DNA from: Dipteris shenzhenensis
Lineage: Eukaryota
Assembly (NCBI GenBank): GCA_047967505.1
Contig: CM106538.1
Reading direction: 5' to 3' (one strand)
Length of the DNA stretch: 64,000 bases
A model generated the notes under the pieces. The model was not told the origin of the DNA and made no database searches. It saw nothing but the letters and a program-made list of their open reading frames with translations. Shown in pieces: positions 1 to 64,000 of this stretch. A program made the position numbers and the translations under genes. Each line of letters begins with the position of its first letter. Within the stretch, counting starts at the first letter, position 1.

Positions 1-480
1 ATATTCACAAATTTAAATCAAATCAATTCCAAAAGCAAAACGAAGTTTAAGAAACCGTTTAGTAACCATTTTCCTACACTTTTGAACTATACATTCTAAC
101 CCAAGTTCACCCTCCTTCTTACTAGCCACCATATAATTCCAATCTATGGCATGCCATTTCTCCCTCCATACAAAATTTCTAATATACCTGTCCATTTTAT
201 TTAGTGCATTATTAGAGAAACGAAAGGTAGAAATTACATACAGTGGGATAGACATCAATACTTGTTTAGCAACAACTACCTTGCCTGCAAGAGACAGTTT
301 GGAATTCTCCCATGTGGCAAACTTACTCTGCATCTTAGATTTTTTAAACGAAGAAAACATCCAACAGGGCATCCTAAATATTTGATAATTACATTAGCTC
401 TGATCCATCTGAAAGAAAACCTTGTATACCATTTAGGTAAGGCATCCCACCCCAACCAAGCTGCTATGGTTTGTCTTGAT
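1..480 (-). mobile_element. LINE (L1-like) ORF2 remnant, C-terminal part of RT
   Basis: Minus-strand peptides IKYLGCPVG and WENSKLSLAGKVVVAKQVLMSIPLY...IRNFVW...SKKEGELGL match the plant L1 post-RT region and parallel the intact ORF2 at 58645-63036; frameshifted. Confidence 0.85.
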
Positions 481-1104
481 TGATTTTGGGGGGAAAAAAT
501 GGACACCGAGGCAAGGAGGCAAATTTTGGACAGTGAGGCAAATTGGAGTGCGGACCTCTATGGACTCCTTGAAGAGGGGTGTCAAATCAGGAGAACCTTT
601 GAGGATGAGTGGAGTGGGTGTCAAATTGATGAGTGGCAAGGGAGGAGGGACTTGGGAGGTTGGAGAGTGACCAATTGTCAAGAAAAGTTTTTTTACATGA
701 CTAGCCTAGAGTAATTTTAAGCTATTCGAGTTGATATTGAGCCACTTGTCATGATTTTAGTGGGTATTTAAGAAGCCAATAAAATATGATTTTGCATCTA
801 TGAAAAGAACAAACTCAAAAATTCTATGAAAAACACAAACGTAGAAAGTTCTCGAAAAGCAAAGCTCTATAAAATACCACTTCGCTAAAAGTAATAGTGT
901 AGTGACAAAGCTATGGATCCAAGTGAGAGTGACAAGGATGACTATTACGGATTCGAAGCTAATAAAGACCAGTAGCACCTGTTGATTCAAATTGTAGCTA
1001 TTCTTTTGCCTGCTTATTTCCTAGGAGACTTTGACGTAGCTATTGCTTGCTTTGGTTTATTAGTCCATTCCGAAAGTAGAAAAATCAGTCTCGTGATGGT
1101 ATCA

Positions 1105-1690
1105 TTTTTGTCCCTCCTTCACCTTGGCCTCACCCAAAATCAATTTTCCCTGGTCCTTTGAGCTTGACCTTTCCACAATGATCTCAATGGAATCATCCCC
1201 ACTTCATTGGTAGCTTTGCACTCTCATACGTGACCAGACCTCTCAAGTAACAATCTGAGCAGTGAAGCATCTGCTCTCATGAACTCTGCCTTTCTATGCT
1301 ACTTCAACTTTCCTATAATGATAGGACTAGCTGTATGCCTCCTAACCTTTCAAAGAAGTTTGGGCCGAAATCATTTGAAGGGTTGTGCAAGCCTTTTGCA
1401 TGCTGCTATAGTTCATAATCAGTCAAGGCATTCCAAATCAAAGATGTACGCATCCATTATAGTTGGTGTGATTGTCAGAACTGCTATGATGCTATTGGGT
1501 TTGCTCGTAGCAACTTTATCGTGTAGGAGGAAAGCTACATTTGTTGCAAAGAAGGTTCCCATGGAGGAGAAATATGTCTCTGCTTCATTATCTTTTGAGA
1601 CAGCTTATGGTATGTGGTTGGCTAACATCAAATATTTGGCCTTCGTTCCAGTGGTGATATTTGAAAAGCCTTTATGGAACCTGGGAGATG
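1105..1690 (+). pseudogene. LRR receptor-like kinase fragment (last LRRs, transmembrane helix, juxtamembrane); no kinase domain
   Basis: Broken LRRs (ELDLS..NDLNGIIPTSL, DLSSNNLS), hydrophobic helix IIVGVIVRTAMMLLGLLVATLSC followed by RRK, then EEKYVSASLSFET...VPVVIFEKPL, a juxtamembrane motif I recall from At2g24230/At5g58150-like RLKs; stop and frameshifts present. Confidence 0.75.
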
Positions 1691-2082
1691 CAATTGAAGC
1701 ATTGGAGAAGGTGGAGTCACCATGGCATTGATGAGGTTGGAACTGAGGGAGGGGATGAGGAGTTGAAGTGGTATAGGTGGGAGGAGGAAGAGAGGTTGAG
1801 GGAGAGGAGGAGGGACTCATAGGGTTTGGTTGAAGGAGCCATGGAGTTGAAGGGGAGAGGACTGGTTGGTGCATTGGGCATGAGCTATGAGAGGAAAGAA
1901 GAAGAGTGGAGGAGGAGGAGGAGGAGGAGGAGGAGGAGGGAGGAGCAGAAGGACGTCATGGTGGAGGACGAAGAGCAGCCCATGATTTCAGTATGCGAGT
2001 TGCAATAGAGGCTATAACCACATACCTTGCATCCATTTTCTAGTTTGCTTTTATAGGCCATCAGTACCCCCATAGCCAAGTC

Positions 2083-5000
2083 TCACGGTAAAATTCCACC
2101 CACAAATACATATGCAAGTGAGTGCTTGTGATACAATCTAATACTAACTAAGGAAGACAGGTTTTCCAAATCTCCATTTTTGTTGGGGATGGCTTGCGTG
2201 TTGAAGTAGTAGTGCTTCAATCGGCTCCCATTTATGGTTGTGTTGAATTGGACTCCATCCAATGTTTCTAGCAGCACAGCTCTGATGGGATTCATTTTTC
2301 TTACTCGATAGTGTCCTTAACCTAGATACTTGAGTTTTCCCTTGTGTACTTTGGCATTGTATAACAAGATTAGGTCACCTTCCTTGATGTCTTTGGCTTT
2401 AAGATTTCTATCAAACCATGCCTTTCTTTTGCATTTTTTTGTTTGTCATGGCATGGTAGGTGACTAATCTGGTCTCTGTATGCTTCTCCAATTGATAAAG
2501 TCTTTCTTTCAGGGATGCATGTCCTCTCATGCGTTCTTGTACTACTATGCGTAGGCTTGTTATTACAAATTTTAGTGGGGCCACAACTTCAAGGCTGTAC
2601 ACCAATTGAAAAGGTGTATTCCCTGTACTGACCTTGATTGTGGTTTGGTATGCCCATAAGGCTACATTTAGTTTCTCTACCCAATCAGAACATTGTGGTA
2701 CTACTACCTTAGTGAGGATAATGCATAATATTTTGTTGGTGGATTCGGTCTGTCCATTCCCTTGGGGGTAGTAGGGTGTGCTTTTCTATGGATTACCATA
2801 AAGCCAGACAAGAGTTCTTGGATTACCTCATTGACAAAATGCGTGCCTCTATCCGACACAATTTCAATGGGGCATCCGAACTCAAGATTGTCATGATCTC
2901 ATGAGGAATTACACATCTTCTTAAAACCTAGTCCTTTCCCATCTTGTATAGTTGTCCGACAATGATTTGATAGGGTGCAACTTTTAAAATTAGTTTTCTG
3001 GCATCCACTACTTTCATTTTAGGGGGTGGTATTCTTGCCATTAACTACCCAATGATATCTGCATACCAATCTAGAATAGCATCTATCTGAAATAGTGTGG
3101 CATCTGGCAAGTCATCTTCTACTCCAGTGGCTTCTTCTCTCAACTTGACATGAGACATGTGATTGTTATGTGATCGGCAATGTAGTGTTGGGCACCTTTG
3201 CGGACCACTATTTTGAAGTTGAATTCTTGAAGCAAGAGGAGCCATATGGTTATTCTTCCTATTGTACATGGATGGTTCACAAGATAAAGCAATGCTTGAT
3301 GGTCAGTGTAGAGGACAAAATCATTTGCCAATAGATAGTGCCAAAATTTCTTAACATTATACACAATTGCTAGGGATTCTCTTTCTATGGTGGTATAGTT
3401 GATCTCTGCATCATTGAGTTGTTGACTGGCAATTTAGAATGGGTAGTCTTTCTTATGTTCACTAGGTTGACAAAGCACACTCCCAATTGCATACTTGGAT
3501 CCATCAGTATGAACATGAAAATCAATATCCCAATTGGGACATATAAGGATGGCTGTTGTGATTAGGTGCCACTTCAAAAGCTCAAAGGCTTGGTCGCACT
3601 CTTCTGTCCATAAGAATTCCACTAATAATTTGTAAAGTGGTCTGGCTATCATGGCATACCACAAGATAAATCTTCTATAATAGCCAACATGTCCCATAAA
3701 GACTTGTACACATTTGGAATTTATAGGAGGAGGCAATTCCATGATGATTTTGATTTTGTCCATGTCATGTGCAATCCCATGTTGAGAAATGATGTGTCCC
3801 AAAACAACTCCGTGGGTGACCATGAATAAGCATTCTGTTGGATTTAGGGAGATGCCATACTCCCTACATTTGATTAGTACTGCTTCAAGACATTTAAAGT
3901 GGTCTTTTTTGTTCGAGTCATCCAAGAACACCTGTAGAAACTTATTCAGAAAGGACTTGAAAGCTGTGAACATGACCCGCTGGAATGTGGCCAGGGGATT
4001 ACAAAGGCTAAATGGCATGACTCTATAGCCAAATATACCCCATTTTGTAGCAAATGCTATTTTTTATTGGTGAGCAGGAGCAATTCGTACTTGGTTATAG
4101 CCACTGAAGCCATCCAAGAAGCTATATATCTCAAATTCTACCACCTTTTCCAACACTCTTTCTGTTAAGGGTAGGGGATAATGATCCCTAATTGTGGCGG
4201 CATTCACATTCTTTAAGTTAACGCATATTCTTAGATTCTTGTTGCGTTTAGGCACGATGATGATGGGTGAACCCTAATCAGTGTGCTCGATCTCATAGAT
4301 GAATCCAGCATCTAAGAGTTTTTCCAGTTCGTCATAAATCATGGTGTCATATTTTGGATTTATTCGATAAGGTCCACATACCTTAGGGTGGGCACCTTCC
4401 CTTATAGGTATCATGTGTACTGCCACTTCTGGTGACATTCCTTTCATTTCCTTGTATGACCATGCTAGGCAATCTCAGTATTCCATTAGTAGTGCTTTGA
4501 GCTTGGTTTCATCTTCCTGTGTAAGCTGTTTCCCAATGAAAACCAAATTTTCTTCCTCCCCTTCAAGGGCGAGGTTTATTGTTCGAGTTTTTGTTGGTCC
4601 CTCATAGATTGGAGTCTCTCCAATGCTATCGGTTTCTTGAACTTCAGATTCTCTTAGTGGTCTTGGCATTGCTATGGGAACACTACCACTTGTGTAGTTA
4701 TTGAAGTACTTCGGCACTTCTCGAATATCAGCCTCTGATGGTGTTGAACTAGCCTGACATGTGCTATGGGTACTGGATGGCATAGTATCATTAACTAATT
4801 TTTGAGGCTCTTAGGGACTTTCTTTTTCTGTAGTCTTTTGATCGAGCTTCGTCTGCACATGTGGCTTATACTTTCAAAACTTCTTATGTTAGGAACTGTG
4901 GGGTAATTTTTCCACTGGCAAAGTATTCACAAGTAAGGGTTCAAATCCATCAGTTGACCATTCAAGAGGAGGTGGCTCAGATTTTGAGGGAGCTAGCTTG

Positions 5001-7420
5001 GAAAGATACAATTTGATGATCCTAATTTGGACTCGTTCGAGCTCATTGTTCGGCCTTGGCTACAGGTGATATCCTCTAGCTTTCTTACGGGATCTTTTGC
5101 TTTTATTCAACTTCGAGAAGCTCGACCACCATTAGGGCATGCAGAATGACTAAGTCATTGTCAAAGACTTGATCTTCAAATTGAGCATTCTCAGCCTCAA
5201 TTTCAAGGTCCCAAGGAATATATGAGGCCTTATTAGTATGGGTACCTTCTTCAAGTTCATTATTCTACTCAAGATCAACCATAAAGAATGGAACCTCTAG
5301 ATCAATTGGTTCTTCATGTGTGAGTGGAGGATCTACCTGCATGACCTTAGCATCAATTTGCAAGAAGATGGGGTCTAGTGAATGGCAGTTGTCAATGGTT
5401 GCCAATGCTTGTATCCAATTATTGACATTGCTTTGTATATTGCCCGCTATGGCATGTTGTTGCAAGGGAGCTAATTTGCTGGACATCATCGTTGAAGAGG
5501 TTTCATCCAATGCTCTGTGCACAATTGGTTTTATTGCTCCTGTCTCCACATTGACATTGACTGCGGTGTCGTGATTTTGGATTGTTAGTCTATCAGTTCC
5601 CCAATCATGGAGGACTGATGCTTCATGCAACCAAGGATGCCCGAGCAAGATTTGATAGGATTTCTTGGGGAGATCCAAGATTGTGAATTGAAGGAAAAAG
5701 TGGACCCTTGTGACTTTTGTTGACACGTGATTCACTATTCCCAAGGGTTTTTCCCATGAATCATTGGCAAGGCGTATGTTGAAATTAGCCTTTTACATTG
5801 GTGGGAGACCCATTTCATCGTAGAGCTCCTTGGATAGGACATTTACACCTGCTCCACCATCCACTATGTCTTGGACTTCATCATATGCCTTGTGGATCAA
5901 AGGCATAGTGATGTTGCATGTGTCATCTCTCTCTCCCATCTGCATAGGGATATCTTCTATGTCTTTGATAGGTGGAGGGGGATTTGCGAGTTCAATAAAA
6001 CTCTCCCAGAGATTGGGACAATTACGTAATAGGATTCCAATGGAAATTGACACATGGCAACTTAGAATGCTAGAGAGTGCGGCTCCTTCAAGTTGTGGCG
6101 ATACATTATGTTGCGGGTTTTGTTGTCAAAACAGAGGCTCAAGTACAATATCAACACTTGGTGGGGCCAAGTCAGGGATTTTGGATCTTGTGCTTGCTTC
6201 TCAGCCTCAAATTGAGCTTGTTCCTTTTGTACCCATTGTTGAAGGGCCTGAAATCAACCCTTCTCCACTTTTGCATTTGGGTATGAAGCTTCTTTTATTT
6301 AAGGCTCGGGAGTTAATATGGATGAGATTGGCAGAGGTAGAGGCACTTGTGCTTTCTTTTGAAGAAGTCATCTTGATTGAATTGGAATATTAGGGTATTT
6401 GGTGGCCTCTTTTCGCTAGCGCGTAATTACATTCTTAGCTTCATACTCAAATGGCAAATCCACTTCCTCGGCTTGAAGTTGTTACATTGGAACTGCAGGA
6501 GGAGCTGGATTTGGCACTCTTGGATATGGTCATCGATTTGGATTCTTGAGTAACTGTGGAACTTGTGATGGGAATAGGATTCAACCTCAAAGCTGGGGGC
6601 ACTTGTGCAAGTGTCGGTTGCCTCTGTACACACTGGTATTGGTGTCGATTGGTATTGTTGAGGTCGGGGCGGGTTGTTGCGCATGTTGAAGATGCAACTA
6701 TTTTCATCATGGCCACTGACTACGCAGATATGGCACCACAACCTTGGCGGTGGATTTGCTTATGTAGTGATCTTGGCTCTTAGGACCGAGCATTGATTTG
6801 CTGTATGATTGGCCATGCAGTGTGGGCACCATACATTTTCTTGCCATGGATAAGTTTGAGGTGGCAGCTAAGACATGTGAAGCTTCTGTTCCATGGCTTG
6901 CATCATTTCTTCTTTTACCTTCATGGTCATGGCCTCTAGAAGATCTTCATTAGACGTTTCGACTGTGGACTTGGATTTCCCCTTTTTAGAGCACTTATCT
7001 CATGCACTGGCTCTTCCATCATCATTGCAGGTGTCACAGTCAGTCATGCCATCCTCAATGTTAATGGTGGTTGCTCCATGAGCAGCACTGAATGTTTCGT
7101 AAACTGCTAATGTTTTTCATGTCTTTGCAGATTTTCTTCCTTAGGCCTACAATGAACCAGGCCATGAGGTACTTAGCATCAGGGCGTGGGTTACATTTGG
7201 TAATTAAGTGTTTCGTCTTGCCCAGCTACGTGCGTACATCTTCTCGGCAACCTTGTTCGAGCTTGCTTAGTTGGAGAGCGGGATCATCTTGTACTCTCTT
7301 CGTTTGAAAGCACCTCTTGAATTCAATTTGCAGCAAGTCCCATGTGGCTCTTTCTTCCACTAGGAGGTCTAAGTACCATTCTGAGGCTTCATCGATTAAG
7401 GCCATGGGGAACCAGGCAAC
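2083..7420 (-). pseudogene. gag-pol of the Athila-like element, multiply disrupted
   Basis: ORF pieces 2083-2295, 2411-2605, 3140-3364, 3434-4018, 4064-4255, 5265-5744, 5793-6053, 6427-6741 are colinear domains broken by stops and frameshifts; integrase zinc-finger/N-terminal core deleted near 2880. Confidence 0.88.
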
Positions 7421-8454
7421 CTTGGTTTCACTGTATGCGGCATCAAAATGCTAGAGGAATCAGGTTGGATCGCCCCTACCATTGTCTTTGGAAAGTACGA
7501 GTTTGCCCAGGGGGCACTTGCCTTGATTGTTATTATTGTTGCCAAAATTGTTGCAAGGGTTAAAGAAATTGTTCCCCTTTGCTTTGAGTTCAAGATCCCC
7601 ATCATCGCGATGGCACCCGACCATGTCGTGTTGTGGAGGAGTCAGAGGGATTTCTTGAATTTCAAGGGGAGAATTGGGGTAGAGGGTTGTCAGAGGTGTT
7701 GGCCGGAGCATAGTTGCATGCAGATTTGGTGAGTGTAGTTGTCGATGGCGGCCGGAGCATAGTTGCATGCAGATTTGGCGAGTGGTGGATGGGTGTCTCT
7801 GTCGCAAGTGCGGGTGTTGATGTAGTTGTGTTAGGGGGTTAGAGATGCATTAGTGTTGTAGGGACATTGTGTTAATCATGTGCCTAGGATTGTCCCACAT
7901 TTGTAGGGAAATGTGTTGGTGCAGATGGATCGCCAATCGGAGGTCACGGCAGAAAGTTATGAGCAAATTAGTGCAAAAAGAGGCCCACAAAGGGGCACAA
8001 ATTAACGAGTGCTAGGGATGCCTAAATGATGTGTAATGGGCTGGAACAATGCCTTGTAGCATAGTGTTTTTGTGTGTGAAACCATGGTTCAAACGGGGTT
8101 CAATTTGGCCACCAAACCGACGAGTTACGAAGGGTTAAATTGGCCTGAAATGTGGCCTTTTTGTGTGTTGGGGGGGTCTCTTAATCAAAGGTTTGGTGTG
8201 AATGGGCTTTAAGTCTAACTGAGGGAGGAGGGGAGGGAGGAGATGGAGGCGGTGAGCAGAGGCAGGCAGCAAGCAGGAGGGAACGCCACCACAGGCGGGC
8301 GAGGTGGGGCGGGGTGGACAGGCGGGCGTTGCCCCTCTGTTTTCGAGTAGTTTCGTCTCGGCTGTCGGTGGCGTGTCATCAGTTGGCAGGCGGGCGGGCG
8401 ACTTTGTGTCACCATCGAGCCGGTGGCCTTAGGCCCTTAGAAGGTAGGAGGGAG

Positions 8455-9000
8455 TTAGGGGCGGGGTGGAGAGGGGGGGCGGGGGGGATCGAGGGGGGGG
8501 CGAAGGCGAGGGGGGGGGCATGGAGGGTGGGGGGAGGGAGAGGGGGGGGGGGGGGAGGGAGGGAAGGGAGGGAAGGTGGGGAGAAAGGGGGGATGGAGGG
8601 ATGGGGGGTGGTGGAGGGGGGGGATGGAGGGTGGGGGTGGGGGTGGAGATGGAGAGTGGGGTGGTGGTGGAGAGGGGGGGGGGGTAGAGATGGAGAGGGT
8701 GGTGGTGGTGGAGAGGGAGAGGGTGGTGGTGGTGGAGAGGGAGGGGGGTGGGGGTGGGGGTGGGGGTGGGGGTGGGGGTGGGGGTGGGGGTGGAGATGGA
8801 GAGGGTGGTGGTGGTGGTGGTGGAGACGGAGGGGGGGGAGTAGAGAGAGAGAAGGGGTGGTGGAGAGAGGGGGGGTGGGAGGGGGGGGGGGGGGGCGGGG
8901 TGAAGGTGGAGAGGGGGGGTGTGTGGAGATGGAGAGGGGGGTGGTGGTAGAATGGGTGGGGGGGGGGGGGTGGTGGAGAGAGGGGGGGTTTTGTGAGGCG
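8455..9000. repeat. Extremely G-rich low-complexity tract including (GGGGGT)n
   Basis: Dense G runs on plus; GGGGGT tandem at ~8744-8791. Confidence 0.95.
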
Positions 9001-9657
9001 GGGCACTGGTGGTGGAAACTTGATGGACGAAAAACTTTGATGGAAATTCAAAGGGAGGAGGAGATGGTCACCTTAATGCTCTCCAAGTCTTTCTCGATGT
9101 AACAGGATTGTTGAGGCAAATGGATGGTGGGTGGATGGCTAGGTTATTGCTACGAGAAGGGCTCAAAATAACTCACTATGTGAGGATGGGAGTAGGGTGG
9201 TGGTCGATGGAGAGGGAGGAGGGTCTTGCATAGGGCTCGGAATGGGGAAGAGGATGGAGTCTAGATGTGAAAGAAGAAGAATAAGGGGGTGGAGTGGGCT
9301 TTTATAGGAATGGGTGTAGGGTTAAGGTCAACAAACCCTAAACTCTTCCTGGGCCATAACTTTTCATGGTTAGCTCGGATCGCTCTTCTGTAAAAAGATG
9401 AAAAGTTTGAAATTGGGAGCTCTACACATTTGTGTCCATTACCTAGCCTGATTTGTTCTTCAAGTGGCTTCTTTTTAAGAAATAAAGAAAATTTCTTAAG
9501 GTAGCAACCCAAGGTTGCTGCTTGGGGATGATATGTTTGGCTAGAGTTGGAAAAAAAATTCTCTCCTCACCCTTGAGTGTTATGTTCGTGAAAGTTCATA
9601 GTAGTTCATTTTTTACACATACTTGTGTATGTTTACTCATTACTTGAGACACTAGAC

Positions 9658-9675
9658 TCCCCGACAGTGGCACCA
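9658..9675 (-). promoter_or_regulatory. Primer binding site, tRNA-Asp-like
   Basis: Minus strand reads LTR...AACA TT TGGTGCCACTGTCGGGGA; 4 transitions from the Athila-type TGGCGCCGTTGCCGGGGA. Confidence 0.75.
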
Positions 9676-9677
9676 AA

Positions 9678-10920
9678 TGTTGGCTCTTTCCCACAGCTTC
9701 TATAGGAAGAGCAGGGTATTCTCAGTATGTAGGGTTTCGAGGCTTTTTGTCACCTACAGATATTTCGGAGTTGTCGTTGTAGTATAAGTGTAGCTTAGGA
9801 CCTTGAGTCGTATTCCGGTAAGAGACGTAGGCTTAAGTGTGGTAAGCAAACATAGAGCATGCATGTGTGAAAGGGACATGCATCATCATGGGGTAGTAAA
9901 GGCTTTCACCTTCATTGGGGGTTGAAGGGTTTAGGGGGAGTTTGAGGGTTAGAGGGAGGTTCAGGGTTTAAAAGGAGGTTCCAAGGTTTAGAGGGAGTTC
10001 TAGAGTTTAGAAGAGTTTCAAGGTTCATGAGTAGGATCCAAGGTCCAAGGTAAAGTGCATGGCAGAGAACTCATCTCCCTCGTAGATCATGGAGGTCAAG
10101 GGTTGAGGGACTAAGGGTTTAGGGGGAGCATGAAGAAGGTGTAAGAGCATGGGGGGGAAGGAGAGAGAGGAGAAGGGAGGAGGAGGAGGGAGGAGGAGAA
10201 GGGAGGAGGTGGGAGGATGAGAAGGGAGGAGGAGGAGCGAGAGGAGGAGGAGGGAGGAGGAGAGGGAGAGGAGGGAGGAGGAGAAGGGAGGAGGAGGAGG
10301 AGGGAGGAGGAGAGGGAGAGGAGGGAGGAGGAGGAGGGAGGAGGAGGAAGAGAGGGAGAGGATGGGTTGCAAGGTTGGAGGAGAGGTGAGGAGGAGTTGC
10401 AAGGTTAGGACATGGTTTTGGATGTGGAGTGCAAGGAAACATGGACACTTGGAGACAATTGCTTGGAATACCAAAGTAGAACTCAACACAATGCCCCAAA
10501 GAGTGTGGGCTTCATTCCATTATGGGGTATTTATACAAGTTGGAGAGCTTCTCTCTCTGCATGTAGGGATTGTAAGACATTCTCTCTCTACATGTAGAAC
10601 TTGCATATAGAAGTTGCATGTAGTATTCACATGTTGCATGTAGGAGTTGTATGTAGAACTTGCATGTAGAACATGTACGTAGGAATCGTAGGTAGGACTT
10701 GCATGTAGAACATGCATGTAGGAGTTGCAAGTAGAACTTGCATGCTGAGGATTCCTAAGAGAGATTATTCCTAGCCTTATGCAAGTATAAGCTCCATGTA
10801 GGACTTGCATGTAGAACATGCATGTAGGAGTTGCAAGTAGAACTTGCATGTTGAGGATTCCTCAGAGAGACTATTCCTAGCCTTATGCAAGTACAAGGGG
10901 AGCTTTGCCGCTACTCTACA
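9678..10920 (-). repeat. 5' LTR of the Athila-like element
   Basis: Minus strand starts TGTAGAG (10920) and ends AACA (9678) beside the PBS; TATAAATA on minus near 10527-10534; U3 holds ~13-bp GTAGAACTTGCAT subrepeats and a duplication with 106-bp period (10692/10798). No second copy to confirm the outer edge. Confidence 0.65.
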
Positions 10921-11780
10921 CTCACATTCTGTGCTACCGAAGTCCATGTTGGCATAGAGACAATAGTGTGCTGCATATCCTCGCTTGCAAGGAACATACT
11001 CTCAGGTTCATTTGCATAATGACTGTGACTTGAATGTCCCACTGTGATGATTTCCTCTTCTGCTAAAATTCCCTCGATTGCTGCTAGATTGACTACCTTG
11101 GTCATAGTGCTTCTTGTGGCAATCTCTTTCATAGTGTCCAAACTTATGGCAATAGTTGCACTAGATGTTTGACATGTTGGTGGATGCATCTATCATCCTT
11201 GGAATCTTCCTCGATTGGAATGATTTCCTCTTTGCTGATGCTGATGTTGCTAAGAATGATGCTGATACTGATTCTGACTTTGTGCTAACTTTGTTATTGA
11301 TGATGACCACTTTCTTGGAATGATCTATCTCTGCCTTTTCTTCTATCTGAAGCTATGAATGCTTGATCATTGGAATGAACTTTGTGTACATGAATGGCCT
11401 GAGTCTTGAGTTCTTCACCAAGTAAAATTGACTAGAGCTCTTCCAATGTCAGAATTTGGCGTTGAATGGCAACACTCTGGACTAGATTCTCGTATCCCTC
11501 TCCTAGTCCATTTAGGATGACTTGAACCATTTCTGCTGGATTCATGGTCTCTCCTACTATTGCGAGTTAATTGTTGTAATCCTTGATCCCGAGTACATAA
11601 GCATGATCGGTTTGGCTACTATTTTGGAAACTCTCATTGATCTGGTTTCTCAATGTGAGAATCCTAGAAGTGTTCTTGGACTTGTAGAGAGTAGCGAACA
11701 TATCCCATGCTTCTTTTGATGTCTTGACTATGTTGAGCTCTCCTAGCATGACATCTTGCACATTCTACTTGATTAGATGA
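10921..11780 (-). mobile_element. Ty1/copia gag remnant
   Basis: KTSKEAWDMFATLYKSKNTSRILTLRNQI and VQVILNGLGEGYENLVQSVAIQRQILTLEEL resemble copia gag (UBN2/Retrotran_gag_2-type). Confidence 0.7.
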
Positions 11781-11884
11781 TATAGTGGTGATGTAGTACT
11801 CAGGGGGTCATGCAGAAATAGTGCCTATGGAGAGGTGTGCCAGTAGAGCACTGGTGAGGGGGCAAGAGGATCCGCAGTGCACAG

Positions 11885-13952
11885 TGTGACACCAAAAATT
11901 GATATTTTTAACTTGGCATTGATATTGTTTTTCTCTATGTTTGATAAGAGTTTGAGTATCAAGTGATAGCCTAGCAGCTCTCACTTATCTCTATTTTCTA
12001 TGATATTGTATGGGATTGAGAGGATGAGTGGAATGGCTCATTGTAAATACCATAGGTATGAATTATAAATACCTTGGTATGGGGTGAGAGTTATTTGTGT
12101 ATGGGATATTATGAGTTTTTTAGCAAATAGGAAGAGTGAGTCATATAAAGAGGTGGGCTCATGTCCATGTGTTCCAATAATATAAGAGAGGCCACATGCC
12201 AAGCGTGTGGAAGGCATGTGGAGGAGTGTGAAGTCAAGAGGAATCCTTCTAGAACTCCTATGTGGAATAAGGAGGATGTGGACATGTGGAAAAGAGAGGG
12301 TCCCTATGGGCTCCATGTGAGGAGACTCTTGACTTTCTCAATATTTTAAGAGTCTTGAGCATCTTTTGATGGGACACATGGCAAGAGTAGCCAAAAAGGA
12401 CATGGATGGTGACATACGTGCTTATGTGATTGATGGGGAAAGGAATCTACAGGCAGCAATTGTAAATGGGTAAAGGAGGGTAACAAAATCTCTATAAAAG
12501 GAGCCCTCCTCTCCCTTGTTCATCAGAATCTCTTCCACCATTGGGCCTCATGTTGCTGTAGCTCTAGTCTCCCCAAGCCTCTTCCATGAGCCTTCTCTCC
12601 CTCTTGTAGATATTCTCTCATGTAGACTCTTGAGTCCATCTCTCTCTAGTTTATTCTCTCTCTATGAGTAGTCTTGGAGCTTCCGCTCCCTCTTGTATGT
12701 ATGAAACCTCTTCTTCTCCCTTGTGTTTGTAGTGTTGAAGTGGATTCTCACTCTATTTGTAATGAAGGTCACTTCAGGTTCTCTCTGTCTTGAGTGTCTC
12801 GTCCCTTTTCTCTTTTAAAGCCTTGAAGGTTCTTTCTATTCGGCCGCTCACTGTGCATACATGGTCCATTTGTTTCTCGAGCCACCATGCAAACTTCTTC
12901 CCCTCTTTTAGGCGAAATCTATGAGGGGTGGATCGTTGATGAAGGTGGGGTCTTGAGGGAGCATCCTGCTCAGGCGAAATTAGCCTGGGGGAGGGTAGTT
13001 TTCATGACAGTTTAACCCCCTGTTAGTATTTTGCTCATAACTTTCTGCTCGGTAGTCCGATTGTAATGAAATTTATATCAGCGCGAAGCTCTCTTCAAGA
13101 CGCATGTTTCTGTGTGATCAAATCTTGAATCAGGTACTGTTGCAAAAAGTTATGAGTCTCTGTGTCTGATAGTTTGTTTTCATGACAGTTTTTACCCCCG
13201 TCTAGTAAACTGTTCATAACTTTTTGGTCGCTTCTCTGTTTCTTACGAAACATATATCAGCGCAAAGCTCTCTTTAAGGCGCATGTCTCTATGTACTTAG
13301 ATTTTGAATCAGATACTGCTACAGAATGTTATGAGTCTCTGTGTTTGACAGTCTATTTTCATGACAGTTTTTACCCCCTTCCAGTAAACTGTCCATATCT
13401 CTTCAACCGTCTGTCTGTTTTCAATGAAACTTATATCAGCACGAAGCCCATCTGAAGGGCATCTCTTTGTGTGCTTGATTCCTTGATATCATGTCTCTAC
13501 TGAAAATTATAGGCCTCTGTGTCTAATGACATTTCATAGAGTGTTTTGAGCTAAGTGTAAAGGTATCTATGAAGGAGGTGCAATGTTTCCTCGGAATCTA
13601 CCCATCCGATCTAATCAGCCCCTTCAAACTCCTCGATATATATCAGTTCATGTCATGTTGAGCCGCAAGATCTTCTTTCAACAACGTATCGCTCTTCTCT
13701 TTGGTGCAGACCGGCTCGCTGAGATTATGGCCTCTGCTGATCCTTTCCTTCTCCCTATGCTTGACTACAACATCACTTGGGATGTTACCATCTTCATTCT
13801 CATCTAAGGGAGGAAAGTATGGTGTGGTATCTTGGCATAAAAGCTTCTTTCTAATGTCTCATTCTCAATGATAAGTATCTTTGGCAGTCAGTTCGAATGC
13901 TACAGGAAGTGAAGAGGTGCGTGAAGTTTATTACCCCCAACTTCATGTCACA
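11885..13952 (+). repeat. 5' LTR
   Basis: Direct repeat of 18641-20709; TATAAAA near 12493; three ~179-bp internal tandem units. Confidence 0.97.
12999..13540 (+). repeat. ~179-bp tandem repeat x3 inside the LTR (also ~19755-20295)
   Basis: TTCATGACAG recurs at 13001, 13179 and 13358 with colinear downstream sequence. Confidence 0.9.
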
Positions 13953-13957
13953 TCTTT

Positions 13958-13975
13958 TGGTGGAGACGCCGGGTA
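13958..13975 (+). promoter_or_regulatory. Primer binding site, tRNA-Ala-like
   Basis: TGGTGGAGACGCCGGGTA 5 nt after the LTR end; complementary to a tRNA ending CUCCACCA (Ala acceptor stem). Confidence 0.8.
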
Positions 13976-14632
13976 CGTTTGGTATTGGATTCATCCCACC
14001 TTACTAAACGGTCTCGGGTGTACTTGATTTGCATGTTATGCCTAGAAGAGGCATGTGTTTGTATGAGATAAAGAAGATGCCTGGAAGAACTCCGTTAGAA
14101 GAGATTGCAACCCGTTTAAGAGAACTTGAAGATTGTGAAGGTGATGCTCAAGCTATTCGCACAGTCACCATGATCATATCCTTTATGTTTGCATTGTTGA
14201 ATATGTTGGTGAATCGACAACGCTGGCAGCAGGCACAATGATAAATTGGGGATTGATCCATGCACTGGCAGCTTGGTGTGAAGAAGAGTTGAGTCTTTGG
14301 GTAGTTTTTGACTATAATAGTGGAGTGGTGATTCTTAATGCTTTCGACTTCTTTTGCTATGCAAATGATGAAGATTACAATATCTTGAAGCTTTTATGTG
14401 CACTTCCTATTGTGAGAAGGGTGATTCTAGAAAGCATGTATACACAATGTTTTCATGGTGCTGGTTGGTCACTTATTTTTGAAGATTTTGTTGAGGATCA
14501 CATTGTGGAGGGTTTTCAACAAGTGGTTATGCATAATAAGTTGGTCTTGGTATACTAAGGCTCTGTGGGATCTTGTTCGGATCTTGTTTGGGATATTATT
14601 TGGATCTTGGTGTTTCCTTTTTGTGTTTCATC

Positions 14633-16246
14633 ATGGTGAAGATTCCAGTGTTTCGAGGGACCCAAGGGGAAGACCCGGAATCTTATCTTCGGGATTTTGT
14701 TCGAGGATGCCGGCTTTCTGGATGGTCCATGAAGGATCGGGTGGAGATTTTGCCTGATTTCCTTGAAGGTGTAGCCTTGAGTTGGCATGAGACCTTGCCG
14801 GACTCTACCAAGGAGGACTGGGACCAAGTGGTGGCAGCAATGAAGCAGAGATTTGGGGCAGTGGAGTCGCCAAATGCTTTGATGTTGCAGTTGGACCGGT
14901 TCTGTCAAGGAGAGGGTGAGTTGGTCTCTGCATTGGCAATTCGATATGAAACTTTATGGACAAAGTATGAAAGGGCAGCTTTGCGAGCTGTGGCATCGGC
15001 ATCATCGGCCCCTCAAAGTCTCTCAGGGATGGAGCACTTAAAGATGAGCAAATTTGTTATGGCTTTGGAGCCTCGTCTTCGCTCAAAGGTAATGAGTAAA
15101 GATCCAACAACATACGTGGAGGCGCTTCGCATTGCGACCAAGAAAGAAGCTTCTCTTAAGATCGAATCCTCTTTTGTGTCTTCAACAGCTTCAACTTCTA
15201 AGGTGGAGGTAATGAGCACTCCTCAGGTACCAAAGTCCTCTGAGTTAGATCATAATATCTCCCAATTGATGGCAGAGTTTACTGATTTGAAATTGCATTT
15301 GGTTAATGCACGACAACCTAGAGCACCAAAGAGTGAAGATAGGCCTCGAGATAGGAGTGGGGTCACTTGCTATGAATGTAATGAAAAAGGTCACTATCGC
15401 CCCGAGTGTCCTAGATTGAGAAAGAAAGAAGAAAAACAAGTATGCTTGTTAGAAGCTTCTTCAGGGGATGAGGAAAGAGAGGTAATGATGGCTAAACGGG
15501 GGCGTGGTAAACCAAAAGAAGAAGAAGAAAGCAAGGAAGAAGTAGATGAGGAACATCAGGAAGAGGAACACCATAGTAAGAAAAAGAAGGCATCTAGAAG
15601 GAGAATTAGCCAGTCAGACTTTCCTTTAGGACAAGGAATTCAAAGCTATGACTTGTTGTCCGACCTTAAAGAAAAGGAAGCTCATATCACCTTTGGTCAA
15701 TTAATTGCTTTGTCTCCAAAACTACGGAAGGAATGGGGAAAACTAGCAAGCACAAGAGTGTCAAAGAAGAAAAAGAAGAAAAGTGCCCTTCCTGTTGTTC
15801 AAAAGGTAGATATAGATGTTGGTGATGATGTACCTGTGGTTGATGTGATCATTGATGGTCAAGTGATTTCTAATGTGTACATTGATGGAGGAGCATCGAT
15901 TAATGTCATGAGTGAGAAGACCATGATAGATGCTGATTTAAAATACTCTAGTACTACCTCTCCTTATCGCATCAAATTGGCTGACAACACTAGGGTTAAG
16001 ACCTTGGGAGTTGTGAAGAATCTAGAAGTGGATGTATGTGGAATTTCTGTGCCGACTACTTTTCAGGTGATCCCTACCAAGCCAGATGCACGTGCCTATC
16101 CATTGATTTTGGGAAGGCCTTGGCTACGCAAGGTGAAGGCTGTTCAAAAGTGGGATACTGGAGAATTGATTTTGCAAGGAAATGATAAGAAGGTGCGCTA
16201 CAACATCAGAAGCCGCAAAAAGGAAGTTGTCAAGGAGGAGTCTTGA
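14633..16246 (+). CDS. gag: Gag-protease (capsid, CCHC knuckle, aspartic protease)
   Basis: Open frame from MVKIPVFRG; CYECNEKGHYRPEC knuckle; YIDGGASINV protease site; LILGRPWL. TGA at 16244 is in frame with the downstream pol. Confidence 0.88.
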   Translation: MVKIPVFRGTQGEDPESYLRDFVRGCRLSGWSMKDRVEILPDFLEGVALSWHETLPDSTKEDWDQVVAAMKQRFGAVESPNALMLQLDRFCQGEGELVSALAIRYETLWTKYERAALRAVASASSAPQSLSGMEHLKMSKFVMALEPRLRSKVMSKDPTTYVEALRIATKKEASLKIESSFVSSTASTSKVEVMSTPQVPKSSELDHNISQLMAEFTDLKLHLVNARQPRAPKSEDRPRDRSGVTCYECNEKGHYRPECPRLRKKEEKQVCLLEASSGDEEREVMMAKRGRGKPKEEEESKEEVDEEHQEEEHHSKKKKASRRRISQSDFPLGQGIQSYDLLSDLKEKEAHITFGQLIALSPKLRKEWGKLASTRVSKKKKKKSALPVVQKVDIDVGDDVPVVDVIIDGQVISNVYIDGGASINVMSEKTMIDADLKYSSTTSPYRIKLADNTRVKTLGVVKNLEVDVCGISVPTTFQVIPTKPDARAYPLILGRPWLRKVKAVQKWDTGELILQGNDKKVRYNIRSRKKEVVKEES

Positions 16247-18589
16247 ACATCAGAGAGTTCAAGCTCTGACTTAACTGATGAAGAAGAAGAGACAGGGTGT
16301 AGCTCCGAGGAGTCCAACTCAGAGGGTGAGGTGGAAGGAGTGGCCTTTGGTCTTTGTCTTGGTGCTGATCGGGATGAGTCAGGAAGGAACAAGGTGGTGG
16401 TGCAAGAAGATCCTGTAGAGACACTTCATGTGGAGGATGTGGAGCACACTAAACGACGCCAACGCAATGAAGAGCTTCTTGGTGATTCTCTATCAGGTAG
16501 TGAGAAGCTCGAGTACTTGGATATGCTAGATGATTTTCCATGTCTCTTTGCAACAAGCTATTCACAGGTTCGGCCAGTCTCTCTTGTGGAGCACAAGATT
16601 GAGTTGAAGCCAGAAAGCAAGCCAGTTGTGCAACGCTTAAGGCGATTGGGGGTGATCCAAGCTGAGGCACTAAAGAAAGAGGTAACACAACTACTTGAGG
16701 TGGGATTCATCTTTCCTGTTGATGATTCAGAATGGATATCTCCTGTAGTTGTCACACCAAAGAAAGGAAATAAGTGGCGAGTCTGTGTGGACTTTCGTCC
16801 TTTGAATGCATGCACTAAGAGGGATCATTTTCCTTTGCCATTCCAAGATGAAATACTAGACCAAGTGGCAGGGCATGAGATGTATTCTGTATGTGATGGG
16901 TATTCTGTGTACTTTCAAATTCGTATTCGGGAGGAAGATCAAAAGAAAACATCATTTGTCACACCTTGGGGAGTTTTTGCTTACCGAGTGATGCCTTTTG
17001 GGTTGACCAATGCACCAGCTACATTTCAAAGGTTCATGAGTCAAGTTCTTGAGCCTTACTTGGGAAAGTTCATAAGGGTGTTTTTGGATGATTTTTGCAT
17101 TTATTCTCGGCGCATGGATCACATGGAGAAGTTAAAGATGGCCTTAGCTAGGATTGATGAAGCAAAAGGGTGTCTAAATCCTAGCAAGTGTCATTTGGCT
17201 CAAACAAAAGTAGTCTTGTTGGGGCATATTGTGTCTCAAGAAGGCCTGCAAATGGATCCTGACAAGGTTCAAGCAATCATGGCATTGCCAAGTCCTGAGA
17301 ATGTCACTGGCGTTCGCAGAATTCTAGGAAAGAGCAAGTATTATCAACGCTTTTGTGATGATTTCACAGAGATAGTGCATCCCATGAACTTGTTGACAAG
17401 AAAAGGAGTTTCTTTCCAATGGGGTGTGGAGCAACAAGAGTCTTTCCAGCAACTTAAGGAGGCCATGAGTAAGGGCCCAATATTGAAGCCCCCTGATTGG
17501 TCTCAAGACTTTTATGTAAATCCAAGTGTATCTTTGCATTCAGTTGGTGCTGTATTGCTACAAAAAGGAGAGGCAGGTAGAATGCAACCCATCTATTATG
17601 CCAGCTGACAGCTTACAGATGTGGAAATAAGGTAAGAAGAAATGGAGCAGCAAGCTCTCTCTTTGGTGTTTTCCGTCAGAAAGTTTCGCTCCTATTTATT
17701 ACCTCGACCATTTTTCTTCCTTACCTCTCAGTCTGTATTAGCATATCTAGTTCGCAAGCCTAATCCTGGGGGGAGATTTGCAAAATGGTTGTCAGAGCTT
17801 CAAGAGTTCTCTTTCTCTTTTGTCACTGAAAATACCACTAGGTCCACTATGGCAGATTTGCTCACAGGGCGGGAGGATCTAGGAGAAGAAAATAAATGTA
17901 AGGAGAACATTAAAGATGAAAGGGATACACCACCAATAGCTTTTGTTTTGTATTTTGATGGGGCTTTTAGTCCTTCATGCCAACAAGGAGCCGGGGGGAT
18001 AGTCTTGATGAATCCTGAAGGTCAAGAGGTATGGGCAAGAGGACAAGAGCTTCCAGGTATCACAACTAACAATGCAGCTCAGTATAATGCTTTGATTCTT
18101 GGTTTGGAGGGTTGTCTTCAAAGTCAAGTTAAAGAATTGGAAGTAAGAGGAGATTCTCAGCTTATTATAAAGCAAATGCAAGGGCATTACCAGACAAGAA
18201 GTCCTCATTTGAAGGAGCTTAATCAAAAGGCTATGGGACTATGTAGTCGGTTTGATTTTTGCAGGTTTGTTCATATAAACAGAAAAGAAAATCAAAGGGC
18301 AGATGAGTTAGCTAAAGCCATTGTAGTGCCAGACCGGGGGGTGGTTTTTTGGGTAGACACTGGATGGCCAAAACTACAAGATGTTCAGAAATATGTGGAA
18401 GAAGGCATATTGCCTCGAGGGTTAACTCCACAACAGAAGCAAAGATTGGTTACTTTTGGCCACGTCTTCATAAGGATGTATATGAATGTCACAAATGGAA
18501 CCTTTCAGCTTGAGGATGTTGATGGCATGGTGATACCCGGACGCACCAATGAGTATCGCCTTAAATTCTTCTATGCTCGACCACCTTGA
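16247..18589 (+). pseudogene. pol: pol: RT, RNase H, additional archaeal-type RNase H, integrase scraps
   Basis: Same frame as gag; WRVCVDFRPLN, FLDD at 17081-17092; stops at 17606 and ~17633; LYFDGA...NNAAQY...RGDSQL...NQRADELA second RNase H; integrase core absent. Confidence 0.92.
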
Positions 18590-18627
18590 GGGCCAGCAGA
18601 CCCTCTCTGTACTAGAGAGGATCTGCT

Positions 18628-18640
18628 GGGGGGGGAAAGA
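18628..18640 (+). promoter_or_regulatory. Polypurine tract
   Basis: GGGGGGGGAAAGA immediately before the 3' LTR TG. Confidence 0.9.
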
Positions 18641-20709
18641 TGTGACACCAAAAATTGATATTTTTAACTTGGCATTGATATTGTTTTTCTCTATGTTTGA
18701 TAAGAGTTTGAGTATCAAGTGATAGCCTAGCAGCTCTCACTTATCTCTATTTTCTATGATATTGTATGGGATTGAGAGGATGAGTGGAATGGCTCATTGT
18801 AAATACCATAGGTATGAATTATAAATACCTTGGTATGGGGTGAGAGTTATTTGTGTATGGGATATTATGAGTTTTTTAGAAAATAGGAAGAGTGAGTCAT
18901 ATAAAGAGGTGGGCTCATGTCCATGTGTTCCAATAATATAAGAGAGGCCACATGCCAAGCGTGTGGAAGGCATGTGGAGGAGTGTGAAGTCAAGAGGAAT
19001 CCTTCTAGAACTCCTATGTGGAATAAGGAGGATGTGGACATGTGGAAAAGAGAGGGTCCCTATGGGCTCCATGTGAGGAGACTCTTGACTTTCTCAATAT
19101 TTTAAGAGTCTTGAGCATCTTTTGATGGGACACATGGCAAGAGTAGCCAAAAAGGACATGGATGGTGACATACGTGCTTATGTGATTGATGGGGAAAGGA
19201 ATCTACAGGCAGCAATTGTAAATGGGTGAAGGAGGGTAACAAAATCTCTATAAAAGGAGCCCTCCTCTCCCTTGTTCATCAGAATCTCTTCCACCATTGG
19301 GCCTCATGTTGCTGTAGCTCTAGTCTCCCCAAGCCTCTTCCATGAGCCTTCTCTCCCTCTTGTAGATATTCTCTCATGTAGAATCTTGAGTCCATCTCTC
19401 TCTAGTTTATTCTCTCTCTATGAGTAGTCTTGGAGCTTCCGCTCCCTCTTGTATGTATGAAACCTCTTCTTCTCCCTTGTGTTTGTAGTGTTGAAGTGGA
19501 TTCTCACTCTATTTGTAATGAAGGTCACTTCAGGTTCTCTCTCTCTTGAGTCTCTCGTCCCTTTTCTCTTTTAAAGCCTTGAAGGTTCTTTCTATTCGGC
19601 CGCTCACTGTGCATACATGGTCCATTTGTTTCTCGAGCCACCATGCAAACTTCTTCCCCTCTTTTAGGCAAAATCTATGAGGGGTGGATCGTTGATGAAG
19701 GTGGGGTCTTGAGGGAGCATCCTGCTCAGGCGAAATTAGCCTGGGGAAGGGTAGTTTTCATGACAGTTTAACCCCCTGTTAGTGTTTTGCTCATAACTTT
19801 CTGCTCGGTAGTCCGATTGTAATGAAATTTATATCAGCGCGAAGCTCTCTTCAAGACGCATGTTTTTGTGTGATCAAATCTTGAATCAGATACTGTTGCA
19901 AAAAGTTATGAGTCTCTATGTCTGACGATCTGTTTTCATGACAGTTTTTACCCCCGTCTAGTAAACTGTCCATAACTTTTTGGCTGCTTCTCTGTTTCTT
20001 ACGAAACATATATCAGCACGAAGCTCTCTTTAAGGCGCATGTCGCTATGTACTTAGATCTTGAATCAGATACTGCTGCAGAATGTTATGAGTCTCTGTGT
20101 TTGACAGTCTGTTTTCATGACAGTTTTTACCCCCTTCTAGTAAACTGTCCATATCTCTTCAACCGTCTGTCTGTTTTCAATGAAACTTATATCAGCGCGA
20201 AGCCCATCTCAAGGCGCATCTCTTTGTGTGCTTGATTCCTTGATATCATGTCTCTACTGAAAGTTATAGGCCTCTGTGTCTAATGACAGTTCGTAGAGTG
20301 TTTTGAGCTAAGTGTAAAGGTATCTATGAAGGAGGTGCAATGTTTCCTTGGAATCTACCCATCCGACCTAATCAGCCCCTTCAAACTCCTCGATATATAT
20401 CAGTTCATGTCATGTTGAGCCGCAAGATCTTCTTTCAACAACGTATCGCTCTTCTCTTTGGTGCAGACCGGCTCGCTGAGATTATGGCCTCTGCTGATCC
20501 TTTCCTTCTCCCTATGCTTGACTACAACATCACTTGGGATGTTACCATCTTCATTCTCATCTAAGGGAGGAAAGTATGGTGTGGTATCTTGGCATAAAAG
20601 CTTCTTTCTAATGTCTCATTCTCAATGATAAGTATCTTTGGCAGTCAGTTCGAATGCTACAGGAAGTGAAGAGGTGCGTGAAGTTTATTACCCTCAACTT
20701 CATGTCACA
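18641..20709 (+). repeat. 3' LTR
   Basis: Direct repeat of 11885-13952 with a few dozen differences by eye. Confidence 0.97.
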
Positions 20710-21834
20710 ATAGTGTGCCTGCAGAGTGATTGTGTGCTTGCAGGAGACTGCCACATGGCAGTGCTGAGGTGGCACTGCTAAGGTGGGACAGATGAGGATG
20801 ACGTGGCTATATGACGCATGTGCTTGCAAGAGACTACCACATGGTAGTGCTACGGTGGCACTACTGAGGTGGGACAAATGAGGATGACGTGGTTATATGA
20901 CATGTGTCAATTGAATGGTGGTACCACGTCACAATCTTGACCAAACCTTACTGTGGTGACCCAACTAGGGGTTAACTTGTCTTGGGGTTAACTTGACCAA
21001 CCCTATCATCACCTAATCATACCCAGGTCAACTTGACCCAAGGTGGCTTGACTTAACCCCTTATCTGTAGGTGGGGTCAAGGAAGACAACTAAAGCTTGC
21101 ATGTGCCTAAAATAGGGCATTTAAAAATGCTGACCTAAGTCTCTACCAACTTGCAAACAAAGGAACATCCAATGAGAAAGAAGGTGCCGAAGATGTGGTG
21201 CGCGCGAACGGTTCCTTATGGATTCATGTGGAGTTGCAGCTCCGACTCCTGCCACGTGTCCCAAAGGTATCGCTCCAAAGCATTGTCTCGTGCCACATGT
21301 CAGCGTCTGCCCGCCCACTCTAGTTTGCCTTTGCATGTAGCCTCGATTGTACACACGTGTCCCGGATTGCACAAAACGCTGCATGCATTGCACATCTCAA
21401 CATCATGTGTGTTGTAGACTACAACTGCGAGACTTGCCATGTGGCACCTCGCATAAGCTGCAAGACCCACCACGTGTCGCGGTACAATGGCATGCAAAAC
21501 TGAGCAAACTGTGAGAGGGCTGCTGACACGCAGAGACCGAGGAGAGAGTAAATGGCAACGCAGGCCCCAAAAGTGATACGGTGATGTGGCCTATCAACAT
21601 TAGACTATTATGGAGCTGGTAGTGCCACATGGCATGGCCTGTCAGCATCAGACTACTGTGGAGCAACTAGTGCCACATGGCGCGAGACTCGAACTACCAC
21701 ATCAACGGGCCACGCAATGCATATCCCACACCTCCGCTGGCCTGCCACATGGCGAAGACTACACTTGGGAGTGAGTCGAGCAGCCTGCGAAGTGTGACAA
21801 ATTAGCGACATGTGGCGAAGGACACGTGACCATG

Positions 21835-21857
21835 TAGAGAGAGAAAGATAGAACTAG

Positions 21858-21902
<45 letters not shown>

Positions 21903-21929
21903 GGGGGGAAGAGGGGGGAGAGAGATAGC

Positions 21930-21973
<44 letters not shown>

Positions 21974-22063
21974 ACACCAAAATATAGATGTATATATCTA
22001 AACAAATATATATTTATCTCATTAAATAAATATATAAACAAATATATATATATATATATATAT

Positions 22064-22102
<39 letters not shown>

Positions 22103-22200
22103 AGGGAAGGAGGGAGGGAGATTATAAATTGTATATATATATATAGAATATAATATGTATAAATAAATAAATATTTTTATTTATTTATATTTATATTAAC

Positions 22201-22234
<34 letters not shown>

Positions 22235-22563
22235 TTATATATATATATATATATATATATAGTTATATACAGTTATAGTTATACAGAGAGAGGGGGGGAG
22301 GGAGGGAGGGAGATTATAAACTATAACTGTATATATAACTCTCTCTCTCTCTCTCTTAGAGAGAGAGAGAGAGGGGGGGGGAGGGAGGGAGAACGCTATG
22401 TTATATATAAGATATTTGTTTAGTTTTTACATTTTGTATTTAGTTTATATATGGTAGATTGTGTAAGGTTGAAGCATACCAGAGAAATGATGTGGCTATG
22501 GATCACTTTGCAAAGATACCACATGGCAACGAAGCATGATACATGGCAAATTAACACATAGAC

Positions 22564-22595
<32 letters not shown>
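21835..22595. repeat. Compound microsatellite field (GA)n, (CA)n, (TA)n, (CT)n
   Basis: Directly visible; GAGA-GGGG-GGAGGGAGATTATAAA block repeated. Confidence 0.95.
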
Positions 22596-22598
<3 letters not shown>

Positions 22599-24752
22599 TA
22601 TTTGCAGCTACCATTTTTGTGAATTTTTCCATGGTAGTTTCAAAATGTGTGTTGCTTCACATCCTTCTACTTCACATTCTTCCATCTGATTTAGATTCTT
22701 CCTTCTTTCAAATTTGTGTGGAACGACAACTTAAAAATTCTTTGTATATACCAACAAAATCCTGTTTGACAAATAAAACCAAAGGCTCATGATAAAGAAA
22801 CAAATATAGGACAAAATAATTATGATGTTCTTGAGCGTGTAATGTAAATGCTTGGAATCAAGAAGTTGAGAAAAGAAAGTAGACGTAGCGAGGGAAGGAA
22901 TGGTTTGGGAGTAAAAGGAGGTGGATTGGGCATGGATCTATCTTGTGAGGGAGTTAGACATAGTGCAAAAGAAAGGTATGTTAATAGAATGGCTTTTCGC
23001 TATATTGCAACATCATCATGCACTTTAGAAATACTTTAGGAGAATTTATCATATCAAAAATTGCTTTTAAAAGTGGTAAGATGTTAGGTGATAAACTTTA
23101 CTTTTATACAATCAGTTGTTGCCAATATGGATGTTATTAATTTGAACTCAATATATTTTACATAAGGGATTTTCAAACATCAAAGGAGAAAAAGTTTATG
23201 GGGAAGACGGGGTTAGAAAATAACCTCAAAATTCATAGAGGGGGTTATCCAAACCAAAGGAAAATTTAAAGTTACATAGGGGTTTTTTAAGGATACCTTG
23301 AATGCAAAAGATATATCTCCTCTTTTCTAAGTGGATGCCTTGGGGGTTTTTTTTTCTCCGCAAATTGAGCAATGGACTTGCAGCTTCTCAGTTGCTTTGA
23401 ACCATCTTTCAAATTTCAAATTGAGGGATTTGGACAACAAGATGTGCTAGGAGTAAACACTGCTCAAGAAGAATATTGGTGTAATCATTATCATTGGAAG
23501 TTGATGATTGATACGGCACAAAGGAGTTCTGCTTTTCTTGAATTCTAGAAGGCAGCAAAGATGGGAATGCAGGGGCAACCCATGAAAGACCAATCACTTC
23601 AGATTGAATTTGCAAAGCTAGTGAGCGAAGAGACAATAGAGGGCTTGCTTCCTTGATTTGGTTCATTGCGCTTTGGAATTTTGAAAGTAGAAGGATTGCT
23701 GAAGTTACACTCTGTTCTAACATTTTCCAATAGGAAAATTATAATTTTTGTTGGCATATTAAGCCACGACACTCGACAATAATCTAGCAAGTTGGAGAAG
23801 CGAGCAGAGGGATCTTTCATTCCGATGGATTCTTCATCTAAGCTCTTTAATGAGAGATTGCAATATTGCATGTTGATCGTATCCTTTCTTGACACGAATG
23901 GACTAGGAACCTGCTTTCCTGTGATGAGAGGTTGCATTTTGAGAATCGTATTCCAAATCATCTTTTTCCCCTTCTCAAAGGAGTCTGTAGACCTAGTATG
24001 TCTAGCCAACTTTCCATCATCAATGGCCCTTGTGCCGTGCATTAATGTGGTCTTTGAGTGGAAAAGTTCGATAACCCTCAACTCAAATCGTTGGTAAGAC
24101 AAAAAGATATTGGCAAGAGCTTGAGAGGAACTAACAGGATCAACTCACGGGCTCGAGAAGAGGAAAAAGCAACCATAGCTAGACACACACAAAAGAAGAT
24201 AGGGTAAGCCATCTAATTCTTCAAAAGATTCTTTGTAGTATTGAATAAGTTCCTCGGATATAGGCACTATGTCTGATTTTCTTAAACTAAATATGATGGT
24301 CTACATTGATTGTGTTAACAAAATCTTGGTAATGTAGTATTTTCTTCTATATTGCTAGCTGCACCTTCAAGAATCGTTCTCTGTCTCATGAATATAGTAT
24401 TTCCTTCTATATTTCTAGCTAGACCTTCAATAATCGTTGTCTATCTCCTGAATATAGTGACTTTGGTAATGCAGGCCTTTCCTAGATTCTACAAGTTAAA
24501 TAATTGAAGGATATATATTCTTAGCAAAGCAGTTAAAGTCTTTGGGAAGCTTTAGAATAGTTGAATGGGTTCCTCATTTTCAATAAGGTCTCCTTTTCAT
24601 GGAGTTGTTCTTATTTTAGTTTAGCATGGCTAGCTTGGGTATAACTCATCCCTTTGGTTGAAAGCTTTCTTCCAACACTCGAGTGAAACGGTTCATCTTT
24701 CCATAGTAGTTTCATTTTGCATTACTCTTCTTCAAATTTTCATAATCTAGCT

Positions 24753-24826
24753 GCTTAAGAAAGATGGTTGTAGATAGTTGCTTGAGAAAGATGGTTGTAG
24801 ATAGTTGCTTGAGAAAGATGGTTGTA
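24753..24826. repeat. 27-bp minisatellite x~2.7
   Basis: GCTTGAGAAAGATGGTTGTAGATAGTT tandem. Confidence 0.9.
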
Positions 24827-25099
24827 ATCTAGTCTCATAAATTACTAGACTTCATTCGCAATTGTGAACTGTACTCTACATAAAAGACCTATGAATGTTT
24901 ATGAAAATATTAGATGAAAAATATTTTAGAATTCTAGGATATTGTAAGACATAGAGTTTATGTAGGTCCTTCGCACTTGGGAAGGGCAATCCCTATTTTA
25001 CTTCTCATTAATTTATCAATGGGACTCAAAGGAAAGCGATCTAGTACTAAGACTAAAAATCTCCTCTTTTGGTATTATAGGTCTATTTTGACATAAATT

Positions 25100-25840
25100 A
25101 TGTGATTATAATCTCTTATTGCTTGTTGAAACACTAGGTTACTAACTTTTTTGGAATTGTAAGCTACATGCTTGGTTAATTGAAATTGCGTGCGTTATAT
25201 CTATCTATGATATGAGTTATAGTGACCTTTGAGAAAATGGGTAAACTTGCATCAAATCATCCAAAGGTAGACCTTGACTCATTTGATTAGTGACAAGTTG
25301 AGTCACCAAAATAATTTCCCTCTTAAGGAATGCATGTATTTATTCCAAGTGTCATCACGTTTACTTAATGTCCTGCGTGTAGCATGCTAATAAAACTTAA
25401 TGTGATGCGAATATTCCAGTGATATTTGAGGGTTTGGGTATGTTATGCTCTCTTGGTTGCATGTGGCTTATGGCAATAACATTAATACTTTAACCATTGT
25501 TCTTTTTTTTTTTGAGATGTTGAAATATTTTCTTGAAATAATCGAAATACATTTTATTCATAAAATGGCATGTTGTATTTTTTCCATTAATGAATAGCCA
25601 TCCCAAATCAAAATCATTCAATGTGCATTTGGTTGCCTCCACTAAGACTCTCTTCACTCTTATTAGTAATACCATTCTCTTTGGATCTGTCTTAATTTGG
25701 GTCCACAATAATATGTGATTGGCCATCCTCCTACATATGATGCATACATGTTCACACGGCAAGTAGGGACGAGGCCATTTTTTCAAGAGCTGGAGAGTCA
25801 GGGGTACCAGATCAATTGGGCTACAGTGGCTTCTTGGCAT
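25100..25840 (-). mobile_element. Possible highly decayed LINE ORF2 C-terminal remnant
   Basis: ORF 25490-25840 continues via frameshifts to WNKYM...KVYLWMI, reminiscent of the lead-in to zf-RVT; weak. Confidence 0.35.
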
Positions 25841-26097
25841 GTAAGTCTACTCTAATAATCACTATTCTCAAGCATGTTTCATTGTACCATTGATTTTACA
25901 ATTAAGCTATAATCTTATTTTTAAAATTGCTTCATTCTTAGGGTGGCAATTTGGGAACCCCAGGCAACACAAAGGAGGAGAAGCTTGTAGGTGGAGACCT
26001 CTTGGAGAGAGAGAGGAGACGGAGGGATCATGCAGAGGTGGAAAGTCCGAGGGATCATGTGGGGTGGGGTCAATTCTAGTAGTTTGGAGTTAGATTA

Positions 26098-26231
26098 ATA
26101 GTATACCCTTAGCAATGTTGCCATTTTGTAGTAGTATATCTTCGGCAATGTTGCCATTTTGTAGTAGTATACCTTCAGCAATTTTGTCATTTTGTATGTA
26201 GTATACCTTCGTCAATGTTTCCATTTTGTAT
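26098..26231. repeat. 33-bp minisatellite x4
   Basis: TAGTATACCTTCAGCAATGTTGCCATTTTGTAG-like units in tandem. Confidence 0.9.
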
Positions 26232-29200
26232 CTCCCCTAAGGGAAATTTTGTAATATATAAGACATGATGATTGGCGAGTTTTAGGCAATTTTGCACGAG
26301 CATGTTATAACTATTACCTTTTAATAAAATATATAAAGTAGTGGGGCTGAAACAAGCCCTAAATTCCTTGTTGATCTACTGAGGTAGATTTATATAGGCT
26401 TTTGATTTTGTGCCAATGTGCCATACTTAACCTTCTTCAATTCTTTGCTTTGATATGATGTTATGAATCGAATGATGTATTCTGTCATAGTAGGTATTAG
26501 TAAGAAGGATTGTAGCTTCTAAAAAAAGCTCCCTAGTCTAATGAATAGACTAAGAAAGGGATGAAATAACACTCATGCTTCCCAAGCATGTGGATGAGGC
26601 TTATCATGAATAAAAATGACTTGTAACATTTTGCCACTTACCTATACCATATGGCCTTTGTGGCAAGTCAAGTGTATGGCATTTGATTTGACATATCTTT
26701 CTATCCACTAGATTCGGATGTTCAAGCATAGTCCACAACATGACTATTGGGAGATTCAATGAATTTGCCACTTCTTGCATCCAAGCGCCTCCCTGAGTAA
26801 AATGAAGACAAAACCATGAGAAATTTGAACGTCGTGAGACATTTCACCATCTTAGAAGCAATTTCTAAGCCTCTTCCCTAGCTGGTTATTTTCTAAAAGA
26901 TCCCCTACGTGGAAAGAAAGCAGTATTCAATCCAGGAATAAAAAACACAATGTATAGAAGCGGAATACTTTTGAAAAACTTCTTATTTCTATGAATCAAG
27001 GTTGCTTTTGCCATCAAGCTCTGGAACAAAGAAGGAAAGAAGAAGAAGAAGAAGAAGAAGAAGCCTACAATCAATCATGAGCTGCAAAACGATTTTGCCA
27101 TGGAATGAAACACGAATTCCTTGGTACCTTTAAAGGAGGCAAAGGCAGTAGTGGGGGAGGGAGAATCGAAAAGGCCAGCCATGAGTAGAAGGAAGGAAGC
27201 ATTGTTGCTCTAGAGACATCCCTTAGGAGGGGAAACACATTGAAAAGCATGAACTGATTCAAGAAGCTATGAACCAAGAAGATCTGCGGCTACCTAAGGC
27301 TAAGGGAAGCAAGTCAATAAAATCGATAGCTTGTTGCTATCCAGCCCTTTGTTACCTTTCTTCTTCTTTTTGATGATTTGCAAAAGGATAGCATAGCTAG
27401 TCCCTTGGGGGTTCACGATGATTGATTGAAATGGCTGGAAAAACCATCCACCTCACTCGATTCTCTATGTTTCTTTTAGAACTCCAGCTATCATGTCAAG
27501 CAGAAGAAAGCACAGAGATAGCTCTAGGTCTGGAAGCTGCACATAGTTTCTCTTAAAAGAGCATCAATAAATAACATGGAATCTTGCTTAAGACATTGAA
27601 CATAGCATAAAAGGCACCTTCTCGAACCAAAAAAACAATAGCTACACCATCCAAAATGTTGTTGATTGAAAGGAAGCTGAATGACTCTAGGTTCTTGTAG
27701 AACAAGAGGTTAGCACCTGCAACCTTCTAGATAGCTCAATGCAACCTGAGAAAATAGTCAACTGGTCCCCAAAACTGTGCAAGAGGCAATAGGGTCCCCT
27801 AGTTGATACATAGCCCTATTAATTAATTACTTGAGTGAGGCGGGCGGGTGCAATATTGTTGGATTAAATCGATTAACATAAGGCTCGATGAGCAGATTGA
27901 TCGATTAATGTAAGGCTCGATGAGATGATTTGTGATGGCTTGCTTGTGGCTTTCTCTAGAAGCTTCAGCATCTCGAACCTTTTGTCTCCTTGGATAGAAT
28001 AAAAGGAGGGGGGGGGGGCTGGGTGCAGGGAGAGAAGGGGAAGGCGTGAGTGCAGGGAGGGAAGGAAGCGCAAGGAGAGGAGGGGAAGGGAGAGGGGTAG
28101 GGAGTAGGCAGAGATGGAAGGAGAGGAGCAGGAATAGTGCTAGTCTAATTGACACAAAGGAATAGTCTAATCAACACAGGGGAAGGGAGGGCGAGGAAAT
28201 AATCAGGAACATGGATAGGTTAATCGATGCAGTGAGGGAGCGAGAACAAATTAATTGATTGATTTCAACATAGATGCAAATAGGTGATGCTGCCAATATA
28301 GAACTATGCAAGAGGTATCTAGAAGCCTTGCACAAATTGAAGGGCAACTGGGCTTTGCAAGGCAATAGATTAGGGCAAGAATTTTAAATCCTACAACTAA
28401 TTATGTTAATCACTGATTTGTGAGTTTGGTGAGGTTAATCTGGCTGAAGGGGAGGGAATTTTTAATGGGGTGAGTAGCTACTTAGGTCCCCCCCCCTTCC
28501 CCTACAAAAATTAGTCAACTTTCATTAAACAAAAACCAATAATAATCATTAAATTATGTGAATTTTGTGAGGGGGGCTTAAGTTAATCAGGTCAAGAGGG
28601 ACCAACAAATTATTAGGGATTTTCATTTAAAGTTTTCTAGGGGGACATATTTCTTGCCTTTCCTGCCACTAGTTAATAAAATTTTGGAACTCTTTATAAA
28701 TGGGGACCTCTTAATGGTACATAATTGAATTACTTTTAAACTATATATATTATTTGTACTTTCTATATCATGTCATCATGGAGTACCCATTTGAATGACA
28801 TACGAAAACTCCTACATCTAACTTATTAGAAATAATTGTATATAGAGGGGTATGCCACGGGTATGCCATCTTCATTGTGTGTTGTTATAGCTATGAACCC
28901 CCCTTAATTATGTTACATGGTATATAAGGTGTTTCCTTGAGGGCCTTATACATGGTCTCCATCCCTATTCCAATAATCCCCTATTTCTTCCTCATCCCCT
29001 ACCCATCCTTATTTTTTAAATGCACATCCCTTTGCTACATCATAGCCACCCAAGCCTTTTTTTACTAAATTTTGTTCTTGAGGATATGCAATTAAAAAAC
29101 CCCTTATGTAAATGGAACTTTCCTGTGTTATTTAAATCCCTACTATTAATTTTATTATGTGAGTATCCTTGAATTTAATACCCCTATGTTGAACTCACGT

Positions 29201-31171
29201 GCAAGTTTACATACTACTTAGTGGACGCCATGGGGAAAAACCATCGCTCGGACACAAAGAAAAAAGAACAAACAATAAGGGAATCATTTGTGACAATGGA
29301 GAAGGAGCCAAAATGATGGGTCAAATAGCAGATTGAGATAGCGTGGATGAAAGGGGTTTTGGAGAGGCAGAGGGGCTAGGAGGGAGAGAGAGGGGGAGGG
29401 GTAGGGAGATGGTCACAGATAAGGAGAAGAGGGCAAGGTGGGAGGAGGCACAAGGTGGGAACGAACAGGAAAGGGATGAACTTTTGAAGGGGCATTTTTT
29501 ATTTTCCATGTGGCTTAGGTTATTTTTTTGCTTTATGGGGAGGCTTTTAACTTAGATTAATCACATGTAATATCTTAGGGAATAGGATTGTTCCTTTTTT
29601 GTTTAAGAAGGTACATAATCTATTGCAAACAAATCATGGAGTTTGAGGGAAACTATAGCACTACTTGAATTCAAAGATGATGATTGAAGAATAAACAATA
29701 GATATGAATGGATTGGTGCAAAAGAAGAGAGTAGAAGGAGGTTATTTGTAGTGGCATCTTTGAAAATTTCCAATACCCACATAAAAAATGCAAGATTTAG
29801 TATGGGAGGAGGAGAGGATGAAAAGAATGAGATGAAATGATGAAAAAGAAATAAGAACAATGTAGCAAGATGGGATGCAATCAACTTCTAAAACAAAGCT
29901 AATACCTATTGTAAGAGAGGCATCTCTAAACCCACGTTGATTTTATTTAAATGGATTCAATGAATGAAGCTTGGGTAATACATGTATGGTGATCAAATGA
30001 TTGTAGTGGTATGCTTTAAGTTAGTGCTAACGGCACTAAGCATAAAAATCAAAGCATTTCCCTTTTTGTCTGATTTAATCTATCTCCTTCCCATGCTTCC
30101 CAAATATTTTGATAAGATGGCTCTAGTCTCATGATGATTCTTGAGACTTTATTCCTCCTATGTGAGTGTATGCTAAATAGCTTTCCAAAATGTGTATTCA
30201 ATCAATTCATATAGCTAACATGATATCAGCTCCAACTTCAAAAGTAGAGATCAACACGACTGTTGGTTGCTAACATGCATGGAAGAGTTGAAAATATCCA
30301 TGTGGTTCTTTGTGAAACCACATTTGAAAGTTAGCACATGGAAGAGGGTCACCTATATGCCTTGTAGATGCTCTTAAGACTTACATAACACTTTACCCTC
30401 CTTTCCCTTCAACCAATTAATGAATTTAGCATTTTTTCAAGTTGGGGAAACCTATTCACATGGCAAGTGCAATATTGGATAGCTTAATGTTTAAATACAT
30501 AAGACCCCGAATTATTATCATAACTTTGAAAACTGACCCGAATTGCACTTGATTGTGCAAGTATTCTATTGGTACTTAATGTATAGATCTAGCATAATTG
30601 TTGAAAATTATATTTAAGATGCTAGAACTATATAAATATTTATTGTATAAAACTTTGGAAAATTTTTATGGAGTTTATTTTTACTTTTGTAACCTTTAAG
30701 GCTAAACTTAACTGTTTTTTTAAATTTAGTTTCAAATCCTCGCGAATGTATTGAGCTTCAATTTTTGTAAGACCATATAAAATTTCACAAGCCTTATAAA
30801 ACTTTCACTTATATAATGAAACTAATGCAAAAAAATTGTTCCTTCTCCCTATTTGATATATATATATTTTTTAAAGAACATATCCCCCCTATTCCATCTT
30901 TAACCTATTAACCATGGATAGGACGAAAAGAAAGGGGAGGACACGTGGTAGCTTGGATGCCAAGAGCTACCACATCCAACCTTCTTGGGCAATTATTGAT
31001 GACGATGATGATAAAGAATTTCATTCACCCATTTTGTTTGACTTTTTGGTTCGTATGTACATCTTGCTCTAGTGTTTCCATTTCCTATCCTTAGATTCAT
31101 CATTGCCAGAGAGAATCAAGCCACAATTCACAAGCCTTAAGAGAGAGTGTTCAAGTTCCTATTTGGCATAG

Positions 31172-31454
31172 CAGCTCGACATCAATCCATTCCCCTTCTA
31201 CATGCGTGGGTGTGCAGAGAAATGAAAGGAAGGAGGACGAAGTGCAAGAGGTGCTACTGCTATAGGACATCAAGGTGCCTTCAATCGAGGTGACCAGCTT
31301 AGCAGCGTTCATCAACTTGCCTGATGCAAATGAGAAGATGCTGAGCTATGTGGAGTTTGTGGGTTCATTTGCAAACATTCCACACGGGGGAGCAAAGCAT
31401 AAAAGAGAGTTGAAGCTGAACGTTCGGTTTACAATCATCAAGAACATTCACTAA
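31172..31454 (+). pseudogene. Polyphenol oxidase C-terminal (KFDV-type) domain fragment
   Basis: Frame from 31215 reads RKEDEVQEVLLL*DIKVPSIEVTSLAAFINLPDANEKMLSYVEFVGSFANIPHGGAKHKRELKLNVRFTI, matching the recalled PPO pattern EEVLVIEGI...FIN...EFAGSFVNVPH...LRLGI; internal stop, no copper domain nearby. Confidence 0.7.
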
Positions 31455-32189
31455 GGTAAATACAACCTTTGATAGAACCATTGTTTGCTTGCACAACTCC
31501 CTAGAGTGCAAAATAAACATCCTCTAAGTTTGTTGAACCCACTTAACCAAAGTTTGTAGAGAGAAGTTGAAATCCACCTTGCTTTGTGAGCCAAATTGAA
31601 ATCTTAACTCAATCTTAATCATATAACAAAGGCTTGTCAAAGAAAGACAACTATGAGCAAGATATTCATAGCAATCCTGTGTTTTCTCTCATGATAACAA
31701 TTCAAGTGTGTGTTTCTTTTCGAATAAAATGTAGATTACTATGATGTGACAAAAAATTATGGTTAAGCATGGACTCTCAAAGCACTAATAGAGCACTCAT
31801 GTGTGGACTTGTAGACCTAGGGCGCTAACTCAAGGTGTATAATGTTACTACCCTCGTCCAAAATCTAGGGTATGGGGAAACAAGGTCCATATATAATATG
31901 CATGGATTTCCTTTAAAATTTTTAAATATGCAAGGGAAAAATATGACAATCTCTAGTCCTCCCTACCACAACATAAGGTTTATACTTTAAAAATATGAAA
32001 GATTTTAAGATTTGTACATATTTTTTATAATATGTGAGACCCAAGGGGGGTGGGAGGGGGCAGTGGGGGGTTTAAACAATACACTTAAATTTCATAATCA
32101 TGTAACTTTTTCATGTGTTACCCAGATTTCAAGGTGGCAAGACATATTCGAAGCTTTAGTGTAGATCACAATCATGCTAATTTGACTAA

Positions 32190-33960
32190 TTTTTTTTTTA
32201 ATACTTACTTGAAATCCTTTTAAAAAATAAAAATAAAAAATAAATGTTGGTTATATTGTAGGGGTCACGGTGCCATGAACCTTCCCACCTCTTCCAACGT
32301 AGCATTAAATACTGGATTCTTGCCTACCGTGATGAAGCTAAGATCTGAAGCTAAGATCTTTGAGGTATGTGCCTACCTCTTTCGCAATGGACCTTACCAT
32401 GAAGCCTTTCTGCGTTTAGTCTTTGAAGATCACTCTGTTCTTGGTTTCCCACACAATTAGATGCACCGCCGCCCTTATGAGGGGCCAACTCACCGCTAGC
32501 GTTGAAGGGCGCTTGTATGTGTCCCCAAGGATGCGGCTATCCACCTTGGCCGAATGCTAAATTACACCATTAGACCTGATTTTTTCACAGCTCCCTCCAC
32601 CAAATGCCACACTTCCCATGTGATGGGGCAGCCCTAGAAAAGATGTCTCATGAATTCAGGAGAGTTGCCACAGATTCTGCACATGGGGTTAATTTGTAGG
32701 CGTTTTGCTAGCTTTCCCCGAATCGGCAGCCACATATTCACAACACCTTCCACATGACGAACCTAGCTTTACCCACCAGGAAATCCTTCCAAATCGTTGT
32801 GCATCTGGCCTTCCACCATGTCGGGCTGTGCTTGGTTCCACTTCCTATTCCAATCACCAACTCGGGACTCAATATCTAGCATGTGTTTGTACAAGCCTCT
32901 AGCATTCACCTTGCAAGGGGGGGTCTTCCCCACAACCCATTGGTTAGATCTCTAATCTGTTGAGGGGACAGTATTGGAGGGCCACGATTCGGGAACTCGA
33001 TCAATCATAGCCTGCAACAGATCCACCTCCCCATCTGTTAGAGCTAGATTCAATCTGAGTTGATCCACCCTAATCCAATCTGCCCCCCTAGGATCCCACA
33101 AATCCTCCCAAGTTCTTATCCCTTTCCTATATAAGCTCCTTGCTCTCCGAAAACAGTTCTCCCTCCCTAGGCCTTGCTCCACCACACACTTTCCTTGAGG
33201 CGCTCACATCACCTCTTAGGCCCTTTCTTCCCTTTCACAAATGATAAAAGCTCCACACATATCTTCCAGGCTTGGACCAAGCCTCAAATTAAATCAGACC
33301 TTTGTATTAGCAGGGGGAAGAACAAGCATAACCTATCATACTAGGAGAGATTTGACCAGTTTCATGTCCACCTCGTGTTGGAGTTCTCAATGAAGAATTT
33401 GGAGATGGATGCCCAGGGCGCACCCCTCAAAGAGGTATGGGAGCCATTTGCAAAGAGGGTTGCATTCTACAGCAACCGACAGTCAGGCAGCCGTACCCCT
33501 CCCTACAGCTTTGGGGCCTTCAAAGGGTCCCAAGGCACATAGTGCATTTTGCATTTCCCATGCTCCTCAGCCCAAAGGAATGCGTGAAAAATTTTATCGA
33601 TTTTCAGCCATTGTGTTCTTGAGAAATGCCAGATTGAGGCAGTGTAGATTACTAATACAGCAAGGATGTGTTGAATCACTAGGAGGCGAGCATTCCAACC
33701 CAACACAATGCCGGACCAGGCTCGCAACTTTTCCTTCACCTTCTTTCAGAACCACTCAAACCTCTGTTGTAGATTTAAATCTAGGCCTAGAGGGGTGCCT
33801 AGGTATCGGGCTACTTTACCTCTTGGGATGATTTCCATTCCCAATGTACTCACCCAATCTAGGGATGGCCCATGGTCCATTTGCAGCATAAATGTCTTTG
33901 CCCAACTACACTTAGACCTTGATGCTAAATAAAACTAATCCAGAATAGTCAGGAGAATGT
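32190..33960 (-). mobile_element. 5'-truncated decayed LINE (post-RT region and zf-RVT)
   Basis: KLRAWSGIVLGWNARLLVIQHIL...FHAFLW...VPW...PKL; KGIRTWEDLWD; T-run at ~32190 may be the poly(A) tail. Confidence 0.8.
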
Positions 33961-34020
33961 TGACGCTTGCTATGACATGCAGATTCACACAACCACTCCC
34001 ATGAGATCTACTAAACACCA

Positions 34021-34627
34021 CTCTAATACCACTGATGGAATTCGATTATCACAAGCACTTCAAATAACAAGGAACTCTCACATGCAATATAAAGGCAGTG
34101 CACAAAATGATGAACTCTCTCACTCTGCACAATAGTGAATCAACCTCTCTCTCTCTACAAATGATAGACAATATTTGAGTTATAAAACGTTTATTGATTA
34201 ATCTCTTGAGCTCGACTATGGACACATACAATTGGAATATCTATTGGCCTCACCCATACTCAGTTTGTTGGCCTTATAAACAATAAAAGGCTTCCTACAC
34301 TTAAGCTATGAGTAGTTGCTCAATGTTGCGACACCTACAGGCATGAAACCTTGACAGAGAGACTAGCTCCAATGCTTACATGAGGCATACTAAGGCATAG
34401 ATCAACCAATCTCCAAAAGGTTCGATTGCATGGACCAATCCCTGCTGGCCTCCCACAACAGTGTGTGTCTCTTCATGCACTCGCTGACCTAAGACTCAAG
34501 TGTCTCTTTTACTCTCACGAACCAATCAGCAGTCATTTCCCTGTACAGGCCAATCACTGGCTAGTAACCTTACGTTCCAACAAGAGAACAAACCCATGAG
34601 GATGTAACCTAGCTTAAAACTCCAACA
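34021..34627 (-). mobile_element. Probable LTR with tRNA-Met-like PBS (internal region lost)
   Basis: Minus strand TGTTGGAG...CCATCA G TGGTATTAGAG; one mismatch to the TGGTATCAGAG initiator-Met PBS. Confidence 0.45.
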
Positions 34628-37159
34628 TAGATGGCAGTCAATGTGGTTGGGAACCTAAAGACGTATATTCCAAGGATTTGCTAAAGATATGCAATAGGAT
34701 GTGGTCAATGTTCCCTTGCATGCGTGCGTCATGGTTCTAGAGTGCCCAGATCAATGTGCCTTGGATGTTCCATTCCACTCCAAAGTATGGCTCGATCAAT
34801 GGGCCAATTAATGGTATGGTTCTCACCCAAAGTGTTATGTTGGCATCCCAAACGGAGATGTCATGGTATTGCATAGAACTTGGGATGGGTTTTGAGGCAT
34901 GGAGGTGCACAGGGGTATTCATCCAAGAAGGTCACATCAAAGATCGAGCCATACTATGGGTGCAAGATTGGCATAGAGTGGTAAGATATGGTAAGTTAGA
35001 TGTGAGATAGGCCAAGTCATTCTTTGACACTTCTTTTTCTTGGTGGGATGGGGTCTTTAGCTGCAAGATGGGATGGTGGAAATCTCATTACTTGTAGATA
35101 TGAATGAGGGTCTTTGTAGTAGCAATAGTAGACCACTGATGACCCTAAGGGAAGGACTGCCCATGATGCACACATATGCAGTGAAAATAGGTGTCTTGAG
35201 TGTAGTAAACCCTGCATGGATGGACAAGAAAAATACATATTTTACATCTTTTGATAAGTCTTGACAAATGTTGGGCAAGGATTTTGCCCCTATAGAATGT
35301 TCCCATGTTATTTTTGGATGAGCAAATAGGATCTTGAGTTGCAGCTGCTTCCATTGGATTATTGCATGTCCTCTGAGATGATCTTCTACTTGTAGAGCAG
35401 CCACAAGCTCTTTGTAAAGTGTGGTCATGCACTGTAGTGGGGATTTATTTATTGTGTCATCCATTGCCACATTGATTTGCACTAGCAATTGGAGTTCAAG
35501 CTTTGAGATTGTAAAACTTGTGGAAGTGAAGCTCATCATACTTCTCCTTATACTTATGGTAGATCGATGTATATGTACCTCTATAAGGTGACCTGTTCTT
35601 ATTGAGGAATGGATTCACTGGTACTTGACCATTGCTCCAAGACTTGGGCTTGAGCACTGGTTTCCTATAAATTTGTGGCAAGCTATTCTGTGAGTAGAAG
35701 GCATTCCCTTGTGATCTCCTCAACACAGAAAGTGCATGCCAGCAGAGACTGTTGCATCTCTACAAGCTTTTCATGGCAATCCTAGAGTTCTTTTTCTTTT
35801 TGGACTAGTGCGATCCTAGCTTGTACAAGTTCCTCCACTTTGTAGGATTGTTGTAGCATGAACTGCCACGCTTACAATTGTATGTGTCTCTACTAGAGGG
35901 CGGAAGTCATGTTAAGCACTGTTATCTCCTGATTTTGGAGAGCTTGATTCATCGGCACTTCGTCAAGTTGTTTCTCGACTATTTAGGATGAAGTGCTATG
36001 ACCTCTATCTCGATTCCGTGGAATTGGTCTTCGATGTCTGCTAAAGTTTGTTGTTCCAATTCTCGGGTATGCTCCTCCTTGGCCAAGCTAATGAATGTTT
36101 CCAACATTTGGAGCATTTAGTTGGCTTGATGTTGGAGGATGGCAAATGGAGATGAGTTTTATCGTAATCTTTGATACATGAGGTGCCCATGCATCCACTT
36201 TGATGACCCTACAATGTTGTCTATGGTTTTCTCCATCAGTAGTTCTGACACTTTGGTGCAGTAGTCTTGTTGGTTATCTTGCAATAGATCCCCTTGTGGC
36301 TCATTGAATGCCATGATGTTGCTGAGTTGTGCTTAGCCTCTAGCTCTTAATTATGTTGTTGATGGAGATCTATTGGCTGCGATTATGCACCAAGCTGTAG
36401 CATCTCCTATGGCAATTCCTCATTCCCTACCTCCATCAGAGGTAATTGTTCCTCTGGTGAATCCTCATTGGGCAATATGGCATGAGGAGGCGATTGGGAT
36501 TGTGCCCACATGGGTGGCCAGATCCTCAAGAGGTTTTGGTGATAGTGGTAGAGCCACTTCCTTTTCTTGCACCTCTTTACTGATGTTGTTGCCAATAAGT
36601 GGGGAACTTTACAATTTTGGCCAGATATACCATCGAGTTTCTTTGTGAAGAAGATGACCAAATGCTGGATCCAATCTTGTTTCAACTGCCCCTTGAGCAA
36701 AACAAATGCATTGAGTGGATCGGATTGATTCTTTCCACACTTCTTATGGATAGGAATGTAACTGCTTCCTTGAGTCTAGGGAGGGCTCCCTCTTTTATCT
36801 CTATCTATCTTGTGTGTGTGTGTGTGGGGGGGGGTTCTAACTCTGACCTCTAGTGCGGCCCCAAGCTAAGTGGACCATCTTCCTGCAATGAAGACATAGC
36901 CTGGTAACCCAGATATCTCCCGTCTTTGTGAAGTATTCCTGCATCGATGGTCTCAAGAAGAATCATCTTCGAAAGGGACTCTGGGCTCTCTAAAATCAAT
37001 CAGAGATGATCATCTGCCACAATTGAAGCTTTCAACTCTATGGGAGATTCTAGCACTATATCAAATGTATGTTTGATGGAAGGAAGAATGACCTTATGCT
37101 CTTGTGGGTAGTGGGATCCCTAGGAATCACAGCGTCACCGTGAAGGGGGGGACACAGTC

Positions 37160-37360
37160 ATGGTGCAACAACCCTTTGAAAAATGGGGAATTGACTTTGT
37201 AGGACCATACATCTTGCTACTAAAGGAACAAAATCCCGGTACATAATTTGACAACATATTATTTTACTAAATGGGCCAAGGCAAATGCAGTACACAAAGT
37301 TGATGCCAAAAGTACTACTGAGCTCCTTTATGAAAATATTATCACACGGTGTGGTTGCCT
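37160..37360 (+). mobile_element. Gypsy integrase core fragment
   Basis: MVQQPFEKWGIDFVGP then YYFTKWAKA...ELLYENIITRCGC across frameshifts. Confidence 0.8.
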
Positions 37361-37479
37361 GTTGGACCCTAAACCCTATGCCCTTAGATAGAGGTGTGCT
37401 CTTAAAGAGTGGGAGAAAGCACTGCATTGTGACCTAGCATCCACAAAGAGACCCAAAGAGTAGCATCCACCAGGCGACC

Positions 37480-39990
37480 AGTGGCTCAGTGAGACTGATA
37501 TGAGAGTGCATGGCCTTCCTTGCAGACATGGAGGTTTGTCAGGCTAAGTTCTCGTACCAATCCTCCTAGGCTAGATGCGTGCAACATGGGGATAGGATAA
37601 CTAGGCTGTTCTTCCAAACCACTGGGCCACAATCAATAGGGACTCAGCTTAGTGGTTGTGGGATGCATAGGGGCAAATGTGCATGGATCCTCAGGACATC
37701 CTTGAGTTGATCATGGACTTTTATCAAGTAATTGTTTCAGCCTAAGGAGGAGTTGCGACTCTTGTAGCATGAGAGAGGAAGTTTGGGGCAGCTTCTATCA
37801 ATAGTCCCATAAAGTTTGAGTCGACGGCAGTTGAGGCCCCCTCCTCAGAAGTTCCTTGGGGAGGATGGTTTGACCCCTAAGTTTCTTTTGGTGTTTTTGG
37901 AAGAATCTTCTATGTTATATCAACCATAATCACAACTTTTAGAAGCTTGGTTATGGCGAGGTGGGAAACCAAGAGGGCTTGACAGTGCAAAATTAATGTC
38001 TAAGAATTAATAGGACTAGCATTATAGGGGGATGACAAGAGGGGTCAAAAGATTAAGGGTCCTTTGGAAGGACAATTGGCATCCAAAGGGTCCACATGGC
38101 ATGCACTGGGCTAGGGGGAGGGGAGAGTTCTAAAGGGAATTCCAAGATGGAAGGAGAGGGATGAATTCTTGGAAGGGAATTCTTTTACAAGGTCATGGTT
38201 GGGAGGAAAGAAAGTTTGCAACCCTGTATGTTTGAAGGAGTGTATCATTGGTATTAGAGCACGATTGTTCATGATCTCCTAGTCCTATTGTCCATCATGA
38301 CTATCAATACAACTGTTTTTCAAAGCTTTAGCAATCTACCGTAGGTCATTGAGGATATGCTTTGAGCATATGTAAGTAAAGGAAAAACTAATTGGGAACA
38401 ATACTTGCCCATATTAGAATTTGCATATAACAATACCAAACATTCAGCTCAGGTTTTAGTCCGTTCATGATTATGTATGGATTTTATCCTAGAGCCCCAC
38501 CCAGTTGCAGTTGAACTCGAAAAAGGGAAGGTTCAACAGGCCCATGACTTTCTTGAGGATGTGAATCAAATGCTTAAGTTAGCTAAAGATAGCATTAGAT
38601 TGGCTCAAGATAGAGCAAGAAGTCATGCAAACCCCCATCGTAGAAGGTTGGAGTTTGAAGCAAATGAGAAAGTCTATCTCAGGGTACGTGAATCTTTAGA
38701 ATCCCTAAAGACAGGTAAATGTCCAAAGCTATCTTCTAGGTATTTTGGACCATTCATAATACGTAAGAGAATTGAAGAACTTGCTTACAAATTAGCCATG
38801 CCAGAGGGATGCAAAGTGCATCCAATTTCATGTAAGTAGGCTAAACAAAAAGTTAGGAGATGATGATAATCTCATTGGAAATGAAGTCCTAGTTGAACTC
38901 ATTGAATCTACTACTATACCACATGAACCAGAAAGAATTTTAGATAGACAAGAAAAAAGAACGCAACATACAATATGGCTAGAATGTTTGGTTAAGTGGA
39001 AAGATAGACCTGAAGAGAGTTCAACATGGAAAAGGGTAGAGGAGGCTTCCCAATTTTGTTTTAGAGGATGTAAACCATTCTTAAGGGGAAGGGAATGTTA
39101 CGTCAACCATAATCACGAAAGTCAGAAGCTTGGTTATGGTGGTGAGGCGAAAAACCAAGAGGGCTTGATAGTGCAACGGTGGACGGACGGATTAACATCT
39201 AGGAATTAATAGGCCTAGCATTATAGAGGGATGACAAGAGGGGTCAAAAGATTAAGGGTCCTTTGAAAGGACACTTAGCATCCAAAAGGGTCCACATGGC
39301 ATGCACAGGGCTAGGGGGAGAGTTCTAGAGGGAATTCTTGGAAGAGGATTCTCTTACAAGCTCGTGGTCGGGGAGGAAAGAAAGTCAGCAGCCCTCTATT
39401 TTTGAAGGAGTGTATCATACTTACTCCGCTTAGGTTGGCTTGCTAGGAGATTTCAACTTAGGCTCCTTTCCACAATCTTTGAGTTGAGGCTGGATTTGCC
39501 TGATCCGGGGGGGGGGGGGGGTAGATTGGACATTCGTCAGTGGAGACCAATCACTATACTGGATACCACGTATAAAGACCTTGGCCAAGGTCTTGAGCTT
39601 ACAGTGGAGGCTCCATCTGCCTGATATCATTCATGACACACATACTACTTTTGTTCATGAATGCAGTAGATCTTCACCTTTTGGGAGGCAGTGGATTGGG
39701 CTAGGGAGGAGTCGTAGCCTCTTGCCATCCTTCTCTTGGATTTCAAGAAGGCCTATGATAGAGGGGTCCTTCTTGGAGGGCATCATGATAGAAGGCGTAT
39801 AACAGAGTCGAGTGGTCCTTCTTGGAGGGCACCATGCAGAGATTTGGCTTCTTGGAGAGGTGGATCAGAGGGGTCTCAGCTCTTTATGCAGGGAGCTCTA
39901 GTCAAGTGGTCATGCGGGGGCACACGAGTGAGGCCTTTTTTCTTTCTCACATCGGATCAGGATAATGGGCTGCTTGGGCAAGGTTTGGCA
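37480..39990 (+). mobile_element. Decayed LINE ORF2 (RT region) split by an LTR element
   Basis: Left part MDPQDILELIMDFY and GEDGLTPKF; right part WICLI...DIRQWRPITIL, LDFKKAYDR, WIRGVSALY; colinear with the intact ORF2. Confidence 0.85.
37913..39417 (+). mobile_element. Internally deleted chromovirus (1505 bp)
   Basis: LTRs 37913-38247 and 39096-39417 (TGTTA...GTATCA), PBS TGGTATTAGAGC at 38249, PPT AAGGGGAAGGGAA at 39083-39095; internal WEQYLPILEFAYNN, KLSSRYFGPF and chromodomain EPERILD...LVKWKDRPEESSTW. Confidence 0.92.
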
Positions 39991-40368
39991 CATTGATCCA
40001 GACATAATCTTATCAGTCTTAGAGGGGGTAGTTTGGCAGCTTTGGCTGTGAGAGGGCCGGCCTCTCCATGATATTTAGTGGGACCTGGGGGAGTGGTTTT
40101 GGCCAGCTCAAGTAGGACACTCGGATAGGGTAGGAGGAGCCCTTTTTCTCCTTACAGCTCGCATTAGACGGTGCCTTTACAACCACCACGCACACAACCA
40201 TCTACGAGGGGCATAACATACGTGGATTGAGAGGGAGCAAGGGGCTTCACGAGGAGGGGTGAGCCATTGCCATGGAACTTTTGTCCCTTGGAAATGCACA
40301 ATGGCTCATGAAACTTTTTGGCACTTGGGAAACCATCCCCTTCCTTCGAAACTAGTTTGCCCAATTTG

Positions 40369-40739
40369 ATGGCGAGCATGGCCACAATGCTGTGGCCACG
40401 CCTTAGCTGTGGTTCTTCCACCTTCACAATCCCTGCAGCCTCAATTTCTCACCACCATTACTGGACACCCAAGCCAGCAATTGGTTCTCTCCAGGCTCCC
40501 CAAAATGCCCTGCCTTATTCCGGGATTGACTCTTCCCGAGCCAGGGACGAAAAATGGAATTGGGTGCCTCGACAGGGCGCTCGCGCTGCTCTGACATGGA
40601 CTCTCACGACCCTTTTCTGTTTCGGTGGCATACCATGCTTGGAAGAGTGGAAAATAGGAGCCAGCGTGGAAAACATCTTCGGTGTTGGAGTAGCTCACGC
40701 TGGTTTGGTGCAGATGCCTCCTGTGAAGCTCAACAACAT
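40369..40739 (+). CDS. Exon 1 of plastid-targeted phosphoglycerate mutase / histidine phosphatase family protein (At5g62840-like)
   Basis: MASMATML... Ser/Thr-rich transit-like peptide, hydrophobic stretch, VAHA then GLVQMPPVKLNN; GTAAGC donor at 40740. Start codon inferred. Confidence 0.8.
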
Positions 40740-40839
40740 GTAAGCTTTCCCTTGGAAGGTACTTCGCTGTGTTTTGGAGTCACATATTGTCACTTGAATG
40801 CGCTTATTCAAATTGCGTTCTCCTCTGGTATCTCGTAAG

Positions 40840-41085
40840 GTACTATCTTGTGCGAGCGGGTGAGTCCGAATTTGAGAAGATGGGCATCATTAATACCAAC
40901 CCCGTCGCCAAAACGAATATTGATAGTGGATTATCGGAGGAAGGGAAGAAACAGGCCTTGAAAGCCGCACTTCAATTGAGGGAGATGGGAGCGTGCGAAG
41001 GAAGCTGCTGGATATGGCCATCAATCACTCAAAGAGCATACCAGGCAGCTGAAATCATTGCTTATATCAACAATATCAATCGAAG
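40840..41085 (+). CDS. Exon 2 of the same gene
   Basis: 100-bp GT-AG intron 40740-40839 joins in frame to NNMYYLVRAGESEFEKMGIINTNPVAKT...CWIWPSITQRAYQAAEIIA, which I recognise from this plant family; GT donor at 41086. Confidence 0.9.
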
Positions 41086-41871
41086 GTTATCCTCTTTAAT
41101 AGCTGCAAAAATCTGTTTCTAATTCTATAGTTGAAGTGAAGCCCAACTACAGCACTGAGTGGGATCTCTCATTTTTCATGTATAGGTTTTATAAATCTTG
41201 AATTCCTTAGTGTGATTGTTCATGTCTAGTTTCCTAAATCTCTTAGTGGAAACGTTTCGAGTTTCTCTAACTAACGTCTTCCAATTTAATCCCACAATAA
41301 TCTTTGGTGGGCTGTTTTTGTGTTGCAATGCATGCCTTTGTTTTTCTCACCATACTTTGAGCTGAGCTTTTGGGCGTAGCCTTATAGTCCCTTTGGAAAG
41401 GACCACTGTTCTTGGGCCCCATTGTTTTTGTGTTGCTTTGTTTTTCTCACCATACTTAGATTGGGTGTATTCTCCTTTCTCTCGCCTATAGTCTTTTTTG
41501 GAAAAGGCTGATGCTCGTGGCACCCATGCCGCCTTGTTCCTCCTCCAAGTATAATTTTTAATGTCACGCACCCACATTGCTTGCTTGTGCTACTTACCCA
41601 TGTTTCGTGAGTGTGGGTGTGGGCCCCCCCGCAAGAGAGGCAAGCATACCACTTAGACTGTGCAAGAGGGTTTATTTGTCCTTCTCTTATGGGATATCAA
41701 AGGCTACCCACCATGAGTATAGGCCCCTAACAAAGGCCAATCATACCTATGTTTAGTGTGCAAGAGGATTTATCTCGCCCCTCTTACGGAACCCTAGGGC
41801 AACCATAGGCTAACCCATGACCTTAACCAAAGTCTTGGTGGCCCAATGATGACTTTTTTGTCCCCTTTGTT

Positions 41872-41873
<2 letters not shown>

Positions 41874-41917
<44 letters not shown>
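41874..41917. repeat. (TC)n microsatellite
   Basis: Directly visible. Confidence 0.95.
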
Positions 41918-41920
<3 letters not shown>

Positions 41921-41959
41921 GTCGTGATGCAGGCACCACGTGATATGTCCTATGCCCAT

Positions 41960-42600
41960 GCCCACTACCTATCGCTTGTTCTTTAAACAGAATGTACGGG
42001 CTGCCCTCCGTCGGCTACACAACCGGAAAGCACAGGATCATGAGGGCCTATGGACTGAGCATTTTGCACGTGTAGAAGGTCTTGGCTCCGGTTCTAGCAC
42101 CTATGTTCAATCATGCTGTATGCCACGGCTTCCCACTTGCTTGGAGCACTACCATTATGTATTGATACACAAAGCAGGAGACCCCATGGATACCGGGATT
42201 ACCGCACCCTCATGATTGACCACACATTGGCTAAGATTTATGGATCGGTACTAGAGAGGAGATCTGTAGTCATACAAAGGCTCGGGGGTAGCGGGCACTC
42301 TAACAGGTAGGATTCCATACTCAATATTCCACTCTAGATCACATCTTTACTCTGAGGGCTATCATTGAACAGGCGAGGTCCAGATGCTTAGAAAGTCTAC
42401 GCTTGCTTTATAGACTTTCAGAAGGCCTTTGATATTGTCCCACGATTCTGCATGATCATGACAGTACAGGAGATGCAGATTCTAGAGACTTTGATTTGGG
42501 GTGTGATGAGTCTATATGAGTTCGTCAGAGGGAGAGTTTGTTCCCTAGGAGGCTTATCGGATTGGGTCGAGAGCATGATGTTCCGTACTAATGCTGATGT
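41960..42600 (+). mobile_element. Non-LTR (RTE-like) RT remnant
   Basis: ALRRLHNRKAQDHEGL, IHKAGDPMD..YRTLMI...AKIY, STLDHIFTLRAIIEQ, DFQKAFD across frameshifts. Confidence 0.8.
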
Positions 42601-43143
42601 CATCCGTGAGCTCATAGCCTCTTCTCTTGGGTCCCTGCTGTTGTCCTCTGCTCCGCCTTATGCTCCTGCAGATCAACCAGGTACCCACTCTTCTTTTGGG
42701 CACATCTTGCCCTAGGTCTCCCTCTCCCACGCTCTCCTCATATGGGGGCTTACAGATGGGGAGGTGACCTTTCCAACATTTGTTTGGTCTCATCAAACTT
42801 TTGGATACATAGTACTAGGACAAAAGAATCTCAAAGTTATTATATCCAGTTTATGGGTTTGAGCAGCTTATTCCAAAGAGGAGAAGTGTCAGAGACTACT
42901 TGCATATCTTCTATGAATTGAAGAGTTAGATCCATGACAGATTCAAAATCATACCCTATTTGAGGGTGGTCTGTTCAGAGTTGGCAAGTTGATAGTCATG
43001 CACTTGATTTTATGATCTTCAATTAGGGAATTGAGTTATGATAACTAGTCATGATAATCAGTTATGTTCTTATGGAGGATGAGATGATCAAGTATCCAAT
43101 CCTTTATGGAGGGATTCCATGTGGTCATTATTGACCAAGTATT

Positions 43144-44610
43144 TCAGTTTGTTTTTTTTTTCAAGAAAATTACTTCATTAATGGCGACTGCAGATACCTG
43201 TGGTTTCTTTGACATAGCTTCCGTACGTGGCCTTTTGGAAAGTGCATCGGCCACTACATTTTTCTTTCCAGCCACATGTACAATCTGAAAATGAAAAATG
43301 GAAAGGAAGTTTGCCCATCTCATGTGCTTTTCTGATAACTTTTTCTGAGTGAGAAAGTATCGTAGCGATTGATGATCAGTTTGCACATAAAAATCAGCAC
43401 CCAAAAGATAGTGCTTCCACACAGTAAGAGCATGAATTACAGCTACCAACTCTTGCTCATATACATTCATGTTGTGTTCAGCATCTCGGAGCAGCCTGCT
43501 CTCATATGCAACCACTTTGCCTTCCTGCATGAGTACTCCTCCAACACTATTGCCGCTTGCATCACATTGAAGAACAAAAGGTTTTCACAAGTCTGGCAAA
43601 ATGATGACAGGATCTGAGCATAGCTTTTCTTTCAGTTCATTAAATGCTGCAATTTCTTTCTTTACCCAACGGAAAGGCACTGCCTTCTTCTGCAAAGCAT
43701 GTAAGGGTGAAGCTATCTCAACAAAATAGGGAATAAAGCGCCTGTAGTATGAACACAAGCCAAGAAAACTATGAACTTCATGTAAGTTCTTCAATGGAGG
43801 CCAATTCTTGATTGCCTCTATCTTGGCGGGGTCCATCCTCACTCCATCTTGTGAGATGATGTGTCCCAAGAAATGTATCTCTGGCATAAAGAACTCACTC
43901 TTCTTGGTATTGACCAGTAAACTGTGTTTCTTGAGCTCTGCAAATACAACTACCAAGTGTTGCCTATGCTCCTCTTCATCTTTCGAGCGCACAATAATGT
44001 CATCAAAGAATGTATCCACAAACTTCCTGTGCTCTCTGAAAATGCGATTCATCATACGATTGAAGGTAGCAGGAGCATTGGTCAAACCAAATGGCATAAC
44101 AAGAAACTCATAAAGCCCAAAAGTGGTCTTGAAGGCAGTCTTATGTACATCCTTGGGCCTGATTTGTATCTGATGGTAACCACTCTTCAAGTCAATGCAA
44201 GTGAAGATGGCTGATCCCTCTAATCGATCCAAGATATCATCAATGCGTGGAATTGGAAATCGATTCTTGATAGAGATCTTATTCAAAGCCCTGTAGTCAA
44301 TACACATTCTCGAAGATCCATCCTTCTTCTGCACAAGTAGGATGGGAGAACAATATGGAGAAGAGCTTGGCTGAATCAGCCCCTTCTGTAGCAATTCATT
44401 CACCTGACACATGATCTCCTCCTGCTGTGCCGCACTCACCCTGTATGGTGGTCGGTTAGGTGGAGAACTGCTAGGAATGATATCAATAGTATGATCTTCT
44501 GGCCTCTCAGGAGGTAACTCCTCTGGGAGTTCATTTGAAAAACAATCTTGAAACTGAAATAAAAACTCAGTTTGCTGTTTTTCCAGCTTGAAAGAATCAG
44601 AGTCCTCTTC
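43144..44610 (-). mobile_element. Chromovirus-type gypsy RT-RNase H fragment
   Basis: ORF 43585-44682 (RMCIDYRALN, DLKSGYHQ, FFDD) and 43144-43530 (TDHQSL, NVVADALS); no LTRs found. Confidence 0.92.
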
Positions 44611-44619
44611 ACTTCTCCC

Positions 44620-45685
44620 CCTTTCCTGCTGTCCCCTCCCTTGCTGCCCTCCCTCTTCCCCTTCCAGATCCCCCTCCTTCAACCTCCCTCCTCCTTCAAC
44701 CTAGACTTGCTCTCTCTCTTATCTCCCTCCTTCCCTCACCCTCTCCCTTCAGGTGTACCCCCGTTTTTTTTGGGGGTCTCCTGGGCATTAGGAAAGCGGA
44801 CCGAGTTTCTTTATTGTATTTGAGTCAGCCTTACCCACCTCGATTGACGAATCGGCACCCATTTAGTCAATTTGTTACCGCACACACCGGCCGCGAGAAC
44901 CGTCACATTTTCAAAAGACGAGCCGCAACAGTTGCAAAAGGACTTCGAGCATGAGTGTTCCACGACTCTCTTCGCACGTATCTTTGGTTCACACCCCTCC
45001 AGATCACAGGCTAGAGGTTGGATGCTTGCGGTGCTTCCCCAGGAACTCGTCCCCCACCTTAAGGATGTTCGTTTGTTGGGACGAGGTTTCTTTTAGGTGT
45101 GCCTAGGTTCCCTAGATGTCATGAGAGACTTGCTATAGGCTGGGTTTCTACTTCTAGGCTACAGGAGGATTTTTTTGTTTCCCTTTCAATTGGGCTTTGA
45201 CCGGGCGAGAGGTTTGGTGTGGTAGTAGAGATCCCCCCTCTTCCTGGCGAGCCTTCTTCAGCTGCTGAGGCGGTCAGGATGGATGGGGTACCCAGAGTTA
45301 GGGTCCTTGTCCAGGACCCTAATATTTCAAATGACCACATCATGCTACAGCGACCTGATGGGTCTTTCTTCCGCCAAAGGTTCGAGGTTGCAAGTCGGAA
45401 GGACCAGTGCAGGATTTGCAGGTCCTCGAGGCACTTCGCCAGAGATTGCCCAAAGAAGAAAAAGAGGCCCAGAAAGCAACCAGCTCGTACTAGCTTACGA
45501 CAGAGAACAGGAGTAGGATCCTCCGCTCCACAGGCACTGCCTCAGACACGAGCTCCCCCTCCTCCTAGGGTTGCTCGAGTCCCTCCTGCACCCCGCACCA
45601 CCTGTGGTCCACGGTGGGTCAGGCCCTCTACTACAGAGCATACTTCCACTGCTTCGAAGGCATCCCCCTTGGAGCCTCCTAATAC
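44620..45685 (+). mobile_element. LINE 5' end / ORF1 remnant
   Basis: Pyrimidine-rich leader, LFARIFGSHPS...LLGRGFF (DUF4283-like), knuckle CRICRSSRHFARDC; stops present. Confidence 0.75.
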
Positions 45686-45688
45686 AAA

Positions 45689-45955
45689 ACCATTATTACT
45701 AGTTGTAGAACACTTGAGATATCATCACCTCTTAATACAAGACCATTCTTACTATTTGTAGAATACTTGAGATATCATCACTCTTTCCCTTCAGCCCCTA
45801 AGAGGTACCTAATACTTTTGTAGAACACTTGAACCATTCTTACTATTTGTAGAACACTTGAGATATCATCACCTCTTAATATAAGACCATTCTTAGTATT
45901 TGTAGATCACTTTAGATATCATCGCCTCTTAATACAAGACCATTCTTACTATTTG
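45689..45955. repeat. 53-bp minisatellite, ~5 copies with one interruption
   Basis: ACCATTCTTACTATTTGTAGAACACTTGAGATATCATCACCTCTTAATACAAG units. Confidence 0.9.
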
Positions 45956-46006
45956 AGAGATTAATGGATTAAAGGTTTGAAGCTCATAGGAGATGAAGGA
46001 AGAGAA

Positions 46007-46170
46007 AGTCAATTTCAACATGAGGACAATAAAACTAATTGGAATATTTTGACTTATGTATTATACCTTTTTGAAGACTATGAATTTAAGTCAGTTTCAA
46101 CATTAGGATGATAAAACTAATTAGAATATTTTGACTTATGTATCATATATTTTTGAAGACTATGAATTTT
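46007..46170. repeat. ~82-bp tandem duplication
   Basis: AGTCAATTTCAACAT...GAAGACTATGAATTT twice. Confidence 0.85.
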
Positions 46171-48099
46171 AATGATGAGAGGCACGCACACTACTTAGTA
46201 AATACACTAGTACTACTACTAGCCTATGACTATTAAGCCTAGTAGCACCAGTGTGATTTTGAGCCTTGTATCAGCCTTTGATAAATTTCTTTCATCGTTA
46301 GTGCAATAGAAATTATTCGCCAAATTTATTCAAAGTGATGATTTTGTAGTCTATAGCCACTATCCTCTGACTCTCGAAAATATATTAAATGTGAGCACCC
46401 ATTTATCTTGTATGATCAACCCTAGACTATGCTGCGATAGGACATTACTAGAACAAAAAAAATATGAATTGATATGGCGATGTTCGGTGTGAAATAACCA
46501 AATTAAGGATTTAATAAGAAAGAAAACAATCAGAATCACCAGGCTATTCAATGGCTCAAATCTGCACAAAAATTATAATGTGCCTCCCAACTCTTATGCA
46601 TTCCAGCTCCTCATGTTTGACAAGAATGCAAACAATAATGAAATCACATTATCTTTAGTTTCAAAGTAAGCAAAGCACCAAAAATAAATGCAAACGTATT
46701 TGGATGAGGAATAAATAGGTATAGATATAGATAGACCTATATATATGCATTCATAGATATAATGATGATTAAAGTTGAACGGTCGTAATAATATTATGTG
46801 TACTATCATTGGGATTAGGACTACTATTGAAAATATTGTATGTAGTAGTAGGAGAACTACCATTAAGGAACACTCTAATAAAATTAGTAATGGTGGTGAC
46901 AAAACTACCACTAGTAGTTTGGTAATTACTCCTAACATCTACAACAAATATTTGATGGGTAGCTAGTATTAGGTCAAAAGGCCCCAATTGTGCTATAACA
47001 ATGGGCCAAAAAAGGGAGTGCTATAGCATCACCTAAGGGTCACTTTTTATCCATGAAAGAAACAAGTCGGTGCAACCTAGGTCATATAGATCTAGGTCAC
47101 GTGGAGTGGTTCACGTCTCTTTCCTTGACAAAAAAGTTACACTACCTTTGATAGTAACTACAAAGATTGCTGCCATAGTGCCGTAGAGTAGCCCCTAGGT
47201 TGCACCATCATCATTTTTTGCTTTTGAGCCATTAAGTTTGATCCACTGATTTTATGTAGAATTATTCTACTATATGTTCACATGTCCTTAATAGGATCTT
47301 GATATAATCCCTTCCATTGTAAGTACTTTTACTATAAGTTTCACATATCCTTAACAAACCACTAGGCTTCAACACAGATTCATTCATATGTTTCAAGCCT
47401 CAAACTCAAACACCCTTGTAAAAGGGATAATGTATTAAAGCTACATTCAATCCATCAAATCTTTTGAATGACAGTTCTATTGAAAATTCATGTATCATCA
47501 ATAGGATTTCATCCCATTATATGTTCATTTGTCTTTAATAGTATATCTAAAAATTCATGTATCTTTATTTATGTCCAAACTTGAGCATTGATTTGTATTT
47601 ATCAAACACAATTTCACTCCACCTATTCTTTAGAATGAAATTTTTTCGCCAAAAGTAGGCCAAACGTAAGGTCTTTCCACATATTCTTAAGAATGAAAAT
47701 TTTGGCCTTATGTTGGCAAGTCTATGAAATGAGGGTAAGGCCAAAGTCTCTGGTACGGTGCATTAGGTCTTGATTAATTCTTCTTTAGGCTTGAATATTT
47801 AATGCATTAACTTCACGACTATTATTTATGCTTGAACTTGTAATGTATTAATTTGATGACTTAGGATTTTATGAAGTTATATCTAACATGCCTCAAATTT
47901 AATGGAAATTAATATCCTACATAACACAACAAAGTATCATCATATCCCTTTCCAAAATCAATGCTACCTAGCAACTCTCTTGGCATTTTCACTGCCTTGC
48001 ATTTGAGTTAGCTATGATGAAGAATGTTGCCTGCCTTTGGAACCTCTTAGAGTTACCGTTAGCATGATCTAATTTCACGTATCCCAAAACTTGAGACTT

Positions 48100-48585
48100 G
48101 GAGATTCCCATATCACACCAGCGGTAGCTGTCTTGTCCACTCTCAATGCTAGTAAGAGCTGGGCCCCATAGACCGGTAAAAGAAGTCTTTTTGGAGGTTC
48201 AATTTTTTCCCTCCGTCTTCTGCAGGCCCCATGATGAAATAGGATGTATTCATCACCCTACATTTAATGCAAGAATTAACACAACTTTTTTTGGACCTGA
48301 CTATGCAGTTTACATCCCAAAATTGGTGCTAAAATTGCAAACTAGGAGATTCCCATATCACACCAACAGTAGCTGTCTTGTCCATTCTCAACACTAGTAA
48401 GAGCCGGTCCCCATAGACCGGTAAAAGAAGTCTTTTTGGAGGTTCAATTTTTTGCCTCCGTCTTCTCCGGCCCCATGACAGAATAGGATATATTCACCAC
48501 CCTACATTTAATGCAAGAATTGACAACTTTTTTTGGACATGACTATGCAGCTTACATCCCAAAATTGGTGCTAAAATTGCATACT
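48100..48585. repeat. ~245-bp tandem duplication
   Basis: GGAGATTCCCATATCACACCA...CCCAAAATTGGTGCTAAAATTGCA at ~48100 and ~48345. Confidence 0.92.
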
Positions 48586-48689
48586 GGGCATCTCCATTTG
48601 CCGGGGGGTGTCCCTATCCCTAGCGACCCCTTGGACTTGCTCTATTTGTCTAGTTGTGTCTCTCCACAAAAATCGGAGTGGGGCCTATT

Positions 48690-49037
48690 TTTCCCATCTA
48701 GTAAAACTATATGCATCAATATGTATGTATGTATGTATGCATGCATGCATGCATGCATACATCCATGTATGTATGTACACACACACACATGTATGTATGT
48801 ATGTATGTATCATGTATGTATGTGTACTAAAACTACTAAAACTATATGCATCAAATAATGTTGTTGATCAATTTTTGGCATACCCCACCAAAATCAAGAC
48901 CCCCATTGCAAAGAAAGGTAAGGAACACAAGTGCTTGTTCTTATGCTCATGAGACAACAAAATGCATGACATAGGTAACCAATGGGGTCTTACTTTTGAT
49001 GTTTGTATGTATGCATGTATGTATATATGTACATACA

Positions 49038-49073
<36 letters not shown>

Positions 49074-49607
49074 TGTATGTATGTATATGTATATGTTGAT
49101 GCATATATGTATATATTGATGTATATATTGATGCATACAATTTTGATATATGGAGAAAATGGACATGAAAACCATCTAAATTGGCTCTTGTCGTTCGATT
49201 TGATATATGACATGATCCCATTTGGATTTGTAAGTACAAAGATATGGGGTCCTACTTTTAGGGCCTGAATGCCTAAAATAGGCAGCACGTTAAAGCGCTA
49301 CCTATTTCATGCATTTAGGCCTCAAAAGTAGGATCCCATTGGCAACACAATGGGGTCCTAGTTTTGAGGCCTAAATGCATGAAATAGACAGCGCGTTAAC
49401 GCGCTGTCTATTTTAGGCATTTAGGCCCTAAAAGTAGGACCCCATATCTTTGGACTTACAAATCCAAATGGGATCATGTCATATATCAAATCGAATGACA
49501 AGAGCCAATTTAGATGGTTTTCATGTCCATTTTCTCCATATATCAAAATTGTATGCATCAATATATACATCAATATATACATATATGCATCAACATATAC
49601 ATATACA

Positions 49608-49639
<32 letters not shown>

Positions 49640-50354
49640 ATGTATGTATGTATGTATGTACATATATACATACATACATACATACAAACATCAAAAGTAA
49701 GACCCCATTGGTTACCTATGTCATGCATTTTGTTGTCTCATGAGCATAAGAACAAGCACTTGTGTTCCTTACCTTTCTTTGCAATGGGGTTCTTGATTTT
49801 GGTGGGGTATGCCAAAAATTGATCAACAACATTATTTGATGCATATGTTTTGAGGCCTAAATGCATGAAATAGACAGTGCGTTAACGCGCTGTCTATTTT
49901 AGGCATTCAGGCCCTAAAAGTAGGACCCCGTATCGTTGGACTTGCATAAAATAGACAGCGCGTTAACGCGCTGTCTATTTTATGCAAGTCCAACGATACG
50001 GTTAACGCGCTGTCTATTTTAGGCATTCAGGCCCTAAAAGTAGTACCCCGTATCGTTGGACTTGCATATCCAAATGGAGTCATGTCGTATTCAAATCGCA
50101 AGGCAAGATCCAATTTAGATGGTTTTCATGTCCATTTTCTCCATCAACTAAAACTATATTCATCAAATAATGTTGTTGATAATTTTTTGGCATACCCCCC
50201 CAAAATCAAGACTTCCATTGCAAAGAAAGGTAAAGAACACAAGTGCTTGTTCTTATGCTCACGAGACAACAAAATGCATGACATGGGAAACCAATGGGGT
50301 CTTACTTTTGATGTTTGTATGTATATATATGCATGTACATACATACATACATAG

Positions 50355-50401
<47 letters not shown>

Positions 50402-51181
50402 TGTATGTATGTATGTATATGTTGATGCATATATGTATATATTGATGCATACAATTTTGATATATGGAGAAAATGGACATGAAAATCATCTAAATTGTCT
50501 CTTGCCGTTTGATTTGATATATGACATGACCCCATTTGGATTTGTAAGTCCAAAGATACGGGGTCCTACTTTAAGGGCCTGAATGCCTGAAATAGGCAGC
50601 GCGTCATCTAAATTGTCTCTTGCCGTTTGATTTGATATATGACATGACCCCATTTGGATTTGTAAGTCCAAAGATACAGGGTCCTACTTTTAGGGCCTGA
50701 ATGCCTGAAATAGGCAGCGCGTTAACGCGCTGCCTATTTCATGCATTTAGGCCTCAAAATTAGGATCTCATTGTGTTGCCAATGGGGTCCTACTTTTGAG
50801 GCCTAAATGCATGAAATAGGCAGCACGTTAACGCGCTGCCTATTTTAGGCATTCAGACCTTAAAAGTTGCATATCCGAATGGGGTCATGTCATATATCTA
50901 ATCGAATGGCAAGATCCAATTTAGATGGTTTTCATGTCCATTTTCTCCATCAACTAAAACTATATTCATCAAATAATGTTCTTTATCAATTTTTGGCATA
51001 CCTTCCCTAAAATCAAGACTCCCATTGCAAAGAAAGGTAAGGAACACAAGTGCTTGTTCTTATGCTCATGAGACAACAAAATGCATGAAATAGGGAACCA
51101 ATGGGGTCCTAATTTTGCTGTATGTATGTAAGTATGTATATATGTATGTATATACATATATATATATCTATATGTGTATAT

Positions 51182-51215
<34 letters not shown>

Positions 51216-51896
51216 ATATGTATATATATGTATATGTATATGTATATGTTGATGCATATATGTATATATTGATGTATATATTAATGCATACAATTTTGAT
51301 ATATGGAGAAAATGGACATGAAAACCATCTAAATTAGCTCTTGTCGTTCGATTTGATATATGACATGATCCCATTTGGATTTGTAAGTCCAAAGATATGG
51401 GGTCCTACTTTTAGGGCATGAATGCCTGAAATAGGCAGCGCGTTAACGTGCTACCTATTTCATGCATTTAGGCCTCAAAAGTAGGACCCCATTGGCAACA
51501 CAATGGGGTCCTAGTTTTGAGGCCTAAATGCATGAAATAGATAGCGCATTAACGGGCTGCCTATTTTAGGCATTCAGGCCCTAAAAGTAGTACCCTGTAT
51601 CTTTGGACTTGCATATCCAAATGGGGTCATGTGATATATCAAATGGAACGGCAAGATCCAATTTAGATGGTTTTCATGTCCATTTTCTCCATCAACTAAA
51701 ACTATATTCATCAAATAATGTTGTTGATCAATTTTTGGCATACCCGCCCAAAATCAAGACCCCCATTGCAAAGAAAGGTAAAGAACACAAGTGCTTGTTC
51801 TTATGCTCATGAGACAACAAAATGCATGACATGGGAAACCAATGGGTTCTTACTTTTGATGTTTGTATGCATGTATGTATGTATATATATGCATGT

Positions 51897-51950
<54 letters not shown>

Positions 51951-52633
51951 GTATGTATATGTTGATGCATATATGTATATATTGATGTATATATTGATGC
52001 ATACAATTTTGATATATGGAGAAAATGGACATGAAAATCATCTAAATTGGCTCTTGCCGTTTGATTTGATATATGATATGACCCCATTTGGATTTGTAAG
52101 TCCAAAGATACGGGGTCCTACTTTTAGGGCCTGAATGGCTGAAATAGGCAACGCGTTAACGCACTGCCTATTTCATGCATTTAGGCCTCAAAAGTAGGAC
52201 CCCATTGTGACCCCATTGTGTTGACAATGGGGTCCTACTTTTGAGGCCTAAATGCATGAAATAGGCAGCGCGTTAACGCGCTGCCTATTTCAAGCATTCA
52301 GGCCCTAAAAGTAGCACCCCGTATCTTTGGACTTGCATATCCGAATGGGGTCATGTCATATATCAAATCGAATGGCAAGATCCAATTTAGATGGTTTTCA
52401 TGTCCATTTTCTCCATCAACTAAAACTATATTCATCAAATAATGTTGTTTATCAATTTTTGGCATACCCTCCCAAAATCAAGACCCCCATTGCAAAGAAA
52501 GGTAAGGAACACAAGTGCTTGTTCTTATGCTCATGAGACAACAAAATGCATGAAATAGGCAACCAATGGGGTCCTAATTTTACTATATGTATGTAAGTAT
52601 GTATATATGTATGTATATACATACATATATATC

Positions 52634-52688
<55 letters not shown>

Positions 52689-53801
52689 ATGTATATGTTG
52701 ATGCATATATGTATATATTGATGCATACAATTTTGATATATGGAGAAAATGGACATGAAAACCATCTAAATTGGCTCTTGTCGTTCGATTTGATATATGA
52801 CATGATCCCATTTGGATTTGTAAGTCCAAAGATATGGGGTCCTACTTTTAGGGCCTGAATGCCTAAAATAGGCAGCGCGTTAACGCGCTACCTATTTCAT
52901 GCATTTAGGCCTCAAAAGTAGGACGCCATTGGCAACACAATGGGGTCCTAGTTTTGAGGCCTAAATGCATGAAATAGACAGCGCGTTAACGTGCTGCCTA
53001 TTTTAGGCATTCAGGCCCTAAAAGTAGTATCCCGTATCTTTGGACTTGCATATCCAAATGGGGTCATGTCATATATCAAATGGAACGGCAAGATCCAATT
53101 TAGATGGTTTTCATGTCCATTTTCTCCATCAACTAAAACTATATTCATTAAATAATGTTGTTGATCAATTTTTGGCATACCCCCCCAAAATCAAGACCCC
53201 CATTGCAAAGAAAGGTAAAGAACACAAGTGCTTGTTCTTATGCTCATGAGACAACAAAATGCATGACATGGGAAACCAATGGGGTCTTACTTTTGATGTT
53301 TGTATGTATGTATATGCATGTACATACTTACATACATACATATATATATATATGTATGTATGTATATGTTGATGCATATATGTATATATTGATGCATACA
53401 ATTTTGATATATGGAGAAAATGGACATGAAAATCATCTAAATTGGCTCTTGCCGTTTGATTTGATATATGACATGACCCCATTTGGATTTGTAAGTCCAA
53501 AGATACGGGGTCCTACTTTTAGGGCTTGAATGCCTGAAATAGGCAGCGCGTTAACCAATGGGGTCCTACTTTTGAGGCCTAAATGCATGAAATAGGCAGC
53601 GCGTGACATGATCCCATTCGGATATGCAAGTCCAAAGATACGGGGTCCTACTTTTAGGGCCTGAATGCCTGAAATAGGCAGCGCGTTTAAACGCGCTGCC
53701 TATTTCAGGCATTCAGGCTCTAAAAGTAGGACCCCGTATCTTTGGACTTGCATATCCGAATGGGATCATGTCATATATCAAATCGAATGGCAAGATCCAA
53801 T
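48690..53801. repeat. Array of ~720-bp units each containing a ~390-bp nested palindrome and a TATG/CA microsatellite
   Basis: Palindrome centres at ~49345, 50776, 51497, 52221, 52934; core GGCAGCGCGTTAACGCGCTGCC twice per unit. Confidence 0.97.
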
Positions 53802-55534
53802 TAGTTCTATCGTACTAGAAATGAATGCATCTAACCACTATGTTGAGTGCTCATCTAGTATCCTGTAGACTATTATGTTAAACTCAATACGTGACCACAA
53901 ACTCAAGCATAAGAGGAGCATGATTCAAGTGAAATAATTGGCAAAGACACTTTGTAACTAGTATCCTGCTGCATCTAATGGAAAATATGCACCAGGCGTT
54001 AACAAGCTTCTATTTCCACCCCTATAAGCAAACTCGTATCCTATAGTATGAAAAACTTTAAGGAAAACATTGCACTTAATGCATCAATTAAGCGAGTGAC
54101 TACTCATCATGCACAATCGAACAATCATCAAGGAAAGTCTAGTCTAAGCAAGTTGAAGCAAAAAACCAATATCTATTCGGATCTATGCCATGGTGTATCC
54201 GCCAACCATGAGTAGCAAAAGAACCTATGGAAAAAGCAAAATAGGGATTATGCCACTCTACCATGATCACTTCCATGCTACAAATAAGGGAATACATAGT
54301 CGTTTTAGGGTACTTTTAGGGTTCATTCCCAACCACTAAAAAGAGAGCCAATGCTATCTATTTGTATTCCTAAAATCTTTATGAACATTATCATGTTCAA
54401 TATAAGGATAGGAGCCAGCTCAATGGGTAGTCTTAAACAAATATATATACTATTCGAATTTTAACCTTATGCAAAAGCTTTTTTTTTAACACAAAGTAAA
54501 ACTTGATTATACATATAGATGGGAATCACATCACCATTGTAAGTATGTATTTAGTAATTAAGTTGAAAATATTCCCTTCGAAAAATAGCTCAATTAACAT
54601 AGTACCCATATTATATATCCAAAATTTACAAGATCTCATTCATACCATTAGATTGTTTTCATCACTTGTCATAAGTACTAACCTCAATTGGCATTATGTA
54701 TTTGCGTCAAAATAGTTTTTAGTATAGGATATAATGGAGCAATATATTTATGTAATATCTAGTGATCATAGTTTCTAATATAGGATAAAATGGAGCATAG
54801 AGTAATGTTGTCATTCAAAAATGATAATATACCTTCTTTGACCATATACAAGTATCATGCATTCATTAAAAAAGTTAGTCATAAACTGCAATATAATGTG
54901 CCCATAATGCATGTACATTAAATCTTCACATGTTAGAATGTGAGAAACGGAATAATTTACCTATGAAATCAGGGATCAATGTAGGAAATGGTCTTCTATG
55001 CACACATATATGCTAAGGGTCCATCTAATACAATATTGAAAATTGATACGAGTATAAGTGTATGCATCCATCGGTGATGTATATGAGTGTATGCATCCAT
55101 TTGTGATTTATATTGTTGTACTAATCCATGATGCTTTACGGCTTGAGTTGTTTGTAGCGCAATTAATCACAACAATGTTGTATTCAAGCATTTCCTGCAA
55201 GCAATCTCCATCCCTCCCTTTCCTGCTTACTCTTTCGGCCACCTCCACCCTCTTGTTGCCCTTCAAGACTGCCTCTTGCCTCCTCGCCTCCTTGCTTCCT
55301 CACCTCCTTGCTTCTTTGCCTTCTCACCTCCTTGCATCATGCTTGTTGCTGGCAATTCCAAGGCTCTCACCCCCTCATTGGCCAGCTCCTCTACTCCTCA
55401 CGTCATCCTTCCCCTCATTTTGGTGTCTCCAATGAATAGCTTGGGGGTCTTGTTTTTGGAGGGGAGAAGCATAAGAATGGCAACACGTTAATGCACTGTC
55501 ATTTTTCGTGCTTTTGCCACCCAAAAACAAGACC

Positions 55535-55650
55535 TGCAAAGCCCTTGCTTAAGCTTGAATGAGCCTCTTGATTTTGGGCGGTCAAGTCATTTTTGACCAT
55601 TATACCCCCAAAATCAAGAGGCTCATTCAAGCTTAAGCAAGGGCTTTGCA
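55535..55650. repeat. Hairpin with perfect 44-bp arms
   Basis: 55535-55578 is the exact reverse complement of 55607-55650. Confidence 0.92.
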
Positions 55651-56269
55651 AGCATTGCAAGTCCAATAAATGAAATCAATCAGATTAGGAATTGGCAAAC
55701 TCGATTTGAAAATGGTCAAAAATACTTTGTCTTTGAATAATGCCTTGGATCATGGGATGGGGTCCCATGAACCTGCTGCCTGTGATGACGAATAGTTCTG
55801 CCCTCAACTAAAGGTGACGTGTGTAGTAGTAAAAGGATAGCCCTGATGGAATCTCTAAGGGGTCTTGATTTTGGCCATGATTTGCACGTTCTAGCACTTG
55901 AGCCATACATCAATTTCCAACACTTGAGGCATATAGTGGCTTTGCCCACGCAACGTTTCCAGCTGCAATCCAAGCATCAAGCAATCTCATATTCTGTATC
56001 CAGAGACATCACAAGGGGTAGAGCCTCCTTTTGGTAGTCTCACTAGCAATATGTATTGAAAAAAAAAAATATTCAATTATTATATTCTTCCTTGCTATAT
56101 GAATGCTCTTAATGCATCCAAATTGTAGAACTACTTCAATACTACTTCTTAGTTATATTGTATAATAACCTCCATATGTATGCTCGTGAGACAACAAAAA
56201 AGAGACCTGGCAACCCAAAAATGATAGCGCATTGATGTGCTGCCATTTTTAGGCTACCAGGCCTCTTTT

Positions 56270-56900
56270 TTAATGTCTCCTGAACATAAGAACAAGCAAT
56301 TGTATTCCTTACCTTTCTTTCCAATGGGGGTCTTGATTTTGGGGGTATATGCCAAAAGTTAATAAACAACATTATTTAATGCATGTAGTTTTATTAAATA
56401 GATAAAATAGGCATGAAAACATCTAAATTGGCTCTTGCCATTCGATTTGATGTATGACATGATCCCATTTGGATTTGTAATTCCAAAGATACGGGGTCTT
56501 ACTTTTAGGGCTTGAATGCTTGAAATAGGCAGTGCGTCAATGCGCTGCCTATTTCATACATTTAGGCCTCAAAAGTAGGACCCCATGTAGGAGCAAATGA
56601 GGTCCTACTTTTGAGGCCTGAATGCATGAAATAGGTAGCACACTAACAAGCTACCTATTTCAAGAATTCAAGCCCTAAAAGTAGGACCCCGTATCTTTGG
56701 ACTTACAAATCCCAATGGGATCATGTCCTATATCAAATCGAACGGCAAGAGCCAATTTAGATGGTTTTCATGCCTATTTTCTCCATCAATCAAAACTGTA
56801 TGCATGAATATATACATCAAGATATGCATCAATATATACATAATGTATGTGTATATATACATACATACATACATACATGTGTGTGTGTGTGTGTGTGTAT

Positions 56901-56931
<31 letters not shown>

Positions 56932-57187
56932 CACACATATAGATATATATGTATGTATATACATACATATATACATACTTACATACATACAGTAAAATAA
57001 GGACCCCATTGGTTACCTATTTCATGCATTTTGTTGTCTCATGAGCATAAGAACAAGCACTTGTGTTTCTTACCTTTCTTTGCAATGGGGGTCTTGATTT
57101 TGGGGGGGGTATGCCAAAAATTGATAAATAACATTATTTGATGAATATAGTTTTAGTTGATCGAGAAAATGGACATAAAAACCATTT
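56270..57187 (-). repeat. Inverted, more diverged copy of the palindromic unit (~1.3 units)
   Basis: Spacer sequence appears reverse-complemented (CATAAGAACAAGCA..CCTTTCTTT) at ~56285 and ~57046; palindrome centre ~56590. Confidence 0.92.
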
Positions 57188-57599
57188 CCATGTTTTTGGA
57201 TCGAATGTATGGATGATCTTCTGCAAGCATAAAAGACATGATATGTATATGTAGCACATGATCACGTTTACATATTTTCAGTCATATATTCTACCTTGTG
57301 ATCTATCATTATCTTACTGTGTGGATGTTTAATATGAGTAGTGTTTGCTTTTTTAATCGCAAATTTTATGTATTGTTGTGTCTCTACCTCTCCACGACTC
57401 AAATGTGATAGTATGGGGATGAAAGAGAAGTTAATTGTGAGTTTCAGGCATGCCTTCATTGTTGGAATATGTTTAATTTTCTTATGATCACATCAATTGT
57501 TCCAATGATATTGAGAGGAATAAGATGCTGGATGAGGTTCTTGCTCGCTTGAAACCTATTTAATCTTGCTCGCTTATTTGGGGCTGCTCGCTTTTTGGT

Positions 57600-58511
57600 A
57601 ATCCTCCCGTGGATAGAGGGAAGGGGGTCTTACATTCTCTCCCTGCTTCGGTAGGAATCTTTCGGACCCCCTCCCCAGGACTGGCTCAGCGGAACTCCTT
57701 TTTCGCTCTTGAGGACCTCTCTGACCTCATAGATGATGATTTTGTACCTTCCACTTTCGGAGAGCGCTTCCCTTGGACCTCGTGTGTATGGCAGGAGATC
57801 AGCTCCGGTGGAGGGTTCTTTTTCCGCCACCAAGTCGGGTAAGGTATTCCAACCCGCTTCCTCCCGCCGATGAGGATAGCCAATTGGAATATACAGGGAT
57901 TGGGCGACATCCCCCATCGCCGTTGCAGACAGCTGATCAGGAATCAGCTCCATCCAGGTGTGTCAGGTGGTTGCCTTAGACATTCTTTTTCTTCAGGAAC
58001 ACAAATTGGATACCAGAGATTGCTCCAAGTCAAGTAAGCTGCTTTCGGGCCGGACTTTTTGGCTTCCTGCCTTGGGAACCAGAGGAGGTACATGCATATT
58101 AGTTTCAGATTCTTTTCTCCCTCTGGTCATTGGACACGGTACCATCACCCCCTCCAGGGCCTAGTGGATTTTACTTTTGATTGACGGACGTAAGGTTGGT
58201 TTCCTCAACCTCTACGCCCTGAACAACAGAGGGGACCGTGTTCTTTTTTGGAAAGAGTTACTCTCTTGGGTTGACATTGCTGATTCGTGGATTATTGGAG
58301 GTGACTTCAACATGGTTGAGGCATCATCCGATAAGCAAGGGGACAGAGAAGGTGGTATTCATTCCCTCGAGAGAGCAGCTCGGGTTGCCTTCTTGTTCAA
58401 ATTCAGTTGCAGAGATGTTTGGTCAGATGATGCATTTCATATTCAGTCTCAGTCACTTTTGTTTTCGTGGTCGAACCGTAGGGTGCAGATGCCTATCCAT
58501 GCTCGGATTGA
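57600..58511 (+). mobile_element. Older LINE: ORF1 tail and ORF2 endonuclease, cut by the young LINE
   Basis: MRIANWNIQGLGD at 57870, LFLQEHKL, NLYA, WIIGGDFN, FSWSN...ARID; stop and frameshift present. Confidence 0.88.
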
Positions 58512-58644
58512 TTTTTTTTTTCCGAAAAAACAGTGCTAATTATATTACTTTGAGAACAAGATACAAGGGGTCAGCTTATAGCTGACGGCTGCGGTCACAA
58601 ATCGGACACAGCCCTAAAAGGTAGCAAAATAGAAAACCATCCTC

Positions 58645-61600
58645 TCACGGAGGGAGAAAACGAGTATGAACGAACAGCCATCGGGGTGGTGAGTAGTGCC
58701 ACCGAAGGCCCTGCGTAGTCTGCTCGAAGAAGAGGCCCTGTGTGTCCCAAGTCCGGAGGAAGCGTCTCCGCTTCTCCTGACCGGCCCGGGAGTCTCCCTG
58801 AATCTGGTCCCACTGGCCTCTGAGGGTATGGATAATCTCACTCCAAATCTCCGCCATGATCTGGGCAGTCGATAAGGAGGTGCCACCGAGGATCTGCGCG
58901 CAGCGCGAGGTCCAGATGTGCCACCCTGTAATGCTGCTAATAATCTCCCATACTGGCTGCCTCTCCCGGACTCCTGTGTCAGCCTCTGCTAGGTGCTGTG
59001 GGATACCCTCGAGCGGTCCCCACGTGCCCTGTGTGACAAGGAAAGTGGGGTCCTGCTGACATGCCTCAAAAAAGTGATGAAGACCAGGTGCGGTGCTGCA
59101 CCAACAGAACGCGCCCCAAGTGATCAATCCTAGCTCTGGTGCTGCGCGAGTAAGAATCCCAAAAGTCCACCTCCACACTTCCTGGGCGCGAGTGCAGCTC
59201 CACAGGCAGTGCTTTGGTGTCTCCTCATCCGCATGGCAAATCTGGCAACATCCGTCCTGGCCTATCTGCCTCAGCCAGCTCCCCACTGGAAGACCTTTGT
59301 GGGCAAGAAGCCACAGGAAGTATGAGATCTTCCGTGGCCGCCAACTCTCCCACAAGGCCTTCCAGAATGCCTGTAAAAAGAACCTGGAAAGACCCTGTGC
59401 GTACCAGCTGGGTCGCTGGGTGGGGGGGCGGCTCTGCATCCTCCCGAGAACTCGCCTGCCCAAAGTCGTACTGTAGGCGAAGAAAGAGGTCGGCCCCTGA
59501 CCTGTCACAATCTCTGGCCACCACCACTCTCCTGGATCCCAATCAAGCTCTGCTAAGGCCCGCCCCTCCCAAAGCCAAAGACGCCAGAGCTGCACCTGGT
59601 CCTGCTCGATGCTAGGGTCGGTATGCCAGACCTTCCCCAAGAGGCCTACGACCCGAACCCTCTGCCACGGGAGTAGGGGGTCGATGAGCGCACCCTCTGT
59701 CCTGAGTCGTCCCTCCCCAGAAACCGCGAAGAAGGAAATAGAAGAGTCATCCAAACGTCCTGCGACCACCAGTGGAATGCCACGGGGGGTGAACTGTCCC
59801 AGCCATCGGGTGTCACCAGGCATGATGATCTGGGGCTCAGGTGGGGCCAACCAAGCCGCTGGGATCGCTCCGTCGATCTCCATGCGTCTCGCCTGGGCTC
59901 CACGTGCACCTCCAGCTGCGTCTGCAAGATCTGTCATCTCTAGATGTCTGTACGTATCCCTCCAAACACGCAGGGATCGGGCTGGGCCCCTCATCCAACC
60001 GTCCCACCTGATATGTGATCTCTCCCCCAACTGAAGGCCCTCGGCATCTCTGACCTGACTGTTCCAGATAAGCGGCTGGCGATCGATCTCCTCCTGACAG
60101 CTGGGAGGGGACTGAATGAGACTGAGACGGAGCCGCCTCCAGACCATGAGGAGGCTACGAACTAGAGGGGAACGGGGCTGAGTGAGCGGGGCGGAGGTGA
60201 AGATCCACCTGAAGGACGGTAGCCAATCTCCACCTCGGCGCGGGACACAAGAGCCGACTCCCTGCTGAAGTAGCATCTTCCACGTCTGCCCCCCTGGGGT
60301 CAAACCGCGAATGACAAGCTTGCCTAACAAGGCCTGACTCTGAAGCTCTGGATCAATGACCCCCAGGCCACCCTCAGCCTGCGGAAGAATGACTGTCTGC
60401 CACGCAACCCTGGCTCTGATATCTCTATGACCATCCTCCCCAGACCAAAGGAAGTTCCGAACCAACCTCCTGAGCTGTGCCACGCTGGATCTCGAGAAGC
60501 ACCAGCAGGAAGCCACATACCAAGCCGTGGCTAGGAGGACCTGGTTGACTACCAAGGCACGACCTGCAAGAGAGAGCTTAGCAGTGCTCCAGAAAGCCAG
60601 CTTCCGTCGGATGGAATCTAGCACCGGGAGAAACTGCTGAGCTGGTGTGATGTCTAGGCCAACCTGGAAGCCAAGGTATCTAGCTGTCTGTCCACGTGGA
60701 ATCCATCTGAAGCCCAAAAATCGCCCCCACTGAGAACACGCCCCAGGGTCTGTGAGAAAACCAACGGATTTGTTCCAATTGATTTTCGCCCCAGCGGCCG
60801 AGCAGAAAACCTCCAGGGCCATCCGCACCCTCTCTAGCATCCGCTCGTCGTCCTGGACATAAAGGGCTGTATCATCTGCGTACTCCGAGTCCAAGAGCTC
60901 CGTGTCCTCCCGGAGTGGAAGGCGAATACCCCTGAGCCCTGTGGACCTCGCCCGAAGGTAGTAAGTCATGGCCTCGGCGAAGAAGAGAAACAAGTAAGGG
61001 GCCAGGGGGCAGCCCTGACGTACTGATCTCTCCAAGCTAAAGCGCTCGCCCAACCTGCCTCCAATGATGACTCTGCTAGACGCTGTCCTGTACAAAGCTG
61101 AGATACCCTGAATCCAACCTGCCGGGAAACCTAGCCGCTCCAGAGTCCCCTCCAAAAAGGACCAATCCACGCGATCGTAGGCCTTCTCGAAATCGAGAAG
61201 TAGAATGGCAAGGTGTGATCCGCTGTGCTGAGCCCACTCCGCCGCCTCTGAAAAGGTGAAGACGTTATCCAGGATACTGCGATCCTGGACAAAGCCTGTC
61301 TGAGTGTCATGGACGAGGTCTGAAAGTAGAGGCCGAACTCTGGCACTGATCATCTTGGCGAGGATTTTGTAGGCAGAGGTAAGGAGAGTGATCGGACGCC
61401 ACTGGCGAATCTCCTGTCTATCTCCTCCCTTCGGGATGAGGCAAATCAGTCCCGAGGAGAGGCTCTCTGGCATCCGACCGCTGCTGAAAATCCCCTGCAG
61501 GGCTGCAAGGAGGGGCTGATGGATCTGGTCCCAGAAGGAGGTGAAGAAAGCTCGGGATAGCCCATCCTCACCTGGGCACTTCTGACCATCAATAGCCATC

Positions 61601-63036
61601 AAGGCCTCCAACATCTCATCCGAGGTGAGAGGCGCCAACAACGTCGCCTGCATGCTAGGCTGGACCAGGGATGGAATGTGCCTCCACACCTCCTCACGGG
61701 CACGACTGGCACGAGGGGCAAGCGGCTCCTGCTGGAAGAGGGTCCTGTAAAAGTCCGTGGCCAACCCCAGGACCTCCCCTGGATCCGTAACGATGTGACC
61801 CTCCGCTGTCCTGAGACTCCGAAGCTGATCACCTGCAGCTCTCTGGCCATGCGTCCTAAAGAACTCCCTGCACATCCGGTCACCCTTTCGGGCCCAAAAG
61901 GAGCGAGAGGCGTGAAAGGAAAACTCGGAACGACGCTGGAATGTCTCCTCCAGGAGGGCTCTGGCTCGAAGGGCCTGGATCCGCAGCTCCTCCGAACCCG
62001 GGGAAGCCTGCTGGAGTCGCTGAATGGAGGCGAGGTCCCTCCGAAGAGCTCTCTCTCTGCCCCACCAATCCTGTCGAACCTGTAAAGCTGCGAGCTGGCA
62101 GATCTGGCTAGACTCCTGCAGAGCCTGTGCGACTGAGTCTACCAGATCCACGCCCTCCCCCCAATCTCTGTCCCAAAGACTGCATATGCTGCTGCGCACG
62201 TCCACCCTCGAGAAGATGGAGTCGGGAATCCTGCATGATCGGGAGGGGAGGGTCTGGGCTGCCGAATCTAAGGAAAGGAGCACAGGCGCATGATCGGAGA
62301 GTGTCGTCCCTGGAACTATACCCGCCTGGCCGCCTCTGCTGATGGCCCAGTCACTGACATAAAATCTATCAAGCCTCTCCAGGAGTCTGCCTCCTTCCCT
62401 GCGGAAGCCCCAAGAGAAGTCCAGGCTCCCGTGCCAACGCCGGAAGGACGGGTCTCTCCAACTGTCCCTCCCTCCCGTCTCGAAGATGAAAGAGTCCCAA
62501 GCTGACTGCTCTGCCTGGGCCATACCTGTGAACTCCGGGCCTCTGCCCTGCTGGTCCTCCAGGGTCTCCAGGTTGTTGAAGTCTCCTCCAACAATCCAGG
62601 AATCCATGTCTGGAAGAATCCCTGTAAGTGTCCTCCAGAAGGTGGCTCTGCAACGGAGGTCTGTGGGGGCATAAATGTTGAGGATGCCTATTTTGGATCC
62701 CTCCAAGTCCAGGCCTACCCAAAGGGCTCGGCCAGGAATCAACGTGCCGTGACCAAAAACTCCCTGGGCTAACTGCTCGCACACGGAAGTACAGACACCC
62801 CCACTCCTCCCCTGAGCGCCGATCGAGGGCTCCCAATAAGTGTAGGACCGTCCAGGGAGAATCTTCCCGCAGCTACGGGAATGAGCCACAGAAAGCTTGT
62901 GCTCCTGGAGCAGAAGTACATCCAAACGACCAATCACTGCAGGCTGAAGTTCCTGCCGCAAAATGAGCTTCCTGGGACCACGGGTGCCAGAGGAGTGAAA
63001 CCCGTTCACATTCCAGGATACGAGGTGTAAGCTCAT
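58645..63036 (-). CDS. LINE ORF2p: AP-like endonuclease, reverse transcriptase, zf-RVT
   Basis: 1463 aa open; SWNVNG, LQEHK, GGDFN, SDH; WRPITLL, DFEKAYD, RQGCPLAP, YADD (60871-60882); CQIC...HCLWSC. Confidence 0.97.
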   Translation of the reverse strand: MSLHLVSWNVNGFHSSGTRGPRKLILRQELQPAVIGRLDVLLLQEHKLSVAHSRSCGKILPGRSYTYWEPSIGAQGRSGGVCTSVCEQLAQGVFGHGTLIPGRALWVGLDLEGSKIGILNIYAPTDLRCRATFWRTLTGILPDMDSWIVGGDFNNLETLEDQQGRGPEFTGMAQAEQSAWDSFIFETGGRDSWRDPSFRRWHGSLDFSWGFRREGGRLLERLDRFYVSDWAISRGGQAGIVPGTTLSDHAPVLLSLDSAAQTLPSRSCRIPDSIFSRVDVRSSICSLWDRDWGEGVDLVDSVAQALQESSQICQLAALQVRQDWWGRERALRRDLASIQRLQQASPGSEELRIQALRARALLEETFQRRSEFSFHASRSFWARKGDRMCREFFRTHGQRAAGDQLRSLRTAEGHIVTDPGEVLGLATDFYRTLFQQEPLAPRASRAREEVWRHIPSLVQPSMQATLLAPLTSDEMLEALMAIDGQKCPGEDGLSRAFFTSFWDQIHQPLLAALQGIFSSGRMPESLSSGLICLIPKGGDRQEIRQWRPITLLTSAYKILAKMISARVRPLLSDLVHDTQTGFVQDRSILDNVFTFSEAAEWAQHSGSHLAILLLDFEKAYDRVDWSFLEGTLERLGFPAGWIQGISALYRTASSRVIIGGRLGERFSLERSVRQGCPLAPYLFLFFAEAMTYYLRARSTGLRGIRLPLREDTELLDSEYADDTALYVQDDERMLERVRMALEVFCSAAGAKINWNKSVGFLTDPGACSQWGRFLGFRWIPRGQTARYLGFQVGLDITPAQQFLPVLDSIRRKLAFWSTAKLSLAGRALVVNQVLLATAWYVASCWCFSRSSVAQLRRLVRNFLWSGEDGHRDIRARVAWQTVILPQAEGGLGVIDPELQSQALLGKLVIRGLTPGGQTWKMLLQQGVGSCVPRRGGDWLPSFRWIFTSAPLTQPRSPLVRSLLMVWRRLRLSLIQSPPSCQEEIDRQPLIWNSQVRDAEGLQLGERSHIRWDGWMRGPARSLRVWRDTYRHLEMTDLADAAGGARGAQARRMEIDGAIPAAWLAPPEPQIIMPGDTRWLGQFTPRGIPLVVAGRLDDSSISFFAVSGEGRLRTEGALIDPLLPWQRVRVVGLLGKVWHTDPSIEQDQVQLWRLWLWEGRALAELDWDPGEWWWPEIVTGQGPTSFFAYSTTLGRRVLGRMQSRPPTQRPSWYAQGLSRFFLQAFWKALWESWRPRKISYFLWLLAHKGLPVGSWLRQIGQDGCCQICHADEETPKHCLWSCTRAQEVWRWTFGILTRAAPELGLITWGAFCWCSTAPGLHHFFEACQQDPTFLVTQGTWGPLEGIPQHLAEADTGVRERQPVWEIISSITGWHIWTSRCAQILGGTSLSTAQIMAEIWSEIIHTLRGQWDQIQGDSRAGQEKRRRFLRTWDTQGLFFEQTTQGLRWHYSPPRWLFVHTRFLPP

Positions 63037-63998
63037 GGAGAGGGAAGGGGGGCTGCGAACAACTGTCTGCTCGCGGTCGAAGTCGAAGAAGAACCAGACG
63101 TATCGGAATGGAGGCGCTGCCGCTTATGAGAAGGTTTGGAGGGGGAGACGGGGTCGTCCTGCCCGTTCTTCAACACCTTCAGCAAAGGCGAGAGGCCTTT
63201 GGTGCCATGAGCAAATGCTTTCTCGAGCCAGCTCGAGATCTCTGAAGAGGTCATCCCGTAGAAGGTTCGGAGTTTCTGCTGGGACCAAGCTCTGACATCC
63301 TGGGGGAGAGGCCATGACAGGGGAGGTCGGAGGATCACTATCAGTCGGAAGCGTTTGGCGGCGCAACGCCACCGCAAGCGCACGTCGCCCTCGGACCACT
63401 GAGTCTCGAGGAGCTGCCCACCGGACGGGCCTATCCAGGAACACACCTGGGCGTGCGTCTGCTCTCTGAGAGCCTCCCAAACCGAGTCGTCTGTCCAGGT
63501 CTCGGTGCCATCACTGAGGAACGTGAAAGCGAAGCTAGGGCCATCCCTGGGAGCCAAGGCACCAATCCTCCCATCCGCCCCTTTGCGGAGCAGGAAAATA
63601 CTGATGTCGAGACAAGCCGGGAAGGTCCCAAGGTCGGCCACATCCAGGTAGTCCCAGGGGCCAGATCTGTAGAAGTCTCGTGGAAGCTCTCTCTCATGGA
63701 GCTGAGACCCAACTGAGTCTACCACTGAGGGGCTAGCGGGAAGGGAAGCCTGCTCCACTGGTGGTGTAGACTCCGGGTGTCCTGCCAGCGAGGGGGGAGG
63801 GGGAGGAGGCTGAGGGATAGGCAGCTCTGACTCCACGGAGGCGACTGGCGGAGGAGGTGGAGGAGGTGGAGCGGGGGCTGCACACGGCTGGGAAGCCGGT
63901 GGTGCAGCTAACTCTGAGGGAGAGGCGAGGGGGACCAGGGGGGGGGGGGATGGGGGTGCAGCTGGAGCTGGGGCTGAGAGGGAGGAAGAGAAGACTGA
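63033..63998 (-). CDS. LINE ORF1p, C-terminal part (5'-partial)
   Basis: Frame stays open from the window edge to TGA 63035-63033, which overlaps the ORF2 ATG (ATGA). Confidence 0.85.
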   Translation of the reverse strand, partial: SVFSSSLSAPAPAAPPSPPPLVPLASPSELAAPPASQPCAAPAPPPPPPPPVASVESELPIPQPPPPPPSLAGHPESTPPVEQASLPASPSVVDSVGSQLHERELPRDFYRSGPWDYLDVADLGTFPACLDISIFLLRKGADGRIGALAPRDGPSFAFTFLSDGTETWTDDSVWEALREQTHAQVCSWIGPSGGQLLETQWSEGDVRLRWRCAAKRFRLIVILRPPLSWPLPQDVRAWSQQKLRTFYGMTSSEISSWLEKAFAHGTKGLSPLLKVLKNGQDDPVSPSKPSHKRQRLHSDTSGSSSTSTASRQLFAAPLPSP

Positions 63999-64000
63999 GG

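Follow-up and report, generated by a model that had tools for sequence, protein, structure and literature searches.

The window analysed here, a stretch of 64,000 nucleotides of contig CM106538.1 from the Dipteris shenzhenensis assembly GCA_047967505.1, contains a tandem array of six units arranged head to tail on the plus strand (Table 1). Each unit consists of a spacer S of about 175 bp, a compound microsatellite, and a palindrome of 386-434 bp, and the start-to-start spacings of the full units are 807, 741/742, 724, and 713 bp. Dyad symmetry is nested at three scales inside each 0.7-kb unit, since both arms of the palindrome carry a sub-palindrome of about 100 bp centred on a GC-rich 32-bp core. 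In unit 3, the inverted repeat has arms of 214 nt each (51281-51494 and 51501-51714), which are 88% complementary and separated by a gap of 6 nt; an inverted repeat of about 390 bp at 51303-51692, noticed previously in a sequence-only reading of this DNA, is the inner 390 bp of this structure. The tandem units with nested palindromes described in that reading are present where it had placed them. All palindromes in the window are accompanied by both spacer and microsatellite, no solo palindrome being found there, and the array breaks off on its right within a right arm (position 687 of the 714 in a unit). The loss of the loop in unit 6, the 1,019-bp palindrome of unit 1, and the minus-strand fragment downstream of the array had not been mentioned before.

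Table 1. Coordinates of the palindromic array, its parts, and the related downstream fragment
Feature	Position	Strand	Basis or remarks
Whole array	48688..53802	+	six units: spacer S, compound microsatellite, long palindrome
Unit 1, A-type loop GCAACA (49342-49347), now a 1,019-bp palindrome	48836..49854		arm complementarity and diagnostic sites
Rearranged right-arm segment	49855..50141	+	new 69-nt palindrome 49931-49999; junction 49999/50000
Unit 2, subtype B, loop TGTTGC (50774-50779)	50142..50948	+	118-bp duplication; 21-bp deletion
Unit 3, subtype A, loop GCAACA (51495-51500)	50949..51690	+	loop and unit alignment
Unit 4, subtype B, loop TGTTGA (52219-52224)	51691..52414	+	11-bp duplication adjoining the loop
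Unit 5, subtype A, loop GCAACA (52932-52937)	52415..53127	+	loop and unit alignment
Unit 6, subtype B spacer and left arm, loop deleted	53128..53802	+	junctions 53555/53556 and 53602/53603; new palindrome 53604-53790
Exact 32-bp core palindrome (example), centre GCGCG-TTAA-CGCGC	52259..52290		core search
44-nt module x (example)	52229..52272	+	module search
Unique, apparently non-coding DNA between array and inverted fragment	53803..56267		no repeat elsewhere in the window; ORF scan
Diverged fragment of the array family	56268..57213	-	about 86% identity to an array unit

The centre of the long palindrome, CCCATTG-N6-CAATGGG, occurs five times, versus 0.02 occurrences expected, and the five loops agree exactly in sequence and position with those given in the sequence-only reading. 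GCAACA is found in all three A units, and TGTTGC or TGTTGA in the two B units that still have a loop. TGTTGC is the exact reverse complement of GCAACA, and the adjoining stem differs at only one or two sites. The inverted segment lies between CATTG and CAATG, with its length kept and both stem halves flanking it, and these are the features by which template-switch inversions of hairpin loops are recognized in the accessible part of one study (PMC8794818). The arms are too symmetric to bound the inversion beyond 6 nt, the arm-asymmetry markers (positions 14 and 41-42 from the loop) being ambiguous.

Alignment of the four complete units, U2 to U5 (598 columns with 62 ungapped variable ones, 36 of them singletons), revealed that subtypes A and B alternate strictly, forming a dimeric higher-order repeat of about 1.44 kb. 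The split (U2,U4 | U3,U5) is backed by 21 informative sites, the neighbour split by one, and the third split by none. As in other higher-order repeats, the units run head to tail, and a unit resembles the next copy of its own subtype more closely than it does its neighbour, with pairwise identities of 96.9% (A-A) and 95.4% (B-B) versus 91.1-93.5% (A-B). The spacers alternate likewise (96.0-98.3% identity among B-type spacers and 94.8% among A-type, versus 90.2-92.6% across types). Loop orientation is linked to subtype in all five loops, together with about 19 other fixed differences.

The alternating loops had been taken in the sequence-only reading for flip/flop isomers. If loops inverted recurrently, by recombination between the arms or by extrachromosomal rolling-hairpin replication, then exact reverse-complement loops and the fold-back copies described below would be expected, and both exist; recurrent flipping would, however, decouple the loop from its subtype, which is seen in none of the five cases. 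The full linkage of orientation to subtype thus shows that the loop alternation reflects two subtypes copied as a pair and not ongoing flipping. Against a replicating hairpin also stand the position of the array, which lies within what looks like a chromosome, between unique flanks, and the failure to detect a Rep or nickase gene in the ORFs scanned. In particular, none of 30 ORFs searched against Pfam has a Rep-like domain, and two scans of viral contigs were empty, so that the parvovirus-like idea of the sequence-only reading finds no backing here. We regard active flip/flop as very improbable. Within the window, the 21:1:0 division of informative sites instead points to the scenario which that reading had set against its own proposal, namely one old inversion later copied as a dimer.

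The long palindromes are themselves composite. Allowing up to three mismatches, the 32-bp core has 12 copies in the window, 11 in the array and one at 56523, with no match in dinucleotide shuffles; two copies, at 50708 and 52259, are exact. A 44-nt module x, counted at a threshold of at least 30 of 44 identical positions, has 32 matches in 48000-57500 and none in the rest of the window. Its orientation is mostly alternating, in the order + - + - within each regular unit, and degenerate copies recur in the spacer. The unit is a patchwork of one module of about 44 nt, read as x, core turn, x', loop turn, x, core turn, x'. This zig-zag with two kinds of turn-around would resemble the topology of a rolling-hairpin concatemer, and to that extent it speaks for the flip/flop reading rejected above.

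In predicted folding of a single DNA strand, the 434-nt palindrome reaches -188 kcal/mol versus -44 +/- 4 for shuffles (z = -34.9). The predicted minimum-energy fold is a long rod in all four units tested, at -185 to -212 kcal/mol, and the branched form, with two local hairpins of about 100 nt and an outer stem, is predicted to be 35-52 kcal/mol weaker and still strongly stable. By these predictions one unit strand can fold as a rod of about 190 bp or as branched hairpins, in agreement with the two conformations anticipated by the sequence-only reading, the rod being the lower in energy.

Examination of the irregular units revealed nine structural events, curated together with their breakpoints by eye from alignments, some junctions being placeable in more than one way in the palindromic context. 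In four of the nine (49999, 50603, 53555, and 53602) the breakpoint lies at most 3 nt from a core centre (binomial P 2.5e-4). In unit 1, the right side carries a mirror image of the left in its outer arm, microsatellite, and spacer, and the inner right arm is native: the outer diagnostic sites on the right are of left-arm type in 8 of 8 cases, the inner ones of right-arm type in 2 of 2, and the switch from native to mirror-of-left sequence falls in or near the right core. The arm pairs are 93% complementary over 292-nt arms and 98% over 215-nt arms. Since the mirrored spacer is 98% and not 100% complementary, the fold-back copy has aged in the genome. In the adjacent rearranged segment, the new 69-nt palindrome is centred on a core and accompanied by a symmetric deletion, and a junction of the segment runs into a core centre; further junctions in this region are placed at 49846 and 49948/49981.

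Similar changes are observed in other units. Unit 2 contains a 118-bp tandem duplication (50486-50721) whose junction, 50603/50604, is at a core centre, and its right arm has lost 21 bp near 50874; the junction of the small duplication in unit 4 is at 52207/52208. In unit 6, the deletion that removed the loop joins the left core centre to the loop edge, the second junction is also at a core centre, and the new palindrome of about 187 bp is centred on a core with the centre TTTAAA, both of its arms being of right-arm type. The palindromes are thus structurally active on an evolutionary time scale. The earlier interpretation is supported in part: the core-centre junctions and fold-back copies indicate that hairpins shaped the array, but the loop alternation is not a sign of flip/flop isomerization.

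The array is locally amplified, satellite-like, non-coding DNA, and the eukaryotic genome around it is rich in transposons and plant-like in appearance. The two array ORFs scanned contain no Pfam family, in line with the non-coding character assumed previously. Among the flanking ORFs in 45.1-58.6 kb, 16 of 18 match no Pfam family; the other two, located outside the array, match a zinc knuckle (weakly) and part of an endonuclease. The interval yielded no transposase domain. A LINE ORF neighbours the array. None of the eight ORFs of at least 70 amino acids scanned in the DNA between the array and the inverted fragment has a Pfam family. An Rfam scan of the whole window returned no match at the gathering score.

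The inverted fragment, 0.95 kb in length and 2.5 kb from the 5.1-kb plus-strand array, consists of the end of a right arm, spacer, microsatellite, a symmetric palindrome, and a partial spacer, in that order, and terminates with another core-like palindrome (about 56190-56270), bordered by a mirrored piece of spacer. This layout of array, middle, and inverted array could suggest a foldback-type transposon or MITE, in which either the palindrome is a mobile, non-autonomous element or the units form the modular inverted terminus of a larger one, with a transposase encoded elsewhere in both cases. The unit palindrome, at 386-434 bp, is MITE-like in size and shape, and the available text of PMC4079207 reports that internal repeats of the foldback transposon Tetris seeded satellite arrays. 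The termini argue otherwise. Between the outermost 75 nt at the two ends there is no similarity (local alignment score 10, versus 12.5 on average and 22 at most for shuffles), the array and fragment ends matching only through an internal module of the family, the right-arm end plus spacer start. No short direct repeat indicative of target-site duplication was seen by eye at 48688 or 57213, a weak test in AT-rich flanks. The array breaks off at unit position 687 and the inverted fragment takes up again at about 679-690, so that a simple inversion, possibly of 3.4 kb (53803 to about 57205), also explains the occurrence of an array and an opposite-strand fragment.

The absence of solo palindromes from the window likewise counts against a mobile palindrome, and the A/B alternation shared by spacer and microsatellite indicates that repetition involves the entire 0.72-kb unit rather than a palindrome that was inserted. 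On balance, a transposon origin appears unlikely, though more probable than the flip/flop reading. Two related possibilities were rejected: the array does not interrupt a single element, as its flanks have no mutual similarity, and the core, considered as a Helitron-like 3' hairpin, is not followed by a CTRR-type end.

Independent evidence on the family comes from public sequencing runs, of which the best contain no more than 0.20-0.22 of the words sampled; none of them is listed as RNA. Pieces of the family at 95-99% identity are present in contigs from three runs (nine contigs in X1, nine of the 12 in X2, and two of the three in X20, which may be an RNA run), and the family thus occurs outside this assembly. 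Two contigs span an A loop (X1 record 2 and X2 record 11), and both keep GCAACA together with the A-type neighbouring marker. The public contigs cover at most 247 nt of the stretch, and none spans a B-type loop; the 114 contigs of a further run, X4, all fall on a microsatellite-like stretch (51969-52005) and are uninformative on the family. Contigs from X2 depart from the family at 51654 and at 52008 and continue in unrelated sequence, which implies further loci or array ends, as would also be expected of a transposon.

These contigs bear on the integrity of the assembly as well. Palindromes and tandem repeats assemble poorly, and the irregular junctions are known from the assembly alone; the irregular or palindromic parts, or the alternation itself, could in principle stem from chimeric fold-back reads or a collapsed repeat. 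However, arm, loop, and spacer sequences and the boundaries between arm and spacer all recur in the independent contigs at 95-100% identity, the mirrored arms are not identical (they differ at 2-7% of sites), and the A/B differences are consistent from unit to unit. An assembly artefact therefore seems scarcely credible as the source of the pattern, although some of the irregular junctions may contain assembly errors. Two scans each of metagenome contigs and viral contigs, with 30-nt inner-arm and 28-nt core patterns, gave no loci, and full-text searches of papers with strings from the repeat found no paper (Repbase and Dfam were outside their scope). As far as these full-text searches reach, the family is a previously unrecorded member of palindromic satellite-like DNA, itself a known kind.

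From the six units and one fragment examined, we conclude that the locus is probably a dimeric A/B satellite-like array that underwent a single loop inversion and palindrome-centred remodelling. The A-B pair of about 1.44 kb was the unit of the latest amplification. Like that of ordinary satellites, this amplification most likely relied on unequal exchange or on slippage during replication; the footprints do not tell unequal crossing-over and fold-back synthesis apart as the process that multiplied the dimer. The loop most likely inverted just once, either when replication switched template across the hairpin or when its arms recombined, and the inverted loop would then have been fixed in one subtype and multiplied by dimer copying. 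The GC-rich cores, at which junctions are observed, may act as break or switch points: a 3' end arising there could fold back on the complementary arm and be extended, and such extension would yield mirror-image copies, new palindromes, duplications, and deletions with junctions at palindrome centres.

A bolder version, which we consider improbable, less so than an artefact and more so than a transposon, is that the family is cellular DNA which grows as hairpins prime its own fold-back synthesis. The alternating run of module x through its core and loop turns would then be a fossil of successive rounds, and the cores would be preferred, perhaps enzyme-recognized, break sites that still drive the birth of units. 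If true, it would represent a non-viral analogue of rolling-hairpin amplification that could shed extrachromosomal copies.

Among known systems, the dimeric array resembles in organization the higher-order-repeat satellites, where diverged subtypes alternate and units one period apart are most alike. The head-to-tail units, the strict A/B alternation, and the identity of 95-97% one period apart versus 91-93.5% between neighbours are shared with them; in contrast, the array is only about 5 kb long with six units, each including a microsatellite and a palindrome of about 400 bp. In a dimeric repeat of this kind, flipped loops can alternate along the array without any active isomerization. The flip and flop forms of parvoviruses share one terminus, where they are about equally abundant, and their occurrence does not depend on the remainder of the genome. 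They resemble the present loops in that the two orientations are exact reverse complements within a palindrome, whereas here each orientation is fixed in one subtype, no Rep gene was found in the ORFs scanned, and the array is not terminal.

Mravinac et al. 2005 reportedly described a T. brevicornis satellite of the Tribolium kind. Tribolium satellites, according to the part of PMC13081366 available, have inversely oriented subunits or macro-dyad symmetry. Like our array, they combine tandem repeats with long inverted parts capable of forming hairpins or cruciforms, and show a conjunction of satellite and microsatellite; the differences are an animal host, no sequence relation, and dyads that, as that text gives them, span kilobases in (peri)centromeres, where the dyad here lies inside the unit. 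The Tetris element of Drosophila virilis, described with the TIR-220 satellite in the accessible sections of PMC4079207, similarly has modular, rearrangement-prone repeats and a foldback structure tied to emerging tandem arrays, but its defined terminal inverted repeats are shared with a MITE and it is dispersed, neither of which was found for the array in the window.

Parallels also exist for the individual events. Loop inversion by template switching is documented in hairpins, including loops of 7-8 nt (PMC8794818, in part), and as there the loop is an exact reverse complement, its length is kept, and the stems are untouched; the cases in the accessible part are RNA-gene hairpins with mostly 4-nt loops, whereas here a 6-nt loop sits in a DNA palindrome of about 190 bp and was later multiplied by amplification. 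Given the whole genome, the family would be a convenient test case for weighing template switching and fold-back synthesis against unequal exchange as the source of satellite variants. Finally, foldback inversions and palindrome-centre breakage in yeast and human cells, as covered by the available portions of PMC7467729 and PMC7999016, likewise involve inverted duplications primed from single-strand hairpins, with junctions at palindrome centres. Those cases, as presented there, are experimentally induced or pathological, whereas the events considered here are read from fixed footprints inside a repeat. With its core-centre junctions, new palindromes, and 1-kb fold-back copy, the array is a compact natural record of palindrome-centred rearrangement, and its rearrangements show self-remodelling by hairpin-forming repeats.

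The array of nested palindromes proposed in the sequence-only reading was confirmed and extends over positions 48688-53802, where anchor motifs locate left-arm starts, right-arm ends, and full spacer starts, six of each. Each unit (807, 742, 724, and 713 bp for the full units) consists of a ~175-bp spacer S, followed by a compound microsatellite that combines (TATG)n and (TACA)n with (GT)n or (AC)n, and then by a palindrome whose 214-nt arms enclose a 6-nt loop (e.g. 51281-51494 / 51501-51714, complementarity 88%). The GC-rich 32-bp palindromic core, on which the ~100-bp sub-palindrome of each arm is centred, has 12 copies in the window (at most three mismatches) vs 0 in shuffles, and the loop-bearing centre CCCATTG-N6-CAATGGG was found five times vs 0.02 expected, all five loops being identical to those first reported. 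In the cores at 49276, 50814, 51429, 51535, 52142, and 52972, the differences between copies appear to be mostly transitions at CG positions (GCGCG to GCACG, GTGC or GCGCA), as deamination of methylated cytosines would produce.

The palindrome is assembled from copies of a single 44-nt module x, whose outer and inner versions agree at 38 of 44 positions, in the order x, core turn, x', loop turn, x, core turn, x', which accounts for the 106-bp sub-period detected by Tandem Repeats Finder (TRF). At a threshold of 30/44, module x has 32 matches in 48000-57500 and none in the rest of the window, and its orientation is + - + - within every regular unit. Since the first 18 nt of x also form two degenerate repeats in the spacer (six matches per unit vs 0.04 in shuffles), the whole unit looks like a patchwork of one hairpin module. 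The microsatellites switch strand sense inside a tract, e.g. from (TATG)n to (TACA)n and back, (GT)n in A-type units corresponds to (AC)n in one B-type unit, and a (GT)n-ATA-(CA)n palindrome is present in a diverged minus-strand copy of the family; small strand switches thus occur in simple repeats as well.

Alignment of the palindromes revealed two subtypes, A (units 1, 3, and 5) and B (units 2 and 4 together with what is left of unit 6), with fixed site differences along both arms. Among the four complete units (U2-U5, 598 aligned columns with microsatellites excluded), 62 ungapped columns are variable, of which 36 are singletons; 21 informative sites, two of them in the loop itself, support the alternate grouping (U2,U4 | U3,U5), one supports the grouping of neighbours, and none the third split. 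The identity is 96.9% between A units, 95.4% between B units, and 91.1-93.5% between A and B. The spacers follow the same A/B alternation, and the array is therefore a dimeric higher-order repeat whose period is roughly 1,437-1,466 bp. A further fixed difference between the subtypes is the orientation of the loop, GCAACA in all three A units and TGTTGC or TGTTGA in the two loop-bearing B units, and the alternating loops, the headline oddity of the array, are explained by dimer periodicity. The flip/flop isomerisation initially invoked as their cause is not upheld, at least at this locus; what is found here is the scenario of an old inversion copied as a dimer, which the same reading had set against its own proposal. 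The parvoviral flip/flop resembles the array in form only, as its orientation is independent of linked sequence, whereas that of the array loops is not, and no Rep gene was found among the 30 ORFs scanned.

The inversion of the 6-nt loop itself is real: GCAACA read on the opposite strand is exactly TGTTGC, no more than one or two sites distinguish the adjoining stems, and, had all six positions changed independently, the reverse complement would be hit exactly with a chance of (1/3)^6 by our own arithmetic. One replication template switch across the hairpin would yield an exactly inverted loop, and recombination between the arms would have the same outcome; the arms are highly symmetric, and the markers at distances 14 and 41-42 from the loop fit either reading of how far the inversion reaches into them. 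In one catalogue of template-switch inversions of hairpin loops, some with 7-8-nt loops (PMC8794818), the loops are, as in the array, replaced by their exact reverse complements.

The unit palindrome as single-stranded DNA has a predicted folding energy of -188 kcal/mol (z = -34.9). Both the rod and the branched fold envisaged earlier are predicted to be stable: the rod is the minimum in all four units tested, and the branched fold, with two ~100-nt sub-palindromes folding locally, is 35-52 kcal/mol weaker, yet stable.

Nine structural events were curated from the alignments and their junction contexts examined. Four have breakpoints at most 3 nt from a core centre (GCGCG/TTAA/CGCGC); with core centres making up about 2% of the unit, the probability of at least four such events among nine is 2.5e-4. 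Events off the core centres include a duplication of 11 bp in contact with the loop, a 21-bp deletion, and, at 49846, a junction where short microhomology is apparent by eye. Unit 1 is a palindrome of 1,019 bp, the right side of which carries right-arm markers at both inner diagnostic sites and left-arm markers at all eight outer ones, and then continues with mirror copies of the microsatellite and the spacer. The complementarity of this spacer is 98%, short of 100%, and thus the fold-back copy has aged in the genome. In the simplest reading, a break or stall in or near the right core would have been followed by intrastrand pairing of the inner arms and extension of the 3' end along the left arm. 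The probability that the family grows by such fold-back synthesis rather than by unequal exchange is low; the remaining, mild interest of the array is its clean record of core-centred fold-back rearrangements.

Features of the array, of its minus-strand relative and of the surrounding window
Feature	Position	Strand	Description
Core-centre junction	49999/50000		
Core-centre junction	50603/50604		joint of 118-bp tandem duplication, 98% identity (TRF)
Core-centre junction	53555/53556		other end at edge of main loop
Core-centre junction	53602/53603		
New core-centred palindrome	49931-49999		deletion mirrored on both sides
New core-centred palindrome	53604-53790		both arms of right-arm type
Strand-switching microsatellite	49018-49128		
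Strand-switching microsatellite	51119-51281		
Strand-switching microsatellite	51897-51939		
Strand-switching microsatellite	about 56870-56920		
Fold-back junction in minus-strand fragment	56190-56270		76-nt palindrome resembling a diverged symmetric x-core-x' module
LINE	58645-63998	minus	uninterrupted 1,492-aa ORF 58645-63123: endonuclease, reverse transcriptase, zf-RVT
LTR retrotransposon, Ty3/gypsy-type	11885-20515		gag, protease, RT, RNase H ORFs 14540-18589, enclosed by long direct repeats

At 56268-57213 the minus strand carries a diverged fragment of the family (~86% identity), whose palindrome is symmetric, both arms being of the left type. The short core-like palindrome at the fragment end, which lies within the spacer beside a mirrored spacer piece of 17 nt, is a further fold-back junction, in the older copy. 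The plus-strand array stops at 53802, at unit position 687 inside the right arm, and the fragment picks up at about 679-690 of the same arm (57185-57213). An inversion of ~3.4 kb (53803 to about 57205) with one breakpoint in the right arm, which would split one array in two, fits this layout and would explain it as well. Within the window, neither the array flanks nor the 2.5-kb stretch 53803-56267 occurs a second time. The left edge of the array adjoins two ~245-bp tandem copies (48086-48588, 90% identity) of a sequence unrelated to it.

No Pfam families were detected in the two array ORFs scanned, in line with the non-coding nature initially suggested, nor in 16 of 18 ORFs scanned in the flanks at 45.1-58.6 kb; the matches nearby are limited to a weak zinc-knuckle match at 45201-45761 and a fragment of an endonuclease adjoining the LINE. 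The companion proposal, the terminus of a foldback-type transposon, fails both tests run, since the outermost 75 nt of the array end and the fragment end have nothing in common and no target-site duplication was seen by eye at the two ends.

The window is eukaryotic, transposon-rich DNA, with a domain set that we take to be plant-like. The LINE is perhaps a young copy; upstream of its ORF, another open frame runs off the window. The LTRs of the retrotransposon are 98-100% identical in sampled 300-nt pieces and each contains 179-bp tandem repeats (12998-13447 and 19821-20281); no integrase domain was detected among its scanned ORFs. Also observed were a long G-rich low-complexity tract (GC skew up to 0.57) and purine-rich (AGG/GAG)n arrays at 8458-8990 and 10159-10406, and a cluster of five different dinucleotide microsatellites (GA, AC, AT, AG, TA) within 750 bp at 21860-22600.

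The best public sequencing runs contain only 0.20-0.22 of the sampled words of the dimer. Family pieces at 95-99% identity were recovered in nine contigs of run X1, 9 of 12 of run X2, and 2 of 3 of run X20, in variant combinations matching no copy in the window, and thus there are further copies or alleles. An A loop is spanned by two contigs, both with GCAACA and the A-type neighbouring marker; none of the contigs recovered spans a B loop. Two X2 contigs pass from family sequence into unrelated DNA.

Pattern searches in collections of metagenome contigs and of viral contigs gave no match to the repeat, nor did full-text searches of papers for strings of its sequence. The array behaves as a higher-order-repeat satellite with a long dyad in the monomer, and is apparently an unrecorded example of satellite-like DNA with palindromes, a kind already known. 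Its closest described counterparts are Tribolium satellites that contain macro-dyads or subunits in inverse orientation (PMC13081366); the arrays seeded by the Tetris foldback element (PMC4079207) are also close, and the rearrangement footprints are similar to those of hairpin-mediated foldback inversions and palindrome-centre breakage (PMC7467729, PMC7999016).
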